Position numbers and translations under genes: made by a program
In this document: piece after piece, positions 1 to 64,000 of the stretch
Layout: each line of letters opens with the position of its first letter
Numbering within the stretch: position 1 is the stretch's first letter
The notes under the pieces: generated by a model
The model's database searches: none
What the model was told of the DNA's origin: nothing
The model's input: the letters and a program-made list of their open reading frames with translations, nothing else
DNA from: Bacillota bacterium
GTDB taxonomy: Bacteria; Bacillota; UBA994; UBA5500
Reading direction: 5' to 3'
NCBI GenBank assembly: GCA_023436245.1
Contig: JAEZJZ010000078.1
Coordinates: forward strand, 79,758-143,757
Length of the DNA: 64,000 nt

Positions 1-369
1 GCCAAGAGCGCCAGTTATCAGGTGAGGCCACGCGGCAAGACCTATACCGGTGACCTGGTGGTACTCGTCGGCACGAATACCGCGAGCAGCGCAGAAATGC
101 TGGCAGTTGCCCTGAAAGATTCCGGGCGTGCGACGCTCGTTGGGCAGACGACTGCGGGCGGCAGCGGGAACCCACTGCAGTTCGCTATTGCCGGCGGCAT
201 GGTGCGCTTCTCCACCGGTGATTTCCAGCGAAATGATGGAACGCCCATCGAAGGCGCAGGCATCGCCCCGGACATCCTGGTGAACTGGACTGTCGAGGAT
301 GTTGCTGCTGGCCGCGACCCTGACCTGTTGGCGGCGGCGGCCATCCTGCACCAAATGAGCGGCAAATAA
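1..369 (+). CDS. C-terminal processing (S41 family) peptidase, 5'-truncated at window edge
   Basis: ORF 22..369 is open back to position 1. Sequence VVLVGTNTASSAEMLAVALKD...ATLVGQTTAGG is typical of the S41 catalytic C-terminal region. Confidence 0.55.
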   Translation, partial: AKSASYQVRPRGKTYTGDLVVLVGTNTASSAEMLAVALKDSGRATLVGQTTAGGSGNPLQFAIAGGMVRFSTGDFQRNDGTPIEGAGIAPDILVNWTVEDVAAGRDPDLLAAAAILHQMSGK

Positions 370-418
370 GACAAAGCAGCGGAGACAGCCTGTGTGGGCC
401 GGGTCTCCGCTGCTTCCG

Positions 419-1600
419 CTACTTCAGGTGATCGGTCAAGGTCGGGCCAAAGGCCTGTTCGATGTACAGGTCTTGCAGTGACCAGAACTCTCGAAGCGCC
501 AGATACGACTGCACCGCCGGTAGAGCGGCGCCGGGTTGCTTGCGCCGTATTGCTCGAATGAGCACGTTTTTCGGGGTGTGTTCTGTGTCGATGAACTCCA
601 CCAGTTGCACCTCGTAGCCAACTATCTCCAGCACAGTGGCGCGCATACTGTCCGTAACCAGGGTGGCTAGACGGTCTTTGATGATGCCGTGCTTTTCCAG
701 CGGCATGAACAGCGGGTGATGCAGCTGCTTCGCCAGCTCGTGCTGGCAGCAGGGAACCGCTAGAATCACCTCCGCACCCCATTCTACCGCCTTGGCCAGC
801 GCAGCATCGGTAGCAGTGTCACAGGCGTGCAGGCTAACCACCATGTCGGCCTGCCCCAGCCCCTGATAGCTGGCGATGTCCCCGACCACGAAATGCAGAT
901 GGTCGTAGCCGAGGTCGGCTGCAATCCGGCTGCACTCGGCGATCACGTCCCGCTTCAAGTCCAGGCCCAGAATCTCCACATTCAGCTTGCGCACTACCCG
1001 CAGGTAGTAGTAGAGCGCGAAGGTTAGGTAGGACTTGCCGCTGCCAAAGTCAACTATGTGCAACGGGCGATCTGCCGGCTGCGACAGCTTGTCTGTCACA
1101 TCAGCCACCAGTTCGACAAAACGGTTGATCTGCCGGAACTTGTCGTACTTCTGAGCCAGCACCTTTCCCTGGCGATTCATCACCCCGAGTCGCACCAGGA
1201 AATCGTGGGGCACCCCCTCGGCCAGCAGGTACTCCTTCTGGCGATTGTGCTCCAGGCTCGGCGCTTGCTTGGTGGGTGGGTGTTTCAGAATGCGTGCTCG
1301 GCCATCTGCATTGACGAAGGCTTGGTAATCCGCACCTTCGGTGTAGATCTGGCCTTGCTTGAACGTGGTCTGCCAGAGCATGAGCAGCTCTGCCTGTGTC
1401 TCGCTAACCGATAAATTGCGGTGGGTGACCCGGCGCGGGTAATGGTAGGTGAACTGATAGTGCAGGTCGCCCGCAATCAGCACCGGCTTCACCGTCACCT
1501 TGCTGAATCCATCAGTTGTCTTCTTGCGCAATCCGCTCAGCACCAGGTAATAGAGCGTCTGCTGCTGCATTTCCTGTTCCAGCAAAGCCTTCAGTTCCAA
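419..1600 (-). CDS. class I SAM-dependent methyltransferase
   Basis: 393 aa. VDFGSGKSYLTFALYYY matches methyltransferase motif I (Rossmann fold). Host-like GC. Confidence 0.55.
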   Translation of the reverse strand: MELKALLEQEMQQQTLYYLVLSGLRKKTTDGFSKVTVKPVLIAGDLHYQFTYHYPRRVTHRNLSVSETQAELLMLWQTTFKQGQIYTEGADYQAFVNADGRARILKHPPTKQAPSLEHNRQKEYLLAEGVPHDFLVRLGVMNRQGKVLAQKYDKFRQINRFVELVADVTDKLSQPADRPLHIVDFGSGKSYLTFALYYYLRVVRKLNVEILGLDLKRDVIAECSRIAADLGYDHLHFVVGDIASYQGLGQADMVVSLHACDTATDAALAKAVEWGAEVILAVPCCQHELAKQLHHPLFMPLEKHGIIKDRLATLVTDSMRATVLEIVGYEVQLVEFIDTEHTPKNVLIRAIRRKQPGAALPAVQSYLALREFWSLQDLYIEQAFGPTLTDHLK

Positions 1601-1621
1601 GCGTCATTCCTCCCAATCATC

Positions 1622-1912
1622 TCACCAGAGCTCGACCTCGACGGTCACCACTTCCGCTCCAGGACAGCGTTCCGCCATCTCCTCCGCCGAGCGAAACAGG
1701 TCCCGTACGACCGACTCGCTCAGGCTGACGGCGGCGAGGGCAATCACGGCTCGCCCGATCTCATCCAGGGCGTCTACCTCGGCCACCCCCACATTCAACC
1801 GTTGCTGCAGACGGGCAATCAGGCTCTTCACGATCGAGCGCTTGTCCTTCAGCGACTGGGTAACATGCAGCCTCAAGGTGATGGTGCAGACACCGACCAA
1901 CATCATTTTCAC
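1622..1912 (-). CDS. DUF503 (YlxP-like) family protein
   Basis: 96 aa starting MKMMLVGVCTITL, with length typical of DUF503. Confidence 0.5.
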   Translation of the reverse strand: MKMMLVGVCTITLRLHVTQSLKDKRSIVKSLIARLQQRLNVGVAEVDALDEIGRAVIALAAVSLSESVVRDLFRSAEEMAERCPGAEVVTVEVELW

Positions 1913-2090
1913 TCCCGGCTCCAGTTTCCTGGTTCATTATATCAGAACTAGTCTGCCTGAGATGAGCCGTCATCAGTCGTGCCAATACGCCCGCGGCGCT
2001 TCCACGGAAGTGACATCGACAGTAACACACTTCTTCCTCCTTGTGTATGATGTAGGGCTAAGCAAAGAAAGCACAAGGGAGGTTGGCAAG

Positions 2091-2222
2091 TTGTTAGGCA
2101 AAGTGAAGAAGGTGTTTCCCGGCGGCAATACCGGCTTCGGTTTCTATTCCCTCTACGACAACATCGCTAGTTCGGACACTAATGCCATCTTTGTCCTCAA
2201 GGGTGGAGGCTTGAGCGCATAG
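2091..2222 (+). CDS. small hypothetical protein (43 aa), convergent with int
   Basis: TTG start preceded by AAGGGAGG with an 8-nt spacer. Sits inside the longer track ORF 1842..2222. Encodes ...KVKKVFPGGNTGFGFYSLYDNIASSDTNAIFVLKGGGLSA. Confidence 0.2.
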   Translation: MLGKVKKVFPGGNTGFGFYSLYDNIASSDTNAIFVLKGGGLSA

Positions 2223-2240
2223 GGAAACCCGCATAATAAC

Positions 2241-3710
2241 TCACTCGATGCCAAGGATGTCGCCGGCGATGCGAACATCAACGACCTGTCGGTCACGGAT
2301 TACCACCGAGTCAATCAAGCCCCTAATAGCATTCTGAAGAACCGGCAGCTCGCCGTGCTCCCACAGCCAGAGTGCTTGCTTCGCTTCCTTCTGGATGGCG
2401 GCCGATATCTTTTCTACCTGTGGCGCCTGAGCGCGTGCTTTCTCCTCCGCGAGAAGCTGGCGCTCTTTTTCTATGCGCTCCCGGGCCAGGCGCAGGTCGT
2501 TATCCCCGATCAGGCCGTTCTCATAGGCGGCAATCTGCCTCTGGAAGCGCTGGTCTATGGCGGACTCGCGGCGTACGTACTCTGCTTCCTTGCTGGTCAT
2601 CGCCTGGCTCAGATCCTGGTCACTGACTGTTAGAGAGCCGTCGGCCAGTCGTTCCAGCGTCTGATAGACCGCAACCTCAGCGTCCTCATTCTGCACGTAG
2701 TTGAACCAGCAGCCTCCATTGTGGGCGTAGTTCCGGCAGACGAAGATGTCGCGCTGACTGACCTCAGTCTTCTTGTTTCCGTACTTGCGGGCGTTCATGC
2801 CACTTCCGCAATGTCCGCACACCAGCAGTCCACTGACCCTCATCTTCTTGGCCCGGTCCTTTCCTGTAGGCTTCGGCCTCTGCAGCTTCTTCTCGATAGC
2901 CGCCCATTGCTCCTCGGTGTAGATGGCAGGGTGAGCATCGTCACGGACAATCCATTCAGACTCGTCTCGCCACTGCATCTTGCCTTCCTTGTCGTAGTAT
3001 CTCCGGTTGTACACGAGCTGGCCGGCATAGATCTCATTGCAGATCAGACGGCGCACTGATGTATTGTGCCAGATGCCACCGGAGCGTGGCTTGCTTCCGG
3101 ACTCGTTCAGGGTTTTGGTGATTGCCCGGTACCCGTGGCCAGCGATGTACATATCGGCGATCTTTCGGACGAGTTCCGCTTCCTCAGGAACGATGACCAG
3201 TTGCTTGCTATCATCCAGCCGATAGCCAAAGGGTGCAAAGGACTGATATCGTTTCTTCTTGCTGGCCACCTCAAGCATGGTCGAGCGTACCCGCGTGGCA
3301 ATCATGGCGCGTTCAAACTCAGCGAACGCGGCCAAGATCTGCAGGACCATGCGGCCGATCGGCGTGCTTGTATCGAAGTTGAGGGCAGCACAAACGTAGG
3401 CCGTTTTATGCCTTTCGCACAGGTCAATGAACTGCAGCATGTCTAGCAGGTTGCGGGAGAGGCGGTCGACCGCAACGGTGGCCACGACAGCGACCTGACC
3501 TTGCTTGATCAGGCGCATCAGCTTCTGCATCTGAGGCCGATTCATGTCCTTAGCACTTTCACCTTCGTCGGCAAAGACCTGAACGTTCGCCCAACCCTGG
3601 AACTTGGCGTAGGCGCTGAGCTTGTCTATCTGGGCCTCAATCGAATAGCCTTCCCGGGCTTGATCATCAGTGGAGACGCGAACGTATATGGCGCTAACCC
3701 TATTCACCAT
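2241..3710 (-). CDS. int: large serine recombinase (prophage integrase)
   Basis: MVNRVSAIYVRVSTDDQAREGYSIEAQ is a resolvase-type catalytic N-terminus. Recombinase and zinc-ribbon regions follow (CGHCGSGM...CRNYAHNGGC), then a coiled coil. Start refined to ATG at 3710, with GGAGGTG SD 5 nt upstream. Confidence 0.85.
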   Translation of the reverse strand: MVNRVSAIYVRVSTDDQAREGYSIEAQIDKLSAYAKFQGWANVQVFADEGESAKDMNRPQMQKLMRLIKQGQVAVVATVAVDRLSRNLLDMLQFIDLCERHKTAYVCAALNFDTSTPIGRMVLQILAAFAEFERAMIATRVRSTMLEVASKKKRYQSFAPFGYRLDDSKQLVIVPEEAELVRKIADMYIAGHGYRAITKTLNESGSKPRSGGIWHNTSVRRLICNEIYAGQLVYNRRYYDKEGKMQWRDESEWIVRDDAHPAIYTEEQWAAIEKKLQRPKPTGKDRAKKMRVSGLLVCGHCGSGMNARKYGNKKTEVSQRDIFVCRNYAHNGGCWFNYVQNEDAEVAVYQTLERLADGSLTVSDQDLSQAMTSKEAEYVRRESAIDQRFQRQIAAYENGLIGDNDLRLARERIEKERQLLAEEKARAQAPQVEKISAAIQKEAKQALWLWEHGELPVLQNAIRGLIDSVVIRDRQVVDVRIAGDILGIE

Positions 3711-3940
3711 GAGAGCACCTCCGTGGCGAGTCCAATATCGGTTGGGGATGTGGTTGGTTACCGCGGGTACACATGCCAGCAAGAGAGCTCAAGTGGGGCG
3801 GGAGACCTAGGACTCTCTTCTTCTCTTAGCCTCCCTAACATCCTTATGATAAACCCACTCTGAAGGGGCCATGGGCATTTGAAATCAGCGTTTTGCCAAT
3901 AAATGGCCAGCCAATGATCGGCTGGCCATTTCGGATTATC

Positions 3941-4786
3941 TCAATTGAAAACAGACTGGATGAACCCGCTCCATGTCTGGTATGCTGCGACGAGTCCTGT
4001 AGCAGTTGTGATTCCGGAGACTACCGCCTTACCCGCCTTAAGGAGAGTCTCAATCAGGGTCTTTCGAGGCTGCTCTTCATTAAGTTGGCTAATGACCTCT
4101 TTAACGATGCCGGTCAACTCTTCTTGCTTCTCCTTGTCGAGTTCTGACTCCATCGCTCGGTAGAGCTCGTCGGTATACTTCTTAATCTCCTGAACATGCG
4201 AACCGAAGTTCACTACATTATCTGCTCCTACCACAAATTGACTATCCTTTGCCTCGATTTTCATCTGCGAGAAGTCGTTCTTGGCCACGTGGACATCTCC
4301 CTTCACGTTGAATATTACCACGCTGTTTCCAAGGTCCGCGATTTTCGCCATGTTCTCGGGCGAGAATTTTAGATCAGCTAATGGAATCTCAGCGACGGCT
4401 TTTTTTTTTGCCATGCTCAGGATGTAAGGATCCGTGCTCCATAAGGCTGTTCGATACTGAGTGTCAGCGTAAAAAACTGGAAATATCATGTTCGACGTGA
4501 CCTCGTATTCTTCCCCACAAAGATCACACCGAACTGGTGCCAAGGATTCCGGAAGGGTGTCGAGAACCGCCAAAGAACGACTGCAACCGTACTCTGGGCA
4601 GCGAACCTCCCAACGTAGCCTAAGTTGTCTAATTTTCGCCAAATCCAGCAATCGACTGAACACAGGTTCATATGACAGTTCAAGAGTCTTCGAGATGAAT
4701 GTTGGGTAGAACCTCTTCACTGGGAGCTGGAGTAGAGTGCCTACCAATGTGTCAACCCTTGCGTCAATCTCATGTTGTTCGGCCAC
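3941..4786 (-). CDS. hypothetical protein with CxxC...CxxC zinc ribbon (cassette gene B)
   Basis: GTG start at 4786, 9 nt after an AGGAG SD that lies at the stop of the upstream gene. Contains RCPEYGCSRS...CDLCGEEYE. C-terminal half is rich in V-x-G-x-V beta-strand repeats. AT-richer than surroundings. Confidence 0.45.
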   Translation of the reverse strand: MAEQHEIDARVDTLVGTLLQLPVKRFYPTFISKTLELSYEPVFSRLLDLAKIRQLRLRWEVRCPEYGCSRSLAVLDTLPESLAPVRCDLCGEEYEVTSNMIFPVFYADTQYRTALWSTDPYILSMAKKKAVAEIPLADLKFSPENMAKIADLGNSVVIFNVKGDVHVAKNDFSQMKIEAKDSQFVVGADNVVNFGSHVQEIKKYTDELYRAMESELDKEKQEELTGIVKEVISQLNEEQPRKTLIETLLKAGKAVVSGITTATGLVAAYQTWSGFIQSVFN

Positions 4787-4800
4787 GCTCAATCACTCCT

Positions 4801-5889
4801 TCAGGGCAGCAAGCGCTCCCTCACGTATTCTATCACAGACTCAGTAGCGGGAGTCATGAAGAAAACGGAATCGGACTGAAGTCCAACCCTTATCGTATAG
4901 GTATGCGTTACCCGATTGTCGGCATGCTCAAACTGAATGAACCCACCGGTTTGCGACAGGAATGGTCGCAGAGAGTCATAAAGCGGGAGACCCCTAAGGT
5001 CCCTTCCGGATACACCCATGCCCACCTTCTCTAAACCAGCAAGAATCAGTGCCGTGAAACCCAGTGCTACATGCCCCGGACTTAGGTTTTGCATGGCAGC
5101 AGTTAGTTCCCGCCCTAGCAGTTCTATTTCCGGATTCCGAAAATAGGTATCTACGGCGTTCAAAATGTTCAGTACCGCGCTTCTTTGCTCGTCTCCAAAT
5201 TCCTCTAGCAACAACTCAGGTGTACACATAGTATCAATGAGTTCACCGCTCAGGGCGTCGGCGATCCGTGAAGCATCTCTATCATATAGCGCACAAAAGG
5301 GAATCGGATCTACAACGACCGTGTCTCCAACAAGCGCTGTTACCGTACTCGCGATTCGTTCTGCAAACTTAGGTTCGCATCGCGTTTCGATGATTCCTTT
5401 TTGCTCATCAACGTACGCCGTAATTATACTTGTTCGCGGACGTCGCTCCATTTCAGTGCCGTTAAAGACCCTAGACACACCGGTCCTCAGCATGAGTCGT
5501 AAGTAGTACTTTGAATCATCTCCGTTTGTTCCCGCAGTCATTAGGACTGGTGTGGATGTCAGCTCGTTCGCGCTGCAATTACGGATTCGCGCAAACGGGT
5601 CAAACCCCGCATTCTGGGTAATCCTAGCCCTCGCGCCTTCTAGTGAGCAACCGTTTGCGGGTCTAAACCATGCGACAGACGTACGGCCCGCAAGTAGCCT
5701 TTCTCTGCCTGTTCCCAGCACGACATTTCTAAGCACCTGATTGTCCCTTACCTGTTCCCAGATCTCATTGGCCAGATCCGTGACCGAACCAGCGTCCGGG
5801 ATACCCAGGTCCGTGCACATCTGTTGAAGCACTTCCTTAGGAAGTCTCACGACATCGGTGATGAATGACGAGTTTTGGATATTGAGCAT
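4801..5889 (-). CDS. hypothetical protein (cassette gene A), no recognisable domain
   Basis: ATG at 5889 preceded by GGAGG with an 8-nt spacer. 362 aa. Stop lies 14 nt from the gene B start, suggesting an operon. Confidence 0.45.
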   Translation of the reverse strand: MLNIQNSSFITDVVRLPKEVLQQMCTDLGIPDAGSVTDLANEIWEQVRDNQVLRNVVLGTGRERLLAGRTSVAWFRPANGCSLEGARARITQNAGFDPFARIRNCSANELTSTPVLMTAGTNGDDSKYYLRLMLRTGVSRVFNGTEMERRPRTSIITAYVDEQKGIIETRCEPKFAERIASTVTALVGDTVVVDPIPFCALYDRDASRIADALSGELIDTMCTPELLLEEFGDEQRSAVLNILNAVDTYFRNPEIELLGRELTAAMQNLSPGHVALGFTALILAGLEKVGMGVSGRDLRGLPLYDSLRPFLSQTGGFIQFEHADNRVTHTYTIRVGLQSDSVFFMTPATESVIEYVRERLLP

Positions 5890-6109
5890 TTGACAAACCT
5901 CCAATCATCAGCGCATCATGGTCGGCAGTGTATCGCACAAGGACGAGGGCAGCGGTCCAGGTGCGTGGAGCATGCGCATTGTCACATTTCTTCACGCCTC
6001 GGCAGATTCCTCCAAGAATAGGCAAGAAAATGCCTCGTTTTGGCAGGACTCCAGGGATTCCTGGCAGAACGATAAGACCATATGTCAGGATGGCGGGAGG
6101 TGTCAGATA

Positions 6110-7165
6110 GTGAAGCAGGAGTTCGCTACGGTGCTTGAAGGCTATTTGCAGGCCAAACAGGAGGAGTTCACGTCACACACGATGGCTCACCACCTAAGGA
6201 CGGTCTTGCCCGAAGTGCTAATGAGTGAGCTTGACCTGTCTGTGTACACGAGCGATGGGTCGAGTGGAAATGGTCGATGGGTGAAAGTCCCTTGGGTCAG
6301 TGCGTTCCACAAGAGCGTCACCGTCACGGCGCAGAGGGGCTACTATGTCGTCTATCTGTTCGCCGAGGATATGAGCGGTCTGTACATATCACTTAACCAG
6401 GGCTGGACGGATTTCGAAGACAAGTATGGTCGGAGTGAAGGAAGAAAGCAAATCCGCCGATCGGCATTGGCTTTGAGAGCACTCGTAGGGCCGCATCTCA
6501 GACGGCTTGTGGCTGACGAAATCGACTTGGCACGAAAGGGGAGGCTCGCTCTTGGCTATATGGCCGGCCACGTATGCGGAGCCTATTACCCCGCCTCCTG
6601 CATTCCTTCCGAGGAAGAGCTGCGTGCCGACCTTGTCGAGATTCTTTCCCTGTATAATCGGCTAGTGGCAGTGCTCGGAAAAGATTCATGGGTCGAGAAG
6701 GCAGCTCGGCTTGCAGAATCTCAGACCGCAATCGCTGATGACGAACAGGATGAGGGTGACTTCCAGAAGAGGGTTGGACGGAGCCTTCCTACCCAGTCGA
6801 CGCCTGGGCCCAGACCGCGGCAGGAGCCAAAGCATACGAACCGCGGCCCCGTCTGGCCGCGCGACCCCTCAATCGCGCGGGAGGCTTTGATTAGGGCTGA
6901 GTATCGGTGCGAGGTGGATCCCCAGCACATTACCTTTATCTCGGCGGTGACAGGGCAGAACTATGTGGAAGCTCATCACCTGATCCCGATGAGTAGGCAG
7001 GGAGAGTGTGATAACAGCCTTGATGTAGTGGCAAACATCGTGGCGCTGTGTCCGACCTGTCACCGCAAGATTCACTTTGCCGACAAAGACGTATCCAATG
7101 CAATGACATGCGCCCTTGTCGAAGCCAGGCGGAGTAGGCTGGAGGACTACGGAATCCATTCATAA
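6110..7165 (+). CDS. DUF3578 (McrB N-terminal-like) plus HNH endonuclease; putative modification-dependent (type IV-like) restriction enzyme
   Basis: GRWVKVPWVSAFHKSVTVTAQRGYYVVYLFAEDMSGLYISLNQGW matches the DUF3578 core. C-terminal HHLIPMS...CPTCHRKIH is an HNH motif. GTG at 6110 with GGAGG 13 nt upstream. Confidence 0.6.
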   Translation: MKQEFATVLEGYLQAKQEEFTSHTMAHHLRTVLPEVLMSELDLSVYTSDGSSGNGRWVKVPWVSAFHKSVTVTAQRGYYVVYLFAEDMSGLYISLNQGWTDFEDKYGRSEGRKQIRRSALALRALVGPHLRRLVADEIDLARKGRLALGYMAGHVCGAYYPASCIPSEEELRADLVEILSLYNRLVAVLGKDSWVEKAARLAESQTAIADDEQDEGDFQKRVGRSLPTQSTPGPRPRQEPKHTNRGPVWPRDPSIAREALIRAEYRCEVDPQHITFISAVTGQNYVEAHHLIPMSRQGECDNSLDVVANIVALCPTCHRKIHFADKDVSNAMTCALVEARRSRLEDYGIHS

Positions 7166-7285
7166 TATGGTGCGAGCCTCCCGGTGAACTGTAGGATTTC
7201 ACCGGAGGCTCGCAGTCTCGTTACGGTCAGTAATCTTATCCTGCAGTAACACAAGCGCAGCGCCCAACAGTGCTAAGGATATCCA

Positions 7286-8488
7286 TCAGGCGTAGTGAGC
7301 AACGTGACCAGTATCCCAGTCTATTCGAATAAAGCGAACAGCGACATTAGCGTTTGCTCCTGCATCCACGCGGTGACCGGACGCTCCAAAGTCCCGCAGC
7401 ACTTCTGTGCTGAAGATGCCGGAGTATGCTCTATCCCTACCCATGATTGCGGCGCATCTCAGACCGGCGAGGCAACTGGCAATGGCCATTTCTCCCCCAG
7501 AGTGCGGGCAGTTGGGTTTGAAATGCCCCGTAGCGCTGCCGTGGTGGGACACGCAATAGTAACTGCACCGAGGAAGGTAATGATGGCAATCATGGAACTC
7601 TGCCCATCCTTCGCGCTCAAGATCGCCAGGAAGTATCATCGTCCTGCGTTCTGAGCCAAACATCAGAACCGTAGACGAGTTGTTCACTTGGCTAACTATC
7701 CGATATGGCTGGCAGTACGCAGACGTCTTCGGCGATGTTCTCAGAGTTCGTAGAGAGGGGTGCAGCACAGCGGCAAAAGAACCGCTGTTTCCAGCTATGG
7801 GCTCAACGAACTTAAGATTCTGAGCTCGTGCGGAATTGTACAGGCGCATAAGTATGGTATTATACGACGGCATAGCCCACGAGTAGTGCATATTAGCCCA
7901 TATCTCCGAGTTCTCAAGGTAGCCATTGTCCAGCAAGTACCCGATCCCGTTGAAATGGTCAAAATGTGGGTGCGTCAGGAAGAAGCGAGAAACGGAGAAC
8001 TCACCAAGAGCGAAGTCGGCCATTATCGTCTGAATACATGAGGCAAGGTTATTGCGATAGTGCTGATGATTGAGAAAGTCATATGTGGAACAATCTACCA
8101 TGACAATCTCGAGATCCATACCGGTTTCACGAACTATAATGCTGCAGTTTCCGTGTCCGACATTAACGTGGTACGAACAGACTTGACCGCGGCCCCGAGC
8201 AAAAGGAGACGGGGCTTCAGATCGTGATTCTAGCAGACTTCTGAACTTGTTGTTTAGCATCAGCGCTGCTTTTGCCTCGCCTTCGCCTCCCGCACTCCGA
8301 AACTCTCCATTGGCAAGCCTAACAAAGCTTCCTTCTCGGAGCCCACGAGTGACCTTTGCCTCGAACCCTTCCGAAAACAAGCCTTCTCCCTCAAGTGTGT
8401 ACCCTTGGTTTGATACCCTCTCCAGCTCAACTGATACTCGACCATCAGTCACTGGCTGGACTCCATGAACGAAAAGAACACCCGACAC
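7286..8488 (-). CDS. MBL-fold metallo-hydrolase with N-terminal extension
   Basis: FLTHPHFDHFNG is the HxHxDH metallo-beta-lactamase motif, with downstream His and Cys residues. GTG start, so the N-terminal boundary is uncertain. Confidence 0.55.
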   Translation of the reverse strand: MSGVLFVHGVQPVTDGRVSVELERVSNQGYTLEGEGLFSEGFEAKVTRGLREGSFVRLANGEFRSAGGEGEAKAALMLNNKFRSLLESRSEAPSPFARGRGQVCSYHVNVGHGNCSIIVRETGMDLEIVMVDCSTYDFLNHQHYRNNLASCIQTIMADFALGEFSVSRFFLTHPHFDHFNGIGYLLDNGYLENSEIWANMHYSWAMPSYNTILMRLYNSARAQNLKFVEPIAGNSGSFAAVLHPSLRTLRTSPKTSAYCQPYRIVSQVNNSSTVLMFGSERRTMILPGDLEREGWAEFHDCHHYLPRCSYYCVSHHGSATGHFKPNCPHSGGEMAIASCLAGLRCAAIMGRDRAYSGIFSTEVLRDFGASGHRVDAGANANVAVRFIRIDWDTGHVAHYA

Positions 8489-8662
8489 AGCCTCATCATC
8501 CTCCTAACAACGGCGCTCAAAAAGCCGACCCAGTCCAAATAACCACGCGGCTGGTGCCGCCGCATGTTGCGTCTGCTGGCAGAGTAGCTTCCGCCATTTC
8601 CCGCCTCACCAGCTCTCTGTAGGATGGACTTCTGCACCCTGAGGAGTGGCTAGGACCGCCAA

Positions 8663-9250
8663 CTATTTCCCCTCGAACTGCTCCCACGCACTGATCATTC
8701 CGCCAGTGAGCGCATCCCCAAGTGCCTCGTCCGAGTTAATCAGCCATTTCCCGCCACTCTTGACCAGGTTGATGGTCACATCAGTCGTGGTCATAGGGGC
8801 GTCCGCTGCCTCGATCGCTTCCTGGTATGCACTCATGAACATGTCGCTGATGGCGTCTTCGGAGCCGCCACCACTAAATGCCATGGCGAAGGCCGCGCCC
8901 ATTGCTTCCATCATCACCTTGCCCGTGACTGCCATCATGTCAGGGGCGGTTACCTTGACTGCCACAGTCGCACTATCGCCGGACACGTTGGAATCGCCCA
9001 GTTCATAGCTGATCTGACCCAGTAGGGCCTCAATGAGGGCCGCTCCTGCCTCTTCATCACCCTCTGGTGCCTGCAGCATGTCTTCTGCTGAGCCACCGTT
9101 GACATACTCCGCCGCCTTAGCGTAGTCTGCCTTGATCATTGCGTCCAGGCAGGCCTTGACCGACTCCTCGGGCTTGGGGCCCGCGCATCCGGCCGCGACT
9201 AAGAGCAGGGAAAGGACTACTACTCCGGCGAGAATCCTGCTTCTCATCAC
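8663..9250 (-). CDS. lipoprotein
   Basis: Signal peptide with lipobox LLVAAGC. Ala/Gly/Met-rich mature region. Confidence 0.6.
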   Translation of the reverse strand: MMRSRILAGVVVLSLLLVAAGCAGPKPEESVKACLDAMIKADYAKAAEYVNGGSAEDMLQAPEGDEEAGAALIEALLGQISYELGDSNVSGDSATVAVKVTAPDMMAVTGKVMMEAMGAAFAMAFSGGGSEDAISDMFMSAYQEAIEAADAPMTTTDVTINLVKSGGKWLINSDEALGDALTGGMISAWEQFEGK

Positions 9251-9442
9251 TTCATCTCCTTGTCAAGTAACTACTAGTGACTTCCATTGTCAGAGTTCGC
9301 CATCCATCGGGATGATCCTCCAAGATTAGGCAGGAAATATCTTCTCATGAAGTCCCCAACTCGGTCATACCAATTCAGAAGGAAGAGCCAGCCATGCCGC
9401 CGAATATCTGGGTATGGCATTATTTGCTAAGGAGGGTTCCTT

Positions 9443-10861
9443 TTGAAGCTGTCGAAACTACTAGCCCTGTTTCTTTGCGTGGCACTATTAGCCGCGCTGC
9501 CGGAGAACGCGGTTGCCCTTAACAACGGAGTCCAGACGGGTTCTGTCCAGAACTCCTACAGCGATCTCCATGTGACGGCGAACAGCACGATTCTAATCGG
9601 AGTTGAGTCGCTTGAGCAAGGTCGCGTTGACTGGAAGGTGCAATTGACGGAAGCCTCCCCTGGGGCGAATCTTGCGGTAGTTGCCCTTCAATCCTCCAGT
9701 GATGAGGCTGTTTCAGTTCAGATGAACGGGACCATCGTCGAACAGGATGTGGGTGAAGGCCACGTTGATAGTGTAGCAGCCGGGTACTTCATGCTCCTTT
9801 TCACCTTGGTGCCTAGTGAGTCCAGCGAGGGCTTCGGTAGTGACTCTTCTGCTGTCTTTGACCTGACGGTTTCGGGTAATATCGAGGAGGATCATGCCTA
9901 TCCGCCTTCGCTCCGCATCATGTCTGACTGCGCATTCCAGACCTATGGCTATCCTAGATCAATTCCACTGAAGGTTGAGACCCAGCCAGGTAACCTTGTG
10001 TACTTCGGAAGGGAACAAGTGCTTGCAGATGCTAATGGTATGGCGGTTCGTCCGGTAATTCTGGGTGGGCTTCTGGAAGAGCGTATAGAAATGAAAGCAT
10101 TGGCTGAGTCGGGTCACGGGATAGTGGCATACGTGACTGTAGTCAACCACTGGGTGACAGAGAATCCAGCTACGCCGGTCTATCTGAGTCGTCGGCCATT
10201 GCTTTTGGTCAATGTGCCGGACACCAGCATCATTGACACTGAAGCATCTGTTGTCGAGATCGATGATCAGCCCGCAGAGCTCTATGTTAGCTCATCGGAT
10301 TCTCTTGCCTTCAGTTACGTAGCTGGCACGCCTAGCACTTCGTTGGACTATGGGAGTCATAATGTTCTGGTTGCGCTCTACTCGAAAGTGGACACACCGG
10401 GACGAGATGACAAGTTGCTCGATGTCGTCTCGTGGGACTTCGAGATTCCCGCCAAGCGTCAAGCGCGGCTCTGGCCCGGAGAGACGGTCTGCATCGTCAA
10501 TGATGAGGAGTTCAATCTTGACGCGGCACCATTCCGTGACCCGGCAACTGGCTCAACCATGCTGCCGTTGCGCTTTGTAGGTGACTTGATGGGAGCCCAG
10601 GTGGCGTGGCAGGGGAGTGACCAGACTGCCGTGTTCACTTTGGGCGAAAAGACGGTTCAGCTGAGCATTGGTAAGAAAACAGCATTGGTCAACGGGAAGC
10701 AGGTTACGTTAGCTGCGCCTCCTGCTAACATTGCCGGAAGAACGATGGTCCCTCTGCGCTTTGTGAGCGAGAGCCTGGGGGCTCAGGTGTCCTGGGACCC
10801 GGCGACCAGCACAATACAGGTTGAGGTTATGCTTGATGAGCCTGAGATGACAGTTGGATAG
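9443..10861 (+). CDS. secreted protein with two C-terminal copper-amine-oxidase N-terminal-like (stalk) domains
   Basis: TTG start after AAGGAGGG. Signal peptide MKLSKLLALFLCVALLAAL. C-terminal repeats RFVGDLMGAQVAWQG...TMVPLRFVSESLGAQVSWD. Confidence 0.5.
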   Translation: MKLSKLLALFLCVALLAALPENAVALNNGVQTGSVQNSYSDLHVTANSTILIGVESLEQGRVDWKVQLTEASPGANLAVVALQSSSDEAVSVQMNGTIVEQDVGEGHVDSVAAGYFMLLFTLVPSESSEGFGSDSSAVFDLTVSGNIEEDHAYPPSLRIMSDCAFQTYGYPRSIPLKVETQPGNLVYFGREQVLADANGMAVRPVILGGLLEERIEMKALAESGHGIVAYVTVVNHWVTENPATPVYLSRRPLLLVNVPDTSIIDTEASVVEIDDQPAELYVSSSDSLAFSYVAGTPSTSLDYGSHNVLVALYSKVDTPGRDDKLLDVVSWDFEIPAKRQARLWPGETVCIVNDEEFNLDAAPFRDPATGSTMLPLRFVGDLMGAQVAWQGSDQTAVFTLGEKTVQLSIGKKTALVNGKQVTLAAPPANIAGRTMVPLRFVSESLGAQVSWDPATSTIQVEVMLDEPEMTVG

Positions 10862-11349
10862 ACTGTTGTGCTTGCGATGAGAAGCGAGAGAGTCTCTGCC
10901 ACCGACAGCCTTTCGAAGGATGGATGAGATGAAAGATGTGCGATAGGTGCAAGGTTATTGAGGATCTGTTCCTGACTGCGCAAGCTGAGCCGCACAAACA
11001 CTATACAGCATCAGAGCAATGGTACGAGAGGGGCAAATAGAGTTCTATGCTGGCGACTGCCTGTTGGACGACATGGAGCGCCATTTGGAGGAGGAGCGCC
11101 ATTTCACCATTCAGCACTACTTCAGGTGCGTGGCGTGCGGTCAGTCCTTCTTCATCGGCGCATGCATACGGGGCACGCCGGTCTTCGAGAAGTCTTTTCC
11201 GCCGGCGCCGGAGACATTGACCAGGATCTTGTGGGGACATTGTGGTACTTTCTACGGGGGAAGGGGTATCCCAAAGAACAAAACGCAGCAGAGAGTCGCT
11301 GGCATGCAGTCCATCTTCCTACGCAAGAACAAGTGAGTGGGGGATCGCA

Positions 11350-11634
11350 GTGCGGAAAGAGTCCTTTAGGTACATGTTTCTGGCCATGTTCGCTCTAGTA
11401 GGGTTCATGCTCCTGACAAATGGCAGGCCTCGTGTCCTTTGGCCTTTGTGTGCGATATTTGGCGGTATTGTCGCCCTGAACATGCCGGCAGAGTTCCTTA
11501 GAGGCTATGATTCCATCAAGGACAATGCTGGAGAGCTTCGAAGATTTGGATGCCTCAGGGTCATTGTGGGTTATGGGATGATAGCTGTCGGGCTGCTGTT
11601 TGCTCTTGCGTGGATCACCGGCGCAGAGTTCTAG
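11350..11634 (+). CDS. small two-TM membrane protein
   Basis: Hydrophobic segments MFLAMFALVGFMLL and VIVGYGMIAVGLLFALAWI. Start is uncertain. Confidence 0.3.
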   Translation: MRKESFRYMFLAMFALVGFMLLTNGRPRVLWPLCAIFGGIVALNMPAEFLRGYDSIKDNAGELRRFGCLRVIVGYGMIAVGLLFALAWITGAEF

Positions 11635-12066
11635 TTCGCGTCTTCTTCATCAGGCGCGAGAAGGCACTCGCTGTGACTGCCCGGTAACCAAGCTAACGTG
11701 GCCAGGATGTAGAAGACCCGCCGCGCGAGCGGTGGGTCTTCTGCTGCAAATACCGCCTGTTAGCTTACCAAGTCCATCGTTCTCGCAGCCGGGTGCCATT
11801 CACCTCTAGGCCTGAAGCGGGTTTGTCACGCTGATGACCTCCGCGATGCCTGCCTTCTCCAGCACGTCAGAGATGATGTTCGCGATTCCCTACTTGCCGA
11901 TAGCGAGCTGGCAGATCAGATAGACGGCAGTAGCATCGAATCGGCCATCGTGTGCCGACGTCTGCTCGCACCCGAAGGCTTCGCAAGCCCGGGCGGTTAC
12001 CTCGTCATCGCTAATGCTGGCATGTCCGAGGAACTCCTGCAGTGCTGGCCATCATGACTTGTCTCC

Positions 12067-12258
12067 TTACGCACTGGGTCCGCCGGATTTGCCCTTGGTA
12101 ATCACCGCAATAGCAATGCTACCAACGGTAACAGCCACACCCAAGGCGGTCTCCCCGACCTTGCGAAGAGTACGCCATTTTTTGTTTTGGCAGTTCTCGC
12201 AGGTGTCTTTGCTGGATTGCGGTATCTCCTTACCGCACTTCTTGCAAAACTTGCTCAT
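12067..12258 (-). CDS. small zinc-ribbon plus TM protein
   Basis: CKKCGK...CENCQ followed by hydrophobic GVAVTVGSIAIAVI. Overlaps the upstream gene stop by 4 nt. Confidence 0.35.
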   Translation of the reverse strand: MSKFCKKCGKEIPQSSKDTCENCQNKKWRTLRKVGETALGVAVTVGSIAIAVITKGKSGGPSA

Positions 12259-13361
12259 TGTTGCTCTCCCTTTCTTACTGGTACGGCATCGAGCAGCGGT
12301 TGCGTCTCTTCGATGTCCAGCGGGAGAGCCGCAATCTTTTGCTGAATGTCCGCGAAATTATCAATCAGGCCCTTTTGGCTTGAACTGCCATACGAATCCA
12401 AGGTCAATAGCGTATCTCGGTCATCAAGCGAATTGGCGCTGATGAAATCGCTGAACTGCTTCATGCTAAGTCTGGCCGCGTTTTGCTCACCGAGCAGACA
12501 GTACACGGTAGTCTCAACTTGCACGGTTTTGGTAATCGCCAATAGGCTGTTGAAGATTTCGGCACTCTTCTCATCGCCGTGGTTCTGTGCCTCCCTATCA
12601 ATCAGCTTGGAGAACCATCCTCTATCCTTCCGCTCCTCAAAAAAACGCTTCTCGCTGGCAAATGCCCTGAAGAGGATGCACTTGGCATCTGTCGCGCTAC
12701 CCAGAATACTGAGCAGTTTCTCCTCCCGAACTCTGCCATCGCTTATCTGTGCGGCTTGTTGTAGCTGTTGCCACGCGCTTTCGGCCAGAGCGAGCCTATC
12801 GTCTTGAAGTTCGCTATGTAGGTTGGCGATGCCCCTTTGTACATCGTGGATTTCGCTTATCACCTGAGCTAACGCAATCTGTGTTTGCAGATCCGTAATC
12901 GAATGTCCCAAGTCAGGCGTTAATTCTATATCCCTTAGCCGCACCTGAGCGACAACGCCTTTCTCCCCATAGACGGATGGCAGTATTTCGCCGCTCTTGT
13001 CTGTAATGAATCTGTAGACACCCGAATCAATCAGCCTCTGTATGGCCGGGTTTGTCTCCGCGACCTTTATCGTCTCCGGCAACGCTGATTTTACAGCTTC
13101 AAAGAAGGCAGGGGCAACTCTGGATAGGTTTTCGGCTCTGCTGAAGATAATGCTCAGGTTGTTGCTCTGTATCGTACTGATAGGGAACACTTGGTCAAAT
13201 CCGGCGGTCAGCGACGTGCTTTCCCATTGAAACTTTGCCAACGGCTTTTTACACGCGACCATCGGTAAGTTTTTGCTGCTACTCCTGTATCCGCAAAACG
13301 GGCAAACCGAAGCCTTGTCCGATACCTTGGTCCCGCACTCCGGGCAATATACCAATGACAC
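12255..13361 (-). CDS. zinc-ribbon-domain hypothetical protein
   Basis: N-terminal CPECGTK...CPFCG. 368 aa with no other recognisable domain. Sits directly downstream of cI on the same strand. Confidence 0.45.
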   Translation of the reverse strand: MSLVYCPECGTKVSDKASVCPFCGYRSSSKNLPMVACKKPLAKFQWESTSLTAGFDQVFPISTIQSNNLSIIFSRAENLSRVAPAFFEAVKSALPETIKVAETNPAIQRLIDSGVYRFITDKSGEILPSVYGEKGVVAQVRLRDIELTPDLGHSITDLQTQIALAQVISEIHDVQRGIANLHSELQDDRLALAESAWQQLQQAAQISDGRVREEKLLSILGSATDAKCILFRAFASEKRFFEERKDRGWFSKLIDREAQNHGDEKSAEIFNSLLAITKTVQVETTVYCLLGEQNAARLSMKQFSDFISANSLDDRDTLLTLDSYGSSSQKGLIDNFADIQQKIAALPLDIEETQPLLDAVPVRKGEQQ

Positions 13362-13480
13362 CTAACTCTCCTCCCCGCTGATGAACTAGTCTACGACCAC
13401 GGCTCGCCTGATTACCCGTACTCACCCTCCTAGTTTTTCCTATAATGGTCCAACCAAATGTCGAAACGTGTCGCAGCCTA

Positions 13481-13505
13481 GATGATGCACAAAACCCACC
13501 TTGTT
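13481..13505 (-). terminator. putative rho-independent terminator after cI
   Basis: Hairpin AACCCACC-loop-GGTGGGTT followed by T-run on the minus strand. Confidence 0.4.
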
Positions 13506-13535
13506 CGGTGGGTTTATCGTCGCCCTTAATTCCAT

Positions 13536-14330
13536 CTACTCCATTCTGGACATGCCTTTGCTTACCTTCGCAAACATCCTGATCATGTGCCCAACCTCGC
13601 CGCCATCCAGACCAAACTGGGTGGCGATTTCTATTGTCTCCGCCCATGCCTGGTCTGTCGCGGTCTTACTCGTCAGCAACGCCTTGTACTCCTGATATGG
13701 CGGCGCGTCTTTCAGCACGCCGACCAGGTGACCGATGATGCGATGTTTTCCGGTGACAGGCATGTCCGCATACTCAGGGTTTGCCGCGCGGAGAACAGCC
13801 AGTCCATTCTCACGGATGAAGTACTTGAGGGTGGCAGCCCAAGTGTCATCCTCGACGCCGGCTGCAACGACCATTCCGCTCTGGGCTTCCGTAGCTTGGC
13901 GGAGAACGGCGGTGTCCCCCTCGTGGATCCCGGCCCAGCTCATGCTATCGCCTGAGACGTGCAGTGCGAAGTCTGCGCGCCAGTCTGACGGGATCTCGAC
14001 TTCGCCCTCGAAGTTCTCCTCGGCCAGGACAGGGATGCCGGCTTTGATGGTACCGATGAGGGGAACCACCCGCGGTTGCCCAAGAGCTTGAGAGCTTCGG
14101 GGTAGATTGAGTATCTGAGAAATAGGCCTAGGTTCGTCAGTAGAACCAACGAGATAGTCCATGGTCACCCCGAAGTACTCGGCAAGCTTCTGAAGTGTCT
14201 TGACATCAGGTTGTCGACGACCAGACTCATACGCCGTATACGCAGGTCTGGTGATTCCCAGATGACTCGATAGATCATCTTGAGTTTTCCCTGCCTGTTT
14301 TCTGAGGTAGGACAGTCTACTAGCCAGCAT
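13536..14330 (-). CDS. cI: CI-like phage repressor (XRE HTH plus S24 LexA-like peptidase) with about 60 aa C-terminal extension
   Basis: N-terminal HTH (LASRLSYLRKQAGKTQDDLSSHLGITRPAYTAYESG). GDSM motif present (VSGDSMSWAGIHEGD), and KHRIIG consistent with the catalytic Lys. ATG at 14330 with GGGGGTGG SD. Confidence 0.8.
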   Translation of the reverse strand: MLASRLSYLRKQAGKTQDDLSSHLGITRPAYTAYESGRRQPDVKTLQKLAEYFGVTMDYLVGSTDEPRPISQILNLPRSSQALGQPRVVPLIGTIKAGIPVLAEENFEGEVEIPSDWRADFALHVSGDSMSWAGIHEGDTAVLRQATEAQSGMVVAAGVEDDTWAATLKYFIRENGLAVLRAANPEYADMPVTGKHRIIGHLVGVLKDAPPYQEYKALLTSKTATDQAWAETIEIATQFGLDGGEVGHMIRMFAKVSKGMSRME

Positions 14331-14389
14331 CTCGAGCCACCCCCTTCGCATGACTAACTAATTTTTACTGTAGCTGATTGTTACACAAA

Positions 14390-14470
14390 ACTCTAGGTAA
14401 CGTTTCGAAACCTTTGTTGCAAAGAGGGCTTGACAGGTAACGTAACGTTACCTAGAATAGGTCTTGAGAG
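14390..14470. promoter_or_regulatory. divergent lysogeny-switch promoter/operator region
   Basis: TTGACA-17 bp-TAGAAT promoter facing cro. Its spacer is the perfect palindrome GGTAACGTAACGTTACC. Further GGTAACG half-sites near 14395 and 14686. Confidence 0.5.
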
Positions 14471-14501
14471 TAGCGATTGGTTACATCATGGAGGTGAGAC
14501 A

Positions 14502-14753
14502 ATGCGGAGATGGCTCCTAAACACCCGTCTCTCCAATAAGCTGACGCACGGAGAGGTTGCTGCTAGGGCAAACATCGGTAGGGCTTACTACACAATGATC
14601 GAGAATGGCTCAAGGACACCGAGCGTAGCAGTTGCAAAACGGCTCGGAGACGTACTGGGCATCGGGTGGACTCTTTTTTTTGACAAACAAGGTAACGAAA
14701 CGACACATGAAGAGTGTGGTAAGCGTCGACGTGCACTAGAAAGCGCCGGCTAG
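14502..14753 (+). CDS. cro: Cro-like XRE-family HTH regulator
   Basis: ATG after GGAGGTG. HTH region EVAARANIGRAYYTMIENGSRTPSVAVAKRLGDVLG. Divergent from cI. Confidence 0.7.
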   Translation: MRRWLLNTRLSNKLTHGEVAARANIGRAYYTMIENGSRTPSVAVAKRLGDVLGIGWTLFFDKQGNETTHEECGKRRRALESAG

Positions 14754-14911
14754 TTACCCCTAGTTCCCGAGGCAACATGTCCCGAGGAACAGGAGGGTAA
14801 GCATCTGCGGTTCCCGCGACATGGAGATCACCCGTGAAAAGAGTACAAGCCAAGCGCAGATTTCGGACAAACCGGAGCAGGTTCCGGGATGGATGGGAGG
14901 AGGTGAAAGAG

Positions 14912-15091
14912 ATGGATGAAGGGGAACGGCGCAGCCGCGCAGAGAAGATTGTGAACCTCGTTGAGGGGATGACCTACAGGGAATGGAGCAACATTGCTCG
15001 GGCGATCGAGAACGAGTACCGGGTACTGGCCAACAAGGCACAACTTGTGGTCAGGCCGGCACTCGTCAAGAACGCCAAGGAAGATGCCTAG
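14912..15091 (+). CDS. hypothetical phage early protein
   Basis: ATG 6 nt after GGAGGAGGTG. Confidence 0.4.
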   Translation: MDEGERRSRAEKIVNLVEGMTYREWSNIARAIENEYRVLANKAQLVVRPALVKNAKEDA

Positions 15092-15273
15092 CCCATGACT
15101 TGCAGGTGGGACTTGTGGATTTCGTAACCGGTCCCGCCGCACAGAATCTTCAGGAACTCGTATTCGCCGATGTTGTTTTCCTTGAGCCAAGTGTGAGGCT
15201 CAGTGTTGAAGATGGTGTCTCCTTCAGTGAGTTGAGTCCATTCGCCTAACAGGCAGACAAAGATGCGTTTCAC
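15088..15273 (-). CDS. hypothetical protein
   Basis: GTG start with GGAGGTGAT SD on the minus strand. Confidence 0.35.
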   Translation of the reverse strand: MKRIFVCLLGEWTQLTEGDTIFNTEPHTWLKENNIGEYEFLKILCGGTGYEIHKSHLQVMG

Positions 15274-15401
15274 AGTATCACCTCCTCATGTTCTTGGTTC
15301 TACGGAGGTGTTGGAAAACCCTGTGAAAGCGATTCGCCAGTAACAATGGGAGAAAGTCGGACAACCGGCCGCACATAGGCATTAGGGGAGGAGGGATTGC
15401 G

Positions 15402-15599
15402 ATGTTCGAAGGTCTTCCGTTTCGCGTGACCATCAAGTACCAGGGGGAGTACGTTCTCTTCGACTCGCTCCCAGCCGAACTTCAGGCCAGGGCCAAGGAG
15501 AACGCCGGAAGGATTATCGGCGATGCGATCAGACAGCAGCTCCAGTTAAGCCGAGTGCGCGAGGAACTGCACCAGAAGCGAGGGCAGGGCGCAGAGTGA
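15402..15599 (+). CDS. hypothetical phage early protein
   Basis: SD GGGGAGGAGGG upstream of ATG. Confidence 0.4.
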   Translation: MFEGLPFRVTIKYQGEYVLFDSLPAELQARAKENAGRIIGDAIRQQLQLSRVREELHQKRGQGAE

Positions 15600-15646
15600 G
15601 CCCTGCTGCGATGGACAAGCCTCCTAGGTGAAAGGAGGTGATTAAG

Positions 15647-15856
15647 GTGACAGAGACGGTTCGAGTCCCAATCACACGTATCCGCATCGACACAAAGACC
15701 GGGAAGGTGATTTCGAAGGAGGTCATCGGGCATAGAGAGATGCCACGAACAGAGTATCTAGATGCCCTAGTCCTCGGTCTTACCGGGATGAGTACGGAAG
15801 AAGTCTGCAGACGGATCGTGGAGTTGAAGCCTGACAAGCCGCAGGACAAGCCCTAA
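15647..15856 (+). CDS. hypothetical phage early protein
   Basis: GTG start 8 nt after AAAGGAGG. Confidence 0.4.
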   Translation: MTETVRVPITRIRIDTKTGKVISKEVIGHREMPRTEYLDALVLGLTGMSTEEVCRRIVELKPDKPQDKP

Positions 15857-16034
15857 ACATCGGCTCTACATGGAGGAAGACGGCCCAGTCGTGATCATCA
15901 ACTAAGCCGCCGGGGATGGGGTAGGTGAGCTGTATAGCTAGATCATATGCCAGCGCGCTGTAGACAGCAATCGGACAAGCTCCACGAACCAGGCAGGCCC
16001 GGGTCAGAGACTCTACGGAGAGGGGGTGAGATGG

Positions 16035-16298
16035 ATGAGAAAGTTCATCACGCAGCGTGGCCATATCGCCTATGCGATCTCGTTCGGCGAGATTCAATCG
16101 CTCGGTGGCATTGGAGTATGTGACACGTGCAACCAACTGCAGAGTGAAGGCTATCTGGTGCCGGTATTAGCCAGCTTCTTGTGCCCGGCTTGCTTTGGCG
16201 AGTTCGAGCAGCAGGCGCGAGTGTACCCGGAGGAAATCCCAGACGAGCTTAGGCGGGCAGCGTACTACGAGAGTTGCATTCCGGTGGAAGGGAGGTGA
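16035..16298 (+). CDS. hypothetical Cys-rich protein
   Basis: ATG after GGGGGTGA. Contains CDTC...CPAC. Confidence 0.4.
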   Translation: MRKFITQRGHIAYAISFGEIQSLGGIGVCDTCNQLQSEGYLVPVLASFLCPACFGEFEQQARVYPEEIPDELRRAAYYESCIPVEGR

Positions 16299-16302
16299 AG
16301 AC

Positions 16303-16854
16303 ATGGCAATTGGCGAGGTAATCAAGCAGGCGAGGATTCAGTTAGGCATCACTCAGGAGCAGGCGGGCGGCATTGCGTACATAAGCCCGAAGACGGTCAG
16401 CGCCATCGAGTGTGGCCGTCGCAGTATCGCTCCAGAAGTGCTGGGCGCATTAGTCAGGCAACTGGACAACCCGAGACTGAGCATGGAGGCCGCCGCCGAG
16501 GTGACCGGCGGAGCATACTGTACGCCCTGGTTGGACGGGGAAGGGGTCGACCTCCACCGGACAAGCGTCTGGGCAAAGGCCCTAGAGGAACTGCAGGAGG
16601 CAGCAGATGCGGTCGGGGCAACCAGATTGGCTAACAGACCGCAACGGGCTACAGAGGTGGAGAGAACTCAGGTTCGGGAGAGCCTGATGCAGGTCCTGGA
16701 TGCGCGGGTGGCGATTGACCACTACGTTGCGGTCATCTGTCAGGAGTTTGGATTCAGTATCAGCGCCACCTATAGAGCACACCGCGAGAAGCTAGAGCAG
16801 CGCGGATATGTGCGGAGAAAAAAAGAGACCGCCCCTAGAGGAGCGGCGAGGTAA
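16303..16854 (+). CDS. XRE-family HTH transcriptional regulator
   Basis: ATG after GGGAGGTG. HTH region IKQARIQLGITQEQAGGIAYISPKTVSAIECGRR. Confidence 0.6.
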   Translation: MAIGEVIKQARIQLGITQEQAGGIAYISPKTVSAIECGRRSIAPEVLGALVRQLDNPRLSMEAAAEVTGGAYCTPWLDGEGVDLHRTSVWAKALEELQEAADAVGATRLANRPQRATEVERTQVRESLMQVLDARVAIDHYVAVICQEFGFSISATYRAHREKLEQRGYVRRKKETAPRGAAR

Positions 16855-16896
16855 ATCGTCATGGTTATTATACCACATTCGACGAGGTGCAAACAA

Positions 16897-17106
16897 ATGC
16901 GCAAGTGGTTGATATGGGGGTTGGCAATGGTCGCGACCACAGGATGGCAGCTACGGGCGGGGTTCGAGCGATGCGGCGCCATTGATGGAGGCATCCTGCT
17001 TGGCCCAGTGGTGCTCCTGGTCGTTGCCCTGGTTAAGGGGGTGACTCGCGACTTGCGCGAGGTGTTCGGAGAGACGAGTTCGCAAAGGAGGATGACCGAT
17101 GCCTAG
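16897..17106 (+). CDS. small membrane protein
   Basis: Hydrophobic LIWGLAMVATTGW and ILLGPVVLLVVALV. Start is uncertain. Confidence 0.3.
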   Translation: MRKWLIWGLAMVATTGWQLRAGFERCGAIDGGILLGPVVLLVVALVKGVTRDLREVFGETSSQRRMTDA

Positions 17107-17302
17107 ACTTGACCGGTTTTCCCAAGGCGGAAGAGATGCACAGACTGAGCAGCCAGTGGCTTACTGCGCCGGCTGCGGTGGAGAGATCTACGCACAAGAC
17201 GATGTGTACCTGCTAGGCAGCGAGGTACTGCATGCCGACAAAGACTGCCTGCTGATGTACACGAACCCAATTAGAAGCCAGGCGTGGGAGGTGGCGGTGT
17301 GA
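17099..17302 (+). CDS. small hypothetical protein (CAGCGG motif)
   Basis: ATG after AAAGGAGG. Confidence 0.35.
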   Translation: MPRLDRFSQGGRDAQTEQPVAYCAGCGGEIYAQDDVYLLGSEVLHADKDCLLMYTNPIRSQAWEVAV

Positions 17303-18234
17303 GCGCGGCCATACTCACCAGCACACTTCGCATGGAGCGAGAGGATTGGCTCGAAGCGAGGCGACTTGGCGTCGGCGGCAGTGACGCTGCCGCCATCGCT
17401 GGGCTGAGCAAATGGCGCAGTCCGATGGCGGTCTACCTCGACAAGATAGGTGCCCTGGAACCAGAGGAGGCAAGCGAGGCAGCCCATTGGGGCACAAAGC
17501 TGGAGGACCTGGTAGCCAAGGAGTTCGCGGAGAGGACCGGCTTCAAGGTGCAGCGCCGGAATGCGATTCTGCAGCATAAGGACTACCCGTTCATGCTGGC
17601 CAACATCGACCGGTTCGTGTTTACCGCGGAGGGCAGAGGCATTCTGGAGTGCAAGACAACCAGCGCCTACAACGCAGATGCCTGGGCTGATAACCGAGTT
17701 CCTGATGAGTACATGCTGCAGGTGCAGCACTATCTGGCCGTCACCGGCCTGCAGTTCGGCTACATCGCGGTCCTGATCGGCGGCCAGCGCTACCTACATA
17801 AGCGTGTCGAGCGCGATGAAGAGATCATCAGCTACCTGGTTCAGATAGAGTCAGACTTCTGGCGATTGGTGGAGGGGAAGACACCTCCCGAAATGGATGG
17901 CAGCGAATCGAGTGCCGAAGTGTTGGCGCTGCTCTATCCCGAGAGTGACCCTGGGAGCAGCCTCAATCTCCCTGACACGGCTGAGCAGCTGATTGCCGAG
18001 TATGAGGAGGCCCAGGCCGCTGAGAAGGCGGCAGAAGCGCGCAAGAACGAGGCTGCTAACAAGCTGAAGGCCCTGCTCGGAGAGTACGAGACCGGCACGG
18101 TTGGTGAGCGCCGCGTGAGCTGGAAATCCGTCACGAGCAGCCGATTGGACACAAAGGAGCTAAAGGCGGCTCACCCGAGCATCTATGCACAGTTCTCAAG
18201 AGAGAGCGCCAGTCGGCGCTTCACCATCAAATAG
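17299..18234 (+). CDS. YqaJ-like viral recombinase-domain exonuclease
   Basis: WLEARRLGVGGSDAAAIAG...ILECKTTS shows PD-(D/E)XK YqaJ features. Start could be GTG 17299 or ATG 17332. Confidence 0.7.
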   Translation: MSAAILTSTLRMEREDWLEARRLGVGGSDAAAIAGLSKWRSPMAVYLDKIGALEPEEASEAAHWGTKLEDLVAKEFAERTGFKVQRRNAILQHKDYPFMLANIDRFVFTAEGRGILECKTTSAYNADAWADNRVPDEYMLQVQHYLAVTGLQFGYIAVLIGGQRYLHKRVERDEEIISYLVQIESDFWRLVEGKTPPEMDGSESSAEVLALLYPESDPGSSLNLPDTAEQLIAEYEEAQAAEKAAEARKNEAANKLKALLGEYETGTVGERRVSWKSVTSSRLDTKELKAAHPSIYAQFSRESASRRFTIK

Positions 18235-18247
18235 GAGGGATATCACG

Positions 18248-19147
18248 ATGACGAGAGCATCGAACAATCAGCCCGACTTGAAGGACAGGCTCGCCCAGCG
18301 TGCCAGTAGTGTGGCTACGGCCGAGAAGCCAAAGAGCCCTGCGGATACCGTTGCAGCTTACCTCAAGAAGATGGGACCAGAGATCGCTAAGGCCCTACCC
18401 AAGCACATGGACGCTGATCGGCTTGCCCGTGTGGCACTGACCACGATTCGCACTAACCCGACGCTTCTACAGTGCAACGTCCCGAGCCTCCTGGCTGGGG
18501 TGATGCAGGCGGCACAGCTCGGGCTCGAGCCGGGGCTGCTCGGTCACTGCTACCTGATTCCCTTCCGGAACAACAAGGCCAACACCATGGACGTGCAGTT
18601 CATTATCGGCTACCGCGGCATGATTGACCTGGCCAGGCGTTCCGGCAACATCGAGACCATCTATGCGCACGAGGTGTGCGAGAAGGACGAGTTCGAGTTG
18701 GAGTATGGCCTGGACCAGCGCCTGAAGCATAAGCCCGCCACCGGTGAGCGTGGCGAGGTAATGGGTGTGTACGGCGTGGCCAAGTTCAAGGATGGCGGCT
18801 ACTACTTCGAGTATCTGCCGAAGGCCGAGATTGAGAAGCGCCGTGGTCGCTCCAAAGCAGCCGGCAGTGGCCCTTGGGTCACCGACTGGCTGGAGATGGC
18901 CAAGAAGACTGTCATCCGCCACATGTTCAAATACCTGCCGATTAGCGTTGAAGTGATGACCGGAGTGACCCAGGACGAGACGGCCAAACGAGAGATCTCC
19001 GAGGACATGAACGAGGTGCCGGATACCATCGACATCACGCCGATCTACGGCGAGCAGGAGTCCGAAACGGCTTCGCCAGTTGCCCAGGGGAAAAGCCCGG
19101 CACCCGCCGAGGAGATGTTCGTCCCTTTCGACCCACAAGGGCGTTAG
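18248..19147 (+). CDS. recT: RecT-family single-strand annealing protein
   Basis: ATG after AGGAGGG. Sequence LQCNVPSLLAGVMQAAQLGLEPG...GYRGMIDLARRSG matches the RecT family. Confidence 0.8.
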   Translation: MTRASNNQPDLKDRLAQRASSVATAEKPKSPADTVAAYLKKMGPEIAKALPKHMDADRLARVALTTIRTNPTLLQCNVPSLLAGVMQAAQLGLEPGLLGHCYLIPFRNNKANTMDVQFIIGYRGMIDLARRSGNIETIYAHEVCEKDEFELEYGLDQRLKHKPATGERGEVMGVYGVAKFKDGGYYFEYLPKAEIEKRRGRSKAAGSGPWVTDWLEMAKKTVIRHMFKYLPISVEVMTGVTQDETAKREISEDMNEVPDTIDITPIYGEQESETASPVAQGKSPAPAEEMFVPFDPQGR

Positions 19148-19252
19148 CGTCCTCCCAGATTACGAGCGATTGAGAACAGTACAGGGCTGCCCGCCGAGGG
19201 CGGCCCATTAACCTAACCTAGACCATAGACCTTGGGGGAGGCGGATGCACAC

Positions 19253-20278
19253 ATGGCTAGACCGGCTAAAGCAACAGTGGACTACTTCCCGCATTACGTG
19301 GCTGCAGGGAGGACTCTTTACATACTAGAGAACACCTTCGGTAATGACGGCTACGCGTTCTGGTTCAAGCTGCTGGAGGTCCTGGGAGATACAGAGGGCC
19401 ACGCATATGACTGCAATGCCACCGGCGCCTTTGAGTACCTGTGTGCCAAGGCCAGGGTTGGCGAGGAAACGGCCAATCAGATCCTTGACCTGCTGGCTAA
19501 GCTGAAGGCCATCGATGCTGAGCTCTGGGATTACCGCATCATCTGGGTGCAGCGCCTGGTGGACAACATTGCGGACGCTTACCGCAAGCGGAAGTGCGCT
19601 GTTCCGTGCCGCCCCGCGATTCCGCGGGAGAAACTCGACTTTGAAGAGGTTTCTGACGCCGGAAACCCGACCAATCTGCAATCTGCTGGCATTTCCGGCG
19701 TCGGAAATCCGCAAACCAAACTAAACCAAACTAAACCAAAGGAGACTATACCCCCCTTACCCCCCACAGAGGGCGACAGTTCTTCGGAGCAGCCGGCCCC
19801 GCCAGAGGAGGGGTGTGTGGGTGGGAAGCCCTCGCCATTGTCTGCTGTTCTCCTAGAGTTCACGCGTTACGGTCCTGTGGCACAGGAGAGTCTGCGGGAC
19901 TATTGGGCAATGATCGCCGAGTCGAAGCCCAGGGGGCTTTCCCCGAAGGCCGTGGGACGAATGATGCAGCGCTGGGAACAGCATTCGGCGGACGTGGTGA
20001 TCGAGGCGGTGGAACTCCACTTGCGCAAGTACCAGGACAAGAACGAGGAATACACGGACGGGATAGTCGCCCGCCTGGCCAGGGAACGGGCCTCGGGTGT
20101 TATTCAGCCTATCTCCGACCGCAGGCAGCGACGGAGAAGCCGGCCGAGCCACGGCGACGCGCCATCTGGCCCCAGTCCTTGGGACGACATTAGGCTCTAC
20201 AAGACGCACCTTCCTGGCGGGAAGGACTACGCTGGCAACCAAGGGGAAGGGGGGACGGCCAATGCCGGCACAGCATAA
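19253..20278 (+). CDS. phage replication initiation protein (DUF4373/Lin1244-like N-terminal domain)
   Basis: ATG after GGGGGAGG. N-terminus VDYFPHYVAAGRTLYILENTFGNDGYAFWFKLLEVLG. Internal iterons present. Confidence 0.6.
   Translation: MARPAKATVDYFPHYVAAGRTLYILENTFGNDGYAFWFKLLEVLGDTEGHAYDCNATGAFEYLCAKARVGEETANQILDLLAKLKAIDAELWDYRIIWVQRLVDNIADAYRKRKCAVPCRPAIPREKLDFEEVSDAGNPTNLQSAGISGVGNPQTKLNQTKPKETIPPLPPTEGDSSSEQPAPPEEGCVGGKPSPLSAVLLEFTRYGPVAQESLRDYWAMIAESKPRGLSPKAVGRMMQRWEQHSADVVIEAVELHLRKYQDKNEEYTDGIVARLARERASGVIQPISDRRQRRRSRPSHGDAPSGPSPWDDIRLYKTHLPGGKDYAGNQGEGGTANAGTA
19650..19745. repeat. candidate phage origin: inverted repeat plus three AAACCAAACT iterons inside the rep gene
   Basis: GACGCCGGAAA and TTTCCGGCGTC inverted repeat, with ATTTCCG/CGGAAAT around it. 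Three direct repeats of AAACCAAACT follow. Confidence 0.45.
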
Positions 20279-20430
20279 GCGCCGCGGGAAAGTGGCGAGG
20301 GAGCGAAGGCGGCAAGCCGCGAGCATCAGGAACAGGATAGTGTTGGTGCACTTCCCCGCCGAGCATGAGCGGCGTGACCCATATCGCCCTGGCTTCCTGG
20401 TGCTCGAGGCAGAGCTGGAGGTGGCGCAAA

Positions 20431-21201
20431 GTGTCTGAAAAGGTTCGGGCTGCAGATATCATCGTTGCGCTCGCAAAGAAGCACGAGAAGCGGGATCTGT
20501 TCTTCACGGAGGTTTGCGCAGGCGGCGCAAGTAACGGCCGCCGGTTGGATGCTGTTGCCGTCATGCCAAGCTGGAAAGATCGGCGGGTCTGTGGCTATGA
20601 GGTCAAAGTCAGCCGGTCGGACTTTCTGAGGGACGACAAGTGGCCGGCATATCTGTCAGTCTGTCACCAGTTCTCCTTCGCCTGCCCTGCCGGGTTGATA
20701 GCAAAGGAGGAGCTCAACGACAACATTGGGCTGCTCTATTACTACCCCGAGTCAGGTGCACTAAAGACGATTCGGAAACCGGTCTACAGGGAGGATTGTG
20801 ACCCGATTGACGTCGTCTGGAGCATCCTGATCAACCGGGTGGAGGACTCCGGGAGTCAGATCAGTGCCCGACTTAGGACTGTGGAGAGGCTGAGGGGCTA
20901 CGTGAAGGATGGCAGTGACCTGAGAAACTTGGGGCACATGCTGGGCACCGTGATGGCCAGGCGGGTTTCTGGACTGGAGAACGAGCTAAGCGACGCAAAG
21001 TGGGAGATCACAAACCTCCAGAGAGAGAACAACAGGCTCAGTGACCTGGTGCGAAGGCTGACGCGCGATACGGCGCAGACCCTGACCAGTACCCAGGCAG
21101 CGAGAGAGCTAGAGCGCATTGTCGGGCTCTCTGAGCGTGTATCGGCGATGGCGAAAGACCTCGCTGGTCGGGTTGGCCATACGGAGGTGGCGGGGCAATG
21201 A
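20431..21201 (+). CDS. hypothetical phage protein (N-terminal globular region; possible nuclease fold, unverified) with C-terminal coiled coil
   Basis: GTG 6 nt after GGAGGTGG. The acidic/basic pattern AVAVMPSWKDRRVCGYEVKVSRSDF may suggest a PD-(D/E)XK fold. Confidence 0.35.
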   Translation: MSEKVRAADIIVALAKKHEKRDLFFTEVCAGGASNGRRLDAVAVMPSWKDRRVCGYEVKVSRSDFLRDDKWPAYLSVCHQFSFACPAGLIAKEELNDNIGLLYYYPESGALKTIRKPVYREDCDPIDVVWSILINRVEDSGSQISARLRTVERLRGYVKDGSDLRNLGHMLGTVMARRVSGLENELSDAKWEITNLQRENNRLSDLVRRLTRDTAQTLTSTQAARELERIVGLSERVSAMAKDLAGRVGHTEVAGQ

Positions 21202-21614
21202 GTGACCGCCAAAACAACACAACCAGAACCGGCCTCGGTCATCTCATCGCCTTCACTGTGCCTGGCCGCCCCGTTCCCGCCGTCCGCATGACCCAGCGGG
21301 GCAAGTGGGTCAAGGAGAACGCCAAGCGCTACCTGGCATACAAGGACAGTGTCGGTTGGTCTGCAAAGGCGGTTCACTGGGGCCTGATTAGGGGCCTCGT
21401 GAGAGTTGAGATACACCTGTACCTGACGAACGACAAGCCCATCGGCGACGTGGACAACTACGCCAAGGCAATTCTTGATGGCCTTAACGGCGTTGTGTGG
21501 GTGGACGACACCCAGGTGGCTCAGCTACACGTATACCGGCACATGGCGGCGCCTCAGAGGGCTGAGGTGCAGGTCCGGGAACTGAATGCAGAGGAGGTGG
21601 CCGCTGTGGGGTAG
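21198..21614 (+). CDS. rusA: RusA-family Holliday junction resolvase
   Basis: DVDNYAKAILDGLNGVVWVDDTQV is the RusA catalytic motif. Start overlaps the upstream stop (ATGA). Confidence 0.8.
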   Translation: MSDRQNNTTRTGLGHLIAFTVPGRPVPAVRMTQRGKWVKENAKRYLAYKDSVGWSAKAVHWGLIRGLVRVEIHLYLTNDKPIGDVDNYAKAILDGLNGVVWVDDTQVAQLHVYRHMAAPQRAEVQVRELNAEEVAAVG

Positions 21615-21792
21615 TGCTAACCAAAGAGCAGTTCCGAGAGCTCGTCCTGGAAGACCAGGAACGACGCCGTGAGCGCGAAAAGTGCCGCCAGAGCCAGTGG
21701 ACGTCATACCAGGTCGAGAAGGGCGGACGCATCCGAAGTGGCGCGTTCACTGCGGCCAGAGGGCCTGAGGCTTTGAGAGGAGGCGGTCGGTG

Positions 21793-21945
21793 ATGTTGGA
21801 TAACCGGGTCTGTCCGTTGTGCGGTGGGCACCTGGACTGGATGAAGGTCGGAGCGAGAGAACTGTATCGGTGCGGGTCCTGCGTGCGGCAGATGACCGCG
21901 CAGGAGGTGGAGGACTACCGGCGGGAGGGGGAGGCGACTGTATGA
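21793..21945 (+). CDS. 50-aa zinc-ribbon protein
   Basis: ATG after GAGAGGAGG. CPLCGG...CGSC. Stop overlaps the next start (ATGA). Confidence 0.3.
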   Translation: MLDNRVCPLCGGHLDWMKVGARELYRCGSCVRQMTAQEVEDYRREGEATV

Positions 21946-22574
21946 GAATGACTGATGTTTTGATCAGGTTTGGGTGCGCTCTGCGCCAATCATTCGCGCC
22001 ATCGGTCGTGGAAGAGCTATTGAACCGGGCGCAGCAGGCCGAACGTGACCGTGACAGAGCGTTGGAGCAGATAGAGGAAATCGAGCACCAACGGGATAGC
22101 CTGGAGGCCAAGCTTGATGAGTTGACATCCGCGAGGGGTACTCGGAGCAGAGCTCTGCAGCTAGTCAATCAGGAGCGAACCCGGCAGGACAGCAAGTGGG
22201 GCGAACAGAATCATCCGCCAGTCTTCTGGACAGGCATCTTGGGTGAGGAGTTTGGCGAGCTGTGTCAGGCGGTCAACGAGACCGTGTTTGACAACGGGCC
22301 GGAGGAACGCAAGAAGGGCGGCGTGGACAACATGATGCGCGAGGCCTGCCAGGTGGCTGCCGTGGCGGTGTCGTTCATGGAGTGTCTGATGAGAGCTTCG
22401 CAGCGTGAACAAGACGAAGGTTGTCGCGGCTGTGATTGGGCTTGGTTGAACAAAGATAGAATGCATGTCATTGGGTGCAGTAAAGGGCGGAGCGCCGAAG
22501 AACGGCTCACCTGTGAGCGAAGAGAAATAATTCACTGCGCCGATGCGAAAGCAGTACCTGGTAGCCTAGGCTAA
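21942..22574 (+). CDS. putative MazG-like nucleotide pyrophosphohydrolase domain protein
   Basis: ATG after GGGAGGGGGAGG. RTRQDSKWGEQNHPPVFWTGILGEEFGELCQAV resembles the MazG/DUF550 core. Confidence 0.4.
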   Translation: MRMTDVLIRFGCALRQSFAPSVVEELLNRAQQAERDRDRALEQIEEIEHQRDSLEAKLDELTSARGTRSRALQLVNQERTRQDSKWGEQNHPPVFWTGILGEEFGELCQAVNETVFDNGPEERKKGGVDNMMREACQVAAVAVSFMECLMRASQREQDEGCRGCDWAWLNKDRMHVIGCSKGRSAEERLTCERREIIHCADAKAVPGSLG

Positions 22575-22591
22575 ATAGGGAGGCGGGAAAG

Positions 22592-22924
22592 GTGACCTGT
22601 TTGCTCGGAACTTGCCCTGTGTGCGGCGAGCTGGTTTGGGAAGGCGATTGGATATGGGTGGACAAGCACCTCCACCCTGGGTGCTGGGAAGCGTACCTGT
22701 TGGCTGAGCTCAGTGGGTTGCTGATGGACAAACACCCTGGGAGCGAACGCCTTCGCCCACTTGTGGCAGAGCTAACAAGGAGAACGCGCGATCGGGCAGT
22801 CGAAGACGGGGAAGCGTGGACTGAAGCCGAGCGACTAGTCAGGCGCTCCTTCGATAAAGCTGCATCGCTGGAGGAGTTCATTGAGCGGATAAAGCCAGGG
22901 CTAATAGGGATTCTGAGGCGATAG
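22592..22924 (+). CDS. hypothetical Cys/His-rich protein
   Basis: GTG after GGGAGG. CPVCGE...HPGCW. Confidence 0.4.
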   Translation: MTCLLGTCPVCGELVWEGDWIWVDKHLHPGCWEAYLLAELSGLLMDKHPGSERLRPLVAELTRRTRDRAVEDGEAWTEAERLVRRSFDKAASLEEFIERIKPGLIGILRR

Positions 22925-22940
22925 AAGGGGAGGCGGGGCT

Positions 22941-23393
22941 GTGGCAGTCTTGAACAGTAGAACCTATAAGCAAATAGAGTGGCGCCTGTACCATTACCAC
23001 GAGCTGCGGCGCCAGGTGGAGGACTCGCCGAATCAGAGGCTTGACGTGCTGCATCGGAGTCGGACGCCGGCGACTCCTGGGGGTGGAGGGGTAGCTCACA
23101 GATCGGATCCGACGGCCAGCAAGGTGCTGCAGATAGTGCAAATCGAAGACCAGCAGGCCGAGGCCAAGCGATGGGTGGAAGTCATTGAGCAGGTGATTCG
23201 GCGATATGGCCGAAACCCTCAGGACCGGCTGAAGGGGCAGCTGCTTGAGTTAAGGTACTTCGCGCAGATGGACGAGGGCTACATCAGCCAGAGGCTCTGC
23301 ATTGACCGGTCAACCTTTTACTTCTGGAAGGCTGAGATTGTTACATATGCGGCCCTGATTGCGGCGCAACACGGGTTGCTTAAGGTTAGCTGA
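22941..23393 (+). CDS. ArpU/RinA-family phage late transcriptional activator
   Basis: YKQIEWRLYHYHEL...ELRYF. Size and position just before terminase fit the family. Confidence 0.6.
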   Translation: MAVLNSRTYKQIEWRLYHYHELRRQVEDSPNQRLDVLHRSRTPATPGGGGVAHRSDPTASKVLQIVQIEDQQAEAKRWVEVIEQVIRRYGRNPQDRLKGQLLELRYFAQMDEGYISQRLCIDRSTFYFWKAEIVTYAALIAAQHGLLKVS

Positions 23394-23483
23394 TTTCTGA
23401 CTGCTGGTTATGACTGGGGGTATTGTCACTCTGTTTGCGTGAGGTGTAAACTGGAGAAAAGAGGATCGGAGTGGATAGCCGTC

Positions 23484-23711
23484 ATGACCAGGGTTCGGAT
23501 GATACCTCCCGGCGAAACACCCCAGAGCAACAGAAGGATGTTATTGGCGATGGTAGTTGGGTTCCTGGCTGTACAAGTTGCGAATGTGCTGTTGGTGCGA
23601 AGCGCTGTGCCATTCGCTTTCAGAATGATGATCTGCGCAGCAGTGTTCTGTGTCGTGACCAATGCGATCTTTCCATTCTGGCGAGTCCGATTCACCCGTC
23701 GAGGGATGTGA
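23484..23711 (+). CDS. small two-TM membrane protein; paralog of 63162..63425
   Basis: C-terminus ...NAIFPFWRVRFTRRGM versus ...NLIYPFWRVRFTRRQG at 63.4 kb. Confidence 0.4.
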   Translation: MTRVRMIPPGETPQSNRRMLLAMVVGFLAVQVANVLLVRSAVPFAFRMMICAAVFCVVTNAIFPFWRVRFTRRGM

Positions 23712-23755
23712 CATCACCTCTTGGTGGCCGGCGGTAGACTAAGGAGGTGCGTCTA

Positions 23756-23932
23756 GTGAACTGGACTGGACTCTTCGGCTATGCCCTAGGGGTGACAGTG
23801 TTCCTTTTCCTCTTCCGATTTCCATTGATCTGGTTTCTTGGTATTCGAGGTTTAGAGCAGGAACTGAAAGAGGCAAACGAGAGCTTGCGAGAAATTCGGC
23901 AGGAGCTCGAAGGACTGCGCCCCCGGCAATGA
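23756..23932 (+). CDS. small membrane/coiled-coil protein
   Basis: GTG 6 nt after AAGGAGGTG. One TM helix then a coiled coil. Confidence 0.35.
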   Translation: MNWTGLFGYALGVTVFLFLFRFPLIWFLGIRGLEQELKEANESLREIRQELEGLRPRQ

Positions 23933-24153
23933 TTGGGGTATGAACACCGTGAACAAGTTGACATAAGACAGAAATGTCTAGGACAGACTTACCGTTTTCT
24001 CGTGGTAAGATGATAGGGGGAGCGAGTGGCTACGACCACCGCCTCGATGGGGAATAACCGCCCGAGCAAAGTGCCGGGCGGTTTTGTATCCCCGCGATCC
24101 CCGAAGGTTGACCGCGCAATCAAGGAAGAGTTCCAGGTCAAATGGAATAGGGC

Positions 24154-24843
24154 TTAGCGACGACGGTCCGGTAGGAACCACTTGAGTAGAGAGCTTCCAA
24201 CGCTTTCTTGCAGCATATCATTGACAGAGTTATCTACCCTGAGAACGATATTATTGATGAAGCCGAGATAAGCAATAACGTATGGCTTGGTTATAGTTCC
24301 CTCAGGAATATCAGTTCGATGTGCAATCGCGCAACGGTCGGTCACGTAATCGTCCAGCCTGCTCCTTGCTTTGTCTCGACTCATGTTTTTCCAGTGCCAT
24401 GTACTCGTAATATCGTCAATGGCTAGCAGCTCCCGAAAAAGCGCCTGGACATTATCGGTTCTTGGTGTATTGAAGCCAGAAATCCTCTTCCCGATGACTT
24501 CATGACGGTAATCGCTCAAGACTTGCTTCCACCCGTCGCCGGCTAGTTGCCACAGCCTTCTATGATCTTCATCCTTCTTGAGAACCGCACTGGCAGCAGC
24601 CCTAATCTTCACTGGGATTTGCTTGTGGCTGGTGCTCTTCTTCAGAAGGAACTCATATGCCTCGGTGCAGATGTCCTCAACGTAGGCCTCCCAGCAAGCT
24701 GTAATCAGAACCACAGCACTTCTATTAAGCACACTTAGGTCAAAACGTCGACCTCGCTTCGTTCCGCCTTGTTCTGAATGAATTCGCATCAGGGCGTCAA
24801 TATCGGAGCTATTTGCTTTGAAGCTCTCATAGGCCAATGACAT
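24154..24843 (-). CDS. HEPN-family (RiboL-PSP/MAE_28990-like) protein; putative abortive-infection RNase moron
   Basis: Rx4H motif RCAIAH. N-terminal AVVLITACWEAYVEDI pattern. Own AGAGGAG SD. Opposite strand to the late operon and lower GC. Confidence 0.45.
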   Translation of the reverse strand: MSLAYESFKANSSDIDALMRIHSEQGGTKRGRRFDLSVLNRSAVVLITACWEAYVEDICTEAYEFLLKKSTSHKQIPVKIRAAASAVLKKDEDHRRLWQLAGDGWKQVLSDYRHEVIGKRISGFNTPRTDNVQALFRELLAIDDITSTWHWKNMSRDKARSRLDDYVTDRCAIAHRTDIPEGTITKPYVIAYLGFINNIVLRVDNSVNDMLQESVGSSLLKWFLPDRRR

Positions 24844-25011
24844 ACACAGCGACTCCTCTCGCTCCTAACTTGGCTCAACCGTATTATATTCTCTATCCTA
24901 TCCCTATATTTTAGCAAGCGATATAGTTGGAGATCTCGCAGCAGAGGCAATGCTTGCTGCCACAGCATAGTAGTCTCTTTGCCGCACCATTCGCGTTGGG
25001 GGGTGGCCAGA

Positions 25012-25512
25012 ATGGCCAAACTGACGGCCAGGCAAGAACGCTTCGTGGAGGAATACCTGATAGACCTTAACGCAACTCAAGCCGCAATCAGGGCTGGCTA
25101 CAGCGTGAAGACAGCAAATGAGCAGGGGTCTCGACTGTTGTCAAATGTTAGTGTTCGCGCGCGCATAGACGAGGCCTTGGCCGAGCGCTCCCGGCGTACT
25201 GGCATCAACCAGGACCGGGTATTGCGCGAGCTCGCCCGGCTTGCCTTCGTTAACGCTCCGGACCTGATCAACGTCACCGACGCGACGCTCCTAGAGGATG
25301 CCTCGCCCGACGACACCGCAGCCATCGCCTCGGTCAAGGTCAAACGCCGTGCAACCGATGACGGCGATGAGGTCGAGCGAGAGATCCGCCTAGCTGACAA
25401 ACTCAAGGCCTTGGAGCTCCTCGGCAAGCATCTCGGAATGTTCACCGATCGGCTGGCCGTGGACATCACCGGCGTCAAGATCGTAGATGACATCGGTGGC
25501 GAGAAAGCGTGA
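25012..25512 (+). CDS. terS: terminase small subunit (P27/Terminase_2 family)
   Basis: LTARQERFVEEYLIDLNATQAAIRAGYS. Confidence 0.7.
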   Translation: MAKLTARQERFVEEYLIDLNATQAAIRAGYSVKTANEQGSRLLSNVSVRARIDEALAERSRRTGINQDRVLRELARLAFVNAPDLINVTDATLLEDASPDDTAAIASVKVKRRATDDGDEVEREIRLADKLKALELLGKHLGMFTDRLAVDITGVKIVDDIGGEKA

Positions 25513-26780
25513 AGCAGGTTAGCCTGAGCAACCTCATCGCTCCCAGCTTCCACGACCTACATCAGGACATCAAGCAGGGCCTGCATACCCACCATTGGCT
25601 GAAGGGCGGACGCGGCAGCACCAAGAGTTCATTTGTCAGTCTGGAGATCATCTTGGGTATGATGAAGCACCCCGAGGCTAACGCGGTCGCGCTGCGCAAG
25701 GTCGGCGTCAACCTCAAGGACAGCGTCTATGAGCAGTTGCAGTGGGCGATTCAGGCTCTAGGGGTGGACCAGTACTGGGACTCGAAGTTAAGCCCTCTTG
25801 AACTCATCTACAGGCCGACTGGGCAGCGCATCATCTTTCGCGGCGCCGACCGCCCGAAGAAGATCAAATCGACCAAGTTCCGTAGAGGATATGCCAGATA
25901 CATCTGGTATGAGGAAGTGGACGAGTTCGGCGGACCAGAAGAGATCCGTATGATCAACCAGTCGCTGATGCGCGGTGGTGAGCAGTTCACAGTTTTCTAC
26001 TCGTACAACCCGCCGCAGAGCCAGCGCAACTGGGTGAACACCGAAGTCCTCGATGAGAGGCCGGACCGCGTGGTCCACCATAGCACTTACCTGACTGTTC
26101 CCCGGTATTGGCTGGGCGAACAGTTTTTTGTTGAGGCGGAGCACCTGAAGGCGACCAAGCCCGAGAAGTACGAGCATGAGTACATGGGCAAGGTCACCGG
26201 TACCGGAGGCGAGGTGTTCACCAACCTGACCATCCGCAAGATTACCGATGAGGAGATTGCCGGTTTTGACCGCATTCACCGCGGATTGGACTTCGGCTAC
26301 GCAGAAGACCCACTCCACTACACAGTCAATCACTACGACCGAAAGCGCCGACGGCTCTACATCTTCTTCGAGATCCACGCAACGAGGCTGAAGAACAGCC
26401 TGGCAGTGGCGCAAATCAAGAGGGAGAACGCAGGCAATCGAACAGTGGTAGCAGACAGCGCCGAGCCGCGGACCATCAATGAGTTCCGCGAGCTCGGCCT
26501 TAACATTCTGCCGGCGAAGAAGGGCCCGGACAGCGTGGAGCACGGCATCAAGTTCCTGCAGGACATGGAGGAGATCGTAATCGATCTGGAGCGCTGCCCG
26601 AACACGGCCCGGGAGTTCATCGGTTACGAACTTGAGAAGGACAGAGAGGGCAACTTCCGGTCGGACTATCCGGATAGAGACAACCACAGCATCGACGCGA
26701 CCAGGTACAGCCTGGAGCACGAGATGCGAAATGCCCGGGCGAAGGTCGGTACCAAGAAATCGGCGTTGGGGGTGAGGTAA
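25509..26780 (+). CDS. terL: terminase large subunit (PBSX XtmB-like)
   Basis: Walker A GGRGSTKS. C-terminal nuclease region. Start overlaps terS (GTGA). Confidence 0.85.
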   Translation: MKQVSLSNLIAPSFHDLHQDIKQGLHTHHWLKGGRGSTKSSFVSLEIILGMMKHPEANAVALRKVGVNLKDSVYEQLQWAIQALGVDQYWDSKLSPLELIYRPTGQRIIFRGADRPKKIKSTKFRRGYARYIWYEEVDEFGGPEEIRMINQSLMRGGEQFTVFYSYNPPQSQRNWVNTEVLDERPDRVVHHSTYLTVPRYWLGEQFFVEAEHLKATKPEKYEHEYMGKVTGTGGEVFTNLTIRKITDEEIAGFDRIHRGLDFGYAEDPLHYTVNHYDRKRRRLYIFFEIHATRLKNSLAVAQIKRENAGNRTVVADSAEPRTINEFRELGLNILPAKKGPDSVEHGIKFLQDMEEIVIDLERCPNTAREFIGYELEKDREGNFRSDYPDRDNHSIDATRYSLEHEMRNARAKVGTKKSALGVR

Positions 26781-28165
26781 TGGCCATCATCAGAGACAGA
26801 GAACTCATACCGGATCTCGAGAGTATTCCGGCGCAAATGATCGTGAGCTGCATCAAAGAGCACCAAGTGGGCGTTGCACGGCTGGACAAGCTGGAACAGT
26901 ACTACCTGGGCAATCACCCAATACTGCAGCGAAACCTCGGAGTTACGACAGGGCTGCCCAATAATCGTCTGGTGGCCAACCACGCCAAGTACATCACGGA
27001 TATCGTGGTCGGCTATGTCACCGGCAACCCGGTGCGGTACAACGGCGAGGGGCTGGACGAGCTACTTCGCATCTATGAGCAGGTGGACATCGTCTCCCAT
27101 GATGCCGAGTTGGCCAAAGACTTGTCCATCTTCGGCGTCGGCCGGGAACTCTACTTCATGTCTAGCGACGAAACGCCTATCCCCAAGACCACGGTCATTG
27201 ACCCTCGACAGATCTTCCTGGTGGTGGATGACTCAGTTGAGTACCGGCCATTGTTCGGTGTGCACTACTACCCAAAGCGCGACATCAACAACCAGCTCGC
27301 CGGGTGGAACGTGCTGGTCTACACGGCCGCAGCCGTCACCAGGTACTTCACCAAGGCGCTGGACGCGCCGGACTATCAGCAGATTGACCAGCAGCCGCAT
27401 TACTTCGGCGCCGTGCCTGTCGTTGAGTTCTGGAACAACGAGGAGTGCCAAGGCGACTTCGAGCAGCAGATCAGTCTGATCGATGCATACAACGTCCTGC
27501 AATCCGATCGGGTGAACGACAAGGAGCAGCTGGTGGACGCAATCCTTATGCTGAAGGGCCTGTCGTTGGGCGATGACGAGGAAGAGGCCTCCCGGGCAAT
27601 CACACAGCTCAAGAAGTACAAGGTGCTGGAGATGCCGATGGCCGAGTCTGATGCGGCCTGGCTGACCAAGCAGTTGAACGAGACCGAGGTGGAGGTGCTC
27701 AGGCAATCCATCCGCCAGGACATTCACGAGTTCAGCATGGTCCCGAACCTAACCGATGAGAACTTCGCTTCGAACGCCTCCGGGGTGGCCATGAAGTACA
27801 AGCTGCTCGGTCTAGAGCAGTTGGCCAAGAACAAGGAGCGTTACTTCGTTCAGGGCCTTCGCGAGCGTCTCAAGCTCTTCGCCAACATTCTGCGCGTTAA
27901 GGGCAAAGCCATCGACGTAAGTGGCGTCGAGATAGTGATGAACCGCAACCTGCCGGCCAACGATCTGGAGATTGCTCAGACCATCTCGACTCTGGCCAAC
28001 ATGGTGTCCAACGAGACGCTGATCTCCCAACTGTCCTTCGTGCATGACGCGGCTGAAGAGACCAAGAAGGTTGTTGCCCAGAAGGACGAAGAAGCCAGGC
28101 GACAGCAGGAGATGTTTAGCCAACAGTTCCCGAAGGACGACCAGGTAGACGAGGATGAGGAGTAG
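26780..28165 (+). CDS. portal protein (SPP1 gp6-like)
   Basis: 461 aa. Position after terL. Start overlaps the upstream stop (TAATG). Confidence 0.75.
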   Translation: MAIIRDRELIPDLESIPAQMIVSCIKEHQVGVARLDKLEQYYLGNHPILQRNLGVTTGLPNNRLVANHAKYITDIVVGYVTGNPVRYNGEGLDELLRIYEQVDIVSHDAELAKDLSIFGVGRELYFMSSDETPIPKTTVIDPRQIFLVVDDSVEYRPLFGVHYYPKRDINNQLAGWNVLVYTAAAVTRYFTKALDAPDYQQIDQQPHYFGAVPVVEFWNNEECQGDFEQQISLIDAYNVLQSDRVNDKEQLVDAILMLKGLSLGDDEEEASRAITQLKKYKVLEMPMAESDAAWLTKQLNETEVEVLRQSIRQDIHEFSMVPNLTDENFASNASGVAMKYKLLGLEQLAKNKERYFVQGLRERLKLFANILRVKGKAIDVSGVEIVMNRNLPANDLEIAQTISTLANMVSNETLISQLSFVHDAAEETKKVVAQKDEEARRQQEMFSQQFPKDDQVDEDEE

Positions 28166-30056
28166 TGCCTACTGGGAGCGCCGCGCCAGGCAGAGGATGG
28201 CGCAGTACCACCGGTCCGCCGACAGCACCATCAACACAGTCACCCGGGCATACGACAAGGCCGTCGCGGACCTGACAGTCGAGATCGAGGCCATCTACAA
28301 CACCTTCGGCGAGAACGGCCAACTCACCCCGGCGGAAGCACGGGCAGCATTGAATGAGGTTATCTCTAGGGGAGAATGGCAGGCACTCAAGGGTAGTTTG
28401 AACCAGATCAAGGACAGGGACATCCGCAAGCAGGTACTTGCTAAGCTGAACGCGCCTGCCTACCGGGCGCGCATCACCCGCCTCGAGGCGCTCAGGGCCC
28501 AGGCATATGTCCAGTCCAAGGTCATCGCCGATGTCGAGCTGGCTGCGGGTAAGGCTGGCTACATGGACGTCATCAACGAGGCCTACTACCGGACCATGTT
28601 TGATCTGCAGAAGGGGCTTGGGGTGGGCTTTGAGTTCGCGGCCATACCGAATCGCGTCGTGAAGACAATCCTGAAGCGTCCCTGGAGTGGACGGCACTTT
28701 AGCAGCCGCATCTGGGGCAATACTGATTACCTGGCGGACAAGCTGACGGAGATCATTACGGCTGGTTTCATGTCGGGCGCCGGGGTAGCAAGCATGCGCC
28801 GGCAGCTGCAGGAAATCACAGGGGCTGGCAAATACGCTGCGGCCAGGCTGATCAGGACTGAGACCACTTATATGGCCAACGCTGCCGAGATGGAGAGTTA
28901 CGCTGAGGCAGGCATTGACCAGTACATCTATGTGGCCACGTTGGACAGCAGGACTTCTCCTATCTGCCAGAAGCTTGACCGCAAGGTGTTCCCCATCAAG
29001 GACGCCGTTCCTGGCAAGAACCTGCCGCCGATGCACCCGAACTGCCGGAGCACGACCAGGGCGTATCTGGGGGCAGATACTCTGAAGGGCGTCGAACGCC
29101 GGGCAAGAGACCCCGAGACTGGGGAGACGTACCTAGTGCCAGGGGACATGGACTACGCCGAGTGGCGGAAGCAGTACGTGAGAGACGCTGCCAGCAATGC
29201 AAGCGCGCCCGGGGCCATTGCCAATGTGGGTAATAATGGGTACAATCAGGATGCGGACTATGTCGTCTCTGCCAGGGATATTTACGCAAAGTGGGACAAG
29301 ACCGACAGGAAGGTGTTCGCGGATGAGCTGCTGAAGGCCAACGGGCTGAACCTGCAGGCTCAGATCCACCCTCTTGGGAAGCCATTCGGGCAGTGCGCTC
29401 TCAACCTTGGGGATCCGCAGATGAGGGTACTAAGCTATGAGCTTAACCTAGACGACAAGCGACCACATCGCTATCAGGTCAAGACGGCGTTTCATGAGCT
29501 GTTTCACGCAAAAGCGAATGGTCTGACCCACGATGCACGCATTCTTGGCTTCGGCGACTGGGGATTCTGCGATGATACCTTCGCCGAGGTGAGTGCGCAT
29601 TACTTTGCCAGAGAGATTGGTATCTCAGAGAACATCACCCCAAGCTACGCGAACCACCTCGCCCGGGCATTGCCTAGGCTGAAGGTATTGCCCGAGTTCG
29701 CTAACTGCCGTTCCATAGCCGATTTTGGCGCTGTGGCGGCAAAGTTCAGGTTTGGACAGACTCCGACCGCCGTATGGAGTGACCTGCACAGACATATCCA
29801 GACGGACCCGGTCAATCTGCTCAAGTACTCGCGAAACTACGTTGACTATATAGAGCAGAATGTAGAGTTGCTTGTGGATCAGCTCTTGGAGAACGTCCCC
29901 ATGTATCGGTCCCATCGCTCCAGTATGATAGCTGATGCTCACTCTCTGCTAGACGTGATCAAGACCGGGAACGGTCAGCTAACAAGTAACCAAGGCTTCG
30001 TGCTTGATAATGTTCTGATTCTGGCCATGAATCACAAGGGAGTGGTTGTTCCATGA
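28155..30056 (+). CDS. minor head (Mu F/SPP1 gp7-like) morphogenesis protein with about 300 aa C-terminal HExxH domain
   Basis: Phage_Mu_F signature ...PPMHPNCRST. C-terminal region contains FHELFH (29493..29507). Confidence 0.7.
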   Translation: MRSSAYWERRARQRMAQYHRSADSTINTVTRAYDKAVADLTVEIEAIYNTFGENGQLTPAEARAALNEVISRGEWQALKGSLNQIKDRDIRKQVLAKLNAPAYRARITRLEALRAQAYVQSKVIADVELAAGKAGYMDVINEAYYRTMFDLQKGLGVGFEFAAIPNRVVKTILKRPWSGRHFSSRIWGNTDYLADKLTEIITAGFMSGAGVASMRRQLQEITGAGKYAAARLIRTETTYMANAAEMESYAEAGIDQYIYVATLDSRTSPICQKLDRKVFPIKDAVPGKNLPPMHPNCRSTTRAYLGADTLKGVERRARDPETGETYLVPGDMDYAEWRKQYVRDAASNASAPGAIANVGNNGYNQDADYVVSARDIYAKWDKTDRKVFADELLKANGLNLQAQIHPLGKPFGQCALNLGDPQMRVLSYELNLDDKRPHRYQVKTAFHELFHAKANGLTHDARILGFGDWGFCDDTFAEVSAHYFAREIGISENITPSYANHLARALPRLKVLPEFANCRSIADFGAVAAKFRFGQTPTAVWSDLHRHIQTDPVNLLKYSRNYVDYIEQNVELLVDQLLENVPMYRSHRSSMIADAHSLLDVIKTGNGQLTSNQGFVLDNVLILAMNHKGVVVP

Positions 30057-30259
30057 TCTATATTCCGGATGAGTGGATGGTCGATGAACTGAAGAAGGAG
30101 CAGGTCCATGACATACTCGGGCGACATTTCTTTACGGACCTCAAGATTGAGGGAGAACCTGACCACAATGCTCTGGCCATTGCTGAGTTGCTGCAAATTG
30201 GAGAACACATCATCGCAGGCATGTTGGAGCGAAACGAGATACGCTTTGGTCTAGCCTAG
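30053..30259 (+). CDS. hypothetical protein
   Basis: ATGA overlap with the upstream gene. Confidence 0.4.
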   Translation: MIYIPDEWMVDELKKEQVHDILGRHFFTDLKIEGEPDHNALAIAELLQIGEHIIAGMLERNEIRFGLA

Positions 30260-30276
30260 AACCAAATAGTGAACTG

Positions 30277-30306
30277 CCACCTTTCGCGCGGAAGGTGGTT
30301 TTTTCA
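30277..30306 (+). terminator. rho-independent terminator
   Basis: CCACCTT-loop-AAGGTGG followed by TTTTTT. Confidence 0.55.
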
Positions 30307-30376
30307 TGCCCAAGAGTGCTGACGGCATAAAAAGCTGCACGACTAAGCCGACGGGCGTAAAACGGGAGGAATCTCT

Positions 30377-31000
30377 GTGGATAAGGAAGAGCTGTTCTAT
30401 TTCGACCTTCAGTGCTTCGCTGATGACGGGGGAAACGGTGATGGTAGCAAGGGGGACGGTGGTGGCGCCGACGGCGGGAATGGAGCCGATTCAGGTTCCG
30501 ATGACGGCAACTCGGGAGGGGACAACAAGACCTTCTCCCAGGACGACGTGAACCGGATTCTTGGTGAGCGTCTCTCCCAGGCTCAGGCAAAGTGGGAGAA
30601 GGACCTGCAGGCCAAACTGGAGGCCGCCAAGACCGAGGCTGAGAAGCTGGCCAAGATGAACGCCGACCAGAAGGCGGAGTACGAGAAGCAGAAGCGTGAG
30701 GATGCTCTGAAGAAGCGCGAGGAAACGCTGCAGCAGCGCGAACGCGATATCAGCCTGCGCGAACTGCGGGCGACTGCGCTTGGCACACTGGCGGAGAAGG
30801 GCATGCCGGAGCAGTTGGCAGATCTGCTTAACTACACAGACGCCGAAAGCACCAGCAAGAGCATTGAGACGGTCGAGAAGATCTTCCGCACTGCCGTTGA
30901 GGCCGGGGTAAATGAACGGCTGAAGGGCAACACCCCTAAGGGTGGGGGTAAGTCGTACGTCACAGGCGACGAGATATCCAAGATCTTCGCGCAGAGGTAA
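30377..31000 (+). CDS. scaffolding protein
   Basis: GTG after GGGAGGA. Gly/Asp-rich N-terminus then charged coiled coil. Precedes the capsid gene. Confidence 0.6.
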   Translation: MDKEELFYFDLQCFADDGGNGDGSKGDGGGADGGNGADSGSDDGNSGGDNKTFSQDDVNRILGERLSQAQAKWEKDLQAKLEAAKTEAEKLAKMNADQKAEYEKQKREDALKKREETLQQRERDISLRELRATALGTLAEKGMPEQLADLLNYTDAESTSKSIETVEKIFRTAVEAGVNERLKGNTPKGGGKSYVTGDEISKIFAQR

Positions 31001-31023
31001 GCGCAAAACAAGGAGGAAGATGA

Positions 31024-31947
31024 ATGCCTATCAACACTTTGGAGTACGCAAAGCTGTTCCAGACCGAGCTGGACAAGCAGGTCCTCCAGCAGGCGACTAC
31101 CGGCTGGATGGAGGCCAACGCCGGCCAGGTTCGCTACAACGGCGGCGACGAAATCAAGATTCCAGACATCGTGGTACAGGGTCTGGCGGATTATGACCGT
31201 GACAACGGCTTCAACCGCGGCGCCGTCACCTTCAAGTACCAGACCCACAAGCTGACCCAAGACCGTGGCCGCACCTTCCACATCGATGCCATGGACGTCG
31301 ACGAGACCAATTTCGGCGTGGCAGCTGCGAACGTGCTGGCCGAGTTCCAGCGTACGCAGGTCATCCCGGAGATCGACAGCTACCGGTACAGCCGGATTGC
31401 TGCGCTGGCCGTCGCCGGATCCCAGAGTGAGGAGTACACGCCGGCGGAAGCAACTGTGCTGCAGAAGTTGCTTTCTCACCTCTACAAGCTGGCAGATGCC
31501 GGTCTAGACTTGTCCCAGCTCGTGATTCCGATCAGCTTCAAGGCGTATGAGGTGCTCACTAACAACGAGCGCATCCTGAAGAAGCTGGATGTAGCCCAGT
31601 TCGCGCAGGGCGGGGTAAACCTGACCATCAAGTCGTTGGAAGGCGTGCCGCTCATCCCTGTGTCCTCCAACCGCATGAAGAGCGCCTACGTGTTCTACGA
31701 TGGCGCTACCGCCGGGCAGACCGCGGGCGGGTTCGTGCCGGCGCCGACTGCAGTCGACATCAACTGGCTGGTGCTGAACCGGGCAGCCGTAATCGGCATC
31801 TCGAAGACCGACGTCGTTCGCATCTTCGACCCGATGGCCAACCAGGACGCGAACGCCTGGAAGATTGACTACCGGAAGTACCACGACCTGATTATCCCGC
31901 AGAACAAGATCGCCACGATCTTCGCCTGCGTCACGCCGGCTGCGTAG
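31024..31947 (+). CDS. major capsid protein
   Basis: ATG after AAGGAGGAAG. 307 aa. Position after scaffold. Confidence 0.65.
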   Translation: MPINTLEYAKLFQTELDKQVLQQATTGWMEANAGQVRYNGGDEIKIPDIVVQGLADYDRDNGFNRGAVTFKYQTHKLTQDRGRTFHIDAMDVDETNFGVAAANVLAEFQRTQVIPEIDSYRYSRIAALAVAGSQSEEYTPAEATVLQKLLSHLYKLADAGLDLSQLVIPISFKAYEVLTNNERILKKLDVAQFAQGGVNLTIKSLEGVPLIPVSSNRMKSAYVFYDGATAGQTAGGFVPAPTAVDINWLVLNRAAVIGISKTDVVRIFDPMANQDANAWKIDYRKYHDLIIPQNKIATIFACVTPAA

Positions 31948-31960
31948 GAGGCGATGACCG

Positions 31961-32146
31961 ATGATTACCTTGAAGCGACTGAACGTCGTCAAGATTGTCG
32001 ACAGTGAAGAGAAGGCTCAGGCCCTGATTGTGAAGGGCTTTGAGCGTGTAGTCACTCCGGCTCCCAAACCGAAGAAGTCGGCTGGTGCCGGAGACAAGAA
32101 GGCTGCTGACGAGAAGACCACAGAAGACCAGGAGGGCGGCAAATAG
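31961..32146 (+). CDS. small head-associated protein
   Basis: ATG after GTAGGAGG. Lys-rich tail. Confidence 0.35.
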   Translation: MITLKRLNVVKIVDSEEKAQALIVKGFERVVTPAPKPKKSAGAGDKKAADEKTTEDQEGGK

Positions 32147-32170
32147 CCGCCCTCCGCCCTTGGGGGTGGG

Positions 32171-32485
32171 ATGATGACCCAGCTGGAGAAGCTGCGGTTC
32201 CAGATCGGTATCGACGGAACCGCGCAGGACACTCTGCTGCAGTTGTTGCTTGACGATGCCGCGAGCGACCTGCTCACCTGGTGCAATCGCATATCACTGC
32301 CGGCGGCGCTGGAGCCGACACAGAGGCAGATCGCCATCATCCGGTACAACACGATGGGCGTAGAAGGACAGACTTCGCACTCTGAGGGCGGCGTCAGCCG
32401 TTCCTTCGAGGAGTTGCCGATGTCCATCCGGAACATCGTCGGTCAGTTCCGGCTAATGAAGGTGGCCACCTATGCCCCGGCTTAG
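32171..32485 (+). CDS. head-tail connector (gp6-like)
   Basis: MTQLEKLRFQIGIDGTAQDTLLQLLLDDAASDL matches the Phage_connect_1 pattern. Confidence 0.6.
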   Translation: MMTQLEKLRFQIGIDGTAQDTLLQLLLDDAASDLLTWCNRISLPAALEPTQRQIAIIRYNTMGVEGQTSHSEGGVSRSFEELPMSIRNIVGQFRLMKVATYAPA

Positions 32486-32798
32486 GCTGAGGGATCTGCG
32501 GCCCGTCGCTGTTCGACGCCGAGTTGCCGTCCAGGAGCCAGACGGCACCAAGCATGAGGATTGGGCGCCGACCGGACACGTGGTCATGGCCAATGTCCAG
32601 CCGGCCGGCGGCCGTATGCTGGCGGAGATGTATGGTCAGCGCCTGGCGTACATGCAGACGCTCTTCGTGCCGTATGGCACAGACATTCGGGAGACCGATG
32701 GATTGCTGCTCTATGCCTCGGAAAAGCCTGACTATCAGGTAGTGGCCGTTCGCCCCTGGACAGATCATGTGATCGTTGACGCAGAGAAGGTGAGATAG
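32472..32798 (+). CDS. head closure/head-tail adaptor protein
   Basis: Position and size. Overlapping start. Confidence 0.45.
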   Translation: MPRLRLRDLRPVAVRRRVAVQEPDGTKHEDWAPTGHVVMANVQPAGGRMLAEMYGQRLAYMQTLFVPYGTDIRETDGLLLYASEKPDYQVVAVRPWTDHVIVDAEKVR

Positions 32799-33343
32799 TG
32801 GCTGGGCTCAAGGGATTGGACAGCCTGGTGCGCAAGCTAGACGCTCTCGGCGGCAATAGCCAGAAGGCAGTAGCAGATGGGATGCTCCGGGCTGTGAACA
32901 AGGTGCAGGGTGACGCTAAAGAGTCCTGCCCGGTGAATGATGGACAGCTGCGCAACAGCATATTGGGCGAGGTGGAAGAGCGACACGGCGCTATCGTCGG
33001 CGTCGTGTCCACCAACGCGAGGCACGCACCCTATGTCGAGTTTGGCACCGGTCCGAGAGGCGAGGCATCGCCAAAGGACCTGCCTCAAGATTTGGCTGGC
33101 AAGATTCAGTACAAGCAGGACGGCTGGTGGATTCACGAGAGCCAGATCGATGCGGAGACCGCCGAGAAGTATCACTTCTTTCGTTGGGAGGCACCGGATG
33201 GTCAGGTGTTCTATCGGTCAGAAGGCCAGCCGGCACACCCATTTCTTTATCCGGCGCTCAAGAAGAACGAGGGCTTTGTCCGAACTGCTGTTGCTGAGAG
33301 CCTGAAGAACGAGATCGCAAAGCTCACGGGAGGTAGCGCTTAA
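32798..33343 (+). CDS. HK97 gp10-family tail component
   Basis: N-terminus LKGLDSLVRKLDALGGNSQKAVADGMLRAVNKVQGDAK. Confidence 0.6.
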   Translation: MAGLKGLDSLVRKLDALGGNSQKAVADGMLRAVNKVQGDAKESCPVNDGQLRNSILGEVEERHGAIVGVVSTNARHAPYVEFGTGPRGEASPKDLPQDLAGKIQYKQDGWWIHESQIDAETAEKYHFFRWEAPDGQVFYRSEGQPAHPFLYPALKKNEGFVRTAVAESLKNEIAKLTGGSA

Positions 33344-33696
33344 TGTATGATGCCAAGCCCGTCGTGATGCAGATCCTAAGCGCCATCCCTGGGGTCACAG
33401 TCTCCGACGCCTACCCAAGCGATTGGAGCAGGCTGCCGCATATCTCGTTCTACGAGGGCGCCAACAGTGACCACCTGAAGACCGGCAGCCGAGCACTCTC
33501 GGATATCTCCATCCAGATAGACATCTGGTGCAGGGGGTCCACTGGCGGATTGGCTGCTCAGGTGGATGAACAGATGAACAGCATTGGATTCCGCCGGCAG
33601 TTCACAGCTGATGTGCCGGATCCGTCCGGTATCAAGCACAAGACCATGCGTTACCGGGGTATCGTTGATGCCCGCACTAGTTTAGTTCACCAGTAA
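33343..33696 (+). CDS. tail completion-like protein
   Basis: Position. TAATG overlap. Confidence 0.4.
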   Translation: MYDAKPVVMQILSAIPGVTVSDAYPSDWSRLPHISFYEGANSDHLKTGSRALSDISIQIDIWCRGSTGGLAAQVDEQMNSIGFRRQFTADVPDPSGIKHKTMRYRGIVDARTSLVHQ

Positions 33697-33708
33697 GGAG
33701 GTTGAGTC

Positions 33709-34128
33709 ATGTCGGGACTATTGAGCAAGGATACGACACTCAAGTACAAGACTGGGGCCATCACTGAGTTCACTGAGATCCCTGACCTGATGGAGGTTCC
33801 GGAGCTCGGCGGCGATCCTGAGAAGGTGGAGGTCACCACGCTCAAGGACAGCGTCAAGAAGTACATCGCCGGTGTCCGCGATTTGGGCGACCTGGCGTTC
33901 AAGTTTCTCTACGACAACTCCGGGGCGGCCAGCAACTACCGGATCCTGAAGGGCCTGCAGACCGCGAATACGCTGACTACGTTCCAGGTGGAGTATCCGG
34001 ATGGTACGGCGCATCAGTTTGATGCGTATGTGAGCGTCAAGATGGACTCTGGTGCAGTCAACTCGGCGCTCACCTTTGTGGCGACGATGCTTCTGCAGAG
34101 CGACATCACCGTGACAGATCCGGTATAG
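33709..34128 (+). CDS. major tail protein
   Basis: ATG after AAGGAGG. 139 aa, immediately before chaperone and TMP. Strong hairpin follows. Confidence 0.55.
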   Translation: MSGLLSKDTTLKYKTGAITEFTEIPDLMEVPELGGDPEKVEVTTLKDSVKKYIAGVRDLGDLAFKFLYDNSGAASNYRILKGLQTANTLTTFQVEYPDGTAHQFDAYVSVKMDSGAVNSALTFVATMLLQSDITVTDPV

Positions 34129-34143
34129 ACCGACAGATAGTGT

Positions 34144-34171
34144 GCGACCCCTTCCGATCGGGAGGGGTCGC
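34144..34171 (+). terminator. hairpin/attenuating terminator after major tail gene
   Basis: GCGACCCC-TTCCGATCGGGA-GGGGTCGC perfect stem. Confidence 0.45.
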
Positions 34172-34194
34172 TTATTGAGAAGGAGGAAAATCGC

Positions 34195-34542
34195 ATGCTT
34201 TACACCACATTCCGCGTGGCCGAAAGCGAGTACAAGCTTCGCCTGCCCGTAAAGGTGATTGCTGATATCGAGCGCAAGCTGGGCGGTCGGTCTATCATCG
34301 GCCTCTTCGGCAACGGCGACATTAAGGACCTACCTAACGTCACGGCCATCGTCACAGTGCTTCACGGTGCCTTGCAGACGTACCACCATGGCATCACCTT
34401 GGACAAGACCTACGAGATTCTCGAAGAGTACCTGGCCAGTGGCGGGTCCTACGCCGGCATCATCAGCGAGTTCGTGGAACTGCTGAAGGTGAGTGGTTTT
34501 TTCAGGGAAGCTCCGGACTCGAGTCAGGAACTGACGGAGTAG
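34195..34542 (+). CDS. tail assembly chaperone (G-like); -1 frameshift extension to 34994 (T-like product)
   Basis: ATG after AAGGAGG. Slippery heptamer T_TTT_TTC at 34497..34503. The -1 frame is open to 34994 and overlaps the TMP start. Confidence 0.55.
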   Translation: MLYTTFRVAESEYKLRLPVKVIADIERKLGGRSIIGLFGNGDIKDLPNVTAIVTVLHGALQTYHHGITLDKTYEILEEYLASGGSYAGIISEFVELLKVSGFFREAPDSSQELTE

Positions 34543-34920
34543 ACGAGCCGGAAGAAGGGGACATCACAACCCTATCCGCCCTGATCGACCAGATCTATCC
34601 CCGGGCGGTAGAGCACGGTGTAGACTCTCTGCGGTACTGGGATATGACCTACCGCGAGATTCTGGTGGCGATCCGGGGCAGTGAGGCGTGCCGGTTGGCC
34701 AACCTCCAGGAGCAGGCCTTCATCGCTTACCGACAGAGCGATGTGATCGCCACTCTGGTCGGGATCGTCCTGGGCAGTAAGCAGAAGGCGCCGCGAATCG
34801 ACGAGGCGTTCCCAGGGGTGTTCCCCAAGCATGAGCAACCGAAACAGCAGAGCTGGCAGCTGATGAAGGCCAGGGTTGAGGAGTACGCCGCGGAGCGTCG
34901 AAGGCGAGGTGAGAAAGCAG

Positions 34921-37407
34921 GTGGCTGCGACAACGCTGGAGGAACTCCAGGTTCTGATAACAGCAGAGACCAAGGGGCTCCGCAAGGAGCTTGATGGCGT
35001 CAAGACGCAGCTCGATGGGACGAGCAAGGCTGTGGCCAAGTCCACCGCCGGCATCGGCGCGACCCTGAAGAAGCTCGGAGTGGCCCTAGCCGGCGCCTTT
35101 GCCGTTCGGCAGATCGTGAGATTCGGCGCAGCTGCTCTTCGGTCGGCCAGCGAGGTTGAGGGCGCCATGCTCGGCCTGCAGAGCATCCTGGAGGGACAGG
35201 GGCGGAGTTTCGGAAGAGCTAATGGGTTCATCCAGGAGTACATTAGCGATGGCCTTGTCCCTTTGACGGATGCGGTCACGGCTTACAAGAACCTGGCCGC
35301 CCGCGGGTACAACGATGAGCAAATTCAGAGCGTCATGGGACGCCTGAAAGATGCGGCCGCGTTCGGTCGCCAGTCTTCGCTCTCCTTGGGTGAGGCAGTG
35401 AAGTCCGCCAGCGAGGGTTTGAAAAACGAGAACTCCGTCCTGGTCGACAATGCTGGGGTAACCAAGAACGTGGCCAAGATGTGGGACGAGTACGCCCGAA
35501 GCATCGGCAAAAGCGCCAATCAGCTCACACAGCAGGAGAAGATTCAGGCCGAAGTCAACGGCATCATACAGGAAACTAGGTTCCAGGTGGGCGACGCCGC
35601 CAAGTATGCAGACACCTATGCCGGTAGATTGGCGCGGCTGTCAAAGACCTTGCAGGACGTGAAGAGGAACATCGGCCAGGCATTCATGCCGATTGCCAAC
35701 GCCGTCCTGCCATTGCTCCAGGCGATGGCTAGCGGCCTAGCGAGGGTAACCGGCTTCATCGCCCAGTTCATGCAGGCGCTGTTTGGCTCAGGCAAGGCCG
35801 CGGCCAATAGTTCTCAGGAGGTCGCACAGGCTCAACTCGGCGTTGCTGATGCTGTCACCGAGGCAGGAGAGGCGGCCAAGGGCAGCGTGACTGGATTCGA
35901 TGAGATTAACCAGCTAGCAGACAAGTCGGACTCAGGTGCACCAACTGCTTCAGCAGGTGTTCCAGGTCTACCAGAGATCGAGGCAGATCCTGATGGCGGG
36001 GCGGTTGGTGGGGCGCTGACGAGCATTTCTGAGAAGGCTCAGAAGATGGCTCAAGGGGTGCGGAGTGCCTTCACTTCCGTCAGGGATTCGATCGTCTCGA
36101 ACAAGGACGTTATCGTGCCCGTACTCGGTGCCATTGCTGGAGCGCTAGCTTCCCTCGGAGTCTACCAATCAGTCGTAGGAGTCGTGAACTTTGTCAAAAG
36201 GCTGGCTGAGCTGAACCTCGCCTCCAGGGTTCAGGGGCTCTGGTCCGTACTGGCGAAGCACCCGGTACTTCTTGTAGTCACCGCAATCGGGGCGCTGATT
36301 GGAGCCCTAGTCACGGCCTACCGAACAAATGAGGAGTTCAGGTCTGCCATGGACAACCTAGTCGCTCGTCTCAAGACGGCACTGGCTCCTGCCATTGAGT
36401 TAGTGCGAGATGTGCTCATTGGCGTCTGGAACGGGGTGTTTGTGCCCTTCGGGGAGTTCTTGGTCTGGCTTTGGAAGATGGCTATTGTGCCAGTGGCTGT
36501 CGTCCTGACTGATGTGCTTGGCGTGGCCCTAGGCGTGGTGGGTAGCGCTGCCTCCTCACTCTGGAACAACGTGTTGGTGCCGTTGGGAGACTTTCTGATC
36601 GGTGTACTGGGTGCAGCGATCCGTGGAGTCGTGGACATCTTGGTGTACCTGTGGCACGACACGTTGGTGCCGGTAGGGCTGTTTCTTAGCGACGTTTTCC
36701 AGCCCATCATCCGAGACTTTTCTGCCGTGTTCATGTTCCTCTGGAAGAACGTGCTACTGCCCTTGATTGAGTTTCTCGCCGGGGAGTTCACGGTGCTGTT
36801 CAGCGGCACATTTGATCTGATCGGAGGCATCATCGGTGGCGCCAAGAAGGTGTTCATCGGGTTAATCGACTTCATCACCGGCGTGTTCACCGGCGATTGG
36901 CGCCGAGCCTGGGAAGGGGTTAGGAACGTCTTCAAAGGTGTTTTCGATACCCTCTGGGCCATAGTCAAATACCCCCTGAACCTGATCATCGGCGGGATCA
37001 ACCTGCTGATCAGCGGGCTGAACAAGATTAGCTTCACAGTGCCAGATTGGGTGCCCCTTATCGGCGGGAAGACATGGGGGATTAGCATTCCGCAGATCCC
37101 GCAGTTGGCTAGGGGCGGCATCATTGACCACCCCACGCTGGCCATGATCGGCGAGCGCGGTAGGGAGGCCGTTGTCCCACTTGAGAACACTGGCTTCGTC
37201 ACGTCATTGGCCAATGCCGTCGCCTCGGCTGTGGGCACGGCTCTGCTGCAAGTGCAGCAGCTAGGTGCGGGTGGGGGAAGGGGTACCTTGGAGGGCCTGG
37301 AGTTGGCCATCTACATGGACACGGTCAAGGTCGCACAGGCTACTATCCCGGCCATCGATCGGGAACGCAGCCGTACTGGTCTGAAGACTGTAATCCGGCC
37401 GATCTAG
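34921..37407 (+). CDS. tail tape measure protein
   Basis: About 828 aa. Coiled-coil N-terminus. Hydrophobic Gly/Leu/Val-rich repeats (LVPxG...FL). Position. Confidence 0.85.
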   Translation: MAATTLEELQVLITAETKGLRKELDGVKTQLDGTSKAVAKSTAGIGATLKKLGVALAGAFAVRQIVRFGAAALRSASEVEGAMLGLQSILEGQGRSFGRANGFIQEYISDGLVPLTDAVTAYKNLAARGYNDEQIQSVMGRLKDAAAFGRQSSLSLGEAVKSASEGLKNENSVLVDNAGVTKNVAKMWDEYARSIGKSANQLTQQEKIQAEVNGIIQETRFQVGDAAKYADTYAGRLARLSKTLQDVKRNIGQAFMPIANAVLPLLQAMASGLARVTGFIAQFMQALFGSGKAAANSSQEVAQAQLGVADAVTEAGEAAKGSVTGFDEINQLADKSDSGAPTASAGVPGLPEIEADPDGGAVGGALTSISEKAQKMAQGVRSAFTSVRDSIVSNKDVIVPVLGAIAGALASLGVYQSVVGVVNFVKRLAELNLASRVQGLWSVLAKHPVLLVVTAIGALIGALVTAYRTNEEFRSAMDNLVARLKTALAPAIELVRDVLIGVWNGVFVPFGEFLVWLWKMAIVPVAVVLTDVLGVALGVVGSAASSLWNNVLVPLGDFLIGVLGAAIRGVVDILVYLWHDTLVPVGLFLSDVFQPIIRDFSAVFMFLWKNVLLPLIEFLAGEFTVLFSGTFDLIGGIIGGAKKVFIGLIDFITGVFTGDWRRAWEGVRNVFKGVFDTLWAIVKYPLNLIIGGINLLISGLNKISFTVPDWVPLIGGKTWGISIPQIPQLARGGIIDHPTLAMIGERGREAVVPLENTGFVTSLANAVASAVGTALLQVQQLGAGGGRGTLEGLELAIYMDTVKVAQATIPAIDRERSRTGLKTVIRPI

Positions 37408-37418
37408 GAGGGAAATAG

Positions 37419-37763
37419 ATGATAGCCATTGATGGGGTCACAATCCCAGTACCATCCTCCTTCTCAGTCGGCCTGATGGACATCTCCAAGGCTGAACGGA
37501 ACGCCAGAGGCGACATGATCATTGAGCGAGTGGCCACCAAGCGTAAACTGGAGCTCTCATGGTTGCATCTTTCAGGGGACGAGCTGCGGCAGGTGCTGCA
37601 GCTCGTCTCACCTGTCTTCTTCTCGGTCAGCTTTCCCGACCCACAGGATGGCACAACCCGTACAGGCACCTTCTACAGCGGCGATAGATCTGTCGGGGCA
37701 ATGGACTATCGGGATGGACAGGTGCGATGGAGGGACATCAAGTTCAACCTGGTCGAGCGTTAG
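37419..37763 (+). CDS. small tail component
   Basis: ATG after TAGGAGGG. Follows TMP. Confidence 0.4.
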   Translation: MIAIDGVTIPVPSSFSVGLMDISKAERNARGDMIIERVATKRKLELSWLHLSGDELRQVLQLVSPVFFSVSFPDPQDGTTRTGTFYSGDRSVGAMDYRDGQVRWRDIKFNLVER

Positions 37764-37776
37764 GAGGTGCATAGAG

Positions 37777-39567
37777 ATGCTGACAGTGAGCAGTGGGTTT
37801 GCGGCAGCTGTTGCAGCTCCTAGCCGCCTGACTCGAGCGCGCGTCCGCCTGGAGGTGCTGGATACCAAGGCGTGGCTGGACAATGCCAAGGAGGCCAGCA
37901 GTGAGGCCGCAATCAGTCGCGTGCACCAAGTCACCAATAGAGAGCGACAGCCGGTGGCGGCGCTAGCAACGTTTGAGCCGAATTACTGGCGTCTGGACGG
38001 GTCGTTCGTTATACCTCCTGAGCCAGGAGATCTGCCGGAAGTAGAGATTGGGTGGTGGAGCGCTAATCTGTGCGAGGCCCAGGGCGTGTTTACCCCGCCC
38101 GAGACTATCAATATCACCTGTGGCGCGCTCTACAATGCGGCCGGCCTAACTATCACCTTTGACCCGGCTGCTAACGAGTACGCTACAGACTTCACGGTCA
38201 CGGCCTACGATGGGGTGAATAACATCATCTACCAGGAGGTCGTAACGGGCAACACGTCGCCAACCTACCGAGTAGAACGCGTCATCCCCCAGTTCAGACG
38301 TGTCAATCTCGTCATCAGCAAATGGGGGCATGGTCAGCGCCGAGCACGGGTGACGGAAATAGACTTCGGCCTGATTGAGGATTACGGCGAGGATAACCTG
38401 GTTGACATGTCACTGATCAATGAGATGGATCCGACCAGCGCCACGCTCCCAGCTGGTGAGCTCCGTTTCAGGATGAACAACAGCGATCGTCGGTTCAATA
38501 TCACCAATCCGCAGGGCTTGCACTACTTCCTCCAGCGCCGGCAGCGAGTCACTGCCGATCTGGGCGTTGAGGTTGATGGGCGGCTGGAGTACGTGCCGGC
38601 TGGCGCTTACTATCTGACCGACTGGAAGTCGGATCACGGAACGCTGACTGCATCGTTTGTCGCCAGAGACCTACTCGACGTGTTAGGCGAAGGCACTAGA
38701 TACCGACGAGGCCGGCTGCAGACTATGACCGCCTACGAACTGGCGGAGGACATCCTCCAGGATGCTGGTGTCGTTGACTACGCCATCGATCCCGCTCTGA
38801 AGGCCGTGCAGCTTGTCGGCTGCGTGCCTCTGGTTAGCCACCGTGACGCCCTCCAACTGGTGGCCGTGGCTAGTCAGGCGGTGGTGAGGGTTGACCGGCG
38901 CGACCGGCTGATCTTCGAGCGCCTGGACAACCTAGAGCCCGTGGCCACCATCGATATGGTCAACCAGTGGGACACGCCCGCAATCACACTGGATAGGCTG
39001 GCGACGGCGGTCAATGTCGAGATTGTTGGCCATAGACTGCGCGGCAGTGCTGAGGTTTACACTGGCACCGTAGCTGTTGAGGACCAAGCCGAGGTCTGGG
39101 TGGAGTACAGCAACCCCTGTCAGAACCACGCGGTGACAGTGACTGGCGGGACCCTGGACAGTGCCGAGCATTATGCCTATGCCTCGCGCTTGGTGATCGG
39201 TGGAGCTGGGCCGGTGGACATTAGCATCACTGCAGATGAGATGGAACTGACGCGCTCCATCTACACCTTGCAGAGCGACGATCCCTTATCCGCTGGCGAG
39301 CAGCCGCAGACTCTGACGGTCAAGAACCCACTGATCAGCAGTGCGACGGTGGCCGCAGAGGTGGCTGGTTGGTTGCTCGATGAGGCCAAGCAGCGCTTGC
39401 TCTATGATGTTAACTGGCGACAGAACCCGGCGCTGGAATGCGGGGATCTCGTAGCTATAGAGGATGAGTTTGGCGAGACAAAGGTAGCCCGGATCACCCG
39501 GCAAGAGTACGAGTTTGCCGGATATGTCAGTGGCCGTACGAGGGCAAAAGGTGGGGGCAGCGGATGA
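37777..39567 (+). CDS. tail protein (distal tail/tail-associated, Dit/Tal-like)
   Basis: ATG after TAGGAGGTG. 596 aa. Position after TMP. Confidence 0.5.
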   Translation: MLTVSSGFAAAVAAPSRLTRARVRLEVLDTKAWLDNAKEASSEAAISRVHQVTNRERQPVAALATFEPNYWRLDGSFVIPPEPGDLPEVEIGWWSANLCEAQGVFTPPETINITCGALYNAAGLTITFDPAANEYATDFTVTAYDGVNNIIYQEVVTGNTSPTYRVERVIPQFRRVNLVISKWGHGQRRARVTEIDFGLIEDYGEDNLVDMSLINEMDPTSATLPAGELRFRMNNSDRRFNITNPQGLHYFLQRRQRVTADLGVEVDGRLEYVPAGAYYLTDWKSDHGTLTASFVARDLLDVLGEGTRYRRGRLQTMTAYELAEDILQDAGVVDYAIDPALKAVQLVGCVPLVSHRDALQLVAVASQAVVRVDRRDRLIFERLDNLEPVATIDMVNQWDTPAITLDRLATAVNVEIVGHRLRGSAEVYTGTVAVEDQAEVWVEYSNPCQNHAVTVTGGTLDSAEHYAYASRLVIGGAGPVDISITADEMELTRSIYTLQSDDPLSAGEQPQTLTVKNPLISSATVAAEVAGWLLDEAKQRLLYDVNWRQNPALECGDLVAIEDEFGETKVARITRQEYEFAGYVSGRTRAKGGGSG

Positions 39568-39737
39568 GCTATGTTCTGATCGTACCAGTGATCCAGTCAG
39601 CAGCCATCGCCCCAAATCCGGTCAACGCGAACACGGCATATCTGATCAGCGTAGCCGTGACGGAGATTGAACTGCTGATTGAGCCGATCGTCAGATACTG
39701 CGGCGCGATCATCTGTGGAGAGGAGGGAATCGAGTAA
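39564..39737 (+). CDS. 57-aa ORF translationally coupled to both neighbours
   Basis: ATGA overlap upstream and TAATG overlap downstream. Absent from the ORF track because it is shorter than 60 aa. Confidence 0.35.
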   Translation: MSYVLIVPVIQSAAIAPNPVNANTAYLISVAVTEIELLIEPIVRYCGAIICGEEGIE

Positions 39738-40660
39738 TGGCACTTAGTCAAGTCAAGGCGCGAATCAACGGCGTGGAGCATGTTCTCACCTACAACGCAG
39801 GGACAGGCAAGTACGAGAAAACCATCACTGCCCCGAACGTGACCTCATATAACGTCAACGCTGGCCACTATTACCCCGTGACCGTCGAGGCGACGAACAC
39901 TGCCGGTACGGTGGCCACGGTTAACGACGTATCACCGACGGTTGGACCTAGCTTGAGGCTGTTGGTCAAGGAAAAGGTCAAGCCGACCATTGCGGTCACA
40001 TCGCCTGGCGCCGGCGCATATGTCTCCAACTCCAAGCAGCCGATCATGTTCCAGCTGCGTGACGAGACGAACGGGTCCGGCGTCAACCTGTCTACCTTGG
40101 CCTTGAAGATAGACGGGGGAACCTCCATTGGCAGTGGGGCAGCCGGTATGGTCTGCACCCCGGTCACCGGCGGCTACAACTGCACCTACACGCCTCAGAC
40201 GGCGCTGAGTGACGGGGCCCATACCGTAACGATCAATGTGTCGGACTACGACGGCAACTCCGCGACACAGGCCAGCAGGAGCTACACGGTCGACACTGCA
40301 CCGCCAATCCTCAATGTGACCAATCCAGCTAGTGGGTTCATCACCAATAACGCCAACCTCACCGTGCAGGGCACGACCAACGATGTCACATCTTCACCGG
40401 TGACCATCGCAATTAGGTTGAACGGGACGGACCAGGGCCCGGTAACTGTCACGGCTGGGTCGTTCGCCAAGTCGATTATTCTCGCTGAAGGTGCCAACAC
40501 CATCGTGATCACGGCGACCGATGCAGCGAACCAGGTGACCACCGTGACCATCACCGGCACGCTGGATACCTCGGTGCCGCAGATTACGGCGGTGACCATC
40601 ACGCCTAATCCGGTTGACGCCGGAGCGACCATGGTTATCTCTGTGAGCGTGACTGGATAA
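39737..40660 (+). CDS. Ig-like-domain tail fibre/receptor-binding-like protein
   Basis: Thr/Val-rich beta repeats (TVTINVSDYDGN, TIVITATDAANQVTTVTITG). Confidence 0.45.
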   Translation: MALSQVKARINGVEHVLTYNAGTGKYEKTITAPNVTSYNVNAGHYYPVTVEATNTAGTVATVNDVSPTVGPSLRLLVKEKVKPTIAVTSPGAGAYVSNSKQPIMFQLRDETNGSGVNLSTLALKIDGGTSIGSGAAGMVCTPVTGGYNCTYTPQTALSDGAHTVTINVSDYDGNSATQASRSYTVDTAPPILNVTNPASGFITNNANLTVQGTTNDVTSSPVTIAIRLNGTDQGPVTVTAGSFAKSIILAEGANTIVITATDAANQVTTVTITGTLDTSVPQITAVTITPNPVDAGATMVISVSVTG

Positions 40661-41274
40661 TGGAGCAGCTATCGGTCAACCTAGCGCTGGACATCATCTA
40701 CGTCTACGGCACGGTAAACGGGGCGGAAGCCGATTTCGCCCTGACCGCACCCGGCGTATGGTCCGCCGTCGTGCCCAGGTCGGAAGATGGGGTCTATACC
40801 GTCTCAGTAACAGCCTACAACAGCCTGGGTACTCCAACGACCTATGAAACGACGCTCTATCGGGCCAGTGGTCTGCTGCAGCCCAAGACGGATTGGGCGA
40901 GGGACGACTACTATAACGCCGAGGACCTCAATCGGGTGGAGATAAACACGCAATACTTGGCCGACGAGTTGACGTTGGCCGGGTACCAGGTGAGGCTTGA
41001 GCAGGTGATCGCCGACCGAGATATGACCCACTTCGAGTTTGCTTCAAGCCTATCCCGGGTTGAGAGGAGCATTGACGCCCTGGCAGCAGCCTTCATCGCG
41101 CCGCCTGGGTACCAGGAACCTAGGGTGTGGGCTGCCCTGGACACGTTTGACTACCGCGACGCTAACCGCCTAGAGCGCAACCTGCAGCTGCTCTACGATT
41201 GGTTAGTAGCCGCGATGGCCAGCTTCCGCCGCGCCGGCGCATTTGCCTGCGGCGAAGGAGGGGAGATTTACTAA
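40660..41274 (+). CDS. hypothetical tail-associated protein
   Basis: Overlapping start (TAATG). Confidence 0.4.
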   Translation: MEQLSVNLALDIIYVYGTVNGAEADFALTAPGVWSAVVPRSEDGVYTVSVTAYNSLGTPTTYETTLYRASGLLQPKTDWARDDYYNAEDLNRVEINTQYLADELTLAGYQVRLEQVIADRDMTHFEFASSLSRVERSIDALAAAFIAPPGYQEPRVWAALDTFDYRDANRLERNLQLLYDWLVAAMASFRRAGAFACGEGGEIY

Positions 41275-41717
41275 TGGGATATGACAAGATGACCTGGCAG
41301 GACCGTGTGGTTGAGAAGGCCAGGACGTTCACTATGACCAATAACCCGGACGGAACCATTAGTCTCACACCGTCGCCAGGTGTGGTGGTGCAGGAAGGTA
41401 CACCGGTCAATGCCGGCAACATGAACCATTTGGAGCAGGGCATCTGGGACGCCTACTGGCAGAGCGGAGCTGCGCCCTTGGAGGACGGCCTAGACACGGT
41501 GCTTGTCCGCGAGAGCGGTCTGCTGGTGCGTGTGGATGAGAGTGCCTCTGGTGTGCTGCGCCGACGAACGGAGTTTGCATGGGTGGGCGGCGCGCTGGCC
41601 AGCGTGACCACCACGATCCATGCTGCCGACGGCGTGACCGTGGCGCGGCAATGGACTGACACGCTGATCAGGGTGGACGGCGTGGTGGATCATATCGAGA
41701 AGGAGGTGATAGCATGA
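41274..41717 (+). CDS. hypothetical tail-associated protein
   Basis: TAATG overlap with the upstream gene. Confidence 0.4.
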   Translation: MGYDKMTWQDRVVEKARTFTMTNNPDGTISLTPSPGVVVQEGTPVNAGNMNHLEQGIWDAYWQSGAAPLEDGLDTVLVRESGLLVRVDESASGVLRRRTEFAWVGGALASVTTTIHAADGVTVARQWTDTLIRVDGVVDHIEKEVIA

Positions 41718-42694
41718 GCATTTGGCCAATTCTTGACGGTGTTGAGCAGTTGAAGCGAGGCGCTGGAGCAATCCTGGGCATAGATGGACATAAGTATGCC
41801 GCATTACTACAACAAGAACTGGAGATTCTCAGTTCTCCTACTTATAGTTACGGTTCGACAATTCGGTCAATGGCGGTAGATGATAATTTCATCTACGTGG
41901 GCGGCGGTTCAGGCACCTTCAACTCAGTGCACAAGATAGACAGAGCAACCGGTGCTTCGGTAGGCTCTTCCTCGCCGTGGGAGGGATTTGTCTATGCTCT
42001 AAAAGTGGATAGTGACTTCGTATACGCCGGGATCGGGGCAAACGTATGCAAGATCAGAAAGAATGACATGGGTACGATTGCCAGTGTTCCAGGTGGTGAT
42101 TCACAATTTGCGTTCACCATAGATGACCAGTATCTGTATACAACAGGTGTTAACACCATAATCAAGCGTCGACTGAGCGATCTTGTTTCAGTTGGGCAAA
42201 GTCCTTCCGTAGGTGGCTCCATCATGAGTATGGCTGTCGATGACACCTATGTGTATATAGGCAGTAATTCCTTTAGCACAGTCAAGCGATACCTCAAATC
42301 CAATTTGTCTGATGCTGGGGATTGTCAAACGAATGTCCCCACATATGCACTTCTGATTGACGGCGACTATGTATATGGCTGTGGGGCAGGCTCCAAGATT
42401 TTCAAACTTGACCGGGTAACGTTTACCTTGGTAAGAAATCAGACGCACCCGAGTGTTACCCTTCGTTGCATGGATATCGAAGACGACATTATGTATCTCG
42501 CTGGCGATGGGGATGTTATATATGCAGTGAACAAGCACACACTCCACGTCGAGCGTACGTCGCCAACATATGGCGGAGACATTCTGGCATTGTGTGTTGC
42601 TTATCCGTATGTTTTGGCTGGTGGGGTGAGCGCAGCATCTGTGAAGTGGTATCTTGATGGGCACAAAATACGTGGGTATAGGAGGATTGATTAA
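41714..42694 (+). CDS. beta-propeller-like repeat protein (low GC), candidate receptor-binding/host-range module
   Basis: Repeated motifs FIYVGG, FVYAG, YLYTTG, YVYIGS, YVYGCG, IMYLAG. Noticeably AT-richer. Confidence 0.4.
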   Translation: MSIWPILDGVEQLKRGAGAILGIDGHKYAALLQQELEILSSPTYSYGSTIRSMAVDDNFIYVGGGSGTFNSVHKIDRATGASVGSSSPWEGFVYALKVDSDFVYAGIGANVCKIRKNDMGTIASVPGGDSQFAFTIDDQYLYTTGVNTIIKRRLSDLVSVGQSPSVGGSIMSMAVDDTYVYIGSNSFSTVKRYLKSNLSDAGDCQTNVPTYALLIDGDYVYGCGAGSKIFKLDRVTFTLVRNQTHPSVTLRCMDIEDDIMYLAGDGDVIYAVNKHTLHVERTSPTYGGDILALCVAYPYVLAGGVSAASVKWYLDGHKIRGYRRID

Positions 42695-42696
42695 CC

Positions 42697-42975
42697 ATGT
42701 CCATCTATCTCTTCGAGAACCCAGAAAATGCTGCCAGTATTGTCTATGATGAGAGCACATTGACTGCCGCGGAGATGGCAAGGGGCGTGGCTGTTGAGTC
42801 ATTGCCTGCCCCAAACACGCCTGCTGGTAAAGTGGCTGTGTTGAAGGTCCGAAAGGCAACCGGCGAGGTCTGGTATGACTACGTGGACAAGCCGGAGTTT
42901 GAGCTGGAGCAGCGGGTCGTCGCAACCGAACAGGCATTGCTGGAGCTGCTGCTATCAGGGGGAGGGATGGCCTAG
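42697..42975 (+). CDS. XkdW-like hypothetical protein
   Basis: Position immediately before the XkdX-like gene. Confidence 0.3.
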   Translation: MSIYLFENPENAASIVYDESTLTAAEMARGVAVESLPAPNTPAGKVAVLKVRKATGEVWYDYVDKPEFELEQRVVATEQALLELLLSGGGMA

Positions 42976-43100
42976 TGTACGCATTCGCGCTGAGCATGTG
43001 GAAACAGGGCAGGATGGCGGTTGAACAACTGCAACAGCTGGTTGCTCTCGGGCGTATCACCCAGGAGCAGGCGAACGAGATTCAATCAATTTCACAGTAG
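42975..43100 (+). CDS. XkdX-like small phage protein (41 aa)
   Basis: GTG overlapping the upstream stop. LVALGRITQEQANEIQ resembles the XkdX consensus. Confidence 0.45.
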   Translation: MYAFALSMWKQGRMAVEQLQQLVALGRITQEQANEIQSISQ

Positions 43101-43169
43101 GCGCGTCCTGCGAGGCGCGCTTTAGTTTGAGGGCGGCCGGCGACGGTCGCCCTAGTTGTTGGGGGGGGG

Positions 43170-43487
43170 ATGGGGATGGAGTGGGACACAGTTCTGCCCG
43201 CACTGATTGCTGCGGCCGCGGCTGTCAGTGGCATGGTGCTCGGCTGGACAGCCAGGGCAAGGGACACACGACATGAGATCCGTGCAGACGCCGGGTCAAG
43301 CGCAGCCCTGCGCTCTGATGTTGAGTACATCAAGCGTGGAGTGGATGACCTTCGCCTAGACATTAAGGACCAGGGAAGGCGCTTCGATGAACTGGCTGAG
43401 CGCGTGACGCGGGTGGAGGAGTCGAGCAAGCAGGCGCACAAGCGAATTGACCGATTGGATGGTGTTGACCGTGGCGCTGACGACTAG
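43170..43487 (+). CDS. putative holin (single TM plus coiled coil)
   Basis: N-terminal TM VLPALIAAAAAVSGMVLGW. Immediately upstream of the endolysin. Confidence 0.4.
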   Translation: MGMEWDTVLPALIAAAAAVSGMVLGWTARARDTRHEIRADAGSSAALRSDVEYIKRGVDDLRLDIKDQGRRFDELAERVTRVEESSKQAHKRIDRLDGVDRGADD

Positions 43488-44718
43488 GCAACAGTTCATT
43501 ACCAGCAGAAACCGACCAGGCACCAGAATCACGCCGACGAGCGTCACTGTTCACAACACCGCCACGCCAAACGCCACAGCACAGAACGAACGAGACTTTC
43601 TGCAGACCCACCCGGATGCGAAGGTCTCGTTCCATTTTGCCGTGGATGATGCTGAGGCCGTGCAATGTCTGCCACTGGATGAGATGTCCTGGCACGCCGG
43701 CAGCCGGGCTAACCGACAGAGTATGAGCATCGAAGTCTGCGAGTTCGACGACCGGGAGCGCCAGACGATGGCCAACCGCAATGCGGCTGAGCTGGTCTCC
43801 CAATTGCTCGCTCAGTTTGGATGGGGGCTGGAGCAGGTCAAGACACACAAGGACTGGACCGGCAAGGAGTGTCCGCGGAAGCTACTACCGATGTGGGATG
43901 AGTTCCTGTTGATGATTGCGAGAGGGGGAGAAGAGATGAGATTCAAGGATGTTCCTGCTACCCACTGGGCGGCGGGAGCGATTGAGCAGGCGGTGAGCCA
44001 GGGCTGGGTGGGTGGCTTCACGGATGGCACGTTCCGGCCGGAGGAACCGGTTACCCGGGCGCAGGCGGTATCCATGGTCGGCCGGGCGACAGTCTACATG
44101 GCCAATCGGCTGCAGGCCCTGATCGCCAAGTGCAAGCCGGCGGTAGTCAAAGTGACCAGCCGATCCGCCGCAGGCACCGTCCTTGGTGCCGGCAGCATCA
44201 TCACGACTGATGGCTACATCCTCACCAACGAGCATGTGGTTAAGGACCGGCAGGCTGGGCAGTTCTACCCTGACCTACAGGTGCACATCGTGACTGACCC
44301 AGAGCTCTACGAGGTAACCAAGGCATACCCGGCCACGGTCGTCGCCACGAGTAACTGGGATGACCTGGCGCTCCTCAAGGTGGACCTGAAGGGGCTGCCC
44401 ATCCTGCCGTTGGCCAGCAAGACGCCGCCAGAGGGTACAGCAGTGGTAGCAGTGGGGCATCCGTCCGGAATGCAGTATACCAGCAGCGCCGGCGTTGTGA
44501 CTCAAGACATGGCTGTAATCGGCGGGATGATCACGGTGATGCAAACTGATGCAGCCATCAACCCTGGTAACAGTGGTGGCCCGATCGTGGATCTTGGCGG
44601 TCGCATGGTGGCCGTGGCCGTGTCTAAGCTGCAGGACTTGGACAATGTTGCGTTTGGTGTGCGCATCGAAGACGTGCGTAACTTCGTGGCCAAGCATCTG
44701 CCTAACCTAGTTAAGTAA
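43447..44718 (+). CDS. endolysin: N-acetylmuramoyl-L-alanine amidase plus SLH domain plus trypsin-like (S1) peptidase domain
   Basis: Amidase_2 N-terminus (ITPTSVTVHNTA...SFHFAVDD). SLH (FKDVPATHWAAGAIEQAVSQGWVGGFTDGTFRPEEPVTRAQ). Serine protease GNSGGP plus His/Asp. Confidence 0.75.
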   Translation: MTDWMVLTVALTTRQQFITSRNRPGTRITPTSVTVHNTATPNATAQNERDFLQTHPDAKVSFHFAVDDAEAVQCLPLDEMSWHAGSRANRQSMSIEVCEFDDRERQTMANRNAAELVSQLLAQFGWGLEQVKTHKDWTGKECPRKLLPMWDEFLLMIARGGEEMRFKDVPATHWAAGAIEQAVSQGWVGGFTDGTFRPEEPVTRAQAVSMVGRATVYMANRLQALIAKCKPAVVKVTSRSAAGTVLGAGSIITTDGYILTNEHVVKDRQAGQFYPDLQVHIVTDPELYEVTKAYPATVVATSNWDDLALLKVDLKGLPILPLASKTPPEGTAVVAVGHPSGMQYTSSAGVVTQDMAVIGGMITVMQTDAAINPGNSGGPIVDLGGRMVAVAVSKLQDLDNVAFGVRIEDVRNFVAKHLPNLVK

Positions 44719-44756
44719 TCACGGCCGCCTAAGCCGAGAAGAAAGGGTGAGAGATA

Positions 44757-45122
44757 ATGACAACTCAGCACGTGTTGCATATCGCGTGGGAGTGGCGTTA
44801 CCCCCTGGTGGTTGCGCTGCTGACCATCATCTACCTCGTGTTGAACTGGCAGCGGGCCTGGACCAAGCTCAAGGAGATCACACCTCAGCTGATGCTGCTG
44901 GCGCAGAAGCGAGCCAAAGAGCTCCTCCTGGCCTCCGGGGAGGCTCGCATGGCCTGGGTTGTGCAGTACATTATGACCACCGTCTTGCCGGCGTTTCCTG
45001 CATGGCTTCGCCCCTGGTTCACCGAGCAACGAGTCCGCGCATTTGCGCAATGGGTATTTGATACATCACTTGATCTACTGGACGACGGTCAGCTCAACGG
45101 CTCGGCCGACGTGAGCGCATAA
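44757..45122 (+). CDS. membrane protein (holin-like/lysis accessory)
   Basis: TM segments YPLVVALLTIIYLVL and VVQYIMTTVLPAFPAWL. Last gene before a strong terminator. Confidence 0.35.
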   Translation: MTTQHVLHIAWEWRYPLVVALLTIIYLVLNWQRAWTKLKEITPQLMLLAQKRAKELLLASGEARMAWVVQYIMTTVLPAFPAWLRPWFTEQRVRAFAQWVFDTSLDLLDDGQLNGSADVSA

Positions 45123-45159
45123 GGATCCCTCCTCTGTCGGGTGAAAGCTAGACCGGCAG

Positions 45160-45190
45160 TTAACGACGCCCCCGATAGGGGGCCTTTTTC
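45160..45190 (+). terminator. rho-independent terminator ending late operon
   Basis: GCCCCC-GATA-GGGGGC followed by TTTTTC. Confidence 0.6.
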
Positions 45191-45242
45191 ATTTCCAAAT
45201 AGCGCACAAGCGGGGCTTTCCTCTGGAGCCGTGACGAGATAA

Positions 45243-46121
45243 CTACTGGCTGTCTCGCCTGTCATCTGCTTCAGTGCTTGACACAACGGCGCTGGCTTCT
45301 TGCTTGTGCTTCATGACTTTCTCCAAGTACTCTCCCCAGTACTCCTCATCTCCATCGATATCCTGAAGCCAGTAGTACATGATTAACAGCTCGATATCCT
45401 GCTTGTGGCCCCTAACGAACGGCTTCCTGGAACACTTGGAGAATAGCGTATCAATATTGAAGAGGTTGCCCTTCTGCCTGTGGTCGTAATGGAGCATGCC
45501 ATTACTCAGCTTCTTACGGTGCCTGACCGGCCACTTATCATTGTGTTCGCAGAAGAAGTACGCGTATGAACAGGCGAAGGCTGGCATGCTGACCCCGTAT
45601 TTGGCCTCAGTGTGCTCAATCCACTCAGCAAACTCCGCGGTTACAAAAGGCACATCACGATTTCCAAGAGCGCTTGCTCTGACTCGCTGATGATCTTTGA
45701 TGAAGCGAAAGAGCATTTCTGTTTGGCTCTTCAGATACGGATGCTTCTTTACCAGGCTTGAGTAGCATTCGTAGGACATTGCTCTGAACTCGCTCTCTGA
45801 AGAGTAAAGCAGGAAGAGCTCATCTTCGTCGATGATGCCCCTCAGGAGTCTGTGCAGATAGTGTCCATGGTCTGCATACATCTGCAGCAGCCATTTCTGG
45901 ACATCGCCATCGTACTCATCAATAAGCTTCTGTAGCCGGTTGATTCTCTCCAGGTCAAGTGCATTGCGACTATCAATCTCTGTGATGTCGAGATAGTTGT
46001 TGAAATACTCAAAGACATAGCTCACGCATGCTTGGGTATTGTCAGATCTCTTCGACATATCGAACTCGTTTATCTGATCCTCCTGCTTTCGTTTGGCGAT
46101 ATACTCGTCGATCGTTAACAC
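45243..46121 (-). CDS. hypothetical protein (low GC), partner of the SLOG gene
   Basis: 292 aa with no recognisable domain. Directly downstream of 46205..46747 on the same strand. Confidence 0.45.
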   Translation of the reverse strand: MLTIDEYIAKRKQEDQINEFDMSKRSDNTQACVSYVFEYFNNYLDITEIDSRNALDLERINRLQKLIDEYDGDVQKWLLQMYADHGHYLHRLLRGIIDEDELFLLYSSESEFRAMSYECYSSLVKKHPYLKSQTEMLFRFIKDHQRVRASALGNRDVPFVTAEFAEWIEHTEAKYGVSMPAFACSYAYFFCEHNDKWPVRHRKKLSNGMLHYDHRQKGNLFNIDTLFSKCSRKPFVRGHKQDIELLIMYYWLQDIDGDEEYWGEYLEKVMKHKQEASAVVSSTEADDRRDSQ

Positions 46122-46204
46122 GGTTATCCCTCCTCACCATGCAAACACAAGAGACTTGCCTTCACCTCGTCTAGGTCAACAGACATCCGCACTGCGCCAC
46201 GCTT

Positions 46205-46747
46205 TCACCACCCGTAGAACTTCTTCGGATTGTAGATGACCAGCTCCCTTCCGGCCTTCCTCGCTCTGCAGACAGTATCATAGGTACCGCCTCGTTCCAC
46301 CTCAGTCCAGACAGCAAGAACTAAATCAGCCTGGTCGACCAAGTACTGGTTCCTGGCAAGTAGTTTCGCTGGGTCATATATGCCCACGGGAACCTTGGGG
46401 ACAGCGTACTCCGGAAGTTCATCAACTCGGACAACCTCATCGGCCACATCCAATCGATGCCGGTACCTTTGCCGGTGCTCCGGATCCCAGTGCTGCGCCT
46501 GGTCTGCATACGGCACCGCAGCAACAAGCCGTACTTCCGGGTGTAGCTGTTCCCGAATTTTGGTGCACACGTCAAAAGCCATGCTATCTACGCCAAGTGC
46601 CATACCGAAGAGAAAACGATCAGCCTTGCGTTTCTGGATGAACTCCAGCAGCCGCCGCGCCAGCTCTTGACGCATATACGCATAGTTTCGGTTGGGGCTG
46701 TATCCCCAAAGGCCGGTTGGGCGATGGCCAGTAACAGCTACGATCAT
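46205..46747 (-). CDS. SLOG-superfamily (YpsA/DUF1273-like) protein
   Basis: ATG at 46747 after GGAAGGTGGTG. MIVAVTGHRP...FLFGMALGVD...LVLAVW...GGT matches the Rossmann SLOG pattern. Confidence 0.5.
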   Translation of the reverse strand: MIVAVTGHRPTGLWGYSPNRNYAYMRQELARRLLEFIQKRKADRFLFGMALGVDSMAFDVCTKIREQLHPEVRLVAAVPYADQAQHWDPEHRQRYRHRLDVADEVVRVDELPEYAVPKVPVGIYDPAKLLARNQYLVDQADLVLAVWTEVERGGTYDTVCRARKAGRELVIYNPKKFYGW

Positions 46748-47033
46748 TTGTTTGCACCACCTTCCTGGACTATGATACTGCGTTGCTAGTGCAATGTCCT
46801 GCAGATATTGAGATGAGAGTTCGGGGCAACGCATGGTCTCCTCAGATCGGCAAAACTGACCGGTCAAGTACCAGAAGCTTGGCATTTCCACCTGAAGCAG
46901 GACGAATTCTGGCGTCTGGGGGAAGGATTTTGCACGTAAATAGGCAAATTCATGCAGTAGACCAGTGTGGGCTGCTGTTGGACAGGTGGATGAGCAAAAA
47001 ACGATACCGGGAGATAGATGGAGGTGATCGACT

Positions 47034-49643
47034 TTGGCATTCAAGAAGACACACAAAGCGATTTCCGCAGTTGCAAGTCCAGAGGAGTTGTTCATGGATC
47101 TCAGGAACAGATCTGTCCAGGGCCTGATGCTCCATCAAGGGGACATTCTGCGTGAGTACAAAAGGAAAATTCTCGACTCTGCCGATCCACCGCGGGACGT
47201 TGCTATCGAGTTGCCGACCGGAAGTGGCAAGACATTAGTTGGGCTCCTAATTGGTGAGTACCGACGGCGTGCGCTTGAGGAGCGAGTGTTATACCTGTGT
47301 CCAACCAAGCAACTTGTTCACCAGGTCGTAGCACAGGCGCGACAGAAGTACGGCATCAAGGCTCTTCCGTTTGTCGGGGCCCAATCAGCCTATGATCCGT
47401 CAGACCGTAGCGACTATCTCTTTGGTAGGGCGATCGCCGTGAGCACTTACAGTGGTTTGTTCAACTCCAATCCGTTCTTCAGCAACCCTGATACCATAAT
47501 CCTGGATGATGCCCACGTGGCAGAAAACTACATGGCCGCTATGTGGTCTTTGGAACTGCCCCGGTCGGAGTATCCAGAGGTTTACGAGTCAGTCATCAGG
47601 CTTCTGAAAGACCGAATACCTGATTACCAGCATGACAGAATGTTGGCTGGCGATCCGACGCCCAATGACAGGGCGGTGGTTGACAAAGTCCCCACCCCGG
47701 TCCTTATGGATATTTCGCGCAACCTGATAGCACTGCTTGACACCCGACTCAGGGAGAAGAGGGCGTCATACTCATGGAATGCGATTCGTGATCATCTGGC
47801 GGCGTGTCACCTATACTTCTGTTGGGACGGTATTCTCCTTAGGCCGATTATTCCCCCTACGATGACACATAGGCCGTTCGCTGAGGCCAAGCAGAGGCTC
47901 TACATGTCCGCGACTCTTGGGAAGGCCGGGGATCTTGAGCGCTCCACCGGGGTCAAGCGAGTCTCCAGGCTTAGTATACCGGGAGGATGGGATAGACAAG
48001 GAGTCGGTAGGAGGCTTTTCTTCTTCCCAGAGCTTAGCCTGACCCGAGATGAGACCGATTCCCTTGTGCTAAGCATGATTAAGAAGGTTCCGAGGGCACT
48101 GATTCTCGTCCCTGATAGTCAGTCAGCCCTAAAATGGAGAGAGCTCGTGGCTAGCTCGACTGACTATGCGGTGCTTGGTGCGCAGGATATCGAGACTTCA
48201 AAGGACCCCTTTGTTACCAAGAGACACGCAGTTGCCGTTCTCGCGAATAGGCTGGACGGAATCGACTTCCCTGAAGAGGAGTGTCGCTTGCTGATCGTGA
48301 GCGGCTATCCGCGAGCGACGAACCTGCAGGAGCGGTTTCTGCAGAGCCGAATGGCTGCTGCTTTCTTGCTGAGGGACCGTATCAAGGCACGGGTCCAGCA
48401 AGCCATTGGTCGTTGCACCAGAAGTGCGACCGATTACTCTGCGGTTTGTGTATTAGGGGCAGAGCTAAGCGATACTTTGCTCCACAAGGAAGACCGTACG
48501 CGATTCCATCCAGAACTGCAGGCTGAGTTGGACTTTGGGCGCCACCAGTGTATGGATACTAGCGCGGACGAAATGCTGGACAATCTTCGAATCTTTCTCG
48601 AGCATGGGGACGATTGGGATGCAGCCGATTCTGAGATCGTGCAAATCCGAACGGAGCTTACAGCCAGAGACGATCCTGCTGCCGAAAAACTGCGTCTTTC
48701 AGTTGAACACGAAGTGGCCTACGCATACGCGATCTGGAGAGGTGACTACCCGAAGGCCATTGAAGAGTGTGACAGTTCACTGGCAGCCCTGGTTGGGGAC
48801 GACGTGAAGGGATACCGTGGTTTTTGGAATTACCTTGCTGGTTGTGCCGCGCGTCTTGGCAGCCAGGCGGGACTCGTACATCTTGAACAGGTTGCAGTAA
48901 AGCATTTTCACTCAGCTTCAGCGTGTTCCGATTCTGTAGGCTGGTTCCGGGCTTTGGCGAATGATCAGCCCGGTCAACCAGAAGAGGAACAGGTGGTCTT
49001 CGAGCGAGAGCTTGTTGACGTCATCGAGCGGCTTGAGGCTGTGCTGGATGACATGGGTACCTCAAGTCCGCGCCGATTTGAGAAGGAAGCTAGCGAAATA
49101 CTGGAGCTCCTGAGCTCGACCGAGGCAAAGAAATTTGAGGCCGGACAGGTCAAGCTTGGTACCCTCCTAGGTTATAAGTCGAGCAATACTGATGGAAAGG
49201 CTGGCCCAGACCCCTGGTGGATTGCATCAGACACAGTCTGCTTGGTCTCAGAAGAGACTTGGAGAGAGAATGAGCTCTTCATCTCAGTCAACAAGGCGCG
49301 TCAAGCTGCGACACACGAGAGCTGGATAAGGGGGCACTTAGCCGACCTAAGTCCGAACGCTACCGTAGTGACAGTGTTCATAACAAATGCGACAGCTGTC
49401 GACGCAGAAGCCCTGACCCTCACCCCCAATCTCTACTACTGGGGCATACCTGAGTTTCGGACTTGGGCTGCCCATTCAATAGATGTCGTGCGAAGTCTTC
49501 GATCTCAGTTTCCCGGCCCGGGAGACATCATTTGGAGAGCATTGGCCATGGAGAAGTACAGAGAACATGCCATGGACCCCCTTTCCCTCGTGACCGCGGT
49601 TAAGGATAGACCCCTTAGCAAACTCGAGATCAGAAATCACTGA
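47034..49643 (+). CDS. SF2 helicase (DEAH-like) with about 400 aa uncharacterised C-terminal region
   Basis: TTG start after GGAGGTGAT. Motif I LPTGSGKT, motif II LDDAH, SAT, motif VI QAIGRCTR. No N-terminal HsdR-type nuclease domain. Confidence 0.7.
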   Translation: MAFKKTHKAISAVASPEELFMDLRNRSVQGLMLHQGDILREYKRKILDSADPPRDVAIELPTGSGKTLVGLLIGEYRRRALEERVLYLCPTKQLVHQVVAQARQKYGIKALPFVGAQSAYDPSDRSDYLFGRAIAVSTYSGLFNSNPFFSNPDTIILDDAHVAENYMAAMWSLELPRSEYPEVYESVIRLLKDRIPDYQHDRMLAGDPTPNDRAVVDKVPTPVLMDISRNLIALLDTRLREKRASYSWNAIRDHLAACHLYFCWDGILLRPIIPPTMTHRPFAEAKQRLYMSATLGKAGDLERSTGVKRVSRLSIPGGWDRQGVGRRLFFFPELSLTRDETDSLVLSMIKKVPRALILVPDSQSALKWRELVASSTDYAVLGAQDIETSKDPFVTKRHAVAVLANRLDGIDFPEEECRLLIVSGYPRATNLQERFLQSRMAAAFLLRDRIKARVQQAIGRCTRSATDYSAVCVLGAELSDTLLHKEDRTRFHPELQAELDFGRHQCMDTSADEMLDNLRIFLEHGDDWDAADSEIVQIRTELTARDDPAAEKLRLSVEHEVAYAYAIWRGDYPKAIEECDSSLAALVGDDVKGYRGFWNYLAGCAARLGSQAGLVHLEQVAVKHFHSASACSDSVGWFRALANDQPGQPEEEQVVFERELVDVIERLEAVLDDMGTSSPRRFEKEASEILELLSSTEAKKFEAGQVKLGTLLGYKSSNTDGKAGPDPWWIASDTVCLVSEETWRENELFISVNKARQAATHESWIRGHLADLSPNATVVTVFITNATAVDAEALTLTPNLYYWGIPEFRTWAAHSIDVVRSLRSQFPGPGDIIWRALAMEKYREHAMDPLSLVTAVKDRPLSKLEIRNH

Positions 49644-49903
49644 CACTGCCAGAACCATTTAGCCGAAACCACCTACTCGGAGACAGGCCTCTGAGCAGCA
49701 TAAGAGGATCTCCAAGCAGAGTCGCAAATGAGATAGAATAGACAACAACTAGATACACTTGTCGCCGCCTTACGGTGCGCAAGGGGTAGTCGGTTGGGAA
49801 GGTGGCATTATTCCAGAGGGCCCGCATCCACCGGCACCTTCACTCTTGGAATGCGCAAGCTCGGCGGAACAAGTAATGGCTGATGCCAGAAAAGAGGAGA
49901 AGC

Positions 49904-51688
49904 ATGGAGCTCAAGGAAGGTTATCTTTACGATTTCATCAGCGGAACCCCTGTTCGCGCCACCCCGGAAGAGATAGACGCGGTTCAGGTTTTCTCCCAAA
50001 TGTTAGTTAACGACTATGGCTATCCCAAGAAGCTCATTCAAACTCGTCCGCAATGGCGAGTGAAGGCCAGGCCGTCAGACACGAAGAAGGAGTATCCAAT
50101 AGACATAGCCGTTTTTTCTGATGAGCGCCACACAGAGGACAGCATCCAGATTATCGTCGAATGCAAGAAGAAGACCAGGAAAGACGGCAAGACACAGCTC
50201 GCTGACTATCTGAGATTTTCCAGAGCTCGAGTCGGTGTTTGGTTCAATGGTAAGGAACGCCTATTCCTTCATAAGCATGAGCAGGATGGGCGAGTTGAGT
50301 TCTCTGAGTTGCCCAATATTCCCCGGTTCGGCGAGAGAGTTGAAGACATTGGCCGATTCCGTCGACGGGACCTTAGGCCTGCAACCAACCTAAAGTCCGT
50401 TTTTCGGGCAATCCGAAACTATCTAGCAGCGAATGCCGTGGGCATCACCCGTGACGAAGTGTTCGCGCAGCAGCTCATAAACCTGATCTTCTGTAAGATC
50501 TACGATGAAAGGTTCACAAAGAAGAATGATATTGTGACCTTTCGTGCCGGTACCAACGAGCCTGATGCTGACGTTAGGGCCAGGATACTTGGGCTATTTG
50601 AGAAGGTCAAGTCTCAGTATGATGATGTAATTGATGTTGGCGACTCGATAGTCCTTGATGACCGCTCACTCGTCTACGTAGTAGGTGAGCTGCAGCTCTA
50701 CTCGCTGCAGGATAGCACAAGGGATGCTGTTGGAGATGCATTTGAGGTGTTCATCGGTCCGTCTCTGAAGGGTGGGCAGGGTCAGTTCTTCACCCCAAGA
50801 AACGTCGTGAAGATGATCATCGATATGGTTGATCCCACGCCAGAGCAAAAAGTCATCGATCCTGCGTGCGGCAGCGGCGGATTCCTTGTGGAGGCACTTC
50901 GCCACGTATGGGGGAAGGTGCAGGAGAAAGGCGAAAGCCTGGGATGGCCGGAACACGAGATTGAGGCCGAGAAGCAAAAGGTTGCAATCAGGAACTTCCG
51001 TGGCATAGACAAGGACTCTTTCTTGAGCAAAGTAGCCAAGGCGTATATGGCAATACTCGGCGATGGAAGGGGCGGTGTGTTCTGCGAGAATAGCCTTGAG
51101 TCTCCGGCCAACTGGCATAGCTACACAAGGAATCAGGTTCAGCTTAACGAGTTTGACGTAGTCATTACCAATCCACCTTTTGGCAAGAAGCTATCCATCG
51201 ATTCGGAAGACATTCTTAGGCATTACGACTTGGGTCACAAATGGGACTACGACAGCAGCACTGATACATTTCAGAAAGGCTCGCTCCAGGACAAGCAGCC
51301 TCCCCAAATACTGTTCATTGAGAGGTGCCTGGATCTTCTCAAGGACGGGGGGAAACTGGGCATTGTGCTGCTAGAGAGCATCTTTGGGATGCCCAAGTAT
51401 CGCTACGTTGTGGATTACCTCGAAAAGAGAACCAAGATTCTTGCACTGGTAACCATGCCTGAAGATCTATTCCAGCCTCACACACACGCCAAGTGCTGTG
51501 TCCTAATCTGCGAGAAGACCTCCGATCAGCAGGAAGACCACGAGATCTTCATGGCCGATGTGAAGTGGTGCGGCCACGATAGCCGTGGCAATCCCACTGT
51601 CCGGGTGGACTCGAGCGGCGCGGAGGTTCTCCTCGATGACATCCCTCGCGTTGCTCCTTTATACCACGAAGGGGCAAAACAGAGATGA
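49904..51688 (+). CDS. restriction-modification subunit: N-terminal HSDR_N-like PD-(D/E)xK nuclease fused to gamma-class N6-adenine methyltransferase (BcgI A-like/type IIB-IIG)
   Basis: N-terminus YPIDIAVF...IVECKKK (D/E-x-K). Methyltransferase motifs IDPACGSGGFL and NPPFG. Start could be ATG 49904 or 49883. Confidence 0.6.
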   Translation: MELKEGYLYDFISGTPVRATPEEIDAVQVFSQMLVNDYGYPKKLIQTRPQWRVKARPSDTKKEYPIDIAVFSDERHTEDSIQIIVECKKKTRKDGKTQLADYLRFSRARVGVWFNGKERLFLHKHEQDGRVEFSELPNIPRFGERVEDIGRFRRRDLRPATNLKSVFRAIRNYLAANAVGITRDEVFAQQLINLIFCKIYDERFTKKNDIVTFRAGTNEPDADVRARILGLFEKVKSQYDDVIDVGDSIVLDDRSLVYVVGELQLYSLQDSTRDAVGDAFEVFIGPSLKGGQGQFFTPRNVVKMIIDMVDPTPEQKVIDPACGSGGFLVEALRHVWGKVQEKGESLGWPEHEIEAEKQKVAIRNFRGIDKDSFLSKVAKAYMAILGDGRGGVFCENSLESPANWHSYTRNQVQLNEFDVVITNPPFGKKLSIDSEDILRHYDLGHKWDYDSSTDTFQKGSLQDKQPPQILFIERCLDLLKDGGKLGIVLLESIFGMPKYRYVVDYLEKRTKILALVTMPEDLFQPHTHAKCCVLICEKTSDQQEDHEIFMADVKWCGHDSRGNPTVRVDSSGAEVLLDDIPRVAPLYHEGAKQR

Positions 51689-53160
51689 TCCATTATTGGC
51701 ATAAGAAGAGTGATATCAAAGCCAGGGTGTATATCCCAAAGTACTATGACCCATTCCTAGTAGACGATCTCCAGTCGCTGAGGGACACTCATGACCTGTT
51801 TGTTGTAGAACAGCTTGTTAGCGAGGGTGCCATATCAATTAGCACAGGGCACGAGATAGGAAAGCTGGCTTACGGCACAGGTGATATACCATTCATTCGG
51901 ACATCGGACATATCAAACTGGGAAATCAAGTCCATGCCGAAGCAAGGCGTCTCAGAAGAGATCTATCAGGAGTACGCCGAGTCACAGGATATGCAGGTTG
52001 GAGACATATTGCTGGTGCGGGATGGAACCTATTTGATCGGAACCAACTGCATAGTCACTGAACTTGACAAGAAGTGTCTATATCAGTCGCACATTCTAAA
52101 AATCAGGGTCAACGATAAGGCAAAGGTTGATCCTCGAATACTGTTCCTTGCGTTGAACTCTGACTTGGTTCAGCGTCAGATTCGTAGCTTTCAGTTCACG
52201 GCCGATACCATTGACACAATCGGCAACCGTTACCTCGAGCTGGTGATCCCTATTCCGAAAAGCGCATCAAAGAGGAACGAGCTCTCCGGGAGAATCAGAA
52301 CCCACTTGGACACACGCGAGCGTGGCAGGGCGTTCATAAAGCAAGCCCCAGTTCTAATGGAGGAGGTACTTGAGAGAGGTACAGTTGAGCCAATCCAAGC
52401 CTTCATGGAGAAGGACTGGGCAGACATTCTATCTGACATGAGTCAGAATACCATTGTCTCTGAGTTTGGCCCCTTTCAGGCATTCTGGCAGCGATCAGGG
52501 AGCATTAGGGAAAGAATCTACCTACCTAAGTACTACGATCCTGAGATAGTGAGCGAACTTGCTGGCCTGGGAGAGACTTGCAATTGTGTTTCGATTGGCG
52601 ATCTCGTCAATGACGGCCTGATTCAGTGTTCCACCGGTGACGAAATCGGCAAGATGGCATATGGAACCGGCGAGATTCCGTTCATCCGGACTAGTGATTT
52701 CTCCAGCTGGGAGATCAACCATAACCCAAAGCAAGGGGTTTCGGATGAGATCTATGAGCAGTATGCCGACTCGCAGGATACCAGGAGCGGCGACATTTTC
52801 ATCGTGCGTGATGGCACCTATTTGGTAGGGACATCATGCATTGTCACTGAGCATGATGCCAAGAGTCTGTACTGTGGAGGAATCTACAAGATTCGTGTCC
52901 TGGATGAGTCTGCAATTAGCCCGTGGCTGCTGCTAGGATTGCTCAACTCGTTCATTGTGAAGCGCCAGATACGAACAAAGCAGTTTACCCGCGACGTCAT
53001 AGATACACTCGGTCAGCGACTGTTCGAGATTATCCTGCCGATACCTAAATCAAAGGAAGTGCGCGAGCAGATTTCCGAGCAGGTCAAGGAAATAGTCTTG
53101 TCGCGGATAGACGCCCGTCAGGCAATCTCCAAGTTGGCGGACGAGCTAATAGAGGGATAA
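51685..53160 (+). CDS. HsdS-like specificity subunit with two near-identical target-recognition domains
   Basis: Two halves share long identical stretches (IPKYYDP..., GDIPFIRTSD..., VRDGTYL.GT.CIVTE). ATGA overlap with the upstream gene. Confidence 0.75.
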   Translation: MIHYWHKKSDIKARVYIPKYYDPFLVDDLQSLRDTHDLFVVEQLVSEGAISISTGHEIGKLAYGTGDIPFIRTSDISNWEIKSMPKQGVSEEIYQEYAESQDMQVGDILLVRDGTYLIGTNCIVTELDKKCLYQSHILKIRVNDKAKVDPRILFLALNSDLVQRQIRSFQFTADTIDTIGNRYLELVIPIPKSASKRNELSGRIRTHLDTRERGRAFIKQAPVLMEEVLERGTVEPIQAFMEKDWADILSDMSQNTIVSEFGPFQAFWQRSGSIRERIYLPKYYDPEIVSELAGLGETCNCVSIGDLVNDGLIQCSTGDEIGKMAYGTGEIPFIRTSDFSSWEINHNPKQGVSDEIYEQYADSQDTRSGDIFIVRDGTYLVGTSCIVTEHDAKSLYCGGIYKIRVLDESAISPWLLLGLLNSFIVKRQIRTKQFTRDVIDTLGQRLFEIILPIPKSKEVREQISEQVKEIVLSRIDARQAISKLADELIEG

Positions 53161-53290
53161 CGGACGCTCGGTTGACGATCGATACACCAGCGAGGCCACG
53201 GAGCCTGCTGAACTGATACCTAGACATGATCGCAGAGCGAATCTCCAATCATTGGGCACATCCTGAGAATCTTTGGGAGGCTGATTCCTC

Positions 53291-54331
53291 ATGCCTGTAT
53301 GGCTTATTCGCGCGGGTGCGCACGGAGAGTATGAAAGCAAGTTTGTGCAGGAGAGCAGGATCTACGCAACGTGGGACAACCTCAACGCCGACTTAAGAAG
53401 GATGAACCACAAGGGTGATCTGATCTCCCTTATGGCCGAGAGATACCCTGACGCAAAGAAGAAGGCAGTCCAGAACTGGGCGAGTCAGGTCTGGCCTTTC
53501 GCCCATGAGATTAGCAAAGGCGATCTGGTTGTTCTTCCGTTGAAGTCACAACCAGCGATACAGATCGGAGAGGTAGTGAGCGATTATCGCTTTGAGGCTG
53601 CCGGACCAAGCCCGTTCTATCATTGGCGGTCCGTGAAGTGGATAGGTGAGGCGATTCCGCGAGCCAACTTTGGTCAGGACCTTCTTTACTCTTTTGGCGC
53701 ATTTATGACAATCTGCCGTATACAGCGAAATAACGCTGAAGAACGTATAGTTGCAATGCGCACCAATGGCTGGAAGAAAGAGAATCTGGCTGTCATCAGT
53801 GCTGCCACTCCAACGTCAGTCATCCAGGATGAAGCTGGCGCCGACAACACAGATCTTGAGGTACTGGCGCGTGACCAAATAGCTCAACTTATCTCAGCTA
53901 GGTTCAAGGGGCATAACCTGACCCGCCTGGTAGACGCGATTCTTAGGTCGCAAGGGTATGTCACTTATGTCAGTCCTGAAGGGCCGGATGGCGGAGTGGA
54001 CATTCTTGCCGGCGCCGGCCCGCTGGGGTTTGGCGCTCCGCGTCTCTGTGTTGAAGTGAAGTCTGGTGACGCACCTATTGATAGACCCAGTGTGGATAAG
54101 CTGCTGGGAGCTGTCGCCAAGTTTGGTGCACAGGAGGGGCTGTTCGTGTCCTGGAGCGGGTTCAAGAGCAACGTGCAGAAAGAGTTGGCTGCCAGCTTCT
54201 TTCGGGTAAGGCTTTGGACCCAGACAGAGCTGCTAGAAGCGTTGTTTGCCAACTATGACAAACTGGATGAAGATATCAAAGCGGAGCTACCCTTGAAGCG
54301 ATTTTGGACAGTGGCTGTTCAGAACGAGTAG
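53291..54331 (+). CDS. Mrr-like restriction endonuclease (Mrr_N plus Mrr_cat)
   Basis: N-terminal winged-helix-like region. C-terminal VDILAG...LCVEVKSGD catalytic core. Confidence 0.55.
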   Translation: MPVWLIRAGAHGEYESKFVQESRIYATWDNLNADLRRMNHKGDLISLMAERYPDAKKKAVQNWASQVWPFAHEISKGDLVVLPLKSQPAIQIGEVVSDYRFEAAGPSPFYHWRSVKWIGEAIPRANFGQDLLYSFGAFMTICRIQRNNAEERIVAMRTNGWKKENLAVISAATPTSVIQDEAGADNTDLEVLARDQIAQLISARFKGHNLTRLVDAILRSQGYVTYVSPEGPDGGVDILAGAGPLGFGAPRLCVEVKSGDAPIDRPSVDKLLGAVAKFGAQEGLFVSWSGFKSNVQKELAASFFRVRLWTQTELLEALFANYDKLDEDIKAELPLKRFWTVAVQNE

Positions 54332-54450
54332 TACCGCTGCTCGCTCTAGTATACTGAGCGAAGTGACTCGCAATCGACTCGATAGGGGTGAAGACTGCAG
54401 ATTGACCTAGATGGGCAGAGCCAGAGCTGCTCGCTGGAGGATTGAGGAAC

Positions 54451-55446
54451 ATGGATCCATGGGATAACCTCCCTGAACTGAACAAGAAGGCAGAACGGTA
54501 TCTGAAGAAGGCTCAGGATCTTTTGATGTACTGCACAACATGCCAACCCTATGATCAGGGGCCTGTATGGGTCTTGGGTGAAGAGACGACTGTTGACGAG
54601 CTCTTTGATATCGTTGCCTGCCCTGAGGCCTACAGGGATGACATCGCGGCGCACCTCCAATGCCCTAGCTGCGGCGCAATGATCTCCGATAGATATGCCG
54701 ACATTGGTTTGGAGGACCGGTATGCCAGACACGCCGAGCAAACATATGAGCGTGCGGTCAAGCGCTACCGCCGGAGGATCGATGCTCTGCGTGAACACCT
54801 GAACCACTTTCCCTCACTTGCCCTACACAACGCCTTCGCGAGAACGCTCTTGGCGGAGATAACTGGGAAGAGAGCCGAGAGTGTCTGCATCTCCGAAAGG
54901 AGATGGTTCCGCTCTCGGAACCTCGAGGGGGCCAAGGTATTTGAGTGCGAGAACATGTGGGCTCCGAGTGAAGGGCTGTCACCTGGCGGCCGATTTCATC
55001 ATGCAGGGCAAAGTGTGCTTTATGTTGCAGACTCCAAGGAACTAGCGATCAGGGAATCGCTTGCCAGAGCTGACGAGCCATCACTGATTTGGTATCAGGA
55101 GTACTCTCTCGAATCAGATTTGGAGGACGTACTCGACCTTAGGTATGATTGGGAAAACTATGGACAGATGTCCAATGGTCTTCTTGCCGCCTTGCTGGCC
55201 AGTGGAGTCTTGTCAGAACCTGTGGCTGACAGAAGCAACAAATGGCAACCGCAATACTTTATAACACGCTTCATAGCGGATTGCGCAAAACTGTCTGGCT
55301 ATAAAGGCATCATTTACACATCTACGAAATACGACGGAACTAATCTGGCAGTGTTTGATAGTGCCAATCTTTTCGTGTCGGTTGGAAAGCCTCAGGTATA
55401 CATCTATCGTCCTTCCGAGCAGACAGTGTTCCGATTCAGCATATAG
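54451..55446 (+). CDS. RES-domain protein with about 170 aa N-terminal zinc-ribbon extension
   Basis: GGRFHHAGQSVLYVADSKELAIRE...GIIYTSTKYDG gives R, E and S in the canonical spacing. N-terminus has CTTCQP...CPSCG. Confidence 0.55.
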   Translation: MDPWDNLPELNKKAERYLKKAQDLLMYCTTCQPYDQGPVWVLGEETTVDELFDIVACPEAYRDDIAAHLQCPSCGAMISDRYADIGLEDRYARHAEQTYERAVKRYRRRIDALREHLNHFPSLALHNAFARTLLAEITGKRAESVCISERRWFRSRNLEGAKVFECENMWAPSEGLSPGGRFHHAGQSVLYVADSKELAIRESLARADEPSLIWYQEYSLESDLEDVLDLRYDWENYGQMSNGLLAALLASGVLSEPVADRSNKWQPQYFITRFIADCAKLSGYKGIIYTSTKYDGTNLAVFDSANLFVSVGKPQVYIYRPSEQTVFRFSI

Positions 55447-55557
55447 CAATCCAGATTCCAGTTTGCCTGGTGTAGCATTGTCCGCGTTCGACTCTGACAC
55501 CATCTGTGTATTCTTCATGCGCTAAAGGGTGGTCCCGGCGTCGGCAAGTCCAGTTTC

Positions 55558-56529
55558 ATGCGTTGGATCGGGCAAGCGATGCGTGAACGTGGCTACGATA
55601 TCGAGGAGCACAACTGTTCTTCAGACAACGGGTCCCTGGATGGCGTGAAGATCCCGGCGATCGGGGTTACTCTGCTAGACGGAACTGCACCGCACGTAGT
55701 CGACCCTAAGAACCCGGGCGCAGTGGACAGCATCATCCACCTCGGCGATTACTGGAATGAGGAAGGCATTCGTGCCCACAAGGCCGAGATAGTTGCGGCC
55801 ATTGCTCGCAACGGCTTCCTGTTCCGCCGCGCCTACGGCTACCTGCGCGCAGCCAAGGGCTACAACGATGAGTTGGAAGCATACATAAGGGAGACAGGAG
55901 CGCTGGATGTGGCTGGGCTGAACCGGCTGGCGGCTGACACCATCAGCGGCATTTTCGCTGCGGCCCCGGCAAAGGATGGGGCAGCGAAGGAGCGCCATCT
56001 CTTTGCCAGTGCCATCACGCCCGGAGGCATGGTCAACTATCTGTCCACCATCGTCGGCGACCTTGACCGCCGCGTGTTGGTGCAGGGACGCCCCGGCAGC
56101 GGTCGCACCACCATCGTGCAGAAGGTGATGTCCGCAGCCGTCGAGCTGGGGTATGATGTGGAGGCTTACCACTGCGCGCTGAGTCCAGAGCGCATCGACC
56201 ATGTCGTCATCCCCGAGCTTTCTGTGGCCGTGATGAACGCCAGCGAGCCGCACTCCTACGGCCCCGGGACCAATGATTGGGTGATCGACACCATGCAGTA
56301 CGTCGATTGGGCCAAGTTGGCCAGCTTCGACCATGACATTCTTCGCCTGACCAGGCTGTACCACGAGGCCTTGGACTCTGCCGTCTGCATGATCGCCCGC
56401 GCCAAGAAGAACCACGACCAGATCGAGACCTACTACGTGCCGCACATGGATTTCGCCGCTGTCACCAAGCGCCGCGAGCAGGTGCTGCAGCGCATTTTGC
56501 AGATCGCGGCCCGGGTGGAGACTAAGTAG
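55558..56529 (+). CDS. tandem P-loop (nucleotide-kinase-like) domain protein; reading frame opens at 55498 with no canonical start (possible pseudogene)
   Basis: Walker A GGPGVGKS lies upstream of the first ATG and is in frame. A second P-loop GRPGSGRTT heads an internally duplicated domain. Only CTG/ATT codons and no SD between the stop at 55495 and the P-loop. Confidence 0.35.
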   Translation: MRWIGQAMRERGYDIEEHNCSSDNGSLDGVKIPAIGVTLLDGTAPHVVDPKNPGAVDSIIHLGDYWNEEGIRAHKAEIVAAIARNGFLFRRAYGYLRAAKGYNDELEAYIRETGALDVAGLNRLAADTISGIFAAAPAKDGAAKERHLFASAITPGGMVNYLSTIVGDLDRRVLVQGRPGSGRTTIVQKVMSAAVELGYDVEAYHCALSPERIDHVVIPELSVAVMNASEPHSYGPGTNDWVIDTMQYVDWAKLASFDHDILRLTRLYHEALDSAVCMIARAKKNHDQIETYYVPHMDFAAVTKRREQVLQRILQIAARVETK

Positions 56530-56548
56530 AGTCGACCTCAGTTTCGGT

Positions 56549-56590
56549 AAGTTGAAGGGCAGGCCCTGCCACTGGGGCCTGCCCTTCATG
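56549..56590. terminator. bidirectional hairpin terminator between convergent genes
   Basis: GAAGGGCAGGCC-loop-GGCCTGCCCTTC, a 12-bp perfect stem. Confidence 0.45.
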
Positions 56591-56639
56591 TTGTGCCCGG
56601 TCTCTCCGCCCAGGTTCGCTTGAGTTCGCGAAACTGCGC

Positions 56640-56948
56640 TCAGCAGTTGCTCATGAAGTCTTCTTCATCCAAATCTTCGTCCGACTCATAAATGGAGAGA
56701 TCGGCAGTCTCCTTCGCCAGATAGCCGATGATCAACCATGTGCAATCCTTTGTTTTGGCGAGTTCCAGAGCGGCCAACAAACTTGGTTCATGTTCGGACA
56801 CCGTGTAGGATGATACATGCAGCATCCAGCCCTCTCCATTCAATGAAAACGCACTGGGTTTGGCCTCGGCCTCAAGGCGGTTTCGCAGTTCATGATGCGC
56901 CTGCTTCGAGATGTTGTTCCAACCAACTTCCAATACCTTTGACACCAT
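56640..56948 (-). CDS. hypothetical protein with acidic C-terminus
   Basis: 102 aa. C-terminus SIYESDEDLDEEDFMSNC. Confidence 0.35.
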   Translation of the reverse strand: MVSKVLEVGWNNISKQAHHELRNRLEAEAKPSAFSLNGEGWMLHVSSYTVSEHEPSLLAALELAKTKDCTWLIIGYLAKETADLSIYESDEDLDEEDFMSNC

Positions 56949-57129
56949 TTGCGCTTACCTCCCTCCTGACTTCGCACGTGTTTGTCCAGAAGAACACCCA
57001 ACGCAGCACCCAGAGCTGCGGTATGCTTGGTTTTCCCCCAGGGCTGTCAGGCCGTCAGGTCATGCTCCCCAAACGCATAGCGCAGAATCTGCAGGGCAGC
57101 TACGATCATTCTCCTGTACCTGCCTCGTC

Positions 57130-57855
57130 TCACGGTAGGTACTCCGCTTCCCGGAAGAGCCACTGGGTGTAGGCGGTTCGCACCTGCGGATAGGCTGCTC
57201 GGGACACTGGCACCCGCCGTCCAGCCAGGGTGATCAGTTCGTTCGGTCGCAGTTCCTGCACCCACTGCAGGTTCACCAGGTAGGAGCGATGCACCTTGAT
57301 GAAGCCTGGACGTGTCAGTAGCGCGCGCTCGAACTCGGACAGATTACCAGATACCTGCTTTGAGCTGCCATCGGTCAGCCCGAAGTAGAGCTGCTTGGCA
57401 TTGACCTCCAGGTACTCTATCCTCCCATATGGCAGGCTGAACATGCCGGATTGCGTTCTGACGCGCAGTGCTTCTTCCGGTCTACGCAAATTGTCCCTCA
57501 ACCGGTCAAGGATGGGAAAGAGCTTCTCCGGCGAGGCTGGCTTCAGCAGGTAGTGATGCGCCCGCACACTGTAGCTTTCCACCGCAAATTCCGGCGTAGA
57601 GGTCAGGAAGACAATCTCCACCTGGCTGTTGAACTCCCGCACTTCGTGGGCGGCCTGCATCCCGTTCAGCCCTGGCATCAGGACATCCAGCAACAGCAAG
57701 TCGTACTGCTCGCTCTGCATGGAGGCCAGCAGTTCCAGCGCACTTTGGAAGCTGAGGTAGCTGAGCTCTGCCTTACGCTCGCGTCGGTATGCTTCTACTA
57801 GGGACGCGATTCGTAGCAGTTCTTGCTTGTCATCGTCGCAAATGGCAATCCGCAA
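57130..57855 (-). CDS. LytTR-family two-component response regulator
   Basis: REC domain (RIAICDDD...LLLDVLMPGLNG). C-terminal LytTR (FIKVHRSYLVNL). TTG at 57855, 8 nt after GAGGAG. No kinase gene nearby. Confidence 0.7.
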   Translation of the reverse strand: MRIAICDDDKQELLRIASLVEAYRRERKAELSYLSFQSALELLASMQSEQYDLLLLDVLMPGLNGMQAAHEVREFNSQVEIVFLTSTPEFAVESYSVRAHHYLLKPASPEKLFPILDRLRDNLRRPEEALRVRTQSGMFSLPYGRIEYLEVNAKQLYFGLTDGSSKQVSGNLSEFERALLTRPGFIKVHRSYLVNLQWVQELRPNELITLAGRRVPVSRAAYPQVRTAYTQWLFREAEYLP

Positions 57856-58025
57856 ATCTACTGCTCCTCTCGCCGAAATATCCAAGTCCATGTTACTACA
57901 TTTTCTGCTCGGATTGACCGCACTAGTTCTCCATTCAGGCCGCATTCCACTACCGTTCAGGCCAAGGACGGTTTTGGGGCGGCTTTTTTATCTATGCTTT
58001 TTCTAGAGCAACAGCGAGAAAGGGG

Positions 58026-58367
58026 ATGGGTTCGGTGCCGACAATCATCGCTTGCCTGATTGCGGGTATCTGCGCGGCCGGATTCGTGACCATCTGGTTC
58101 ACGACCGCCTACCGCGAACTCTGGGTAAAGCGTACTAGCCTGGCTGATCTGCGGGAGCAAATGTGCCTGCACGAGCGCTTGTTCTCTCAGGTGAGGGATG
58201 GCCCCGACACCCAGTCCGCTGCGCGGATGCTGGCCACCAGCCGCATGCTCTGCCGGGAAGCCGCCAAGACGTACAACGCCGTCCTGCATAGGCCCATGAA
58301 CCGGATTCCAGCTCTGCTGCTGGGGTTCCGGGATGCGGAGGAAGCGGGTGCAGGCGGAGAGCGCTGA
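58026..58367 (+). CDS. small membrane protein
   Basis: N-terminal TM TIIACLIAGICAAGFVTIWF. Divergent from the response regulator. Confidence 0.3.
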   Translation: MGSVPTIIACLIAGICAAGFVTIWFTTAYRELWVKRTSLADLREQMCLHERLFSQVRDGPDTQSAARMLATSRMLCREAAKTYNAVLHRPMNRIPALLLGFRDAEEAGAGGER

Positions 58368-58492
58368 CCTGCCACGATTTTGGATTGGTCCAATGTCTGG
58401 CGTATTGCCTGGGAGCGGTGCGCTTTTCGCGGCAGCTTGCAACTGAGCATGGTAGCCATGGAGTAATAATTGGAGAAAAAGGGAGGAGCTAG

Positions 58493-61400
58493 ATGGTGCT
58501 AGGAATGAAAGTGGCGCAGAAGACTCAACGGTTGCTTGCATTGCTGATGCTGACTGTGTTGACCAGTCTGTGGTTCAACCCGCCAGCAGCGCAGGCAGGC
58601 ACTCTGAACATTGTCACAGCTAATTACGCAGGCGTTCCCAGCGACGCATTCGAGTACGTTAAGTTCACCGTTGAGCGGGCTAGCCTCTACGAACTAAAAA
58701 CCAGTTCTTACCTGCAGGACTGCGATACGGAGCTCTGGTTGTTTGACAGTGACTACGGCCTAATTGAGGAAAACGATGATTACGTAGACCTGTACTCCTA
58801 CATCAGTCGTCGCCTTGATGCGGGGACGTACTACTTCGTGGTCACGGAGGTAGGGGGAGGTCCTCTCTATTGCCATTTCGAGATTAACGACCTCGAGGCA
58901 ATGACGCCCGCGACCACCCCGAGCGCTAGCTTCTCCTTTGATGGTGAGAGTGCGGGCAAGCTGATGGGCACCACGGCGCAGATGACGTGCTCGCTGGATG
59001 GGGGCCACAACTGGGCTCGTTGCACCGCGCCGAGTACAGACCTGTCCGGCGCTCTGGGCAGCATCAGAACGCACCTCGACATCAAGGTTAAGAACCTGGG
59101 CGATGGAGTCACCACCATCGAGTCTGCGGTGCAGACCATCGACATCACCCGGGCTGCCGAGCCGACCACGGCCGGCAAGGTGGACTGCAGCACGCTGGCC
59201 AATAACGACGGCAAGCTGACCGGCGTGAGCGCGGCCATGGAGTATAGGCTCTATTCCGACAGCAGTTGGATCAGCGGCACCGGCAGTGATATCACCGGCT
59301 TGCAGAGCGGCACCTATTTCGTCCGGGTAAAGGCGACGGGCACAGTGATGGCTTCAGGCCCGCAGACTCTGGTCATCAACGCCTACGTCGGCACACCCGC
59401 GACTACCCCCAGCGCAATCTTCTCCTTTGACGGGAGCGATGCGGGCAAATTGCTCGGCACCACTGAGCAGATGCGGCACTCGCTGGACGGCGGCTACACC
59501 TGGTTGCCTTGCACCGCGCCGAGTACAGTCCCGGCCGGCACTATCGGCAAGAACTACGACATCAGAGTCAAGGACATGGGGGATGGCGTCAACACCACCG
59601 AGTCTCAGGTGCAGACCATCGATATCACCCAGGCTGCCGCGCCGACCACGGCCGGCAAGGTGGACTGCAGCACGCTGGCCAACAACGACGGCAAGCTGAC
59701 CGGCGTGACCACGGCTATGGAGTACTGGAGCTACACCGACGGAACATGGGTCAGCGGCACCGGCAGCGATATCACCGGCTTGCAGAGCCGCACCTATTTC
59801 GTCCGCGTAAAGGCGACGGGCACAGTGTTGGCTTCAGACCCGCAGATTCTGGTCATCAACGCCTACGTCGGCACACCCGCGACTACCCCCAGCGCGACTT
59901 TCTCCTTTGATGGCGATGACGCCGGCAAGCTGCTCGGCACCACTGAGCAGATGCGGTACTCGCTGGACGGCGGCAGTACTTGGGTTGCTTGCACCGCGCC
60001 AAATACCAATCTTTCCGACTATGTGAGCAGTATCAATGAAGATGACGACATCAAGGTCAAGGACCTGGGCGATGGAGTCACCATTACCGAGTCTGCGGTA
60101 CAGACCATCGACATCACCCAGGCGGAGGTGCCCACGGCTGACAAGGTGAATTGCGCCACGCTGGCCAACAACGACGGCAAACTGACCGGCGTAACCACGG
60201 CTATGGAGTACAAGCTCTCTACCGCCGTCACCTGGACCAGCGGTACCGGCAGCGATATCACCGGCTTGACCACCGGCAACTATTACGTCCGCGTCAAGGC
60301 AACGGGCACGGTGCAGGCGTCCGACGAGCAGACTGTGACCATCAACGCCTATAGCGGCACGCCCGCAGCACGCCCGAACACAACCTTCTCCTTCGACGGT
60401 ATCGATGCGGGCAAGCTACTCGGCACCACCGCGCAGATGAAGTACTCGCTGGACGGGGGCAGTACCTGGATTGCTTGCACCGCGCCAAGTACCAGTCTTT
60501 CCGACGCTGTGAGCAGCATTAATGAAGACGACGATATCCAAGTTAAGGACATGGGAGATGGCGTCACCACCATCGAGTCTACGGTGCAGACGATCAACAT
60601 CATCCGGGCGAACACTCCCACGGCTGGCAAGGTGGACTGCACTACGCTGACCAACAACGACGGCAAGCTGACTGGCGTGACCACGGCCATGGAGTATAGA
60701 CTCTCCTCCACCGGCTCCTGGGTCAGCGGCACGGGCAGCGACATCACTGGTTTGGCTAGTGGCACCTACGATGTTCGCGTCAAAACCGCCGGCACGGCTC
60801 TGGCGTCCGACGTGCAGACTTTGACCATCAACGCCTATAGCGGCACGCCCGCAGCACGCCCGAACACAACTTTCTCCTTCGACGGTATCGATGCGGGCAA
60901 GCTACTCGGCACCACCGCGCAGATGAAGTACTCGCTGGACGGGGGCAGTACCTGGATTGCTTGCACCGCACCGAATACCAGTCTTTCCGACGCTGCGAGC
61001 AGCATCAATGAAGATGACGACATCAAGGTTAAGAACCTGGGCGATGGAGTCACCACCATCGAGTCTGCGGTGCAGACCATCGACATCACCCAGGCTGCGA
61101 GGCCGACCTTAGTTGCCACGGAACCCAGCACCACCGGCGGTAACGGCAGTATCCCGCTGACCACTGAGCACGAGTACAGACTGTCTGGCGCGATTGACTG
61201 GATTTCCGCTGAAGGGACTACGTCCCTTGCCCCTGGCAATTACCTCGTCCGCGTCAAAGCGACGGGCACAGTGTTGGCTTCCGAAACGCAGAGCATCACG
61301 CTGACAACTTTCACCGGGAATCCCGAGAGCACTCCCGCAGCAGTTGCGGACTATGCGGCCGAAGAGCTGACCAATCTCACGGCCGACGGCAGCTATGCTG

Positions 61401-62863
61401 TGAACGGGACCAACGTCAGCGCCGACTCCGCAGGCAAGCTGGCCATCGAAAGCGACTGGCTCGGGACCACCATTTCGCTGGTGAAGAAAGGCGATGGTGT
61501 CACAACCAATGATAGCGAGGCACAGAGCCTGGTTCTCGCGGCGCGGCCGGCAGTTCCCGCGTGCACGGCGACGCAGCCTTCCGCCAGTGCTGCTACCGGC
61601 ACTGTTTCCGGCATTACCGAGGAGATGCAGTATTCCATCGACAATGGGACCAGTTGGGTCGACGGAACCGGCAGTGCTGTCACCGGACTTGTGCCTGGAA
61701 CGGTGTTCATTCGCGTGAAGGCCACCGGCAGCGCTCCGGCGAGTAGCAGTCAGACGCTCACAATCACGGCCTACAGCGCACCACCCATTGACGAAGACAG
61801 CGGCAGTTCCTCTGGTAACAGCGGCAACCCCGTCCCGGCCCCGGTCACCGAGATCAGCAGCGGCGGCAGCACAACTGGCTCCAATCTCAACCAACTAGTT
61901 TCTACGAGCAAAACTCTGACTGTCTCCGGCGATGATGGCGCCAAGTTGGTGTTTGATATCGATGCCTTGCAGGGAATCGCCGGTCAGACCGCGGACGGCA
62001 TCAGCGTGGAGTTGCGAGATGTATCCCCAGAGCATCAGGACAACCACCCCGGCAAGCGGGTGTTCACGCTGACCGTCAGCTCCGGCGGCAAGACCATCAG
62101 CGAGTTCGGTGGTTCCGTCACCGTTACCCTGCCCTATGCCCTGCAGGATGGGGAAGAGCCCGAGGACGTGACCGTCTGGTACCTGGCTGATGACGGCACC
62201 ATGACCGAGATCTTCTGCGCTTACGACCCGGTAACCGGGTTGGCTACCTTCCAGGTCAGCCACTTCTCGCGCTATGTCGTGGGCACTGCGCTGGAGGAGA
62301 CTGTGCCGCAGGAGGTTCATTTCTCCGATGTGCGGGAGGGCGACTGGTTCCATGGCGTGGTGCGATACGTCGCGGACCAGGGATTGATGGGCGCGACCAG
62401 TGGTGCATCTTTCAGCCCTCAGGGCACCACTACTCGCAGCCTGCTGGTTACCATACTCTGGCGACTGGAACATGAGCCAAAGGCAACTACGACCGCGGTC
62501 TTCTCCGACGTGCTGCCGGGCGAGAGCTATGCTGAGGCAGTGGCCTGGGGCGCCGAGAACGCTCTCGTCGGCGGCTACTCCGCTTCACGCTTTGGCCCGG
62601 ATGACAATATCACCCGCGAGCAACTGGCGGTGTTCCTCTACCGTTACGCCAAGTACAAGGGCGCTGACGTGAGTGCACGCGGCGATCTGACCGTGTTCAA
62701 AGATAAGCCATCGGCCTATGCGCGAACCAGCGTGCAGTGGGCAGTGGCCAAGGGTTTGCTCCGGGGTAATGGCAGCAGCGATTTCCTCGACCCAACCGGC
62801 GGCGCCACGCGCGCGCAGCTGGCGGCAATTCTGCAGAGGTTCATTGAGAACGTGCTGAAGTAG
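58493..62863 (+). CDS. S-layer homology (SLH) domain cell-surface protein with PPC-like N-terminal domain and about eight 160-aa tandem repeats
   Basis: Signal peptide. DTELWLFDSDYG...YYFVV matches the PPC pattern. Repeated TPATTPSA.FSFDG..AGKLLGTT...VRVKATGTV units. Three C-terminal SLH motifs (FSDV..., FSDVLPG..., FKDK...). Confidence 0.8.
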   Translation: MVLGMKVAQKTQRLLALLMLTVLTSLWFNPPAAQAGTLNIVTANYAGVPSDAFEYVKFTVERASLYELKTSSYLQDCDTELWLFDSDYGLIEENDDYVDLYSYISRRLDAGTYYFVVTEVGGGPLYCHFEINDLEAMTPATTPSASFSFDGESAGKLMGTTAQMTCSLDGGHNWARCTAPSTDLSGALGSIRTHLDIKVKNLGDGVTTIESAVQTIDITRAAEPTTAGKVDCSTLANNDGKLTGVSAAMEYRLYSDSSWISGTGSDITGLQSGTYFVRVKATGTVMASGPQTLVINAYVGTPATTPSAIFSFDGSDAGKLLGTTEQMRHSLDGGYTWLPCTAPSTVPAGTIGKNYDIRVKDMGDGVNTTESQVQTIDITQAAAPTTAGKVDCSTLANNDGKLTGVTTAMEYWSYTDGTWVSGTGSDITGLQSRTYFVRVKATGTVLASDPQILVINAYVGTPATTPSATFSFDGDDAGKLLGTTEQMRYSLDGGSTWVACTAPNTNLSDYVSSINEDDDIKVKDLGDGVTITESAVQTIDITQAEVPTADKVNCATLANNDGKLTGVTTAMEYKLSTAVTWTSGTGSDITGLTTGNYYVRVKATGTVQASDEQTVTINAYSGTPAARPNTTFSFDGIDAGKLLGTTAQMKYSLDGGSTWIACTAPSTSLSDAVSSINEDDDIQVKDMGDGVTTIESTVQTINIIRANTPTAGKVDCTTLTNNDGKLTGVTTAMEYRLSSTGSWVSGTGSDITGLASGTYDVRVKTAGTALASDVQTLTINAYSGTPAARPNTTFSFDGIDAGKLLGTTAQMKYSLDGGSTWIACTAPNTSLSDAASSINEDDDIKVKNLGDGVTTIESAVQTIDITQAARPTLVATEPSTTGGNGSIPLTTEHEYRLSGAIDWISAEGTTSLAPGNYLVRVKATGTVLASETQSITLTTFTGNPESTPAAVADYAAEELTNLTADGSYAVNGTNVSADSAGKLAIESDWLGTTISLVKKGDGVTTNDSEAQSLVLAARPAVPACTATQPSASAATGTVSGITEEMQYSIDNGTSWVDGTGSAVTGLVPGTVFIRVKATGSAPASSSQTLTITAYSAPPIDEDSGSSSGNSGNPVPAPVTEISSGGSTTGSNLNQLVSTSKTLTVSGDDGAKLVFDIDALQGIAGQTADGISVELRDVSPEHQDNHPGKRVFTLTVSSGGKTISEFGGSVTVTLPYALQDGEEPEDVTVWYLADDGTMTEIFCAYDPVTGLATFQVSHFSRYVVGTALEETVPQEVHFSDVREGDWFHGVVRYVADQGLMGATSGASFSPQGTTTRSLLVTILWRLEHEPKATTTAVFSDVLPGESYAEAVAWGAENALVGGYSASRFGPDDNITREQLAVFLYRYAKYKGADVSARGDLTVFKDKPSAYARTSVQWAVAKGLLRGNGSSDFLDPTGGATRAQLAAILQRFIENVLK
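58900..61100. repeat. long in-frame tandem DNA repeats (about 480-490 bp units) within the S-layer gene
   Basis: Successive units start near 58906, 59398, 59880, 60360 and 60845. The last two are nearly identical at the DNA level. Confidence 0.7.
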
Positions 62864-62900
62864 ATATTGAGGCAATTGCTGTCCCCCTGTGCGGGTTTGG

Positions 62901-62960
62901 CCAGCAAAGCGAAAGCGCAGAGATGGGACGTCGAGTCCCTCATCTCTGCGCTTTCGTCTT
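62901..62960 (+). terminator. putative terminator after S-layer gene
   Basis: GCGCAGAGATG-loop-CATCTCTGCGC followed by a T-rich tract. Confidence 0.4.
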
Positions 62961-63161
62961 CCTCGGATGGGCGAACTTCCACAAGCATGTGTGCTGAGCT
63001 TGGACTAATTGACAGGCGATGTTCACCGTGCAGTCGATTTGTCTGAGGGAGGAGTATCCTGAATCGGCGGAGAAAGGGAGCATGCGCAACTCTGGCGCTT
63101 TGGTGCAAGGATGTTCGAAGCTGAAGCGTCTATCTGGTGAGGAACGCTGACACATAGCTGT

Positions 63162-63425
63162 GTGCCTATGCAGCTGTGGATTGAGGTGAAAACGGTCGTG
63201 ATCAAGTTCGAAATGGTGCCCCCAGAGGAAGCCCCGCAGAATTACTTCCGGAGGTCTGCAGCCATCATCGCCGGGCTCGTTGCTTTCAACGTCATGCATA
63301 ATCTTCTTAAGCAAACTGAACTGGCGTTTGCTCTGAGGTTGGTCCTGAGCCTGGTTGTGTACTCGTTTGTGGCGAACCTGATCTATCCCTTCTGGCGAGT
63401 GCGCTTCACACGCCGTCAAGGTTGA
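63162..63425 (+). CDS. small membrane protein; paralog of prophage gene 23484..23711
   Basis: Shared C-terminal ...PFWRVRFTRR motif and similar two-TM layout. Confidence 0.4.
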   Translation: MPMQLWIEVKTVVIKFEMVPPEEAPQNYFRRSAAIIAGLVAFNVMHNLLKQTELAFALRLVLSLVVYSFVANLIYPFWRVRFTRRQG

Positions 63426-64000
63426 CACAACCGTCGACCGACCCCGTATTTGACCTTGGCGATGGAGGCGCTATCCACTGCAAAGAAAAGCCGGAGGCAG
63501 GCAATGCCTCCAGAATAGTATCTGATGTGGTTTGCATTCACCCATCAGTGAAGTCATTCTTGATCCGGCGATTCTCCTTCCGTCTCGGTCCGCTGAGCAT
63601 CAATGACAGTACGGCATACAGGGTGAAGAAGTAGACGAATGAGGAACCGCTGAATGGCTTGACTCTGTTCAGCACAGCAGATAGAAACAGCGCCAGTGCA
63701 ATCATCAGAAACCGCTTTCTCTTTTCCATGGGCTCGACTCCTTCACTCCGTTCTCAACAGATTGTATGCGGCCCGGCTCGTAGTATGGGTGCTTCTTCTG
63801 AATTGTCTGTCAATTATTCGACGCCGCGCCTCTGAAGTCCTCTCTTTGAGGCCGGGTTGAGCTCGCCGCAAGCACTCCTGAGCCGCGTGACAGCTCCCAG
63901 TATCCCTTTTCCCGCTGGAGGTTTGTGGTTTGAGACTGGTGACCGTAGGCGCTCTATCCGTTGGGCGTCCCCGCCGTGATGCTCGGACGGGATCGGCTCT

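What the first reader, a model, noticed from the sequence alone, without database searches (positions are those of the whole stretch)
3941..5889. Uncharacterised, tightly coupled two-gene cassette in the integrase-proximal defense island
Two minus-strand genes, 362 aa and 281 aa. The downstream gene's SD lies at the stop codon of the upstream gene. Neither shows a domain I can recognise. The second gene has a CxxC...CxxC zinc ribbon followed by a V/G-rich beta-repeat C-terminal half. The cassette is AT-richer than the phage backbone. It sits in a classic moron/defense hotspot between int and cI, beside a DUF3578-HNH type IV-like nuclease and an MBL-fold hydrolase. That context suggests an undescribed two-component anti-phage or abortive-infection system.
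Basis: partly seen in the sequence, partly recalled or inferred. Interest (0 to 1): 0.8.

Follow-up and report, generated by a model that had tools for sequence, protein, structure and literature searches.

The report
Prophage DNA-clamp operon with slippery A-run
The two genes are a real, strictly co-inherited prophage accessory operon: one encodes a DNA-binding protein with an RdgC-like fold, and the other carries a conserved run of about ten A's that probably yields two protein isoforms; anti-phage exclusion is the most likely function but is not shown.

Summary
There are two translationally coupled minus-strand genes: A (362 aa) and B (281 aa). They are AT-rich and sit between a serine integrase and a cI-like repressor.

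- **Co-conservation.** A and B have no Pfam or NCBIfam family, but they form a conserved pair. A B homologue lies directly downstream of A in every related locus fetched, all of them Bacillota prophages or a phage-plasmid.
- **Gene B.** It is a winged helix with a zinc ribbon, then a linker, then a four-helix bundle. The bundle matches the C-terminus of the untested PADLOC candidate PDC-M14B.
An A9-A12 run sits at the junction of B's two domains in 22 related loci. It is the only A/T run of 9 or more in the 64-kb window. In 17 relatives the C-terminal module continues in the -1 frame from that run, in 4 (including the window) it is in frame, and in 1 it is +1. This points to programmed slippage giving a short and a long isoform.

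Defence is plausible but unproven. Neither protein has an enzymatic or membrane domain, and defence-gene neighbours are not general.

The parts
4801..5889 (-). Gene A, 362 aa. Residues 1-65 (nt 5695-5889) form a SAP-type helix-extended-helix DNA-binding domain. Residues ~66-362 form an RdgC-like core, with a three-helix 'tip' insertion at ~233-284.
5898..5902 (-). Shine-Dalgarno GGAGG of gene A, 8 nt before the ATG at 5889.
4796..4803 (-). Coupling junction: A's stop codon TGA (4803-4801) directly followed by B's Shine-Dalgarno AGGAG (4800-4796). B's GTG start is 9 nt further on, at 4786.
   Evidence: A-to-B gaps of ~15-45 nt in all related loci.
3941..4786 (-). Gene B, 281 aa: a fused B-N + B-C form.
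   Evidence: 143 cluster representatives fall into short (B-N only), fused, and stand-alone B-C forms.
4433..4786 (-). B-N module (residues 1-118): a winged helix-turn-helix with a zinc ribbon (C63, C68, C87, C90) built into the wing, plus a conserved FYPT motif.
4400..4409 (-). A10 homopolymer (T10 on the + strand) at the B-N/B-C junction (codons A126-K-K-K-A130). Proposed programmed slippage site. The off-frame readings stop after 3 codons (-1 frame, i.e. mRNA with one extra A) or 7 codons (+1 frame), giving products of ~132-135 aa.
   Evidence: It is the only A/T run of 9 or more in the 64-kb window. An equivalent A9-A12 run is present in 22 related loci, and the frame changes at the run in 18 of them. 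Run length is identical in the repeat assemblies and near-identical loci compared.
4211..4399 (-). Linker and short beta/pentapeptide-like stretch (residues 130-192). Contains an internal SD-like AAGGGAG (4302-4296) followed by GTG (4288-4286), just before the conserved x-K-x-D-F-S motif.
   Evidence: Low pLDDT over residues 155-190. SD-like sequence plus start codon at the equivalent place in 12 split loci.
3944..4210 (-). B-C module (residues 193-281): a four-helix bundle ending in the conserved AY(E/Q)xW...F tail. No transmembrane segment.
   Evidence: Helices 195-215, 218-235, 242-257 and 263-280, pLDDT >93. PADLOC PDC-M14B, E 1e-8, matching profile positions 174-264 of 267. Maximum Kyte-Doolittle 19-residue score 1.16.
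3908..3928 (-). Intrinsic-terminator-like hairpin (GGCCAGCC...GGCTGGCC followed by TTTATT) 13 nt after B's stop codon. It closes the A-B transcription unit before the integrase gene.
   Evidence: Comparable hairpins follow the last gene in most related loci.
6077..6106 (-). Weak sigma-70-like promoter candidate upstream of A (CTGACA-18-TATGGT, 9/12 matches).
   Evidence: This is a consensus match only.

Best explanation
**What it is.** A-B is an autonomous accessory operon carried by temperate phages of Bacillota. It has three protein modules.

- **A** is a cytoplasmic DNA-binding protein: an N-terminal SAP domain plus an RdgC-like core. The core has the sheet domains and helical insertion expected of an RdgC-type unit. 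From E. coli RdgC, this fold forms a ring-shaped dimer that encircles DNA.
- **B-N** is a winged helix stiffened by a zinc ribbon.
- **B-C** is a soluble four-helix bundle, preceded by a short pentapeptide-like stretch.

**The recoding site.** B-N and B-C are joined through a conserved A9-A12 run. RNA polymerase slippage is the most likely mechanism, possibly helped by -1 ribosomal slippage on A_AAA_AAA. Slippage at the run means each locus would make both a short B-N protein and a long B-N~B-C fusion.
- In the window, the long form is the in-frame product and slippage gives a short form of ~132-135 aa. This is the Thermus dnaX arrangement.
- In most relatives, the short form is the in-frame product and the fusion needs the -1 shift.

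**Proposed function (inferred, not shown).** The operon is expressed from the lysogen and acts as a Rex-like exclusion module without a membrane partner. A loads on DNA of a superinfecting phage, such as ends or replication/recombination intermediates. B binds A and/or nucleic acid through B-N. The B-C bundle oligomerises or delivers the block to phage DNA replication, recombination or packaging. The short isoform would act as a competitor that sets the threshold.

**Shown here:** the operon, the co-conservation, the folds (predicted), the fusion/fission pattern, the slippery run and its frame pattern, and the prophage location.

**Inferred:** DNA binding, the A-B interaction, the slippage itself, expression in the lysogen, and the anti-phage role.
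For: **Pair conservation.** A B homologue lies ~15-45 nt downstream of A in all loci fetched via A. A stand-alone B-C protein looked up on its own also sits in an A / B-N / B-C operon.

**Fusion and fission.** B-N and B-C are fused or separate in different loci.

**Folds.**
- Lambda RexA, a prophage exclusion protein, has the RdgC/Iml3/Chl4 fold and binds DNA non-specifically (PMC11077077).
- B: winged helix + zinc ribbon + four-helix bundle.

**Slippery run.**
- 22 loci have A9-A12 at the same junction.
- The long C-terminal frame is -1 in 17 loci, in frame in 4 and +1 in 1. The other two frames close within 1-53 codons, within 26 in all but three loci.
- The -1 frame stays open back to the run in 17 of 17 split loci.
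- In split L004, the -1-frame peptide upstream of any start codon is homologous to the in-frame linker of fused L009.
- 17 of the 22 A/T runs of 9 or more in 328 kb of loci are at this spot, and the window has no other such run.
- Runs of 9 A or T cause efficient RNA polymerase slippage in bacteria, and T. thermophilus dnaX uses this with nearby stop codons in both other frames (PMC5009743).
- No conserved stimulatory hairpin flanks the run: mean z about 0. This favours transcriptional slippage.

**Accessory status.**
- The cassette lies after holin/endolysin at prophage ends, before the terminase genes, or between int and cI (window).
- It has low GC.
- It has its own terminator.

**Defence link.**
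- B-C matches PDC-M14B. That candidate was found embedded in BREX/DISARM/type I RM loci (bioRxiv 10.1101/2024.01.29.577857).
- The window neighbour is an MrcB_N-HNH nuclease.
- An Abi_2 gene lies 2 kb away in the Aneurinibacillus phage-plasmid.
Against: - Neither protein has a nuclease, NTPase, protease, TIR/SIR2, pore or transmembrane element, so no executioner is visible.
- A matches no PADLOC model in any of 42 homologues.
- B matches PDC-M14B over only ~90 C-terminal positions.
- PDC-M14 itself is untested.
- Neighbours in other genomes are ordinary phage genes rather than defence genes.
- There is no sequence-level similarity to RdgC or RexA, and RexA was not among the top fold matches.
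- Both proteins are acidic, pI about 5.
- Slippage, lysogenic expression, DNA binding and an A-B contact have not been measured.
- Many split loci also have an internal SD plus start codon that could make B-C independently.
Confidence: 0.4

Rival explanations
1. The cassette serves the phage's own DNA transactions rather than host defence. A would be an RdgC-like clamp that modulates host RecA or AddAB, or protects phage DNA ends or intermediates. Alternatively it would bias the lysis-lysogeny decision, as RexA does independently of RexB. B would be its DNA-binding regulator.
For: - RdgC inhibits RecA strand exchange and LexA cleavage, and RexA biases the lambda switch (PMC11077077).
- Lytic phages encode proteins named RdgC with the same fold.
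- In several loci the cassette lies at the end of the early region, just before the terminase genes and co-oriented with them.
- No toxic effector is present.
Against: - The distribution is patchy, and the positions are variable and moron-like: after the lysis genes, or between int and cI.
- The cassette has low GC and its own terminator.
- tblastn with the window A and its Staphylococcus homologue found nothing among 50,697 sequenced phage records.
- The B-C module is shared with a candidate embedded in BREX/DISARM/RM loci.
Confidence: 0.25
2. The A-run is a DNA-level phase-variation (contingency) switch. Slipped-strand mispairing during replication would turn B-C expression on and off in the lysogen population. 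It would not be an RNA-level or ribosome-level recoding site.
For: - Homopolymer tracts of 9-12 nt are classical phase-variation sites.
- Tract length differs among loci (A9, A10, A11, A12), and all three frame relationships occur.
- L004 (A10, split) and L009 (A11, fused) are close relatives.
Against: - Tract length is identical in the repeat assemblies and near-identical loci compared: two A. fastidiosus assemblies, L011/L012 and L007/L025.
- 17 of the 18 out-of-frame loci need the same -1 shift. Random on/off switching would give a mixture.
- The L004/L009 difference involves a 2-nt indel outside the tract as well.
- Three sources (NCBI, Logan, ENA) hold the identical 281-aa window protein.
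Confidence: 0.15
3. A-B is a toxin-antitoxin or abortive-infection pair. One protein would be a growth-arresting toxin (for example A clamping host DNA) and the other its neutraliser, with the B isoform ratio controlling release.
For: - The organisation is a tight two-gene unit on mobile elements.
- B-N is a winged helix like many antitoxin DNA-binding domains.
- One B homologue gave a weak AbiTi hit, E 0.002.
Against: - No known toxin fold or family is present.
- The sizes and architecture are unlike type II TA pairs.
- The Abi_2 and AbiTi signals are weak or lie in neighbouring genes only.
Confidence: 0.07
4. The 'split' relatives are pseudogenes or homopolymer sequencing errors, and the A-run is only a Lys-Lys-Lys linker encoded by the preferred AAA codon.
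For: - AAA makes up 58% of Lys codons in these loci, and KKK encoded as A9 is not specifically avoided.
- Homopolymers are error-prone in some sequencing chemistries.
Against: - With an AAA fraction of 0.58, only ~20% of KKK motifs would be A9. Yet 22 of the roughly 27 non-identical loci have A9 or longer, and the runs start in all three codon phases.
- The shift is -1 in 17 of 18 split loci.
- The -1 frame is open for 149-182 codons and encodes a conserved module.
- The data come from many independent isolates and assemblers.
- The genuinely decayed copies look different: L017/L018 have a frameshift inside A and a broken B-C, and L038 has a truncated A. All three lack an A run of 9 or more (L017/L018: A8 + A7; L038: A7).
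Confidence: 0.03

Closest known systems
Lambda RexA/RexB prophage exclusion system (and the Rex-like pairs of actinobacteriophages Sbash, CarolAnn, Butters)
   Same: - It is a two-gene operon carried by a temperate phage, in or near the immunity/integration region.
- Its first protein has the RdgC/Iml3/Chl4 fold and, in RexA's case, binds DNA non-specifically (PMC11077077; A's fold).
- There is no enzymatic domain in the sensor.
   Different: - RexB is a polytopic membrane protein. B is soluble, with no TM segment, and is a winged helix + zinc ribbon + helical bundle.
- There is no sequence similarity to RexA (hhalign probability 0.09).
- Rex has no recoding site.
RdgC, the recombination-associated / nucleoid-associated DNA-binding ring (Pfam PF04381), including phage-encoded RdgC
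   Same: This is the best structural match of A's core, aligned over 209 residues. A also has a helical insertion (residues ~233-284) between core strands, which I read as the counterpart of RdgC's tip domain. Phage proteins named RdgC match A with Foldseek probability 1.0.
   Different: - A gets no Pfam RdgC hit even at E<=1.
- hhalign against E. coli RdgC gives probability 0.2.
- A has an N-terminal SAP domain.
- A is always coupled to B, and it is found in Bacillota prophages rather than as a proteobacterial chromosomal gene.
Thermus thermophilus dnaX (tau/gamma by transcriptional slippage on a 9-nt homopolymer run); also Shigella spa13/mxiE and IS-element orfA-orfB slippage
   Same: - There is a homopolymer run of 9 or more at a domain boundary.
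- In the window, the long product sits in one ORF, with stop codons close by in both other frames. This is the dnaX layout described in PMC5009743.
- In most relatives the layout is orfA / overlapping -1 orfB, as in IS elements.
   Different: - It is an unrelated protein family on a prophage accessory operon.
- Both layouts (in-frame and -1) coexist within one family.
- The slippage has not been demonstrated.
PADLOC phage defence candidate PDC-M14 (Payne et al. 2024, guilt-by-embedding)
   Same: B's C-terminal four-helix bundle matches the last ~90 positions of the PDC-M14B profiles. This holds in 24 of 50 family members, best E 6e-13.
   Different: - Only the C-terminal third of the PDC-M14B profile is matched.
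- B-N is unmatched.
- A matches no PDC-M14A model or any other PADLOC model.
- PDC-M14 is itself untested.

Membership tests
Rex (RexA/RexB) exclusion system | RexA-type protein: two-domain RdgC/Iml3-like fold, detectable homology to RexA | tested here: inconclusive
Rex (RexA/RexB) exclusion system | RexB-type partner: small polytopic inner-membrane protein | tested here: not met
   B and all its homologues lack a transmembrane-grade hydrophobic segment: the maximum Kyte-Doolittle 19-residue score is 1.57 or less. The model is a soluble winged helix plus four-helix bundle.
Rex (RexA/RexB) exclusion system | Expressed from the prophage and excludes superinfecting phage | not testable with these tools
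   Only the context is available: the int-cI region here, moron positions elsewhere, and its own terminator.
RdgC family (PF04381) | Match to the family profile at sequence level | tested here: not met
   No Pfam hit at E<=1. A PDB profile search finds no RdgC. hhalign against E. coli RdgC gives probability 0.2.
RdgC family (PF04381) | RdgC three-dimensional fold (base, centre and tip domains) | tested here: met
RdgC family (PF04381) | Ring-shaped dimer that binds DNA and inhibits RecA | not testable with these tools
   No multimer prediction or biochemistry is available.
PADLOC candidate PDC-M14 | Both components (PDC-M14A and full-length PDC-M14B) present | tested here: not met
   A and its 41 homologues match no PDC-M14A model. 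B matches only profile positions 174-264 of 267 of PDC-M14B.
Programmed transcriptional slippage / -1 frameshift genes | Conserved slippery sequence at the frame junction | tested here: met
   A9-A12 is present in 22 loci at the same position. It is the only such run in the window.
Programmed transcriptional slippage / -1 frameshift genes | Two-frame architecture conserved across relatives, with a consistent shift direction | tested here: met
   Frame of the long C-terminal ORF: 17 loci -1, 4 in frame, 1 +1. The other frames close within 1-53 codons, within 26 in all but three loci. The -1 linker peptide is homologous to the in-frame linker of fused relatives.
Programmed transcriptional slippage / -1 frameshift genes | Stimulatory RNA structure next to the site (needed for efficient ribosomal -1 frameshifting) | tested here: not met
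   The 50 nt downstream and 45 nt upstream fold no better than shuffled sequences: mean z is +0.01 downstream and +0.13 upstream. This is compatible with RNA-polymerase slippage, which needs only the long run (PMC5009743).
Programmed transcriptional slippage / -1 frameshift genes | Two protein products or heterogeneous mRNA observed | not testable with these tools
   Needs cDNA sequencing and a western blot or mass spectrometry.
Phase-variable contingency locus | Tract-length polymorphism between near-identical strains or within a population | tested here: not met
   The tract length is the same in the near-identical pairs L001/L029, L002/L034, L020/L031, L011/L012 and L007/L025. The sample is small and there are no read-level data.

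The most novel reading that the evidence does not exclude
This would be a previously unrecognised kind of prophage-borne immunity in Bacillota. An RdgC-type DNA clamp with a SAP domain would sense incoming phage DNA. It would work with a non-enzymatic, non-membrane partner. That partner's active (long) and antagonist (short) isoforms would be produced in a set ratio by programmed transcriptional slippage on a poly-A run. My two literature searches combining transcriptional slippage with anti-phage or prophage terms found no anti-phage system described as depending on recoding.
Probability: 0.25. Interest if true: 0.85.

Novelty: new variant of a known kind. Interest (0 to 1): 0.68.

Why it matters
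- **Defence biology.** If the cassette excludes phages, the RdgC/RexA fold would extend beyond lambda-like and actinobacterial Rex systems into Bacillota. It would have a completely different, soluble partner. That bears on the long-standing question of what RexA-type proteins actually sense.
- **Recoding, independent of function.** The conserved A9-A12 run is a clean candidate for productive transcriptional slippage. The in-frame and -1 layouts coexist within one family, a natural parallel to the alternative dnaX solutions. It can be tested with one synonymous mutant and one western blot.
- **Annotation.** In most genomes B is called as two or three separate hypothetical genes, with inconsistent starts.

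Tried and rejected
**Sequence-family and similarity searches**
- Pfam, NCBIfam, PHROGs and PADLOC on both proteins. The only hits were PHROG 38742 (unknown function) for A and the partial PDC-M14B match for B.
- The k-mer-based homologue search with B alone found only B itself. Relatives came from tblastn on loci fetched via A, and from the exhaustive phmmer search.
- A profile of A against PDB sequences gave nothing meaningful.
- hhalign of the A profile against E. coli RdgC and lambda RexA gave no signal.

**Searches of sequence collections**
- tblastn of the window A, and of its Staphylococcus homologue, against 50,697 phage records found no match. Against plasmids there was one phage-plasmid.
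It was repeated successfully with a 16-sequence alignment.

**Tests of the defence-island idea**
- Pfam and PADLOC scans of 104 neighbouring ORFs from 11 IMG/VR loci showed phage structural, lysis and packaging genes and no defence enrichment.

**Ideas considered and dropped**
- A membrane-effector (RexB-like or tail-anchored) role for B: rejected on hydropathy.
- A recombination directionality factor for the adjacent serine integrase: rejected, because the cassette is rarely next to an integrase elsewhere.
- A frameshift-stimulating RNA structure around the A-run: none found.
- A simple Lys-codon-bias explanation for the run: insufficient.

**Literature**
- No paper describes PDC-M14 beyond its family identifiers.
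- Searches for RdgC-like defence proteins, and for slippage in anti-phage systems, returned only RexA.
Full report
**1. Observation.**

The two genes exist as described. Gene A is window 4801-5889 (-). It starts at ATG 5889, preceded by GGAGG with an 8-nt spacer, and encodes 362 aa. Gene B is 3941-4786 (-), with a GTG start, and encodes 281 aa. Its AGGAG (4800-4796) directly abuts A's TGA (4803-4801).

The cassette is 49.9% GC against 56.2% for the window. That is lower than 99% of same-size windows. A terminator-like hairpin (3928-3908) follows B.

- a large serine recombinase (2241-3782);
- an MrcB_N(DUF3578)+HNH protein (5918-7165; PADLOC mREase_IV, E 9e-10);
- an MBL-fold protein (7286-8488);
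- further on, a cI-like HTH/S24 repressor (13536-14351) facing a Cro-like gene.

Host genes (DUF503, methyltransferase, S41 peptidase) lie to the left of the integrase. The window is a metagenomic scaffold, ENA ERZ28596075, 281 kb.

**2. The pair is conserved and always phage-borne.**

A has 42 homologue clusters at 28-48% identity, all in Bacillota. The named sources are Moorella/Neomoorella, Carboxydothermus, Paenibacillus, Alicyclobacillus, Aneurinibacillus, Priestia and Bacillaceae. Staphylococcaceae, Sporomusa, Pelotomaculum, Desulfoscipio, Lentibacillus and Oceanobacillus were added later.

B alone found only itself in the k-mer search. However, tblastn finds a B homologue starting ~15-45 nt after A's stop in every locus fetched through A. 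A stand-alone B-C protein looked up on its own also sits in an A / B-N / B-C operon. The exhaustive phmmer search gives 143 representatives of the B family.

All loci are prophages or a phage-plasmid. The cassette occupies one of three positions:
- directly after holin/endolysin at the prophage end (Neomoorella, A. fastidiosus, Desulfoscipio MAG, Aneurinibacillus plasmid, S. pseudintermedius, Carboxydothermus);
- just upstream of the terminase genes (P. taichungensis and several IMG/VR prophages);
- between int and cI, as in the window.

Among 104 neighbouring ORFs from 11 IMG/VR loci, the commonest Pfam families are Amidase_2, TerL, TerS, holin and integrase. The only PADLOC hits seen among them were to a phage C5-methyltransferase and one SspD-like protein. 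So the cassette is a prophage 'moron'. Its defence-gene company in this window is not general.

It is absent from the 50,697 sequenced phage records at tblastn sensitivity. It is present on one plasmid, the Aneurinibacillus phage-plasmid.

**3. Protein A.**

The AlphaFold model built on 42 sequences is confident: pLDDT 88.6, pTM 0.81.

- for residues 1-65, SAP domains (PIAS1, FAN1, DEK, Hcc-1) and the Rho N-terminal domain.

Foldseek against BFVD returns phage proteins annotated 'recombination-associated protein RdgC' with probability 1.0.

The secondary-structure order is two beta-sheet domains with a three-helix insertion (233-284) between strands. This fits the base/centre/tip layout described for RdgC. 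At sequence level there is no detectable relationship to RdgC or RexA.

In my literature searches, the only defence protein with this fold was lambda RexA. It binds DNA non-specifically, and so do its actinophage homologues (PMC11077077). A is soluble and acidic.

**4. Protein B.**

The model has pLDDT 85. It shows three parts:
- **B-N (residues 1-118):** a winged helix-turn-helix whose wing carries a zinc ribbon (C63-x4-C68 ... C87-x2-C90). C63, C68 and C87 are invariant. In some relatives no Cys aligns at the fourth position and a His lies nearby.
- **Linker:** a lysine-rich stretch followed by a low-confidence, pentapeptide-like segment (~150-190).
- **B-C (residues 195-280):** a four-helix bundle.

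The bundle matches the C-terminal ~90 positions of the PADLOC PDC-M14B profiles. The window B scores E 1e-8, and 24 of 50 family members match. PDC-M14 is an untested candidate, defined by being embedded in BREX/DISARM/type I RM loci. A matches nothing in PADLOC, so the cassette is not PDC-M14.

**5. Fusion, fission and the poly-A run.**

About a quarter of the loci have a fused B of 235-293 aa, like the window. The rest have a short B-N ORF (123-153 aa) followed by an ORF encoding B-C.

Aligning a split locus (L004) with a closely related fused one (L009) showed a homopolymer A-run exactly at the junction. A systematic check found the following.

- **The run is conserved.** 22 loci carry an A9-A12 run 111-125 codons into B.
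- **The frame pattern is consistent.** After the run, exactly one of the three frames stays open for 149-182 codons and encodes B-C. It is the -1 frame in 17 loci, the 0 frame in 4 (the window, A. fastidiosus, L009 and the Aneurinibacillus plasmid) and the +1 frame in 1. The other two frames close within 1-53 codons, within 26 in all but three loci.
- **The -1 frame is coding from the run onwards.** In all 17 split loci it is open all the way back to the run. In L004, its peptide upstream of any possible start codon is homologous to the in-frame linker of L009.
- **The run is rare.** In the window it is T10 at + strand 4400-4409, the only A/T run of 9 or more in 64 kb. In 328 kb of related loci, 17 of 22 such runs are at this spot.
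- **Codon bias does not explain it.** AAA is 58% of Lys codons, so about 20% of KKK motifs would be A9 by chance. The runs also start in all three codon phases.
- **The run is stable.** Run length is identical between the repeat assemblies and near-identical loci compared.
- **No flanking RNA structure.** Sequences either side of the run fold no better than shuffled controls.

Bacterial RNA polymerase slips efficiently on runs of 9 A or T. T. thermophilus dnaX uses such a run, with nearby stop codons in both other frames, to make two products (PMC5009743). The window gene has exactly that layout: one extra A gives ...KKK-SRR-stop, and one fewer A gives ...KKK-PSLRFH-stop.

I therefore infer that every locus makes both a short B-N and a long B-N~B-C protein, and that evolution has toggled which one is the unshifted product.

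Lineages without a long run are of two kinds:
- the Staphylococcaceae type (fused, A7 + A7);
- decayed copies: L017/L018 have a frameshifted A and a broken B-C, and L038 has a truncated A.

Many split loci also have an SD-like GGAGG plus a start codon just before the conserved (M/V)-x-K-x-D-F motif. The window has AAGGGAG-7nt-GTG at the same place. A third, independently initiated B-C product is therefore possible.

**6. Mechanism.**

*Shown:* the operon structure, the strict co-occurrence, the three modules and their predicted folds, the recoding-site anatomy, and the prophage accessory location.

*Inferred:*
- A is a DNA clamp/sensor.
- B-N binds A or nucleic acid.
- B-C is an oligomerisation or effector module.
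- The isoform ratio is regulatory.
- The operon is expressed in the lysogen.

The most likely biological role is exclusion of superinfecting phages in a Rex-like manner, but without a membrane channel (confidence about 0.4). The main rival is a role in the phage's own recombination, replication or lysogeny control, such as RecA or AddAB modulation (about 0.25).

The absence of any recognisable effector chemistry, and the ordinary phage neighbourhoods, are the main arguments against a defence system. The arguments for it are:
- moron behaviour;
- low GC;
- the fast divergence of B (21-41% identity, against 28-48% for A);
- the PDC-M14B module;
- the window's type IV nuclease neighbour.

**7. 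Comparison and novelty.**

- It works most like Rex on the A side, and like dnaX or IS-element recoding in how B is expressed.
- It is not a member of Rex, because there is no RexB-type partner and no RexA homology.
- It is not a member of the RdgC Pfam family.
- It is not PDC-M14.

I found no description of this family or of its recoding site. I rate it a new variant of known kinds: prophage two-component exclusion with an RdgC-fold protein, and productive homopolymer slippage. The function is unproven.

**8. Verdict.**

The cassette is more structured and more interesting than described, because of the RdgC fold, the three-module fusion/fission and the conserved slippery run. The defence claim rests on context only.

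Interest 0.68.

Noticed in passing
window 5918-7165 (+): The MrcB_N+HNH ORF, as called, starts only 28 nt from A's divergent start codon. The MrcB_N domain begins only at residue 72. The true start may therefore lie further downstream, which would leave a ~200-bp divergent promoter region between it and gene A.
   Followed up: no
window 7286-8488 (-): A 400-aa MBL-fold protein with a ~110-aa N-terminal extension. It has only weak matches: Lactamase_B E 4e-4, PADLOC PDC-M48B/LmuA E ~4e-4, and NCBIfam 'anti-phage 6A-MBL' E 0.014. It might pair with the neighbouring HNH nuclease.
   Followed up: no
window 8663-9250 (-) and 9443-10861 (+): A DUF5105-like lipoprotein and a 472-aa protein with a signal-peptide-like N-terminus and a Cu_amine_oxidN1 domain lie in the int-cI accessory region. 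From general knowledge, surface lipoproteins at this position in Firmicutes prophages are often superinfection-exclusion factors (Ltp/Sie type).
   Followed up: no
window 12255-13361 (-): A 368-aa protein with weak zinc-ribbon matches lies immediately downstream of the cI-like repressor on the same strand. This is the position lambda uses for rexA/rexB.
   Followed up: no
window 4286-4302 (-), and the equivalent sites in L004, L006, L008, L010, L011, L013, L014, L024, L026, L032, L035, L036: An SD-like GGAGG/AAGGGAG lies 7-8 nt before an in-frame ATG/GTG/TTG, just ahead of the conserved x-K-x-D-F-(S/G)-G motif of B-C. It could be an internal initiation site giving a stand-alone ~110-aa B-C. 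Alternatively it could simply reflect conserved Gly-Gly codons.
   Followed up: partly
L017/L018 (IMG/VR 2814123203) and L038 (Oceanobacillus sp. J11TS1): These are decayed copies. In L017/L018, A is split into two frames and B-C is broken into 235-aa and 53-aa pieces. In L038 only residues 209-357 of A remain. These copies also lack a long A-run: A8 + A7 and A7 respectively.
   Followed up: partly
L015/L016, L022/L023 (Staphylococcus pseudintermedius and relatives): The Staphylococcaceae lineage has an intact A and a permanently fused 265-aa B. It has only A6-A8 runs at the junction. The cassette lies directly after the CHAP/amidase endolysin at the prophage end. The identical B protein is indexed in 28 blocks of the assembly collection, and 24 contigs carrying it were read. 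This would be a convenient, genetically tractable system for testing function.
   Followed up: partly
L021 (Aneurinibacillus thermoaerophilus plasmid CP080765, 69 kb): The element carries phage tail and lysis genes together with an Alp7A-type actin-like partition protein, so it is a phage-plasmid. An Abi_2 gene and a LexA-like repressor lie within 3 kb downstream of the cassette.
   Followed up: no

Follow-up and report, generated by a model that had tools for sequence, protein, structure and literature searches.

The locus described here raises the question of what a 351-residue protein, encoded beside the integrase gene of a prophage, is likely to do, and on which DNA it would act. The gene lies in the left part of the window, by which we mean the whole stretch of 64,000 nucleotides that was analysed. 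The first-pass annotation had read the protein as a DUF3578 domain, related to the modified-DNA-binding domain of McrB, fused to a C-terminal HNH motif, and had proposed a prophage-encoded type IV-like enzyme that would exclude phages with modified DNA. The best explanation of the results given below is a phage-borne, NTP-independent restriction nuclease dependent on modified cytosine, and we consider it likely. The features on which the argument draws are collected in Table 1.

Table 1. Features of the nuclease gene and of the prophage around it, in window coordinates.
Feature	Position	Strand	Evidence or remark
CDS, McrB-N (MrcB_N/DUF3578/ADAM)-HNH fusion	6110..7165	+	ORF list, translation, Pfam, homologue alignment
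Shine-Dalgarno GGGAGGTG	6095..6102	+	read from the sequence; end of GGAGG core to GTG, 9 nt
Sigma-70-like promoter candidate (TTGACA, 18 nt spacer, CATCAT)	5890..5919	+	divergent intergenic region 5' of the nuclease gene; consensus match only
Reader domain, McrB-N fold, residues 8-186	6131..6667	+	
Long helical linker, residues 194-224	6689..6781	+	AF2 secondary structure and pLDDT
McrA-type HNH (beta-beta-alpha-Me) nuclease domain, residues about 248-325	6851..7084	+	
Strong stem-loop	7169..7217	.	between convergent genes 6110-7165 (+) and 7286-8488 (-)
Candidate att core TGAGCGCATA, left copy	2212..2221	+	20 nt outside the integrase stop codon
Large serine recombinase, prophage integrase, left edge	2241..3782	-	Pfam Resolvase, Recombinase, Zn_ribbon_recom; phrog_95 E 8e-115
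HTH and Peptidase_S24 CI/LexA-like repressor	13536..14351	-	Pfam
YqaJ and RecT	17284-19147		
Replication protein (Lin1244_N)	19232-20278		
RusA	21198-21614		
TerS and TerL	24979-26780		
Endolysin	43447-44718	+	
Holin-like ORF	44757-45122		after the endolysin
Candidate att core TGAGCGCATA, right copy	45112..45121	+	end of the holin-like ORF

The interval assigned to the gene proved to be exactly one open reading frame including its stop, with a GTG start and 351 codons, and the product was 100% identical to a database protein (P0001). All motifs from which the fusion had been recognised, VPW, YYVVYLF, SGLYISLNQGW, HHLIP and CPTCHRKIH, were present in the translation, and the strong Shine-Dalgarno sequence claimed ahead of the GTG was found. 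The longest in-frame version of the gene begins at an ATG at 5918 and codes for 415 residues; this version is used by the ENA annotation (metagenome scaffold ERZ28596075, 281 kb). As the GTG coincided with the start of all aligned homologues (36/36), and the Pfam MrcB_N match began already at residue 8 with profile position 2, we take the 415-residue call for an over-extension and the GTG at 6110 for the correct start. The region contained two promoter-like sites, with 0.8 expected, which is weak evidence for the promoter candidate in Table 1. The stem-loop behind the gene was strongly folded (RNA fold -32.2 kcal/mol, z -4.6), and none of 200 shuffled sequences was equally stable. It has no T-tract and was not called by the intrinsic-terminator scan; it is a probable bidirectional terminator.

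Profile search against Pfam returned both DUF3578/MrcB_N and HNH above their cut-offs, and as sequence matches these scores are far beyond chance. The N-terminal half matched MrcB_N (PF12102, formerly DUF3578) with E 2.7e-49 and 167.7 bits versus a cut-off of 25, and residues 8-186 spanned profile positions 2-182 of 183. The proposed relation to the DNA-binding domain of McrB was borne out by three further comparisons. Firstly, a 37-sequence profile of the family found E. coli McrB-N (3ssc) among solved structures, with a marginal E of 0.006. Secondly, hhalign aligned residues 44-94 of the protein with McrB residues 31-79 at a probability of 90.6% and E 1.3e-6, the query being what we take to be the E. 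coli McrB-N sequence. Residues 17-78 of that query agree with the HMMER output, and its residue numbers agree with PMC3424535. Thirdly, the AlphaFold2 model was confident throughout (pLDDT 91.8), Foldseek agreed with the domain assignments, and the reader domain has the three-dimensional fold of McrB-N. Identity to E. coli McrB-N amounts to no more than about 12-16%.

The functional residues of this fold are known from the work of Sukackaite et al. (PMC3424535). In McrB-N, the flipped nucleotide is held at its phosphates by a clamp of S38 and W49, the DNA-intercalating residue Y41 is not conserved in homologues, and 5mC is discriminated from C by van der Waals contacts of Y64 and L68. In addition, Y117 stacks on the flipped base, the Watson-Crick edge is read by residues 82-85, mostly via backbone atoms, and purines are excluded from the pocket by size (PMC3424535). 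According to the HMM and hhalign alignments, S38, G40, Y41 and P48 of McrB correspond to S51, G53, N54 and P61 of the protein, and W49, G62, Y64 and L68 to W62, G77, Y79 and L83. Beyond the aligned block, extension by hand would place T85 at T100 and Y117 at Y150, and the loop S94-LNQGW-T100 is kept. Conservation was counted over 233 relatives that have both domains: S51 was found in 90%, W62 in 93%, Y79 in 91% and L83 in 97% of them, T100 in 84% and Y150 in 99%. The flipped-base pocket and its clamp are thus represented by S51, W62, Y79 and L83, with Y150 as the presumed equivalent of Y117. Position 54, that of the intercalating tyrosine, was variable among the same relatives (Q, K, A, N or E), which fits what was reported on Y41 in McrB homologues (PMC3424535).

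These residues also bear on the specificity of the reader. The architecture and the nuclease chemistry could be as described here while the pocket reads a hypermodified pyrimidine or 6mA, or while the domain binds DNA by sequence or structure irrespective of modification. According to the literature, McrB homologues have changed the specificity of their N-terminal domain several times, with YTH domains for 6mA, EVE domains, and B3 domains for unmodified sites, and both the low identity to E. coli McrB-N and the asparagine at the variable Tyr41 position would be compatible with one more such switch. However, conservation among the 233 relatives is 84-98% for the residues that sense the methyl group in McrB (here Y79 and L83), for the clamp formed by S51 and W62, and for the SLNQGxT loop, and a pocket of the McrB-N size excludes purines (PMC3424535). 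We consider another specificity of this kind rather unlikely, and modified cytosine the likely substrate.

The C-terminal HNH domain of the first-pass annotation was recovered by several matches. Residues 279-322 matched Pfam HNH (PF01844; E 3.6e-6, 27.4 bits versus 21.4) and HNH_2 (E 2.8e-5, 24.3 bits versus 21), both above threshold. With the single sequence as phmmer query, the C-terminal 118 residues (208-325) matched EcoKMcrA (6ghc) with E 2.3e-9, so that chain residues 158-269 of EcoKMcrA, comprising its lead-in and HNH domain, align from residue 208 onwards. The 37-sequence family profile raised this match to E 1.6e-16 and found ScoMcrA with E 1.9e-4. All predicted catalytic residues (H289, H290, N309, H318 and H322) are present, as are all predicted zinc ligands, C267 and H273 in a C-x5-H arrangement and C314 and C317 in a C-x2-C arrangement; a minor subclade of the homologues has CxxC in the first zinc half-site, like McrA. 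In the phmmer alignment H289, H290, H318 and H322 correspond to H228, H229, H252 and H256 of EcoKMcrA, whose alanine variants gave no cleavage products (PMC6182155), and the four histidines are 98-100% conserved among the 233 relatives. Reader and nuclease are joined by the long helical linker, in which the AF2 model has a low-confidence hinge at residues 207-210.

A protein of this kind could mainly bind modified DNA, blocking or silencing it with little or no cleavage, or it could be a decaying remnant. EcoKMcrA truncated of its nuclease domain still restricts methylated phage in part, as described in the literature, and the intact enzyme cleaves weakly in vitro, with moderate modification dependence only (PMC6182155). 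Against this, the catalytic and zinc residues of our protein are all intact, the reading frame is complete, and the confidence of the model is high over its whole length, and we consider a binding-only protein or a remnant highly improbable. Cleavage by the HNH domain is what the preferred reading predicts.

The next point was the class of enzyme to which such a fusion belongs. Membership in McrBC was considered and rejected, as the protein has no AAA+ GTPase (no domain of AAA_5/COG1401 type) and there is no McrC nearby; indeed, neither McrC nor a DUF2357 or PD-(D/E)XK partner was found among the nearby genes. A full-length McrA orthologue was rejected as well, since the alignment with 6ghc covers residues 208-325 only and the N-terminus is MrcB_N, not NEco. 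No cognate methyltransferase adjoins the nuclease gene, the neighbours being two proteins of unknown function, a metallo-beta-lactamase (MBL) fold protein, a lipoprotein and the integrase. The sole DNA-methyltransferase catalytic motif of the 64 kb is an NPPF at 51170, 44 kb away, in an N6_Mtase gene (49883-51688) that belongs to a restriction-type cluster beyond the right end of the prophage, and the PCQ...ENV pair typical of C5 methyltransferases was not found within the window. With neither GTPase nor McrC, and without a methyltransferase beside it, the protein is a stand-alone type IV-like enzyme and not McrBC. The assignment to modification-dependent, type IV-like restriction enzymes is supported in silico and is a well-founded prediction rather than a demonstration, since we infer the modification dependence, the base that is read, the cleavage and the exclusion of phages. 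No NCBIfam model matched the protein, and PADLOC recognised its HNH half only, as mREase_IV. Its novelty is modest: the protein is a divergent addition to an already catalogued kind of system.

The prophage extends over roughly 2.2-45.1 kb of the window; on the far side of its integrase, to the left, the genes are of host type (DUF503, a methyltransferase, peptidases). Within the prophage the nuclease gene is placed in the interval from integrase to S24 repressor, on the strand opposite to its neighbours, which agrees with the prophage location given in the first-pass annotation, and its closest relative occupies the same slot in a second prophage. The region from integrase to repressor has a GC content of 0.50-0.55, lower than the phage core with 0.58-0.61. 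Being placed inside the prophage but outside its core modules, and forming its own transcription unit with a promoter-like site and a flanking stem-loop, the gene has the properties of a 'moron'. Two copies of the 10-mer TGAGCGCATA stand where att borders would be expected, and both overlap the last codons (...SA*) of a plus-strand reading frame. Their position is suggestive; since chance alone would give about 0.9 such 10-mers, we regard them as candidate attL and attR only, and the borders of the prophage as provisional.

Several other genes of the window deserve mention. Between integrase and nuclease gene there is a two-gene cassette on the minus strand (3941-5904). Its 367-residue protein matches phrog_38742 alone (function unknown; E 1.4e-30), and the C-terminus of its 283-residue protein matches the PADLOC candidate-defence family PDC-M14B (E 1e-8); the cassette may be a second cargo defence system. 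On the other side, convergent with the nuclease gene, a 400-residue protein of metallo-beta-lactamase fold, similar to the ComEC C-terminus, is encoded at 7286-8488 on the minus strand, with weak matches to PADLOC PDC-M48B, to LmuA and to phrog_392 (metal-dependent hydrolase). A partnership of the nuclease with either flanking unit was rejected, as neither recurs beside the homologues examined. Just upstream of the small terminase gene and on the opposite strand, 24154-24843 (-) codes for a protein with a HEPN RiboL-PSP domain (E 2.5e-15), which looks like another moron and may act in abortive infection or as a toxin. Unusually, the endolysin is composed of three parts, Amidase_2, SLH and a trypsin-like peptidase (Trypsin_2). 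Beyond the right end of the prophage, 47034-55446 (+) holds a defence-type cluster with a DEAD/ResIII helicase, the HSDR_N and N6_Mtase protein that contains the NPPF motif at 51170, an S-subunit-like protein, an Mrr_cat endonuclease and a RES-domain protein.

Relatives of the protein turned out to be numerous and scattered. A word-indexed search gave at least 156 homologues, of which the closest, apart from an identical protein, had 52% identity and the others 42% or less, and an exhaustive search of 1.84 billion cluster representatives gave 253 clusters (50% identity) at E of 1e-30 or below. They carry source names such as 'MrcB family domain-containing protein', 'DUF3578 domain-containing protein' and 'mcrA'. 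The 52% homologue (L010) belongs to the second prophage mentioned above, where a serine integrase on the minus strand is followed by the DUF3578-HNH gene on the plus strand, a KAP NTPase, an HTH repressor, a cro-like gene and Gam. In that locus (2174-7634) the genes for the nuclease and the KAP-family NTPase overlap at the 3' end of the former, and directly next to the integrase there is a Mg_chelatase_C fragment, perhaps from a comM-like attachment gene that was disrupted. Other homologues are solitary with unrelated neighbours, one by a Dnd cluster, one near a type I hsdR and one beside a sugar operon, and three are found on plasmids. About 25 viral contigs of IMG/VR have full-length relatives, several of them with RecT, TerL or S24-repressor homologues within 8 kb. 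The deposited phage genomes of INPHARED contained no full-length relative, the BFVD fold search gave generic HNH matches and no full-length relative, and a scan of genome contigs gave partial matches only, most of them confined to the HNH half. The reader occurs in phages with another partner as well: MrcB_N-NOV_C/DUF3883 fusions were found in Vibrio and Listeria phages (L011, 2884-4047, and L012, 2986-4284), the Vibrio gene between two serine recombinase genes, which shows the McrB-N reader to be shuffled among nuclease modules on phages.

In a related prophage or phage with a RecT 57% identical to ours (L024, region 8001-13533), the DUF3578-HNH gene lies directly 3' of RusA, and an N6_N4 DNA methylase is encoded 3 kb downstream. 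As the same phage encodes both, its nuclease must tolerate N6_N4 methylation, and this toleration of some methylation counts in favour of a reader with another specificity.

The distribution also bears on a role in the life cycle of the phage instead of in defence, namely as an HNH endonuclease for terminase-associated packaging or for homing. HNH genes are common in phages, the PHROGs matches of the protein are to generic 'HNH endonuclease' families, and in some IMG/VR phages the homologue is situated between the replication module and the terminase. We rejected this role because of the position of our gene, the subtype of its HNH domain and the distribution of its homologues, and we hold that there is very little chance of its being correct. 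The restriction nuclease is the reading we retain.

According to this proposal the product would be a stand-alone modification-dependent endonuclease that needs no NTP, carried by a temperate phage as autonomous moron cargo. The McrB-N/ADAM domain would bind DNA and flip a modified cytosine, 5mC and probably also 5hmC or N4mC, into a pocket lined by W62, Y79, L83 and probably Y150, where the methyl group would be sensed by Y79 and L83. The helical linker would tether the McrA-type HNH domain, and a probable dimer, as in EcoKMcrA and TagI, would cut both strands near the modified site. In a lysogen that expresses the enzyme, phage or plasmid DNA entering with modified cytosines would be destroyed, and the presumably unmodified DNA of host and prophage would be spared. 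A more far-reaching variant, in which the enzyme reads a phage-type hypermodified pyrimidine or serves the temperate phage offensively, acting after induction on cytosine-methylated DNA of a competitor or a new host, appears doubtful to us. If it were true, McrB-N-HNH proteins would form a distinct, phage-disseminated class with a new substrate specificity and would be a possible epigenetic reagent.

The components of the protein are familiar from other systems. DUF3578 has been described as the McrB-N domain of EcoKMcrBC (PMC3874153) and was renamed ADAM (PMC11090510). Kanevskaya et al. (bioRxiv 2025, Nat Commun 2025) include 'ADAM', in their HNH phylogeny, with the methylated-DNA-binding domains that serve as sensors in modification-dependent HNH enzymes (PMC12738770), and their ADAM-HNH clade has the same architecture as our protein, as a bioinformatic mention only. 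Four of the five references behind that statement, among them TagI, EcoKMcrA, VcaM4I and the EVE/DCD survey of Bell et al., deal with enzymes or domains other than an ADAM-HNH enzyme. Reviews and screens cover SRA-HNH, EVE-HNH, wH-HNH, RAMA-HNH and McrA, and McrB-N-HNH is absent from them. We found no tested member of the MrcB_N-HNH family in the literature searched, and the architecture is to be regarded as catalogued.

Compared with E. coli K-12 McrB-N (PDB 3SSC, 3SSD and 3SSE), which is fused to an AAA+ GTPase, needs McrC and cuts after translocation, the reader described here is joined straight to HNH, without GTPase or McrC, and has N54 in place of the intercalating Y41. EcoKMcrA (PDB 6GHC), encoded on the prophage-like element e14, has an HNH domain that can be aligned with ours, but its reader is unrelated: NEco senses 5mC without flipping, whereas McrB-N flips the base. 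The first zinc half-site differs as well, being C-x5-H here and CxxC in EcoKMcrA. TagI (SRA-HNH) and VcaM4I (EVE-HNH) are likewise two-domain modification-dependent endonucleases, with readers of the PUA superfamily and not of the McrB-N fold, and the MrcB_N-NOV_C (DUF3883) proteins of Vibrio and Listeria phages share the phage-encoded reader but have NOV_C instead of HNH as C-terminal module. The prediction follows from known modules and does not overturn current understanding. If active, the protein would be the first characterised enzyme to link a base-flipping McrB-N reader directly to HNH with no GTP-driven motor, and a compact candidate reagent of 40 kDa for the mapping of modified cytosines. 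Natural variation at the Tyr41 position, N54 here and Q, K, A or E in other members, could be used to study how such readers set their sequence context. An active enzyme would also be a further case of type IV restriction given by a temperate phage to its lysogens against phages with modified DNA, like e14 with McrA.

Follow-up and report, generated by a model that had tools for sequence, protein, structure and literature searches.

Location of the HEPN gene within the prophage

The locus analyzed here raises the question of what a single gene for a HEPN protein contributes to a prophage in which it is read against all of its neighbors. The gene was examined within the window, i.e. the whole stretch of 64,000 nucleotides from contig JAEZJZ010000078.1 of a Bacillota bacterium, and its immediate surroundings comprise the following features:

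22941-23393, plus strand: RinA/ArpU-class late activator (150 aa; weak model matches), upstream of the slot that holds the HEPN gene
24154-24843, minus strand: solo HEPN_RiboL-PSP protein, coding sequence including the stop codon (ATG start, 229 aa)
24853-24858, minus strand: Shine-Dalgarno sequence GAGGAG, 9 nt 5' of the ATG, read from the sequence
24883-24888, minus strand: perfect TATAAT hexamer, a possible -10 element, 40 nt 5' of the HEPN ATG
25012-25512, plus strand: TerS (166 aa), first gene of the packaging/late module (Pfam: Terminase_2, E=1.5e-43), divergent from the HEPN gene
25509-26780, plus strand: TerL

A preliminary description of this DNA had reported an open reading frame for 229 residues with the motif RCAIAH, a Shine-Dalgarno sequence of its own, an orientation opposite to that of the ArpU-terminase genes and a lower GC content. 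These observations hold. The reading frame is intact over its full length and keeps 13 out of 13 residues that are invariant in the family, and the Shine-Dalgarno sequence is placed as listed above. The flanking phage genes are all on the plus strand; the HEPN gene alone is on the minus strand and is thus opposed to every neighbor. Its composition also stands apart: the GC content is 0.486 (GC3 0.522) versus 0.57-0.61 (GC3 0.70-0.83) for the phage genes. The mean of the prophage is 0.577, and among 616 segments of 690 bp taken along the prophage, the gene ranks as the 13th lowest in GC content, i.e. in the lowest ~2%.

The surrounding element is a prophage of the siphovirus type. It carries a repressor that resembles cI and contains a Peptidase_S24 domain, the recombination genes YqaJ and RecT, and RusA, as well as TerS and TerL, a portal of the SPP1 type, a Mu-F-like protein and head-tail genes. 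A large serine recombinase is encoded at 2241-3782. An independent gene call gave the exact HEPN protein inside such a prophage on a metagenome scaffold of 281 kb (ENA ERZ28596075, LEMO22-1_SAMN17062689 scaffold_20), and the size of this scaffold shows integration of the element into a bacterial genome. Altogether, the exact protein is known from three contigs only, which represent a single genomic place.

The upstream gene, previously named as ArpU, can be assigned to the RinA/ArpU class, but the matches are weak: its product reaches E=4e-6 and 27 bits with TIGR01636 (phage_rinA), below the cut-off of 31.9, and E~1e-7 with phrog_36 and phrog_248 (transcriptional regulator/activator). The preliminary description had further placed the HEPN gene antisense within the late region. 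The antisense orientation is correct; the position, however, is the junction between the late activator and terS, outside the late operon. Upstream of the HEPN gene, the promoter scan found no sigma-70-like promoter: the TATAAT hexamer lacks a -35 element at canonical spacing, and the sequence TTGCTA lies 23 nt away from it.

A member of the PF18735 family

At the level of the protein, three regions are of interest:

24673-24693, minus strand: codons of the acidic patch W51-E-A-Y-V-E-D57, which is conserved and lies in core helix 2
24379-24636, minus strand: family-specific helical insert, approximately residues 70-155, between core helices 2 and 3
24319-24336, minus strand: codons of R170-C-A-I-A-H175, the predicted catalytic Rx4H motif, with R176 directly next to it

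According to Pfam, the protein consists of a single domain, HEPN_RiboL-PSP (PF18735), which is matched with E=2.5e-15; the score of 57.3 bits exceeds the curated cut-off (28.4), and the match covers positions 22-190 of the 191 positions of the profile. Of the two HEPN types proposed in the preliminary description, RiboL-PSP is therefore well founded, whereas HEPN_MAE_28990 appears just as a weak secondary match (E=0.017). A fold search, which is independent of Pfam, returned HEPN toxins as top matches (SO_3166, PDB 5yep; 7ae2; 8xdj), with sequence identities of 7-10%. The HEPN similarity on which the earlier proposal had been made to depend is thus present by Pfam as well as by fold search. 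No relatives were found in the PDB by sequence, neither with the single protein nor with a profile of 70 sequences, and no usable match was obtained for the 229-aa protein in PADLOC, NCBIfam or PHROGs.

The structure is predicted with high confidence; its core is all-alpha and based on a four-helix up-down bundle, as is characteristic of HEPN proteins. RCAIAH (residues 170-175) is the sole Rx4-6H motif of the protein. Because ~0.54 occurrences of Rx4H are expected by chance in a protein of this composition, the motif alone proves little. More informative are its conservation and its placement. R170, H175 and the adjacent R176 are invariant in 70 out of 70 aligned relatives. In the predicted structure, R170-x4-H175 ends the penultimate core helix (156-174) and runs into a loop (175-185) that leads to the last helix (186-215); this matches the definition of HEPN domains by Anantharaman et al. 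2013 (PMC3710099), in which Rx4-6H closes helix 3 and runs into the loop towards helix 4. HEPN domains are further described as having a conserved acidic residue in helix 2 (PMC3710099), and the protein carries three candidates, E52, E56 and D57, which, like W51, are invariant in 70 out of 70 relatives and lie inside the predicted helix 37-69.

In one respect, the protein departs from the common pattern. A polar residue (N, D or H) directly after the conserved arginine is considered typical but not obligatory in HEPN domains (PMC3710099). The residue at this position, 171, is Cys in the window protein and Gly in 68 out of 70 relatives. An effect of Cys171 on the activity of the predicted RNase is therefore conceivable.

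The insert of ~85 residues is a further property of the family and carries the invariant residues W98, G104, W105, P127 and W149. In total, thirteen residues are invariant in the 70 relatives: W51, E52, E56, D57, W98, G104, W105, P127, W149, L163, R170, H175 and R176. On the strength of its sequence, we regard the 229-aa protein as a bona fide member of PF18735.

A variable slot upstream of terS

Comparison with a closely related phage defines the borders of the region in which the gene is located:

24001-24089, plus strand: left border of the slot; conserved, non-coding, with an intrinsic terminator at its end, shortly beyond the stop codon of the HEPN gene
24086-25031, no strand assigned: variable cassette, comprising the HEPN gene, the intergenic region between the divergent genes and a few codons at the start of terS (blastn breakpoints 24085 and 25032)

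The related phage, the IMG/VR contig L014, encodes terminase subunits that are 98% (TerL) and 93% (TerS) identical to those of the window, and the HEPN gene is absent from it. Between the two borders, the window contains 946 bp and L014 contains 1,454 bp. The cassette of the window has a GC content of 0.494; the slot of L014 is occupied by two plus-strand open reading frames for proteins of 180 aa (phrog_36795, unknown function) and 92 aa (no family match). From position 25032 onward, a few codons into terS, the DNA of both phages is 90% identical on through the head genes. On the left-hand side, an 88-bp element (24001-24085) is 82% identical to positions 83-170 of L014 by blastn.

This left-border element is probably non-coding, because it differs from that of L014 by indels of 1 and 2 nt. 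It folds with -53.4 kcal/mol (z = -3.6 versus shuffled controls) and has no match in Rfam. In a search of the window and all fetched loci, it was found elsewhere only in L014. The terminator has a GC-rich stem (24058-24064 / 24075-24081) followed by TTTTGT on the plus strand. It probably ends the transcript from the RinA side and could in addition halt the HEPN transcript that converges on it; the hairpin is located 70-100 nt beyond the HEPN stop codon, and its T-tract favors the plus strand and is weak on the minus strand (TTATT).

Since the near-identical phage L014 keeps both borders with other genes between them, the HEPN gene is swappable cargo and not part of the phage backbone. The preliminary description had called it a moron, and its orientation, its composition and its replacement by other genes in L014 agree with this term. 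Together with the scattered distribution of its relatives, the strand, the foreign composition and the absence from L014 support the view that the gene was acquired horizontally. The gene resembles other prophage morons in lying between conserved modules and against the flow of transcription, in its foreign composition, in being bounded by a terminator and in its absence from a close relative. A promoter of its own, and with it an autonomous transcription unit, is only a possibility here, given the lone TATAAT hexamer.

We also inspected 39 more remote relatives whose TerL is 62-71% identical; the families of minus-strand open reading frames that they have upstream of terS look like spurious antisense frames, in agreement with the status of the HEPN gene as cargo. 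A blastn search of positions 22900-26800 against 50,697 GenBank phages retrieved terminase segments only.

Size and distribution of the family

When 1.84 billion representatives were searched exhaustively with a profile, 1,735 clusters reached E<=1e-3 and 402 reached E<=1e-30; the family clusters (~1,700) are counted at 50% identity. Nearly all of these clusters are solo, single-domain proteins of 220-240 aa. Relatives found by search all bear the PF18735 domain according to precomputed annotation. Some members are longer; the only fusion that can be recognized is a C-terminal Sigma70_r4 HTH domain in two of them, and the N-terminal extensions of some others have no Pfam match. The closest homolog of the 229-aa protein is 48% identical, and the closest relatives (P0002, P0006 and P0007) are located on short contigs.

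A scan with a single pattern and one genome per species identified 131 genomes with a member, at 31-44% identity. These genomes include representatives of the phyla Planctomycetota, Acidobacteriota, Verrucomicrobiota, Actinomycetota, Pseudomonadota, Cyanobacteria and Chloroflexota. Furthermore, seven plasmids bear a member, annotated merely as "HEPN domain-containing protein", and in both plasmid contexts examined the gene is monocistronic. Most members of the family are found on bacterial chromosomes and plasmids without phage context.

In phages, the family is rare. A tblastn search against 50,697 GenBank phage records gave no match, and a pattern scan of 2.9 million IMG/VR contigs revealed only four family loci. 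In one of these, the viral contig L012, a partial homolog with 53% identity is divergent from the adjoining tail genes; in another, L011, the member is located in an inovirus-like element beside Zot and a secretin. The preliminary description of the gene as a typical prophage-borne candidate is therefore overstated. The rarity of the family in phages likewise means that a role as a prophage defense gene cannot be argued from frequency, and the prophage-borne copy of the window is exceptional compared with most PF18735 members.

The phage context nevertheless invites one alternative reading, according to which the RNase serves the lytic program of the phage as an accessory gene, by decay or processing of host or phage transcripts or by countering RNA-based defenses of the host. 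Phages encode RNases of their own, the HEPN gene is an immediate neighbor of both the late activator gene and the region of the late promoter, and the homolog on L012 is found beside tail genes. Yet the gene is oriented against all lytic genes and has a foreign composition, a relative with a 98% identical TerL does without it, and the family as a whole is predominantly chromosomal or plasmid-borne. We therefore consider a lytic function improbable.

Search for a partner gene

HEPN proteins are classical toxins of toxin-antitoxin (TA) modules, and among solved structures the nearest folds are those of the HEPN toxins in HEPN-MNT pairs. The gene could accordingly be the toxin of an addiction module that stabilizes the prophage, with an antitoxin that escapes detection because it is a small RNA, a tiny or fast-evolving protein, or a host factor. 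The neighborhoods of the window gene and of its relatives bear directly on this reading.

In the window, neither an MNT gene nor any other same-strand gene adjoins the HEPN gene; its flanks consist of a terminator with convergent small open reading frames and, at the opposite end, terS. Among the relatives, no conserved partner was detected when open reading frames of at least 70 aa within 3 kb were compared across 80 loci; the commonest family, a C5 methyltransferase, was present in four of the 80. When small open reading frames (25-110 aa) within 600 bp were compared across 89 loci, they were shared only by pairs of closely related genomes. At the level of BLAST similarity, a conserved partner is thus absent from 80-89 loci. 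Several relatives do possess a tightly linked downstream gene for a protein of ~190-220 aa, for example L177, L180 and L009 (separated by 93, 56 and 39 bp, respectively), and such linkage would fit a TA module; these genes have no Pfam match and are unrelated to one another.

A HEPN-MNT pair was rejected, as there is no adjacent MNT antitoxin gene here or in the relatives. The toxins of such pairs (type II/VII) are also considerably shorter, with ~130-140 aa versus 229 aa and a large insert in the window protein. Nor do the flanks point to an antitoxin RNA or a riboswitch-like element: there were no tandem repeats at a score of at least 30 between 23300 and 25200 (TRF, 0 rows), no meaningful direct repeats in the flanks of the HEPN gene, and no Rfam match in the flanks at E<=1, the abiF RNA motif included. 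Because neither tandem repeats nor an Rfam match is present, a type III RNA antitoxin is unlikely. In view of these results, we regard an addiction module with an unseen antitoxin as an unlikely explanation.

The neighborhoods of the relatives show a tendency towards integrases, IS elements and restriction-modification genes. Among 135 flanking open reading frames, the recurrent Pfam families are phage integrase (4), N6_Mtase (3) and Eco57I (3), followed by IS66, IS110, HerA, Abi_C and PIN_3 (2 each). RE_HindVP, HEPN_Toprim_N and AbiJ_NTD3 are represented by a single open reading frame each, and housekeeping genes make up many of the neighbors. At single loci, a CHAT protease was accompanied by tyrosine integrases, Imm50 by a transposase, and HEPN_Swt1 by DUF5343. 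The pattern points to neighborhoods of mobile elements and conflict systems, but as these census counts have no background control, an enrichment in defense islands is suggestive only.

Comparison with known HEPN systems

The clade "Ribo L-PSP-HEPN" is known from a computational description (Anantharaman et al. 2013; PMC3710099). In the literature searched, we found no experimental work on PF18735, the only sources being this description and a table in a review. As first described, the family comprises a fusion with L-PSP and an operon with ParB, from which the name of the clade is derived. The window protein, in contrast, is solo, contains no L-PSP domain and has neither L-PSP nor ParB as a neighbor; L-PSP and ParB are also not among the 25 commonest families of the 135 open reading frames that flank the relatives.

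Single-gene HEPN defense systems exist, and they provide the closest comparison. The RiboL-PSP clade has been described as a distant relative of AbiF/AbiD (PMC3710099), and PD-T4-5 is a plasmid-borne distant relative of AbiF/D that confers abortive-infection defense. Like AbiD, AbiD1 and AbiF from lactococci (Abi_2) and PD-T4-5 from E. coli, the window protein is a stand-alone HEPN protein with an Rx4-6H motif, is carried by a mobile element and has no dedicated antitoxin. As the gene is solo and located in a prophage, and as the family is found near mobile and restriction genes, AbiD/AbiF and PD-T4-5 are the best functional analogy.

The analogy does not extend to family membership. The 229-aa protein has no Abi_2 match at E<=1 in Pfam, and no PADLOC family matches it at E<=10, with AbiD, AbiF, PD-T4-5, PD-T7-3, PD-T4-2, ApeA, RloC and PrrC among the models listed. 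Across 70 relatives, PADLOC gave marginal matches only (PD-T4-2_B at ~1e-3 in two of the 70, RTasHEPN at 2.7e-3 in two of the 70) and none to AbiD, AbiF or PD-T4-5. Since the sequence matches none of these profiles significantly, membership in Abi_2 or in a HEPN system listed by PADLOC was rejected at the sequence level. Compared with AbiD/AbiF, the PF18735 family possesses its own insert of ~85 residues and its own set of invariant residues.

Proposed function

We propose that the gene encodes a solo PF18735 HEPN protein which the phage acquired as cargo, and that its product is a latent RNase predicted to abort superinfection. Taken as a whole, this explanation is the best that we can offer, and our confidence in it is evenly balanced. 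The scheme that we infer for the 229-aa protein comprises RNase activity, dimerization, expression in the lysogen, a trigger and a defense phenotype.

By homology, the protein would be a metal-independent endoribonuclease, with a site formed by R170 and H175 together with R176 and the patch E52/E56/D57. HEPN enzymes of this kind generally build their active site across a dimer, and the site of the window protein would probably be formed across a homodimer as well. If the gene is transcribed on its own and against the phage genes, its product could be made in the lysogen, although the promoter scan, which found no sigma-70-like site, lends no support to this. As there is no antitoxin or partner gene, we presume that the enzyme is inactive until a superinfecting phage triggers it. 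The trigger, or the choice of substrate, could possibly be mediated by the family-specific helical insert. Once triggered, the enzyme would cut host or phage RNA and the infection would be aborted, which is the mode of action assumed for AbiD/AbiF, PD-T4-5 and similar single-gene HEPN defense proteins.

Against this proposal stands, besides the missing PADLOC match and Cys171, the difficulty of keeping an RNase without a partner harmless. The role in abortive infection or as a toxin that had been suggested in the preliminary description is reasonable but unproven. A more far-reaching version of the proposal, which we put forward only tentatively and consider rather doubtful, is that the solo PF18735 proteins constitute an unrecognized family of partner-less, single-gene Abi systems, one that no model of PADLOC v2 matches. 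In such a family, the insert (W98, G104-W105, N125-T126-P127, W149) would be an infection sensor that gates the RNase, and the prophage copy would be used against competing phages.

The least convincing reading, and in our view a very unlikely one, is that of a functionless or decaying passenger or of a non-catalytic, binding HEPN protein without selectable phenotype: Cys171 in place of the Gly of 68 out of 70 relatives, the undetected promoter and the occurrence of the exact protein at a single genomic place (three contigs) would fit it, but the frame is of full length with all 13 family-invariant residues, the structure is predicted with high confidence, the Shine-Dalgarno sequence is good, and the Rx4-6H motif is kept, whereas non-catalytic HEPN families usually lose it (PMC3710099).

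With regard to our proposal of a latent RNase carried as cargo, what is new is a prophage-borne member of a known HEPN clade, not a new kind of system, and a HEPN cargo gene in a prophage will not surprise the specialist. If the protein is indeed active as a self-contained, phage-excluding RNase, it would add one more family to the single-gene defenses, and it would provide an experimental handle on the widespread PF18735 clade. Its absence from defense catalogs and the clean slot make it a fair candidate for defense screens. Finally, the phage of the window and L014 together delineate a cleanly bounded slot, from the late activator to terS, that could be mined for accessory genes.

The border of the cargo slot

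The slot between the RinA-like gene and terS is bordered by a conserved, non-coding 88-bp element on the plus strand (24001-24089), which corresponds to positions 83-170 of L014, the IMG/VR contig of a near-identical phage, and is common to both phages despite their different adjacent genes. The element reads GATGATAGGGGG ... CTCGATGGGGAAT, after which come a GC-rich terminator hairpin and TTTTGT. Strong structure is predicted for it (z = -3.6), and no match was found in Rfam. The element could do no more than terminate the transcript coming from the regulator side, or it could have a role in regulating late transcription.

Between this terminator and the RinA-like gene there are two small ORFs, both convergent to the HEPN gene and both predicted to contain hydrophobic segments:

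23439-23711, plus strand: small ORF of 90 aa, absent from the gene calls
23756-23932, plus strand: small ORF of 58-61 aa

Their GC3 (0.56-0.60) is likewise under the phage level, and no homologs of either were found among all retrieved loci; they may represent additional cargo.

The entire low-GC region is enclosed by the arms of a perfect 14-nt inverted repeat, GCCCTGATTGCGGC at 23352-23365 and GCCGCAATCAGGGC at 25081-25094. According to a rough estimate, about 0.01 such pairs are expected by chance in 1.8 kb. The first arm falls within the 3'-terminal part of the RinA-like gene, the second within the 5' part of terS; because both arms are coding, the repeat may be a coincidence, but it may also be the trace of a recombination event.

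Other regions of the prophage and its flanks

A second point of divergence from L014 (window 29770-30046 versus L014 6363-6925; 276 bp versus 562 bp) is located where the Mu-F-like gene ends. It overlaps a drop in GC to about 0.485 over 29800-30400 and may be another variable spot. The GC minimum of the prophage (0.46-0.47) is found at 41700-42800. This segment holds a 326-aa ORF (41714-42694, plus strand) with a weak match to phrog_4184 and none in Pfam. Possible readings are a module for receptor binding or tail fibres, or another piece of acquired cargo. The putative endolysin (43447-44718, plus strand) combines Amidase_2, SLH and Trypsin_2 domains, which is unusual.

The prophage is flanked by defence-type genes, a recombinase gene among them:

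2241-3782, minus strand: large serine recombinase
5918-7165, plus strand: MrcB_N and HNH protein
47034-49643, plus strand: DEAD/ResIII helicase
49883-51688, plus strand: HSDR_N and N6_Mtase fusion (type IIG/I-like)
51685-53160, plus strand: specificity subunit accompanying the fusion

The prophage may be located within a defence island, or may carry one itself.

Relatives of the HEPN protein

In several loci holding family relatives, a same-strand gene encoding 190-220 aa follows 39-93 bp downstream of the HEPN-family gene (L177, 3273-3938; L180, 902-1471; L009, 1008-1637). These three genes have no Pfam match and are mutually unrelated, as would be the case for partner or immunity genes of a variable kind. 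No counterpart is present in the window. Two further family members, P0166 and P0169, carry a sigma-70 region-4 helix-turn-helix at the C-terminus, which hints at DNA binding or self-regulation by some members. Finally, one member with 28% identity resides in an inovirus-like element (L011, 2980-6684), directly after the genes of a Zot-like ATPase and a secretin.

Follow-up and report, generated by a model that had tools for sequence, protein, structure and literature searches.

The SLOG (YpsA-family) gene and the gene for a 292-amino-acid protein that follows it on the same strand are probably independent, moron-type accessory genes that are chance neighbors in the cargo arm of a prophage. 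Both open reading frames at positions 45243 to 46747 of the window (the whole 64,000-nucleotide stretch of DNA that was analyzed) were confirmed as real genes, as had been proposed in a preliminary description of this DNA. SLOG and the 292-amino-acid protein (the partner) are not a conserved two-gene system. The features of the window to which the text refers are as follows.

2091 to 2222, plus strand: 5′ fragment (43 codons) of an ATPase gene on the attL side, ending at the attL core AAGGGTGG (2199 to 2206).
2241 to 3782, minus strand: large serine recombinase (integrase) beside attL, with Resolvase, Recombinase and Zn_ribbon_recom matches.
43447 to 45122, plus strand: prophage lysis cassette, from Pfam matches and gene calls.
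45168 to 45183, strand not assigned: GC hairpin on which the lysis operon and the SLOG/partner unit converge and which both share; only on the plus strand does it have a T-run.
45243 to 46121, minus strand: partner gene (292 aa), of an uncharacterized all-alpha Bacillota family, filling a variable slot.
46122 to 46204, minus strand: spacer separating SLOG from the partner gene, with the GGAGG ribosome-binding site of the partner inside it and no terminator.
46205 to 46747, minus strand: SLOG gene (180 aa), YpsA family, phage YoqJ-like type, from PF06908, 2NX2 and phrog_289 matches.
46772 to 46800, minus strand: promoter-like site (AGGACA-17-TATCAT) upstream of SLOG, a consensus match only.
47094 to 55446, plus strand: second cargo slot with a PDC-S28 helicase, an N6-MTase, a specificity-like subunit, an Mrr_cat protein (PDC-S02) and a RES-domain protein, from PADLOC and Pfam.
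55525 to 56529, plus strand: attR core AAGGGTGG (55525 to 55532) and the 3′ part of the ATPase gene, from an NF005320 match.

The window contains an integrated prophage of about 53.3 kb (about 2207 to 55524) with a serine recombinase, which splits a gene for a PRK06851-like P-loop ATPase and has the pair inside it. The 8-nt core is present at both prophage ends. The translation of the 5′ fragment of the ATPase gene, which runs through NAIFVLKGGG to LSA and a stop, matched positions 1 to 40 of NF005320 (E = 4e-8). The 3′ part matched positions 49 to 360 only, and the sequence upstream of it in frame reads LKGGPGVGKSS. When the two fragments were joined in frame, positions 1 to 360 of the 363 in NF005320 were matched in one stretch, with a score of 295.9 bits compared with 232.1 bits for the truncated gene. 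No long att direct repeats were found in the whole window, as is expected for a serine recombinase, and the ends were located through the split ATPase gene instead. A tRNA as the integration target was rejected, as no tRNA genes are present. With attL at about 2.2 kb and attR at about 55.5 kb, the pair and the restriction-modification (RM)-like cluster are all inside the prophage. The position at a junction between a prophage and a defense island that had been suggested for the pair is inaccurate. SLOG shares its strand with the integrase and a CI-like repressor.

The SLOG and partner genes are both on the minus strand, 84 nt apart, and together fill positions 45243 to 46747. The SLOG open reading frame is readable from 47095, with the family match beginning at residue 119 of that long frame, and the public gene call for an identical protein (P0063) is 180 aa long. 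Based on the position of the family match and this gene call, SLOG was taken to start with the ATG at 46747 and to end at a stop at 46205. An N-terminal extension over 46748 to 47095 was rejected as coding because the family match lies later, the public gene calls begin only at 46747, and the related loci are divergent over this stretch. The partner gene starts with GTG, just 5′ of which the GGAGG is located. On one side, the unit is convergent with the lysis genes on the hairpin, which was detected by scanning and by RNA folding; an endolysin gene (Amidase_2, SLH and Trypsin_2; 43447 to 44718) and a holin-like open reading frame of 121 aa (44757 to 45122) lie directly before the slot of the pair. 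On the other side, the unit is divergent from the cluster of helicase, MTase, S, Mrr and RES genes.

No terminator was detected in the 84-nt spacer by RNA folding (z = 0.52; no U run after a GC hairpin), and the consensus scan found neither a promoter-like nor a terminator-like site there. Among the five loci with the closest SLOG homologs, the promoter-like block upstream of SLOG is conserved in L088, and −10-like hexamers are present at the position equivalent to that of the promoter-like site in L095 (TAGAAT) and L092 (TATAAT). SLOG and the partner are probably co-transcribed in the window, judging from the lack of a promoter or terminator of its own in the inserted partner cassette. The two-gene operon of the preliminary description is plausible as a single transcript and fails as a conserved functional pair. 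The terminator-free spacer and the good ribosome-binding site are also compatible with functional coupling, an observation that runs against independence of the two genes. The partner gene was described earlier as low in GC, and it does have the lowest GC content, with 48.5% compared with 55.4% for SLOG, 58% for the phage body and 58.5% for the host flanks.

An analysis of gene-neighborhood conservation, as the preliminary description had suggested, indicated that the partner is not co-conserved with SLOG. The SLOG HMM gave no match at E ≤ 0.01 in 97 partner loci (86 genomic or metagenomic and 11 viral), while the positive control in the window was detected at 4e-87, and tblastn for SLOG in the 86 genomic or metagenomic and the 11 viral loci also gave none. 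The partner gene was found in none of the five loci with the closest SLOG homologs (L087, L088, L091, L092 and L095; 49 to 83% identity, the highest in L091). The closest homologs of the partner, with 52 to 55% identity, have other neighbors. The close SLOG contexts number only about six, the majority being short metagenomic contigs. The five closest SLOG loci align to the window only over the SLOG gene and up to about 57 nt upstream of it (L088). When the phage genes of the window were compared with L087, L088 and L092, the only match besides SLOG was a Cu_amine_oxidN1 domain in L087.

The same loci bear on the proposal that the two genes form a modular conflict system, in which SLOG senses nucleotides or makes the signal and controls a swappable effector encoded by the downstream gene. 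The shared strand and the spacer without a terminator agree with such a system, SLOG domains have been proposed as sensors in conflict systems (PMC9503650, PMC6459960), and the partner domain is found in fusions with enzymatic domains, in the manner of adaptor or sensor modules. A co-directional gene also follows SLOG in L087 (an AbiJ_NTD4 protein) and L095 (a 164-aa protein); a co-directional downstream gene (for the partner, 164-aa and AbiJ_NTD4 proteins) was counted for the window and for three of the five closest SLOG loci. However, no such gene is found downstream of SLOG in L088 and L092, and the gap between SLOG and the downstream gene is 181 nt in L095 and 533 nt in L087. Moreover, the 97 partner loci are without any SLOG, and the GC content of the partner, 7 points under that of SLOG, speaks for a recent, independent insertion. 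Neither SLOG nor the partner matched a PADLOC-DB v2 model at E ≤ 0.01. A modular two-gene system is therefore very unlikely. Kinship of the partner with the downstream protein of L087 or L095 was considered and rejected (hhalign probability, 0.1). A module of SLOG with a swappable downstream gene is nevertheless compatible with the genes found downstream at related loci, which is a point against independence.

The location after the terminator of the lysis cassette, to which attention had been drawn before, is a true variable cargo slot, and related prophages keep SLOG there. In L088, L092 and L095, SLOG is convergent with lysis modules containing Amidase_2/3, and the content of the slot between SLOG and the lysis genes differs across these loci (a 357-aa protein, Peptidase_S8 plus AAA, and a 164-aa protein). 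Even the hairpin is retained in L095, where a 28-nt block with the terminator hairpin is 93% identical and is located downstream of the slot gene. On the attR side of SLOG, L091 has a matching attR junction with 95% amino acid identity but holds different, unrelated genes between attR and SLOG, within flanks that match those of the window. SLOG is a conserved gene of the prophage lineage with variable slots on both sides, one of which contains the partner. Both slots are prophage cargo hotspots with conserved flanks and differing content, on the basis of five to six loci. The stretch from the SLOG stop codon to the lysis-operon terminator is a slot in which cassettes are swapped, filled here by the compositionally foreign 292-aa gene.

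The SLOG protein matched the YpsA family PF06908 with 62.8 bits (E = 5e-17; gathering cutoff, 27.7 bits) over profile positions 1 to 145 of 168, and the closest solved structure is that of B. subtilis YpsA (2NX2; E = 1e-7 over residues 2 to 154). A Rossmannoid SLOG fold is predicted from the sequence homology to 2NX2. SLOG also matched 156 phage genomes, SPbeta yoqJ among them, as well as phrog_289, and is 31 to 35% identical to YoqJ and to proteins of phi3T, Tsamsa and SP-15. Its subfamily is small, as only 7 of 5.8 billion proteins are homologs with more than 49% identity. The motifs TGHRP, G48..G52-V-D54 (GxD/E, a nucleotide-pocket motif as defined in PMC6459960) and GGT155 are conserved in the subfamily alignment. 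G52-V-D54 aligns with G53-V-E55 of YpsA, and TGHRP, in the glycine-rich first loop, aligns with TGYKP; neither motif varies within the subfamily alignment.

A housekeeping YpsA ortholog, that is, a division regulator of the host for which the neighboring gene would be irrelevant, was the outcome named earlier as refuting the conflict-system proposal. Membership in the Pfam YpsA family and the closest solved structure would agree with this explanation. However, the score of SLOG against the NCBIfam YpsA equivalog NF010181 was 41.5 bits, below the cutoff of 165. There is no gpsB beside SLOG, whose neighbors are the 292-aa gene and the PDC-S28 helicase gene; SLOG is inside a prophage, and its closest relatives are located beside phage lysis modules. 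The equivalents of G42, E44 and W45, which B. subtilis YpsA needs for the inhibition of cell division (PMC6459960), are replaced in SLOG by K, R and F, although the equivalent of W87 is present. YoqJ has likewise been reported to keep GxD/E and to have lost the division residues of YpsA (PMC6459960). A housekeeping role, already refuted by score and context, has practically no probability left.

By its sequence, SLOG is a member of the phage YpsA/YoqJ-like clade and hence of an already known kind. The viral YpsA/YoqJ-like SLOG clade has been predicted to bind or degrade immune signals derived from ADP-ribose, and SLOG is accordingly more likely to be a phage gene for counter-defense or host manipulation than a defense sensor of the host (PMC9503650). 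SLOG would most likely bind an adenine or ADP-ribose-derived nucleotide or process it N-glycosidically. For a phage, the most plausible use of this activity would be to blunt NAD+-derived immune signaling or to manipulate the host.

The partner has 61 homologs, with E values down to 6e-96. Its family comprises 346 representative clusters at E ≤ 1e-3 (clustered at 50% identity) and is present in at least 165 species-representative genomes. For the partner, no model was found in Pfam, PHROG, PADLOC or NCBIfam, and weak Pfam matches (Phage_AlpA, E = 0.014; DUF7175; a zinc-finger family) were rejected, all being under the cutoff. The partner profile matched nothing among PDB sequences (best E = 0.28), and the partner model matched nothing in BFVD below E = 1 by Foldseek. 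The partner is an all-alpha protein, and the family was called well folded. The N-terminal domain of the partner is elsewhere fused to a xylose-isomerase/EndoIV-like TIM barrel, an ImmA/IrrE (M78) peptidase or a GNAT domain. Nothing in the window corresponds to the C-terminal TIM-barrel domain of the long fused forms.

The immediate neighbors of the partner homologs, 155 genes, fell into 104 clusters. Neighbors of the family include Type I RM, GajB, AbiH, DarT, nSTAND3, TmtA, RmrA and several PDC families, and HNH, DUF262 or ImmA/IrrE were found among the neighbors of other members. The GC content of the family is below that of its own loci, with a mean of 31.8% compared with 35.7%. The family is cargo of defense islands and recombinase-proximal mobile-element regions of Bacillota, with highly variable neighbors. 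It travels alone through these defense islands and through the recombinase-proximal regions of prophages and integrative elements, and the partner would most likely act on its own as a defense, exclusion or regulatory factor.

In S. wolfei a partner homolog directly adjoins a TIR gene, and in T. calidus one directly adjoins a SIR2-like gene, which could hint at a real link of the family to NAD+-type enzymes. There is a small chance that the partner represents an undescribed family that forms the conserved core of a modular system for anti-phage defense or exclusion in Bacillota mobile elements and acts alone or with swappable neighbors (TIR, SIR2-like, SLOG, HNH, DUF262 or ImmA/IrrE), the adjacency of SLOG and the partner in the window being one functional combination.

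Same-strand serine recombinase genes are located upstream of the partner homolog in 22 to 24 of the 86 genomic or metagenomic loci, often three in tandem, and 5 of the 11 viral loci also have serine recombinases. The prophage of the window uses a serine recombinase as well, and the partner might serve mobile elements in maintenance or regulation, for instance by binding DNA as a regulator or as a directionality factor of a serine recombinase, with no function in defense and no relation to SLOG. However, about 70% of the partner loci have no recombinase within 6 kb, and the recombinase of the window is 43 kb from the partner. The HTH signals in the partner were below significance, and fusions to TIM-barrel, peptidase and GNAT domains are unusual for directionality factors. 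This role of the partner is unlikely.

Since the proposal of a new SLOG-based two-gene conflict system does not hold, the pair should not be prioritized as one. The more interesting remainder of the finding is the partner family, which is widespread, unannotated and strongly tied to defense islands and recombinase-proximal cargo and is therefore a reasonable candidate for defense screens. In the Bacillota prophage lineage, a conserved YoqJ-like SLOG gene is clearly bracketed by two cargo slots, and these are a defined place to seek new accessory genes. SLOG itself, which is small, conserved and, given the promoter-like site, apparently separately promoted, would be well suited to testing the anti-cADPR role predicted for its clade.

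Thoeris consists of ThsA (SIR2/SLOG) and ThsB (TIR), and the SLOG domain of ThsA, which is of the YpsA-like clade, senses a cyclic ADP-ribose isomer. The window shares with Thoeris a SLOG of this clade, and members of the partner family elsewhere adjoin the TIR and SIR2-like genes mentioned above. In contrast to ThsA, the SLOG of the window stands alone and is not fused to an effector, and no TIR or SIR2 was found in SLOG, the partner or the flanking genes. With B. subtilis YpsA (2NX2, gpsB-linked), SLOG has the family, GxD/E and the W87 equivalent in common, but it differs in being prophage borne, in the lack of gpsB synteny, in the replacement of G42, E44 and W45 and in failing the equivalog model.

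SLOG is most similar to the phage YpsA-like SLOGs (SPbeta YoqJ, phrog_289; DUF1273/PF06908) in that it belongs to the same Pfam family, has a similar size (about 160 to 180 aa), stands alone and is borne by a phage or prophage. Its gene is located in a late or cargo arm opposite the lysis genes, whereas SPbeta yoqJ is located in a run of small co-directional genes. The arrangement of the slots resembles the hotspots of defense genes in P2 and P4 prophages (Rousset et al. 2022, PMC9122126), in which conserved phage genes likewise flank a slot that varies between related prophages. The prophage of the window differs from these in its Bacillota lineage, its serine recombinase and the position of its slots between the lysis cassette and attR, and its second slot, as in the P2 and P4 hotspots, contains recognizable defense genes (PDC-S28, the RM-like set, Mrr and RES).

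The pair of same-strand genes that the preliminary description placed at 45243-46747 was located there as two minus-strand ORFs:

46747-46205, minus strand, SLOG gene, 180 aa, ATG start, stop at 46205
46121-45243, minus strand, partner gene, 292 aa, GTG start preceded by GGAGG
45168-45183, GC hairpin at the convergence point of the SLOG/partner unit and the phage lysis genes, with a T-run on the plus strand only

The longest reading of the SLOG ORF begins at 47095. The family match begins only at residue 119 of this long reading, the identical public protein P0063 was called at 180 aa, and related loci part from the window about 20 to 60 nt 5' of ATG 46747, indicating that the latter is the start. 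The 84-nt spacer between the two genes contained no terminator-like fold (RNA fold z=0.52) and no promoter-like site in the scan, and a consensus scan placed a promoter-like site (AGGACA-17-TATCAT, 46800-46772) upstream of SLOG. These signals make it plausible that both genes are on one transcript.

The surroundings of the pair include the following features:

2241-3782, minus strand, large serine recombinase adjoining the left junction
13536-14351, CI-like repressor
47094-55446, RM-like cargo cluster inside the prophage: PDC-S28 helicase, N6-MTase, specificity-like subunit, Mrr_cat/PDC-S02 protein and RES-domain protein

A 323-aa ORF at 55558-56529 matched NF005320, a PRK06851-type P-loop ATPase model, only from profile position 49 onward, and LKGGPGVGKSSF, in frame 5' of its ATG, is a Walker A motif. 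The missing ATPase N-terminus was found at 2091-2222, reading ...NAIFVLKGGG|LSA*; this fragment alone matched NF005320 positions 1-40 (E=4e-8). The octamer AAGGGTGG is common to 2199-2206 and 55525-55532. When joined at this octamer, the fragments matched positions 1-360 of 363 in a single stretch, and the score was 295.9 bits, versus 232.1 bits for the truncated form. The split ATPase, rejoined at the shared octamer, and the serine recombinase at the left junction indicate an integrated element at about 2207-55524 (about 53.3 kb). The GC content (about 58% in the host flanks and phage body, 52% in the right cargo, 55.4% in SLOG and 48.5% in the partner) agrees with these boundaries. The structural and lysis genes, SLOG, the partner and the entire RM-like cluster are all internal to the element, and hence not at a prophage/defence-island junction as had been proposed.

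In the RM-like cluster, the helicase matched PDC-S28 (E=1.5e-102) and the Mrr_cat protein PDC-S02 (E=6e-153); the N6-adenine MTase bears an HSDR_N_2 N-terminus, the specificity-like protein has two domains, and the RES-domain protein is 334 aa. The left cargo arm, in the integrase-repressor interval, carries a Type IV restriction-like MrcB_N + HNH protein (5918-7165) beside two uncharacterised genes (3941-4792 and 4801-5904, the second being phrog_38742). The endolysin (43447-44718) is unusual in combining three parts: Amidase_2, a single SLH domain and a peptidase domain of the Trypsin_2 type. A 1,456-aa SLH/BNR surface protein of the host (58493-62863) contains a 480-486-nt unit repeated four to five times in tandem, with 62-95% identity.

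The assignment of the first gene to the SLOG/YpsA family was borne out by matches to PF06908 (E=5e-17, 62.8 bits, gathering score 27.7) and phrog_289 and by the closest solved structure, B. subtilis YpsA (2NX2, E=1e-7). On the housekeeping YpsA equivalog it scored 41.5 bits, below the cutoff of 165, indicating that it is not the housekeeping YpsA. The pocket motif GxD/E is retained as G52-V-D54, as is the equivalent of W87, and K, R and F occupy the positions of YpsA G42, E44 and W45, which are required for the YpsA division phenotype; the same residue pattern has been reported for YoqJ (PMC6459960). Matches to SLOG came from 156 phage genomes, among them SPbeta (YoqJ), phi3T, Tsamsa, SP-15 and phages of Streptomyces and Microbacterium; in Myxococcus phage Mx1 the SLOG domain is fused to DUF4326. 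According to Iyer et al. 2022 (PMC9503650), viral SLOG domains belong mainly to the YpsA-like clade and are typically stand-alone; the same authors proposed that they detect or cleave immune signals derived from ADP-ribose. Following this published prediction, sensing or cleavage of such signals is the most likely mechanism for the window SLOG, which is a further member of a known phage SLOG kind whose role is predicted only.

Homologues of the partner numbered 61 in a word-indexed search and 346 representative clusters in an exhaustive search, with relatives in 165 species-representative genomes, nearly all Bacillota. An HMM built from the window SLOG subfamily was run on six-frame translations of 97 partner loci (86 genomic or metagenomic and 11 viral-contig). 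None matched at E<=0.01, with the window as positive control at 4e-87, and tblastn for SLOG in the same 86 and 11 loci found nothing. The nearest relatives of the partner (52-55% identity) have different neighbours from the window, and neighbours across the family were highly varied, the 155 immediate ones falling into 104 clusters. The pair's gene neighbourhood is thus not conserved, and the absence of SLOG from all partner loci does not support a functional two-gene system.

Among 5.8 billion proteins, 29 SLOG homologues were found, seven of them with at least 49% identity. The loci of five close homologues are as follows:

L091, SLOG 83% identical; same attR junction, with the ATPase fragment 95% identical and about 20 nt of element end conserved; five unrelated, unannotated genes stand in for the helicase/RM/RES cluster in the same slot
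L088, SLOG 72% identical; converges on an Amidase_2 lysis module, and the slot between them holds a 357-aa gene
L087, SLOG 67% identical; AbiJ_NTD4 protein 533 nt after SLOG
L095, SLOG 52% identical; converges on a lysis module, and the slot between them holds a 164-aa gene
L092, SLOG 49% identical; converges on an Amidase_3 lysis module, and the slot between them holds Peptidase_S8+AAA

Alignment of the window with these loci is confined to the SLOG gene and a short region before it that has a -10-like element; L095 in addition shares a 28-nt block (93% identical) that contains the terminator hairpin. None of the slot genes in the five loci is related to the partner. The AbiJ_NTD4 protein of L087 (9071-9949) is likewise 292 aa long and unrelated (hhalign probability 0.1). 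SLOG is conserved in this prophage lineage, and the slots on either side of it vary. Since SLOG is kept while slot genes differ, the stretch from SLOG to the lysis terminator is a cassette-swap slot, which supports the suggested moron hotspot after the lysis genes.

The adjacency of SLOG and partner is best explained as accidental: a conserved YoqJ-like prophage gene would stand beside a swapped-in cargo gene, the two probably being co-transcribed by read-through. Against this, the spacing is tight, and some co-directional gene also follows SLOG in three of the five closest loci; a module of SLOG with a swappable effector therefore keeps a small probability and is considered unlikely. The observation of the preliminary description is confirmed and its interpretation partly supported: the SLOG identity, non-housekeeping status and hotspot position stand, and the functional two-gene system and the junction placement are not supported.

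The partner had no match in Pfam, PHROG, PADLOC or NCBIfam. Its AlphaFold model is confident (pLDDT 89) and has 14 helices and one small hairpin. The N-terminal domain is fused to an ImmA/IrrE M78 peptidase in the protein P0062 (hhalign probability 99.3) and to a GNAT domain in P0183, and one long fused form adjoins integrases in a Syntrophomonadaceae phage. Neighbours were mostly co-directional and separated by short gaps: 71 of 83 upstream (median gap 112 nt) and 68 of 82 downstream (median gap 88 nt). Defence genes beside partner homologues included Type I RM, GajB, AbiH, DarT, nSTAND3, TmtA, RmrA, PDC-S05/S10/S26/S50, HEC-05 and DrmMII. A 541-aa TIR protein lies directly beside the homologue in S. 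wolfei (L001 6301-7926, 75-nt gap), and a SIR2-like protein matching the ThsA SIR2 region (E=1e-6) beside that in T. calidus (L074 6872-8230, 53-nt gap). In L108 (2070-6144), the homologue directly adjoins a WYL protein, after which come two dynamin-like GTPases. These fusions and contexts point to a module with an adaptor, sensor or regulatory role in mobile-element conflict systems, able to act alone.

The sole recurrent association was with large serine recombinase genes, often three in tandem, which precede the homologue on its own strand in 22-24 of 86 loci. Eight partner loci, distinct from the eight named next, adjoin a rumA-like methyltransferase gene that is a likely integration target. 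In L012, L014, L019, L023, L024, L028, L029 and L031, the homologue (match at 6001) lies 0.5-3.5 kb downstream of three tandem recombinases, with one variable gene (HNH, DUF262-like or uncharacterised) in between. These loci look like the recombinase-proximal cargo region of an integrative-element family. The GC content of the family is consistently below that of its own loci (mean 31.8% versus 35.7%). Together with the varied neighbours and the lack of SLOG co-conservation, the recombinase association and low GC indicate that the gene moves singly, as cargo of defence islands and of integrative-element ends. This family is the part of the finding that might repay experiments.

The prophage (about 2207-55524) breaks the PRK06851-like ATPase gene inside the Walker A codons, and excision at the AAGGGTGG core would rejoin it in frame (VLKGG|PGVGKS). 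The metagenomic contig L091 carries a related element at the same ATPase site. In splitting this gene, the prophage is comparable to SPbeta, skin and similar elements that interrupt genes.
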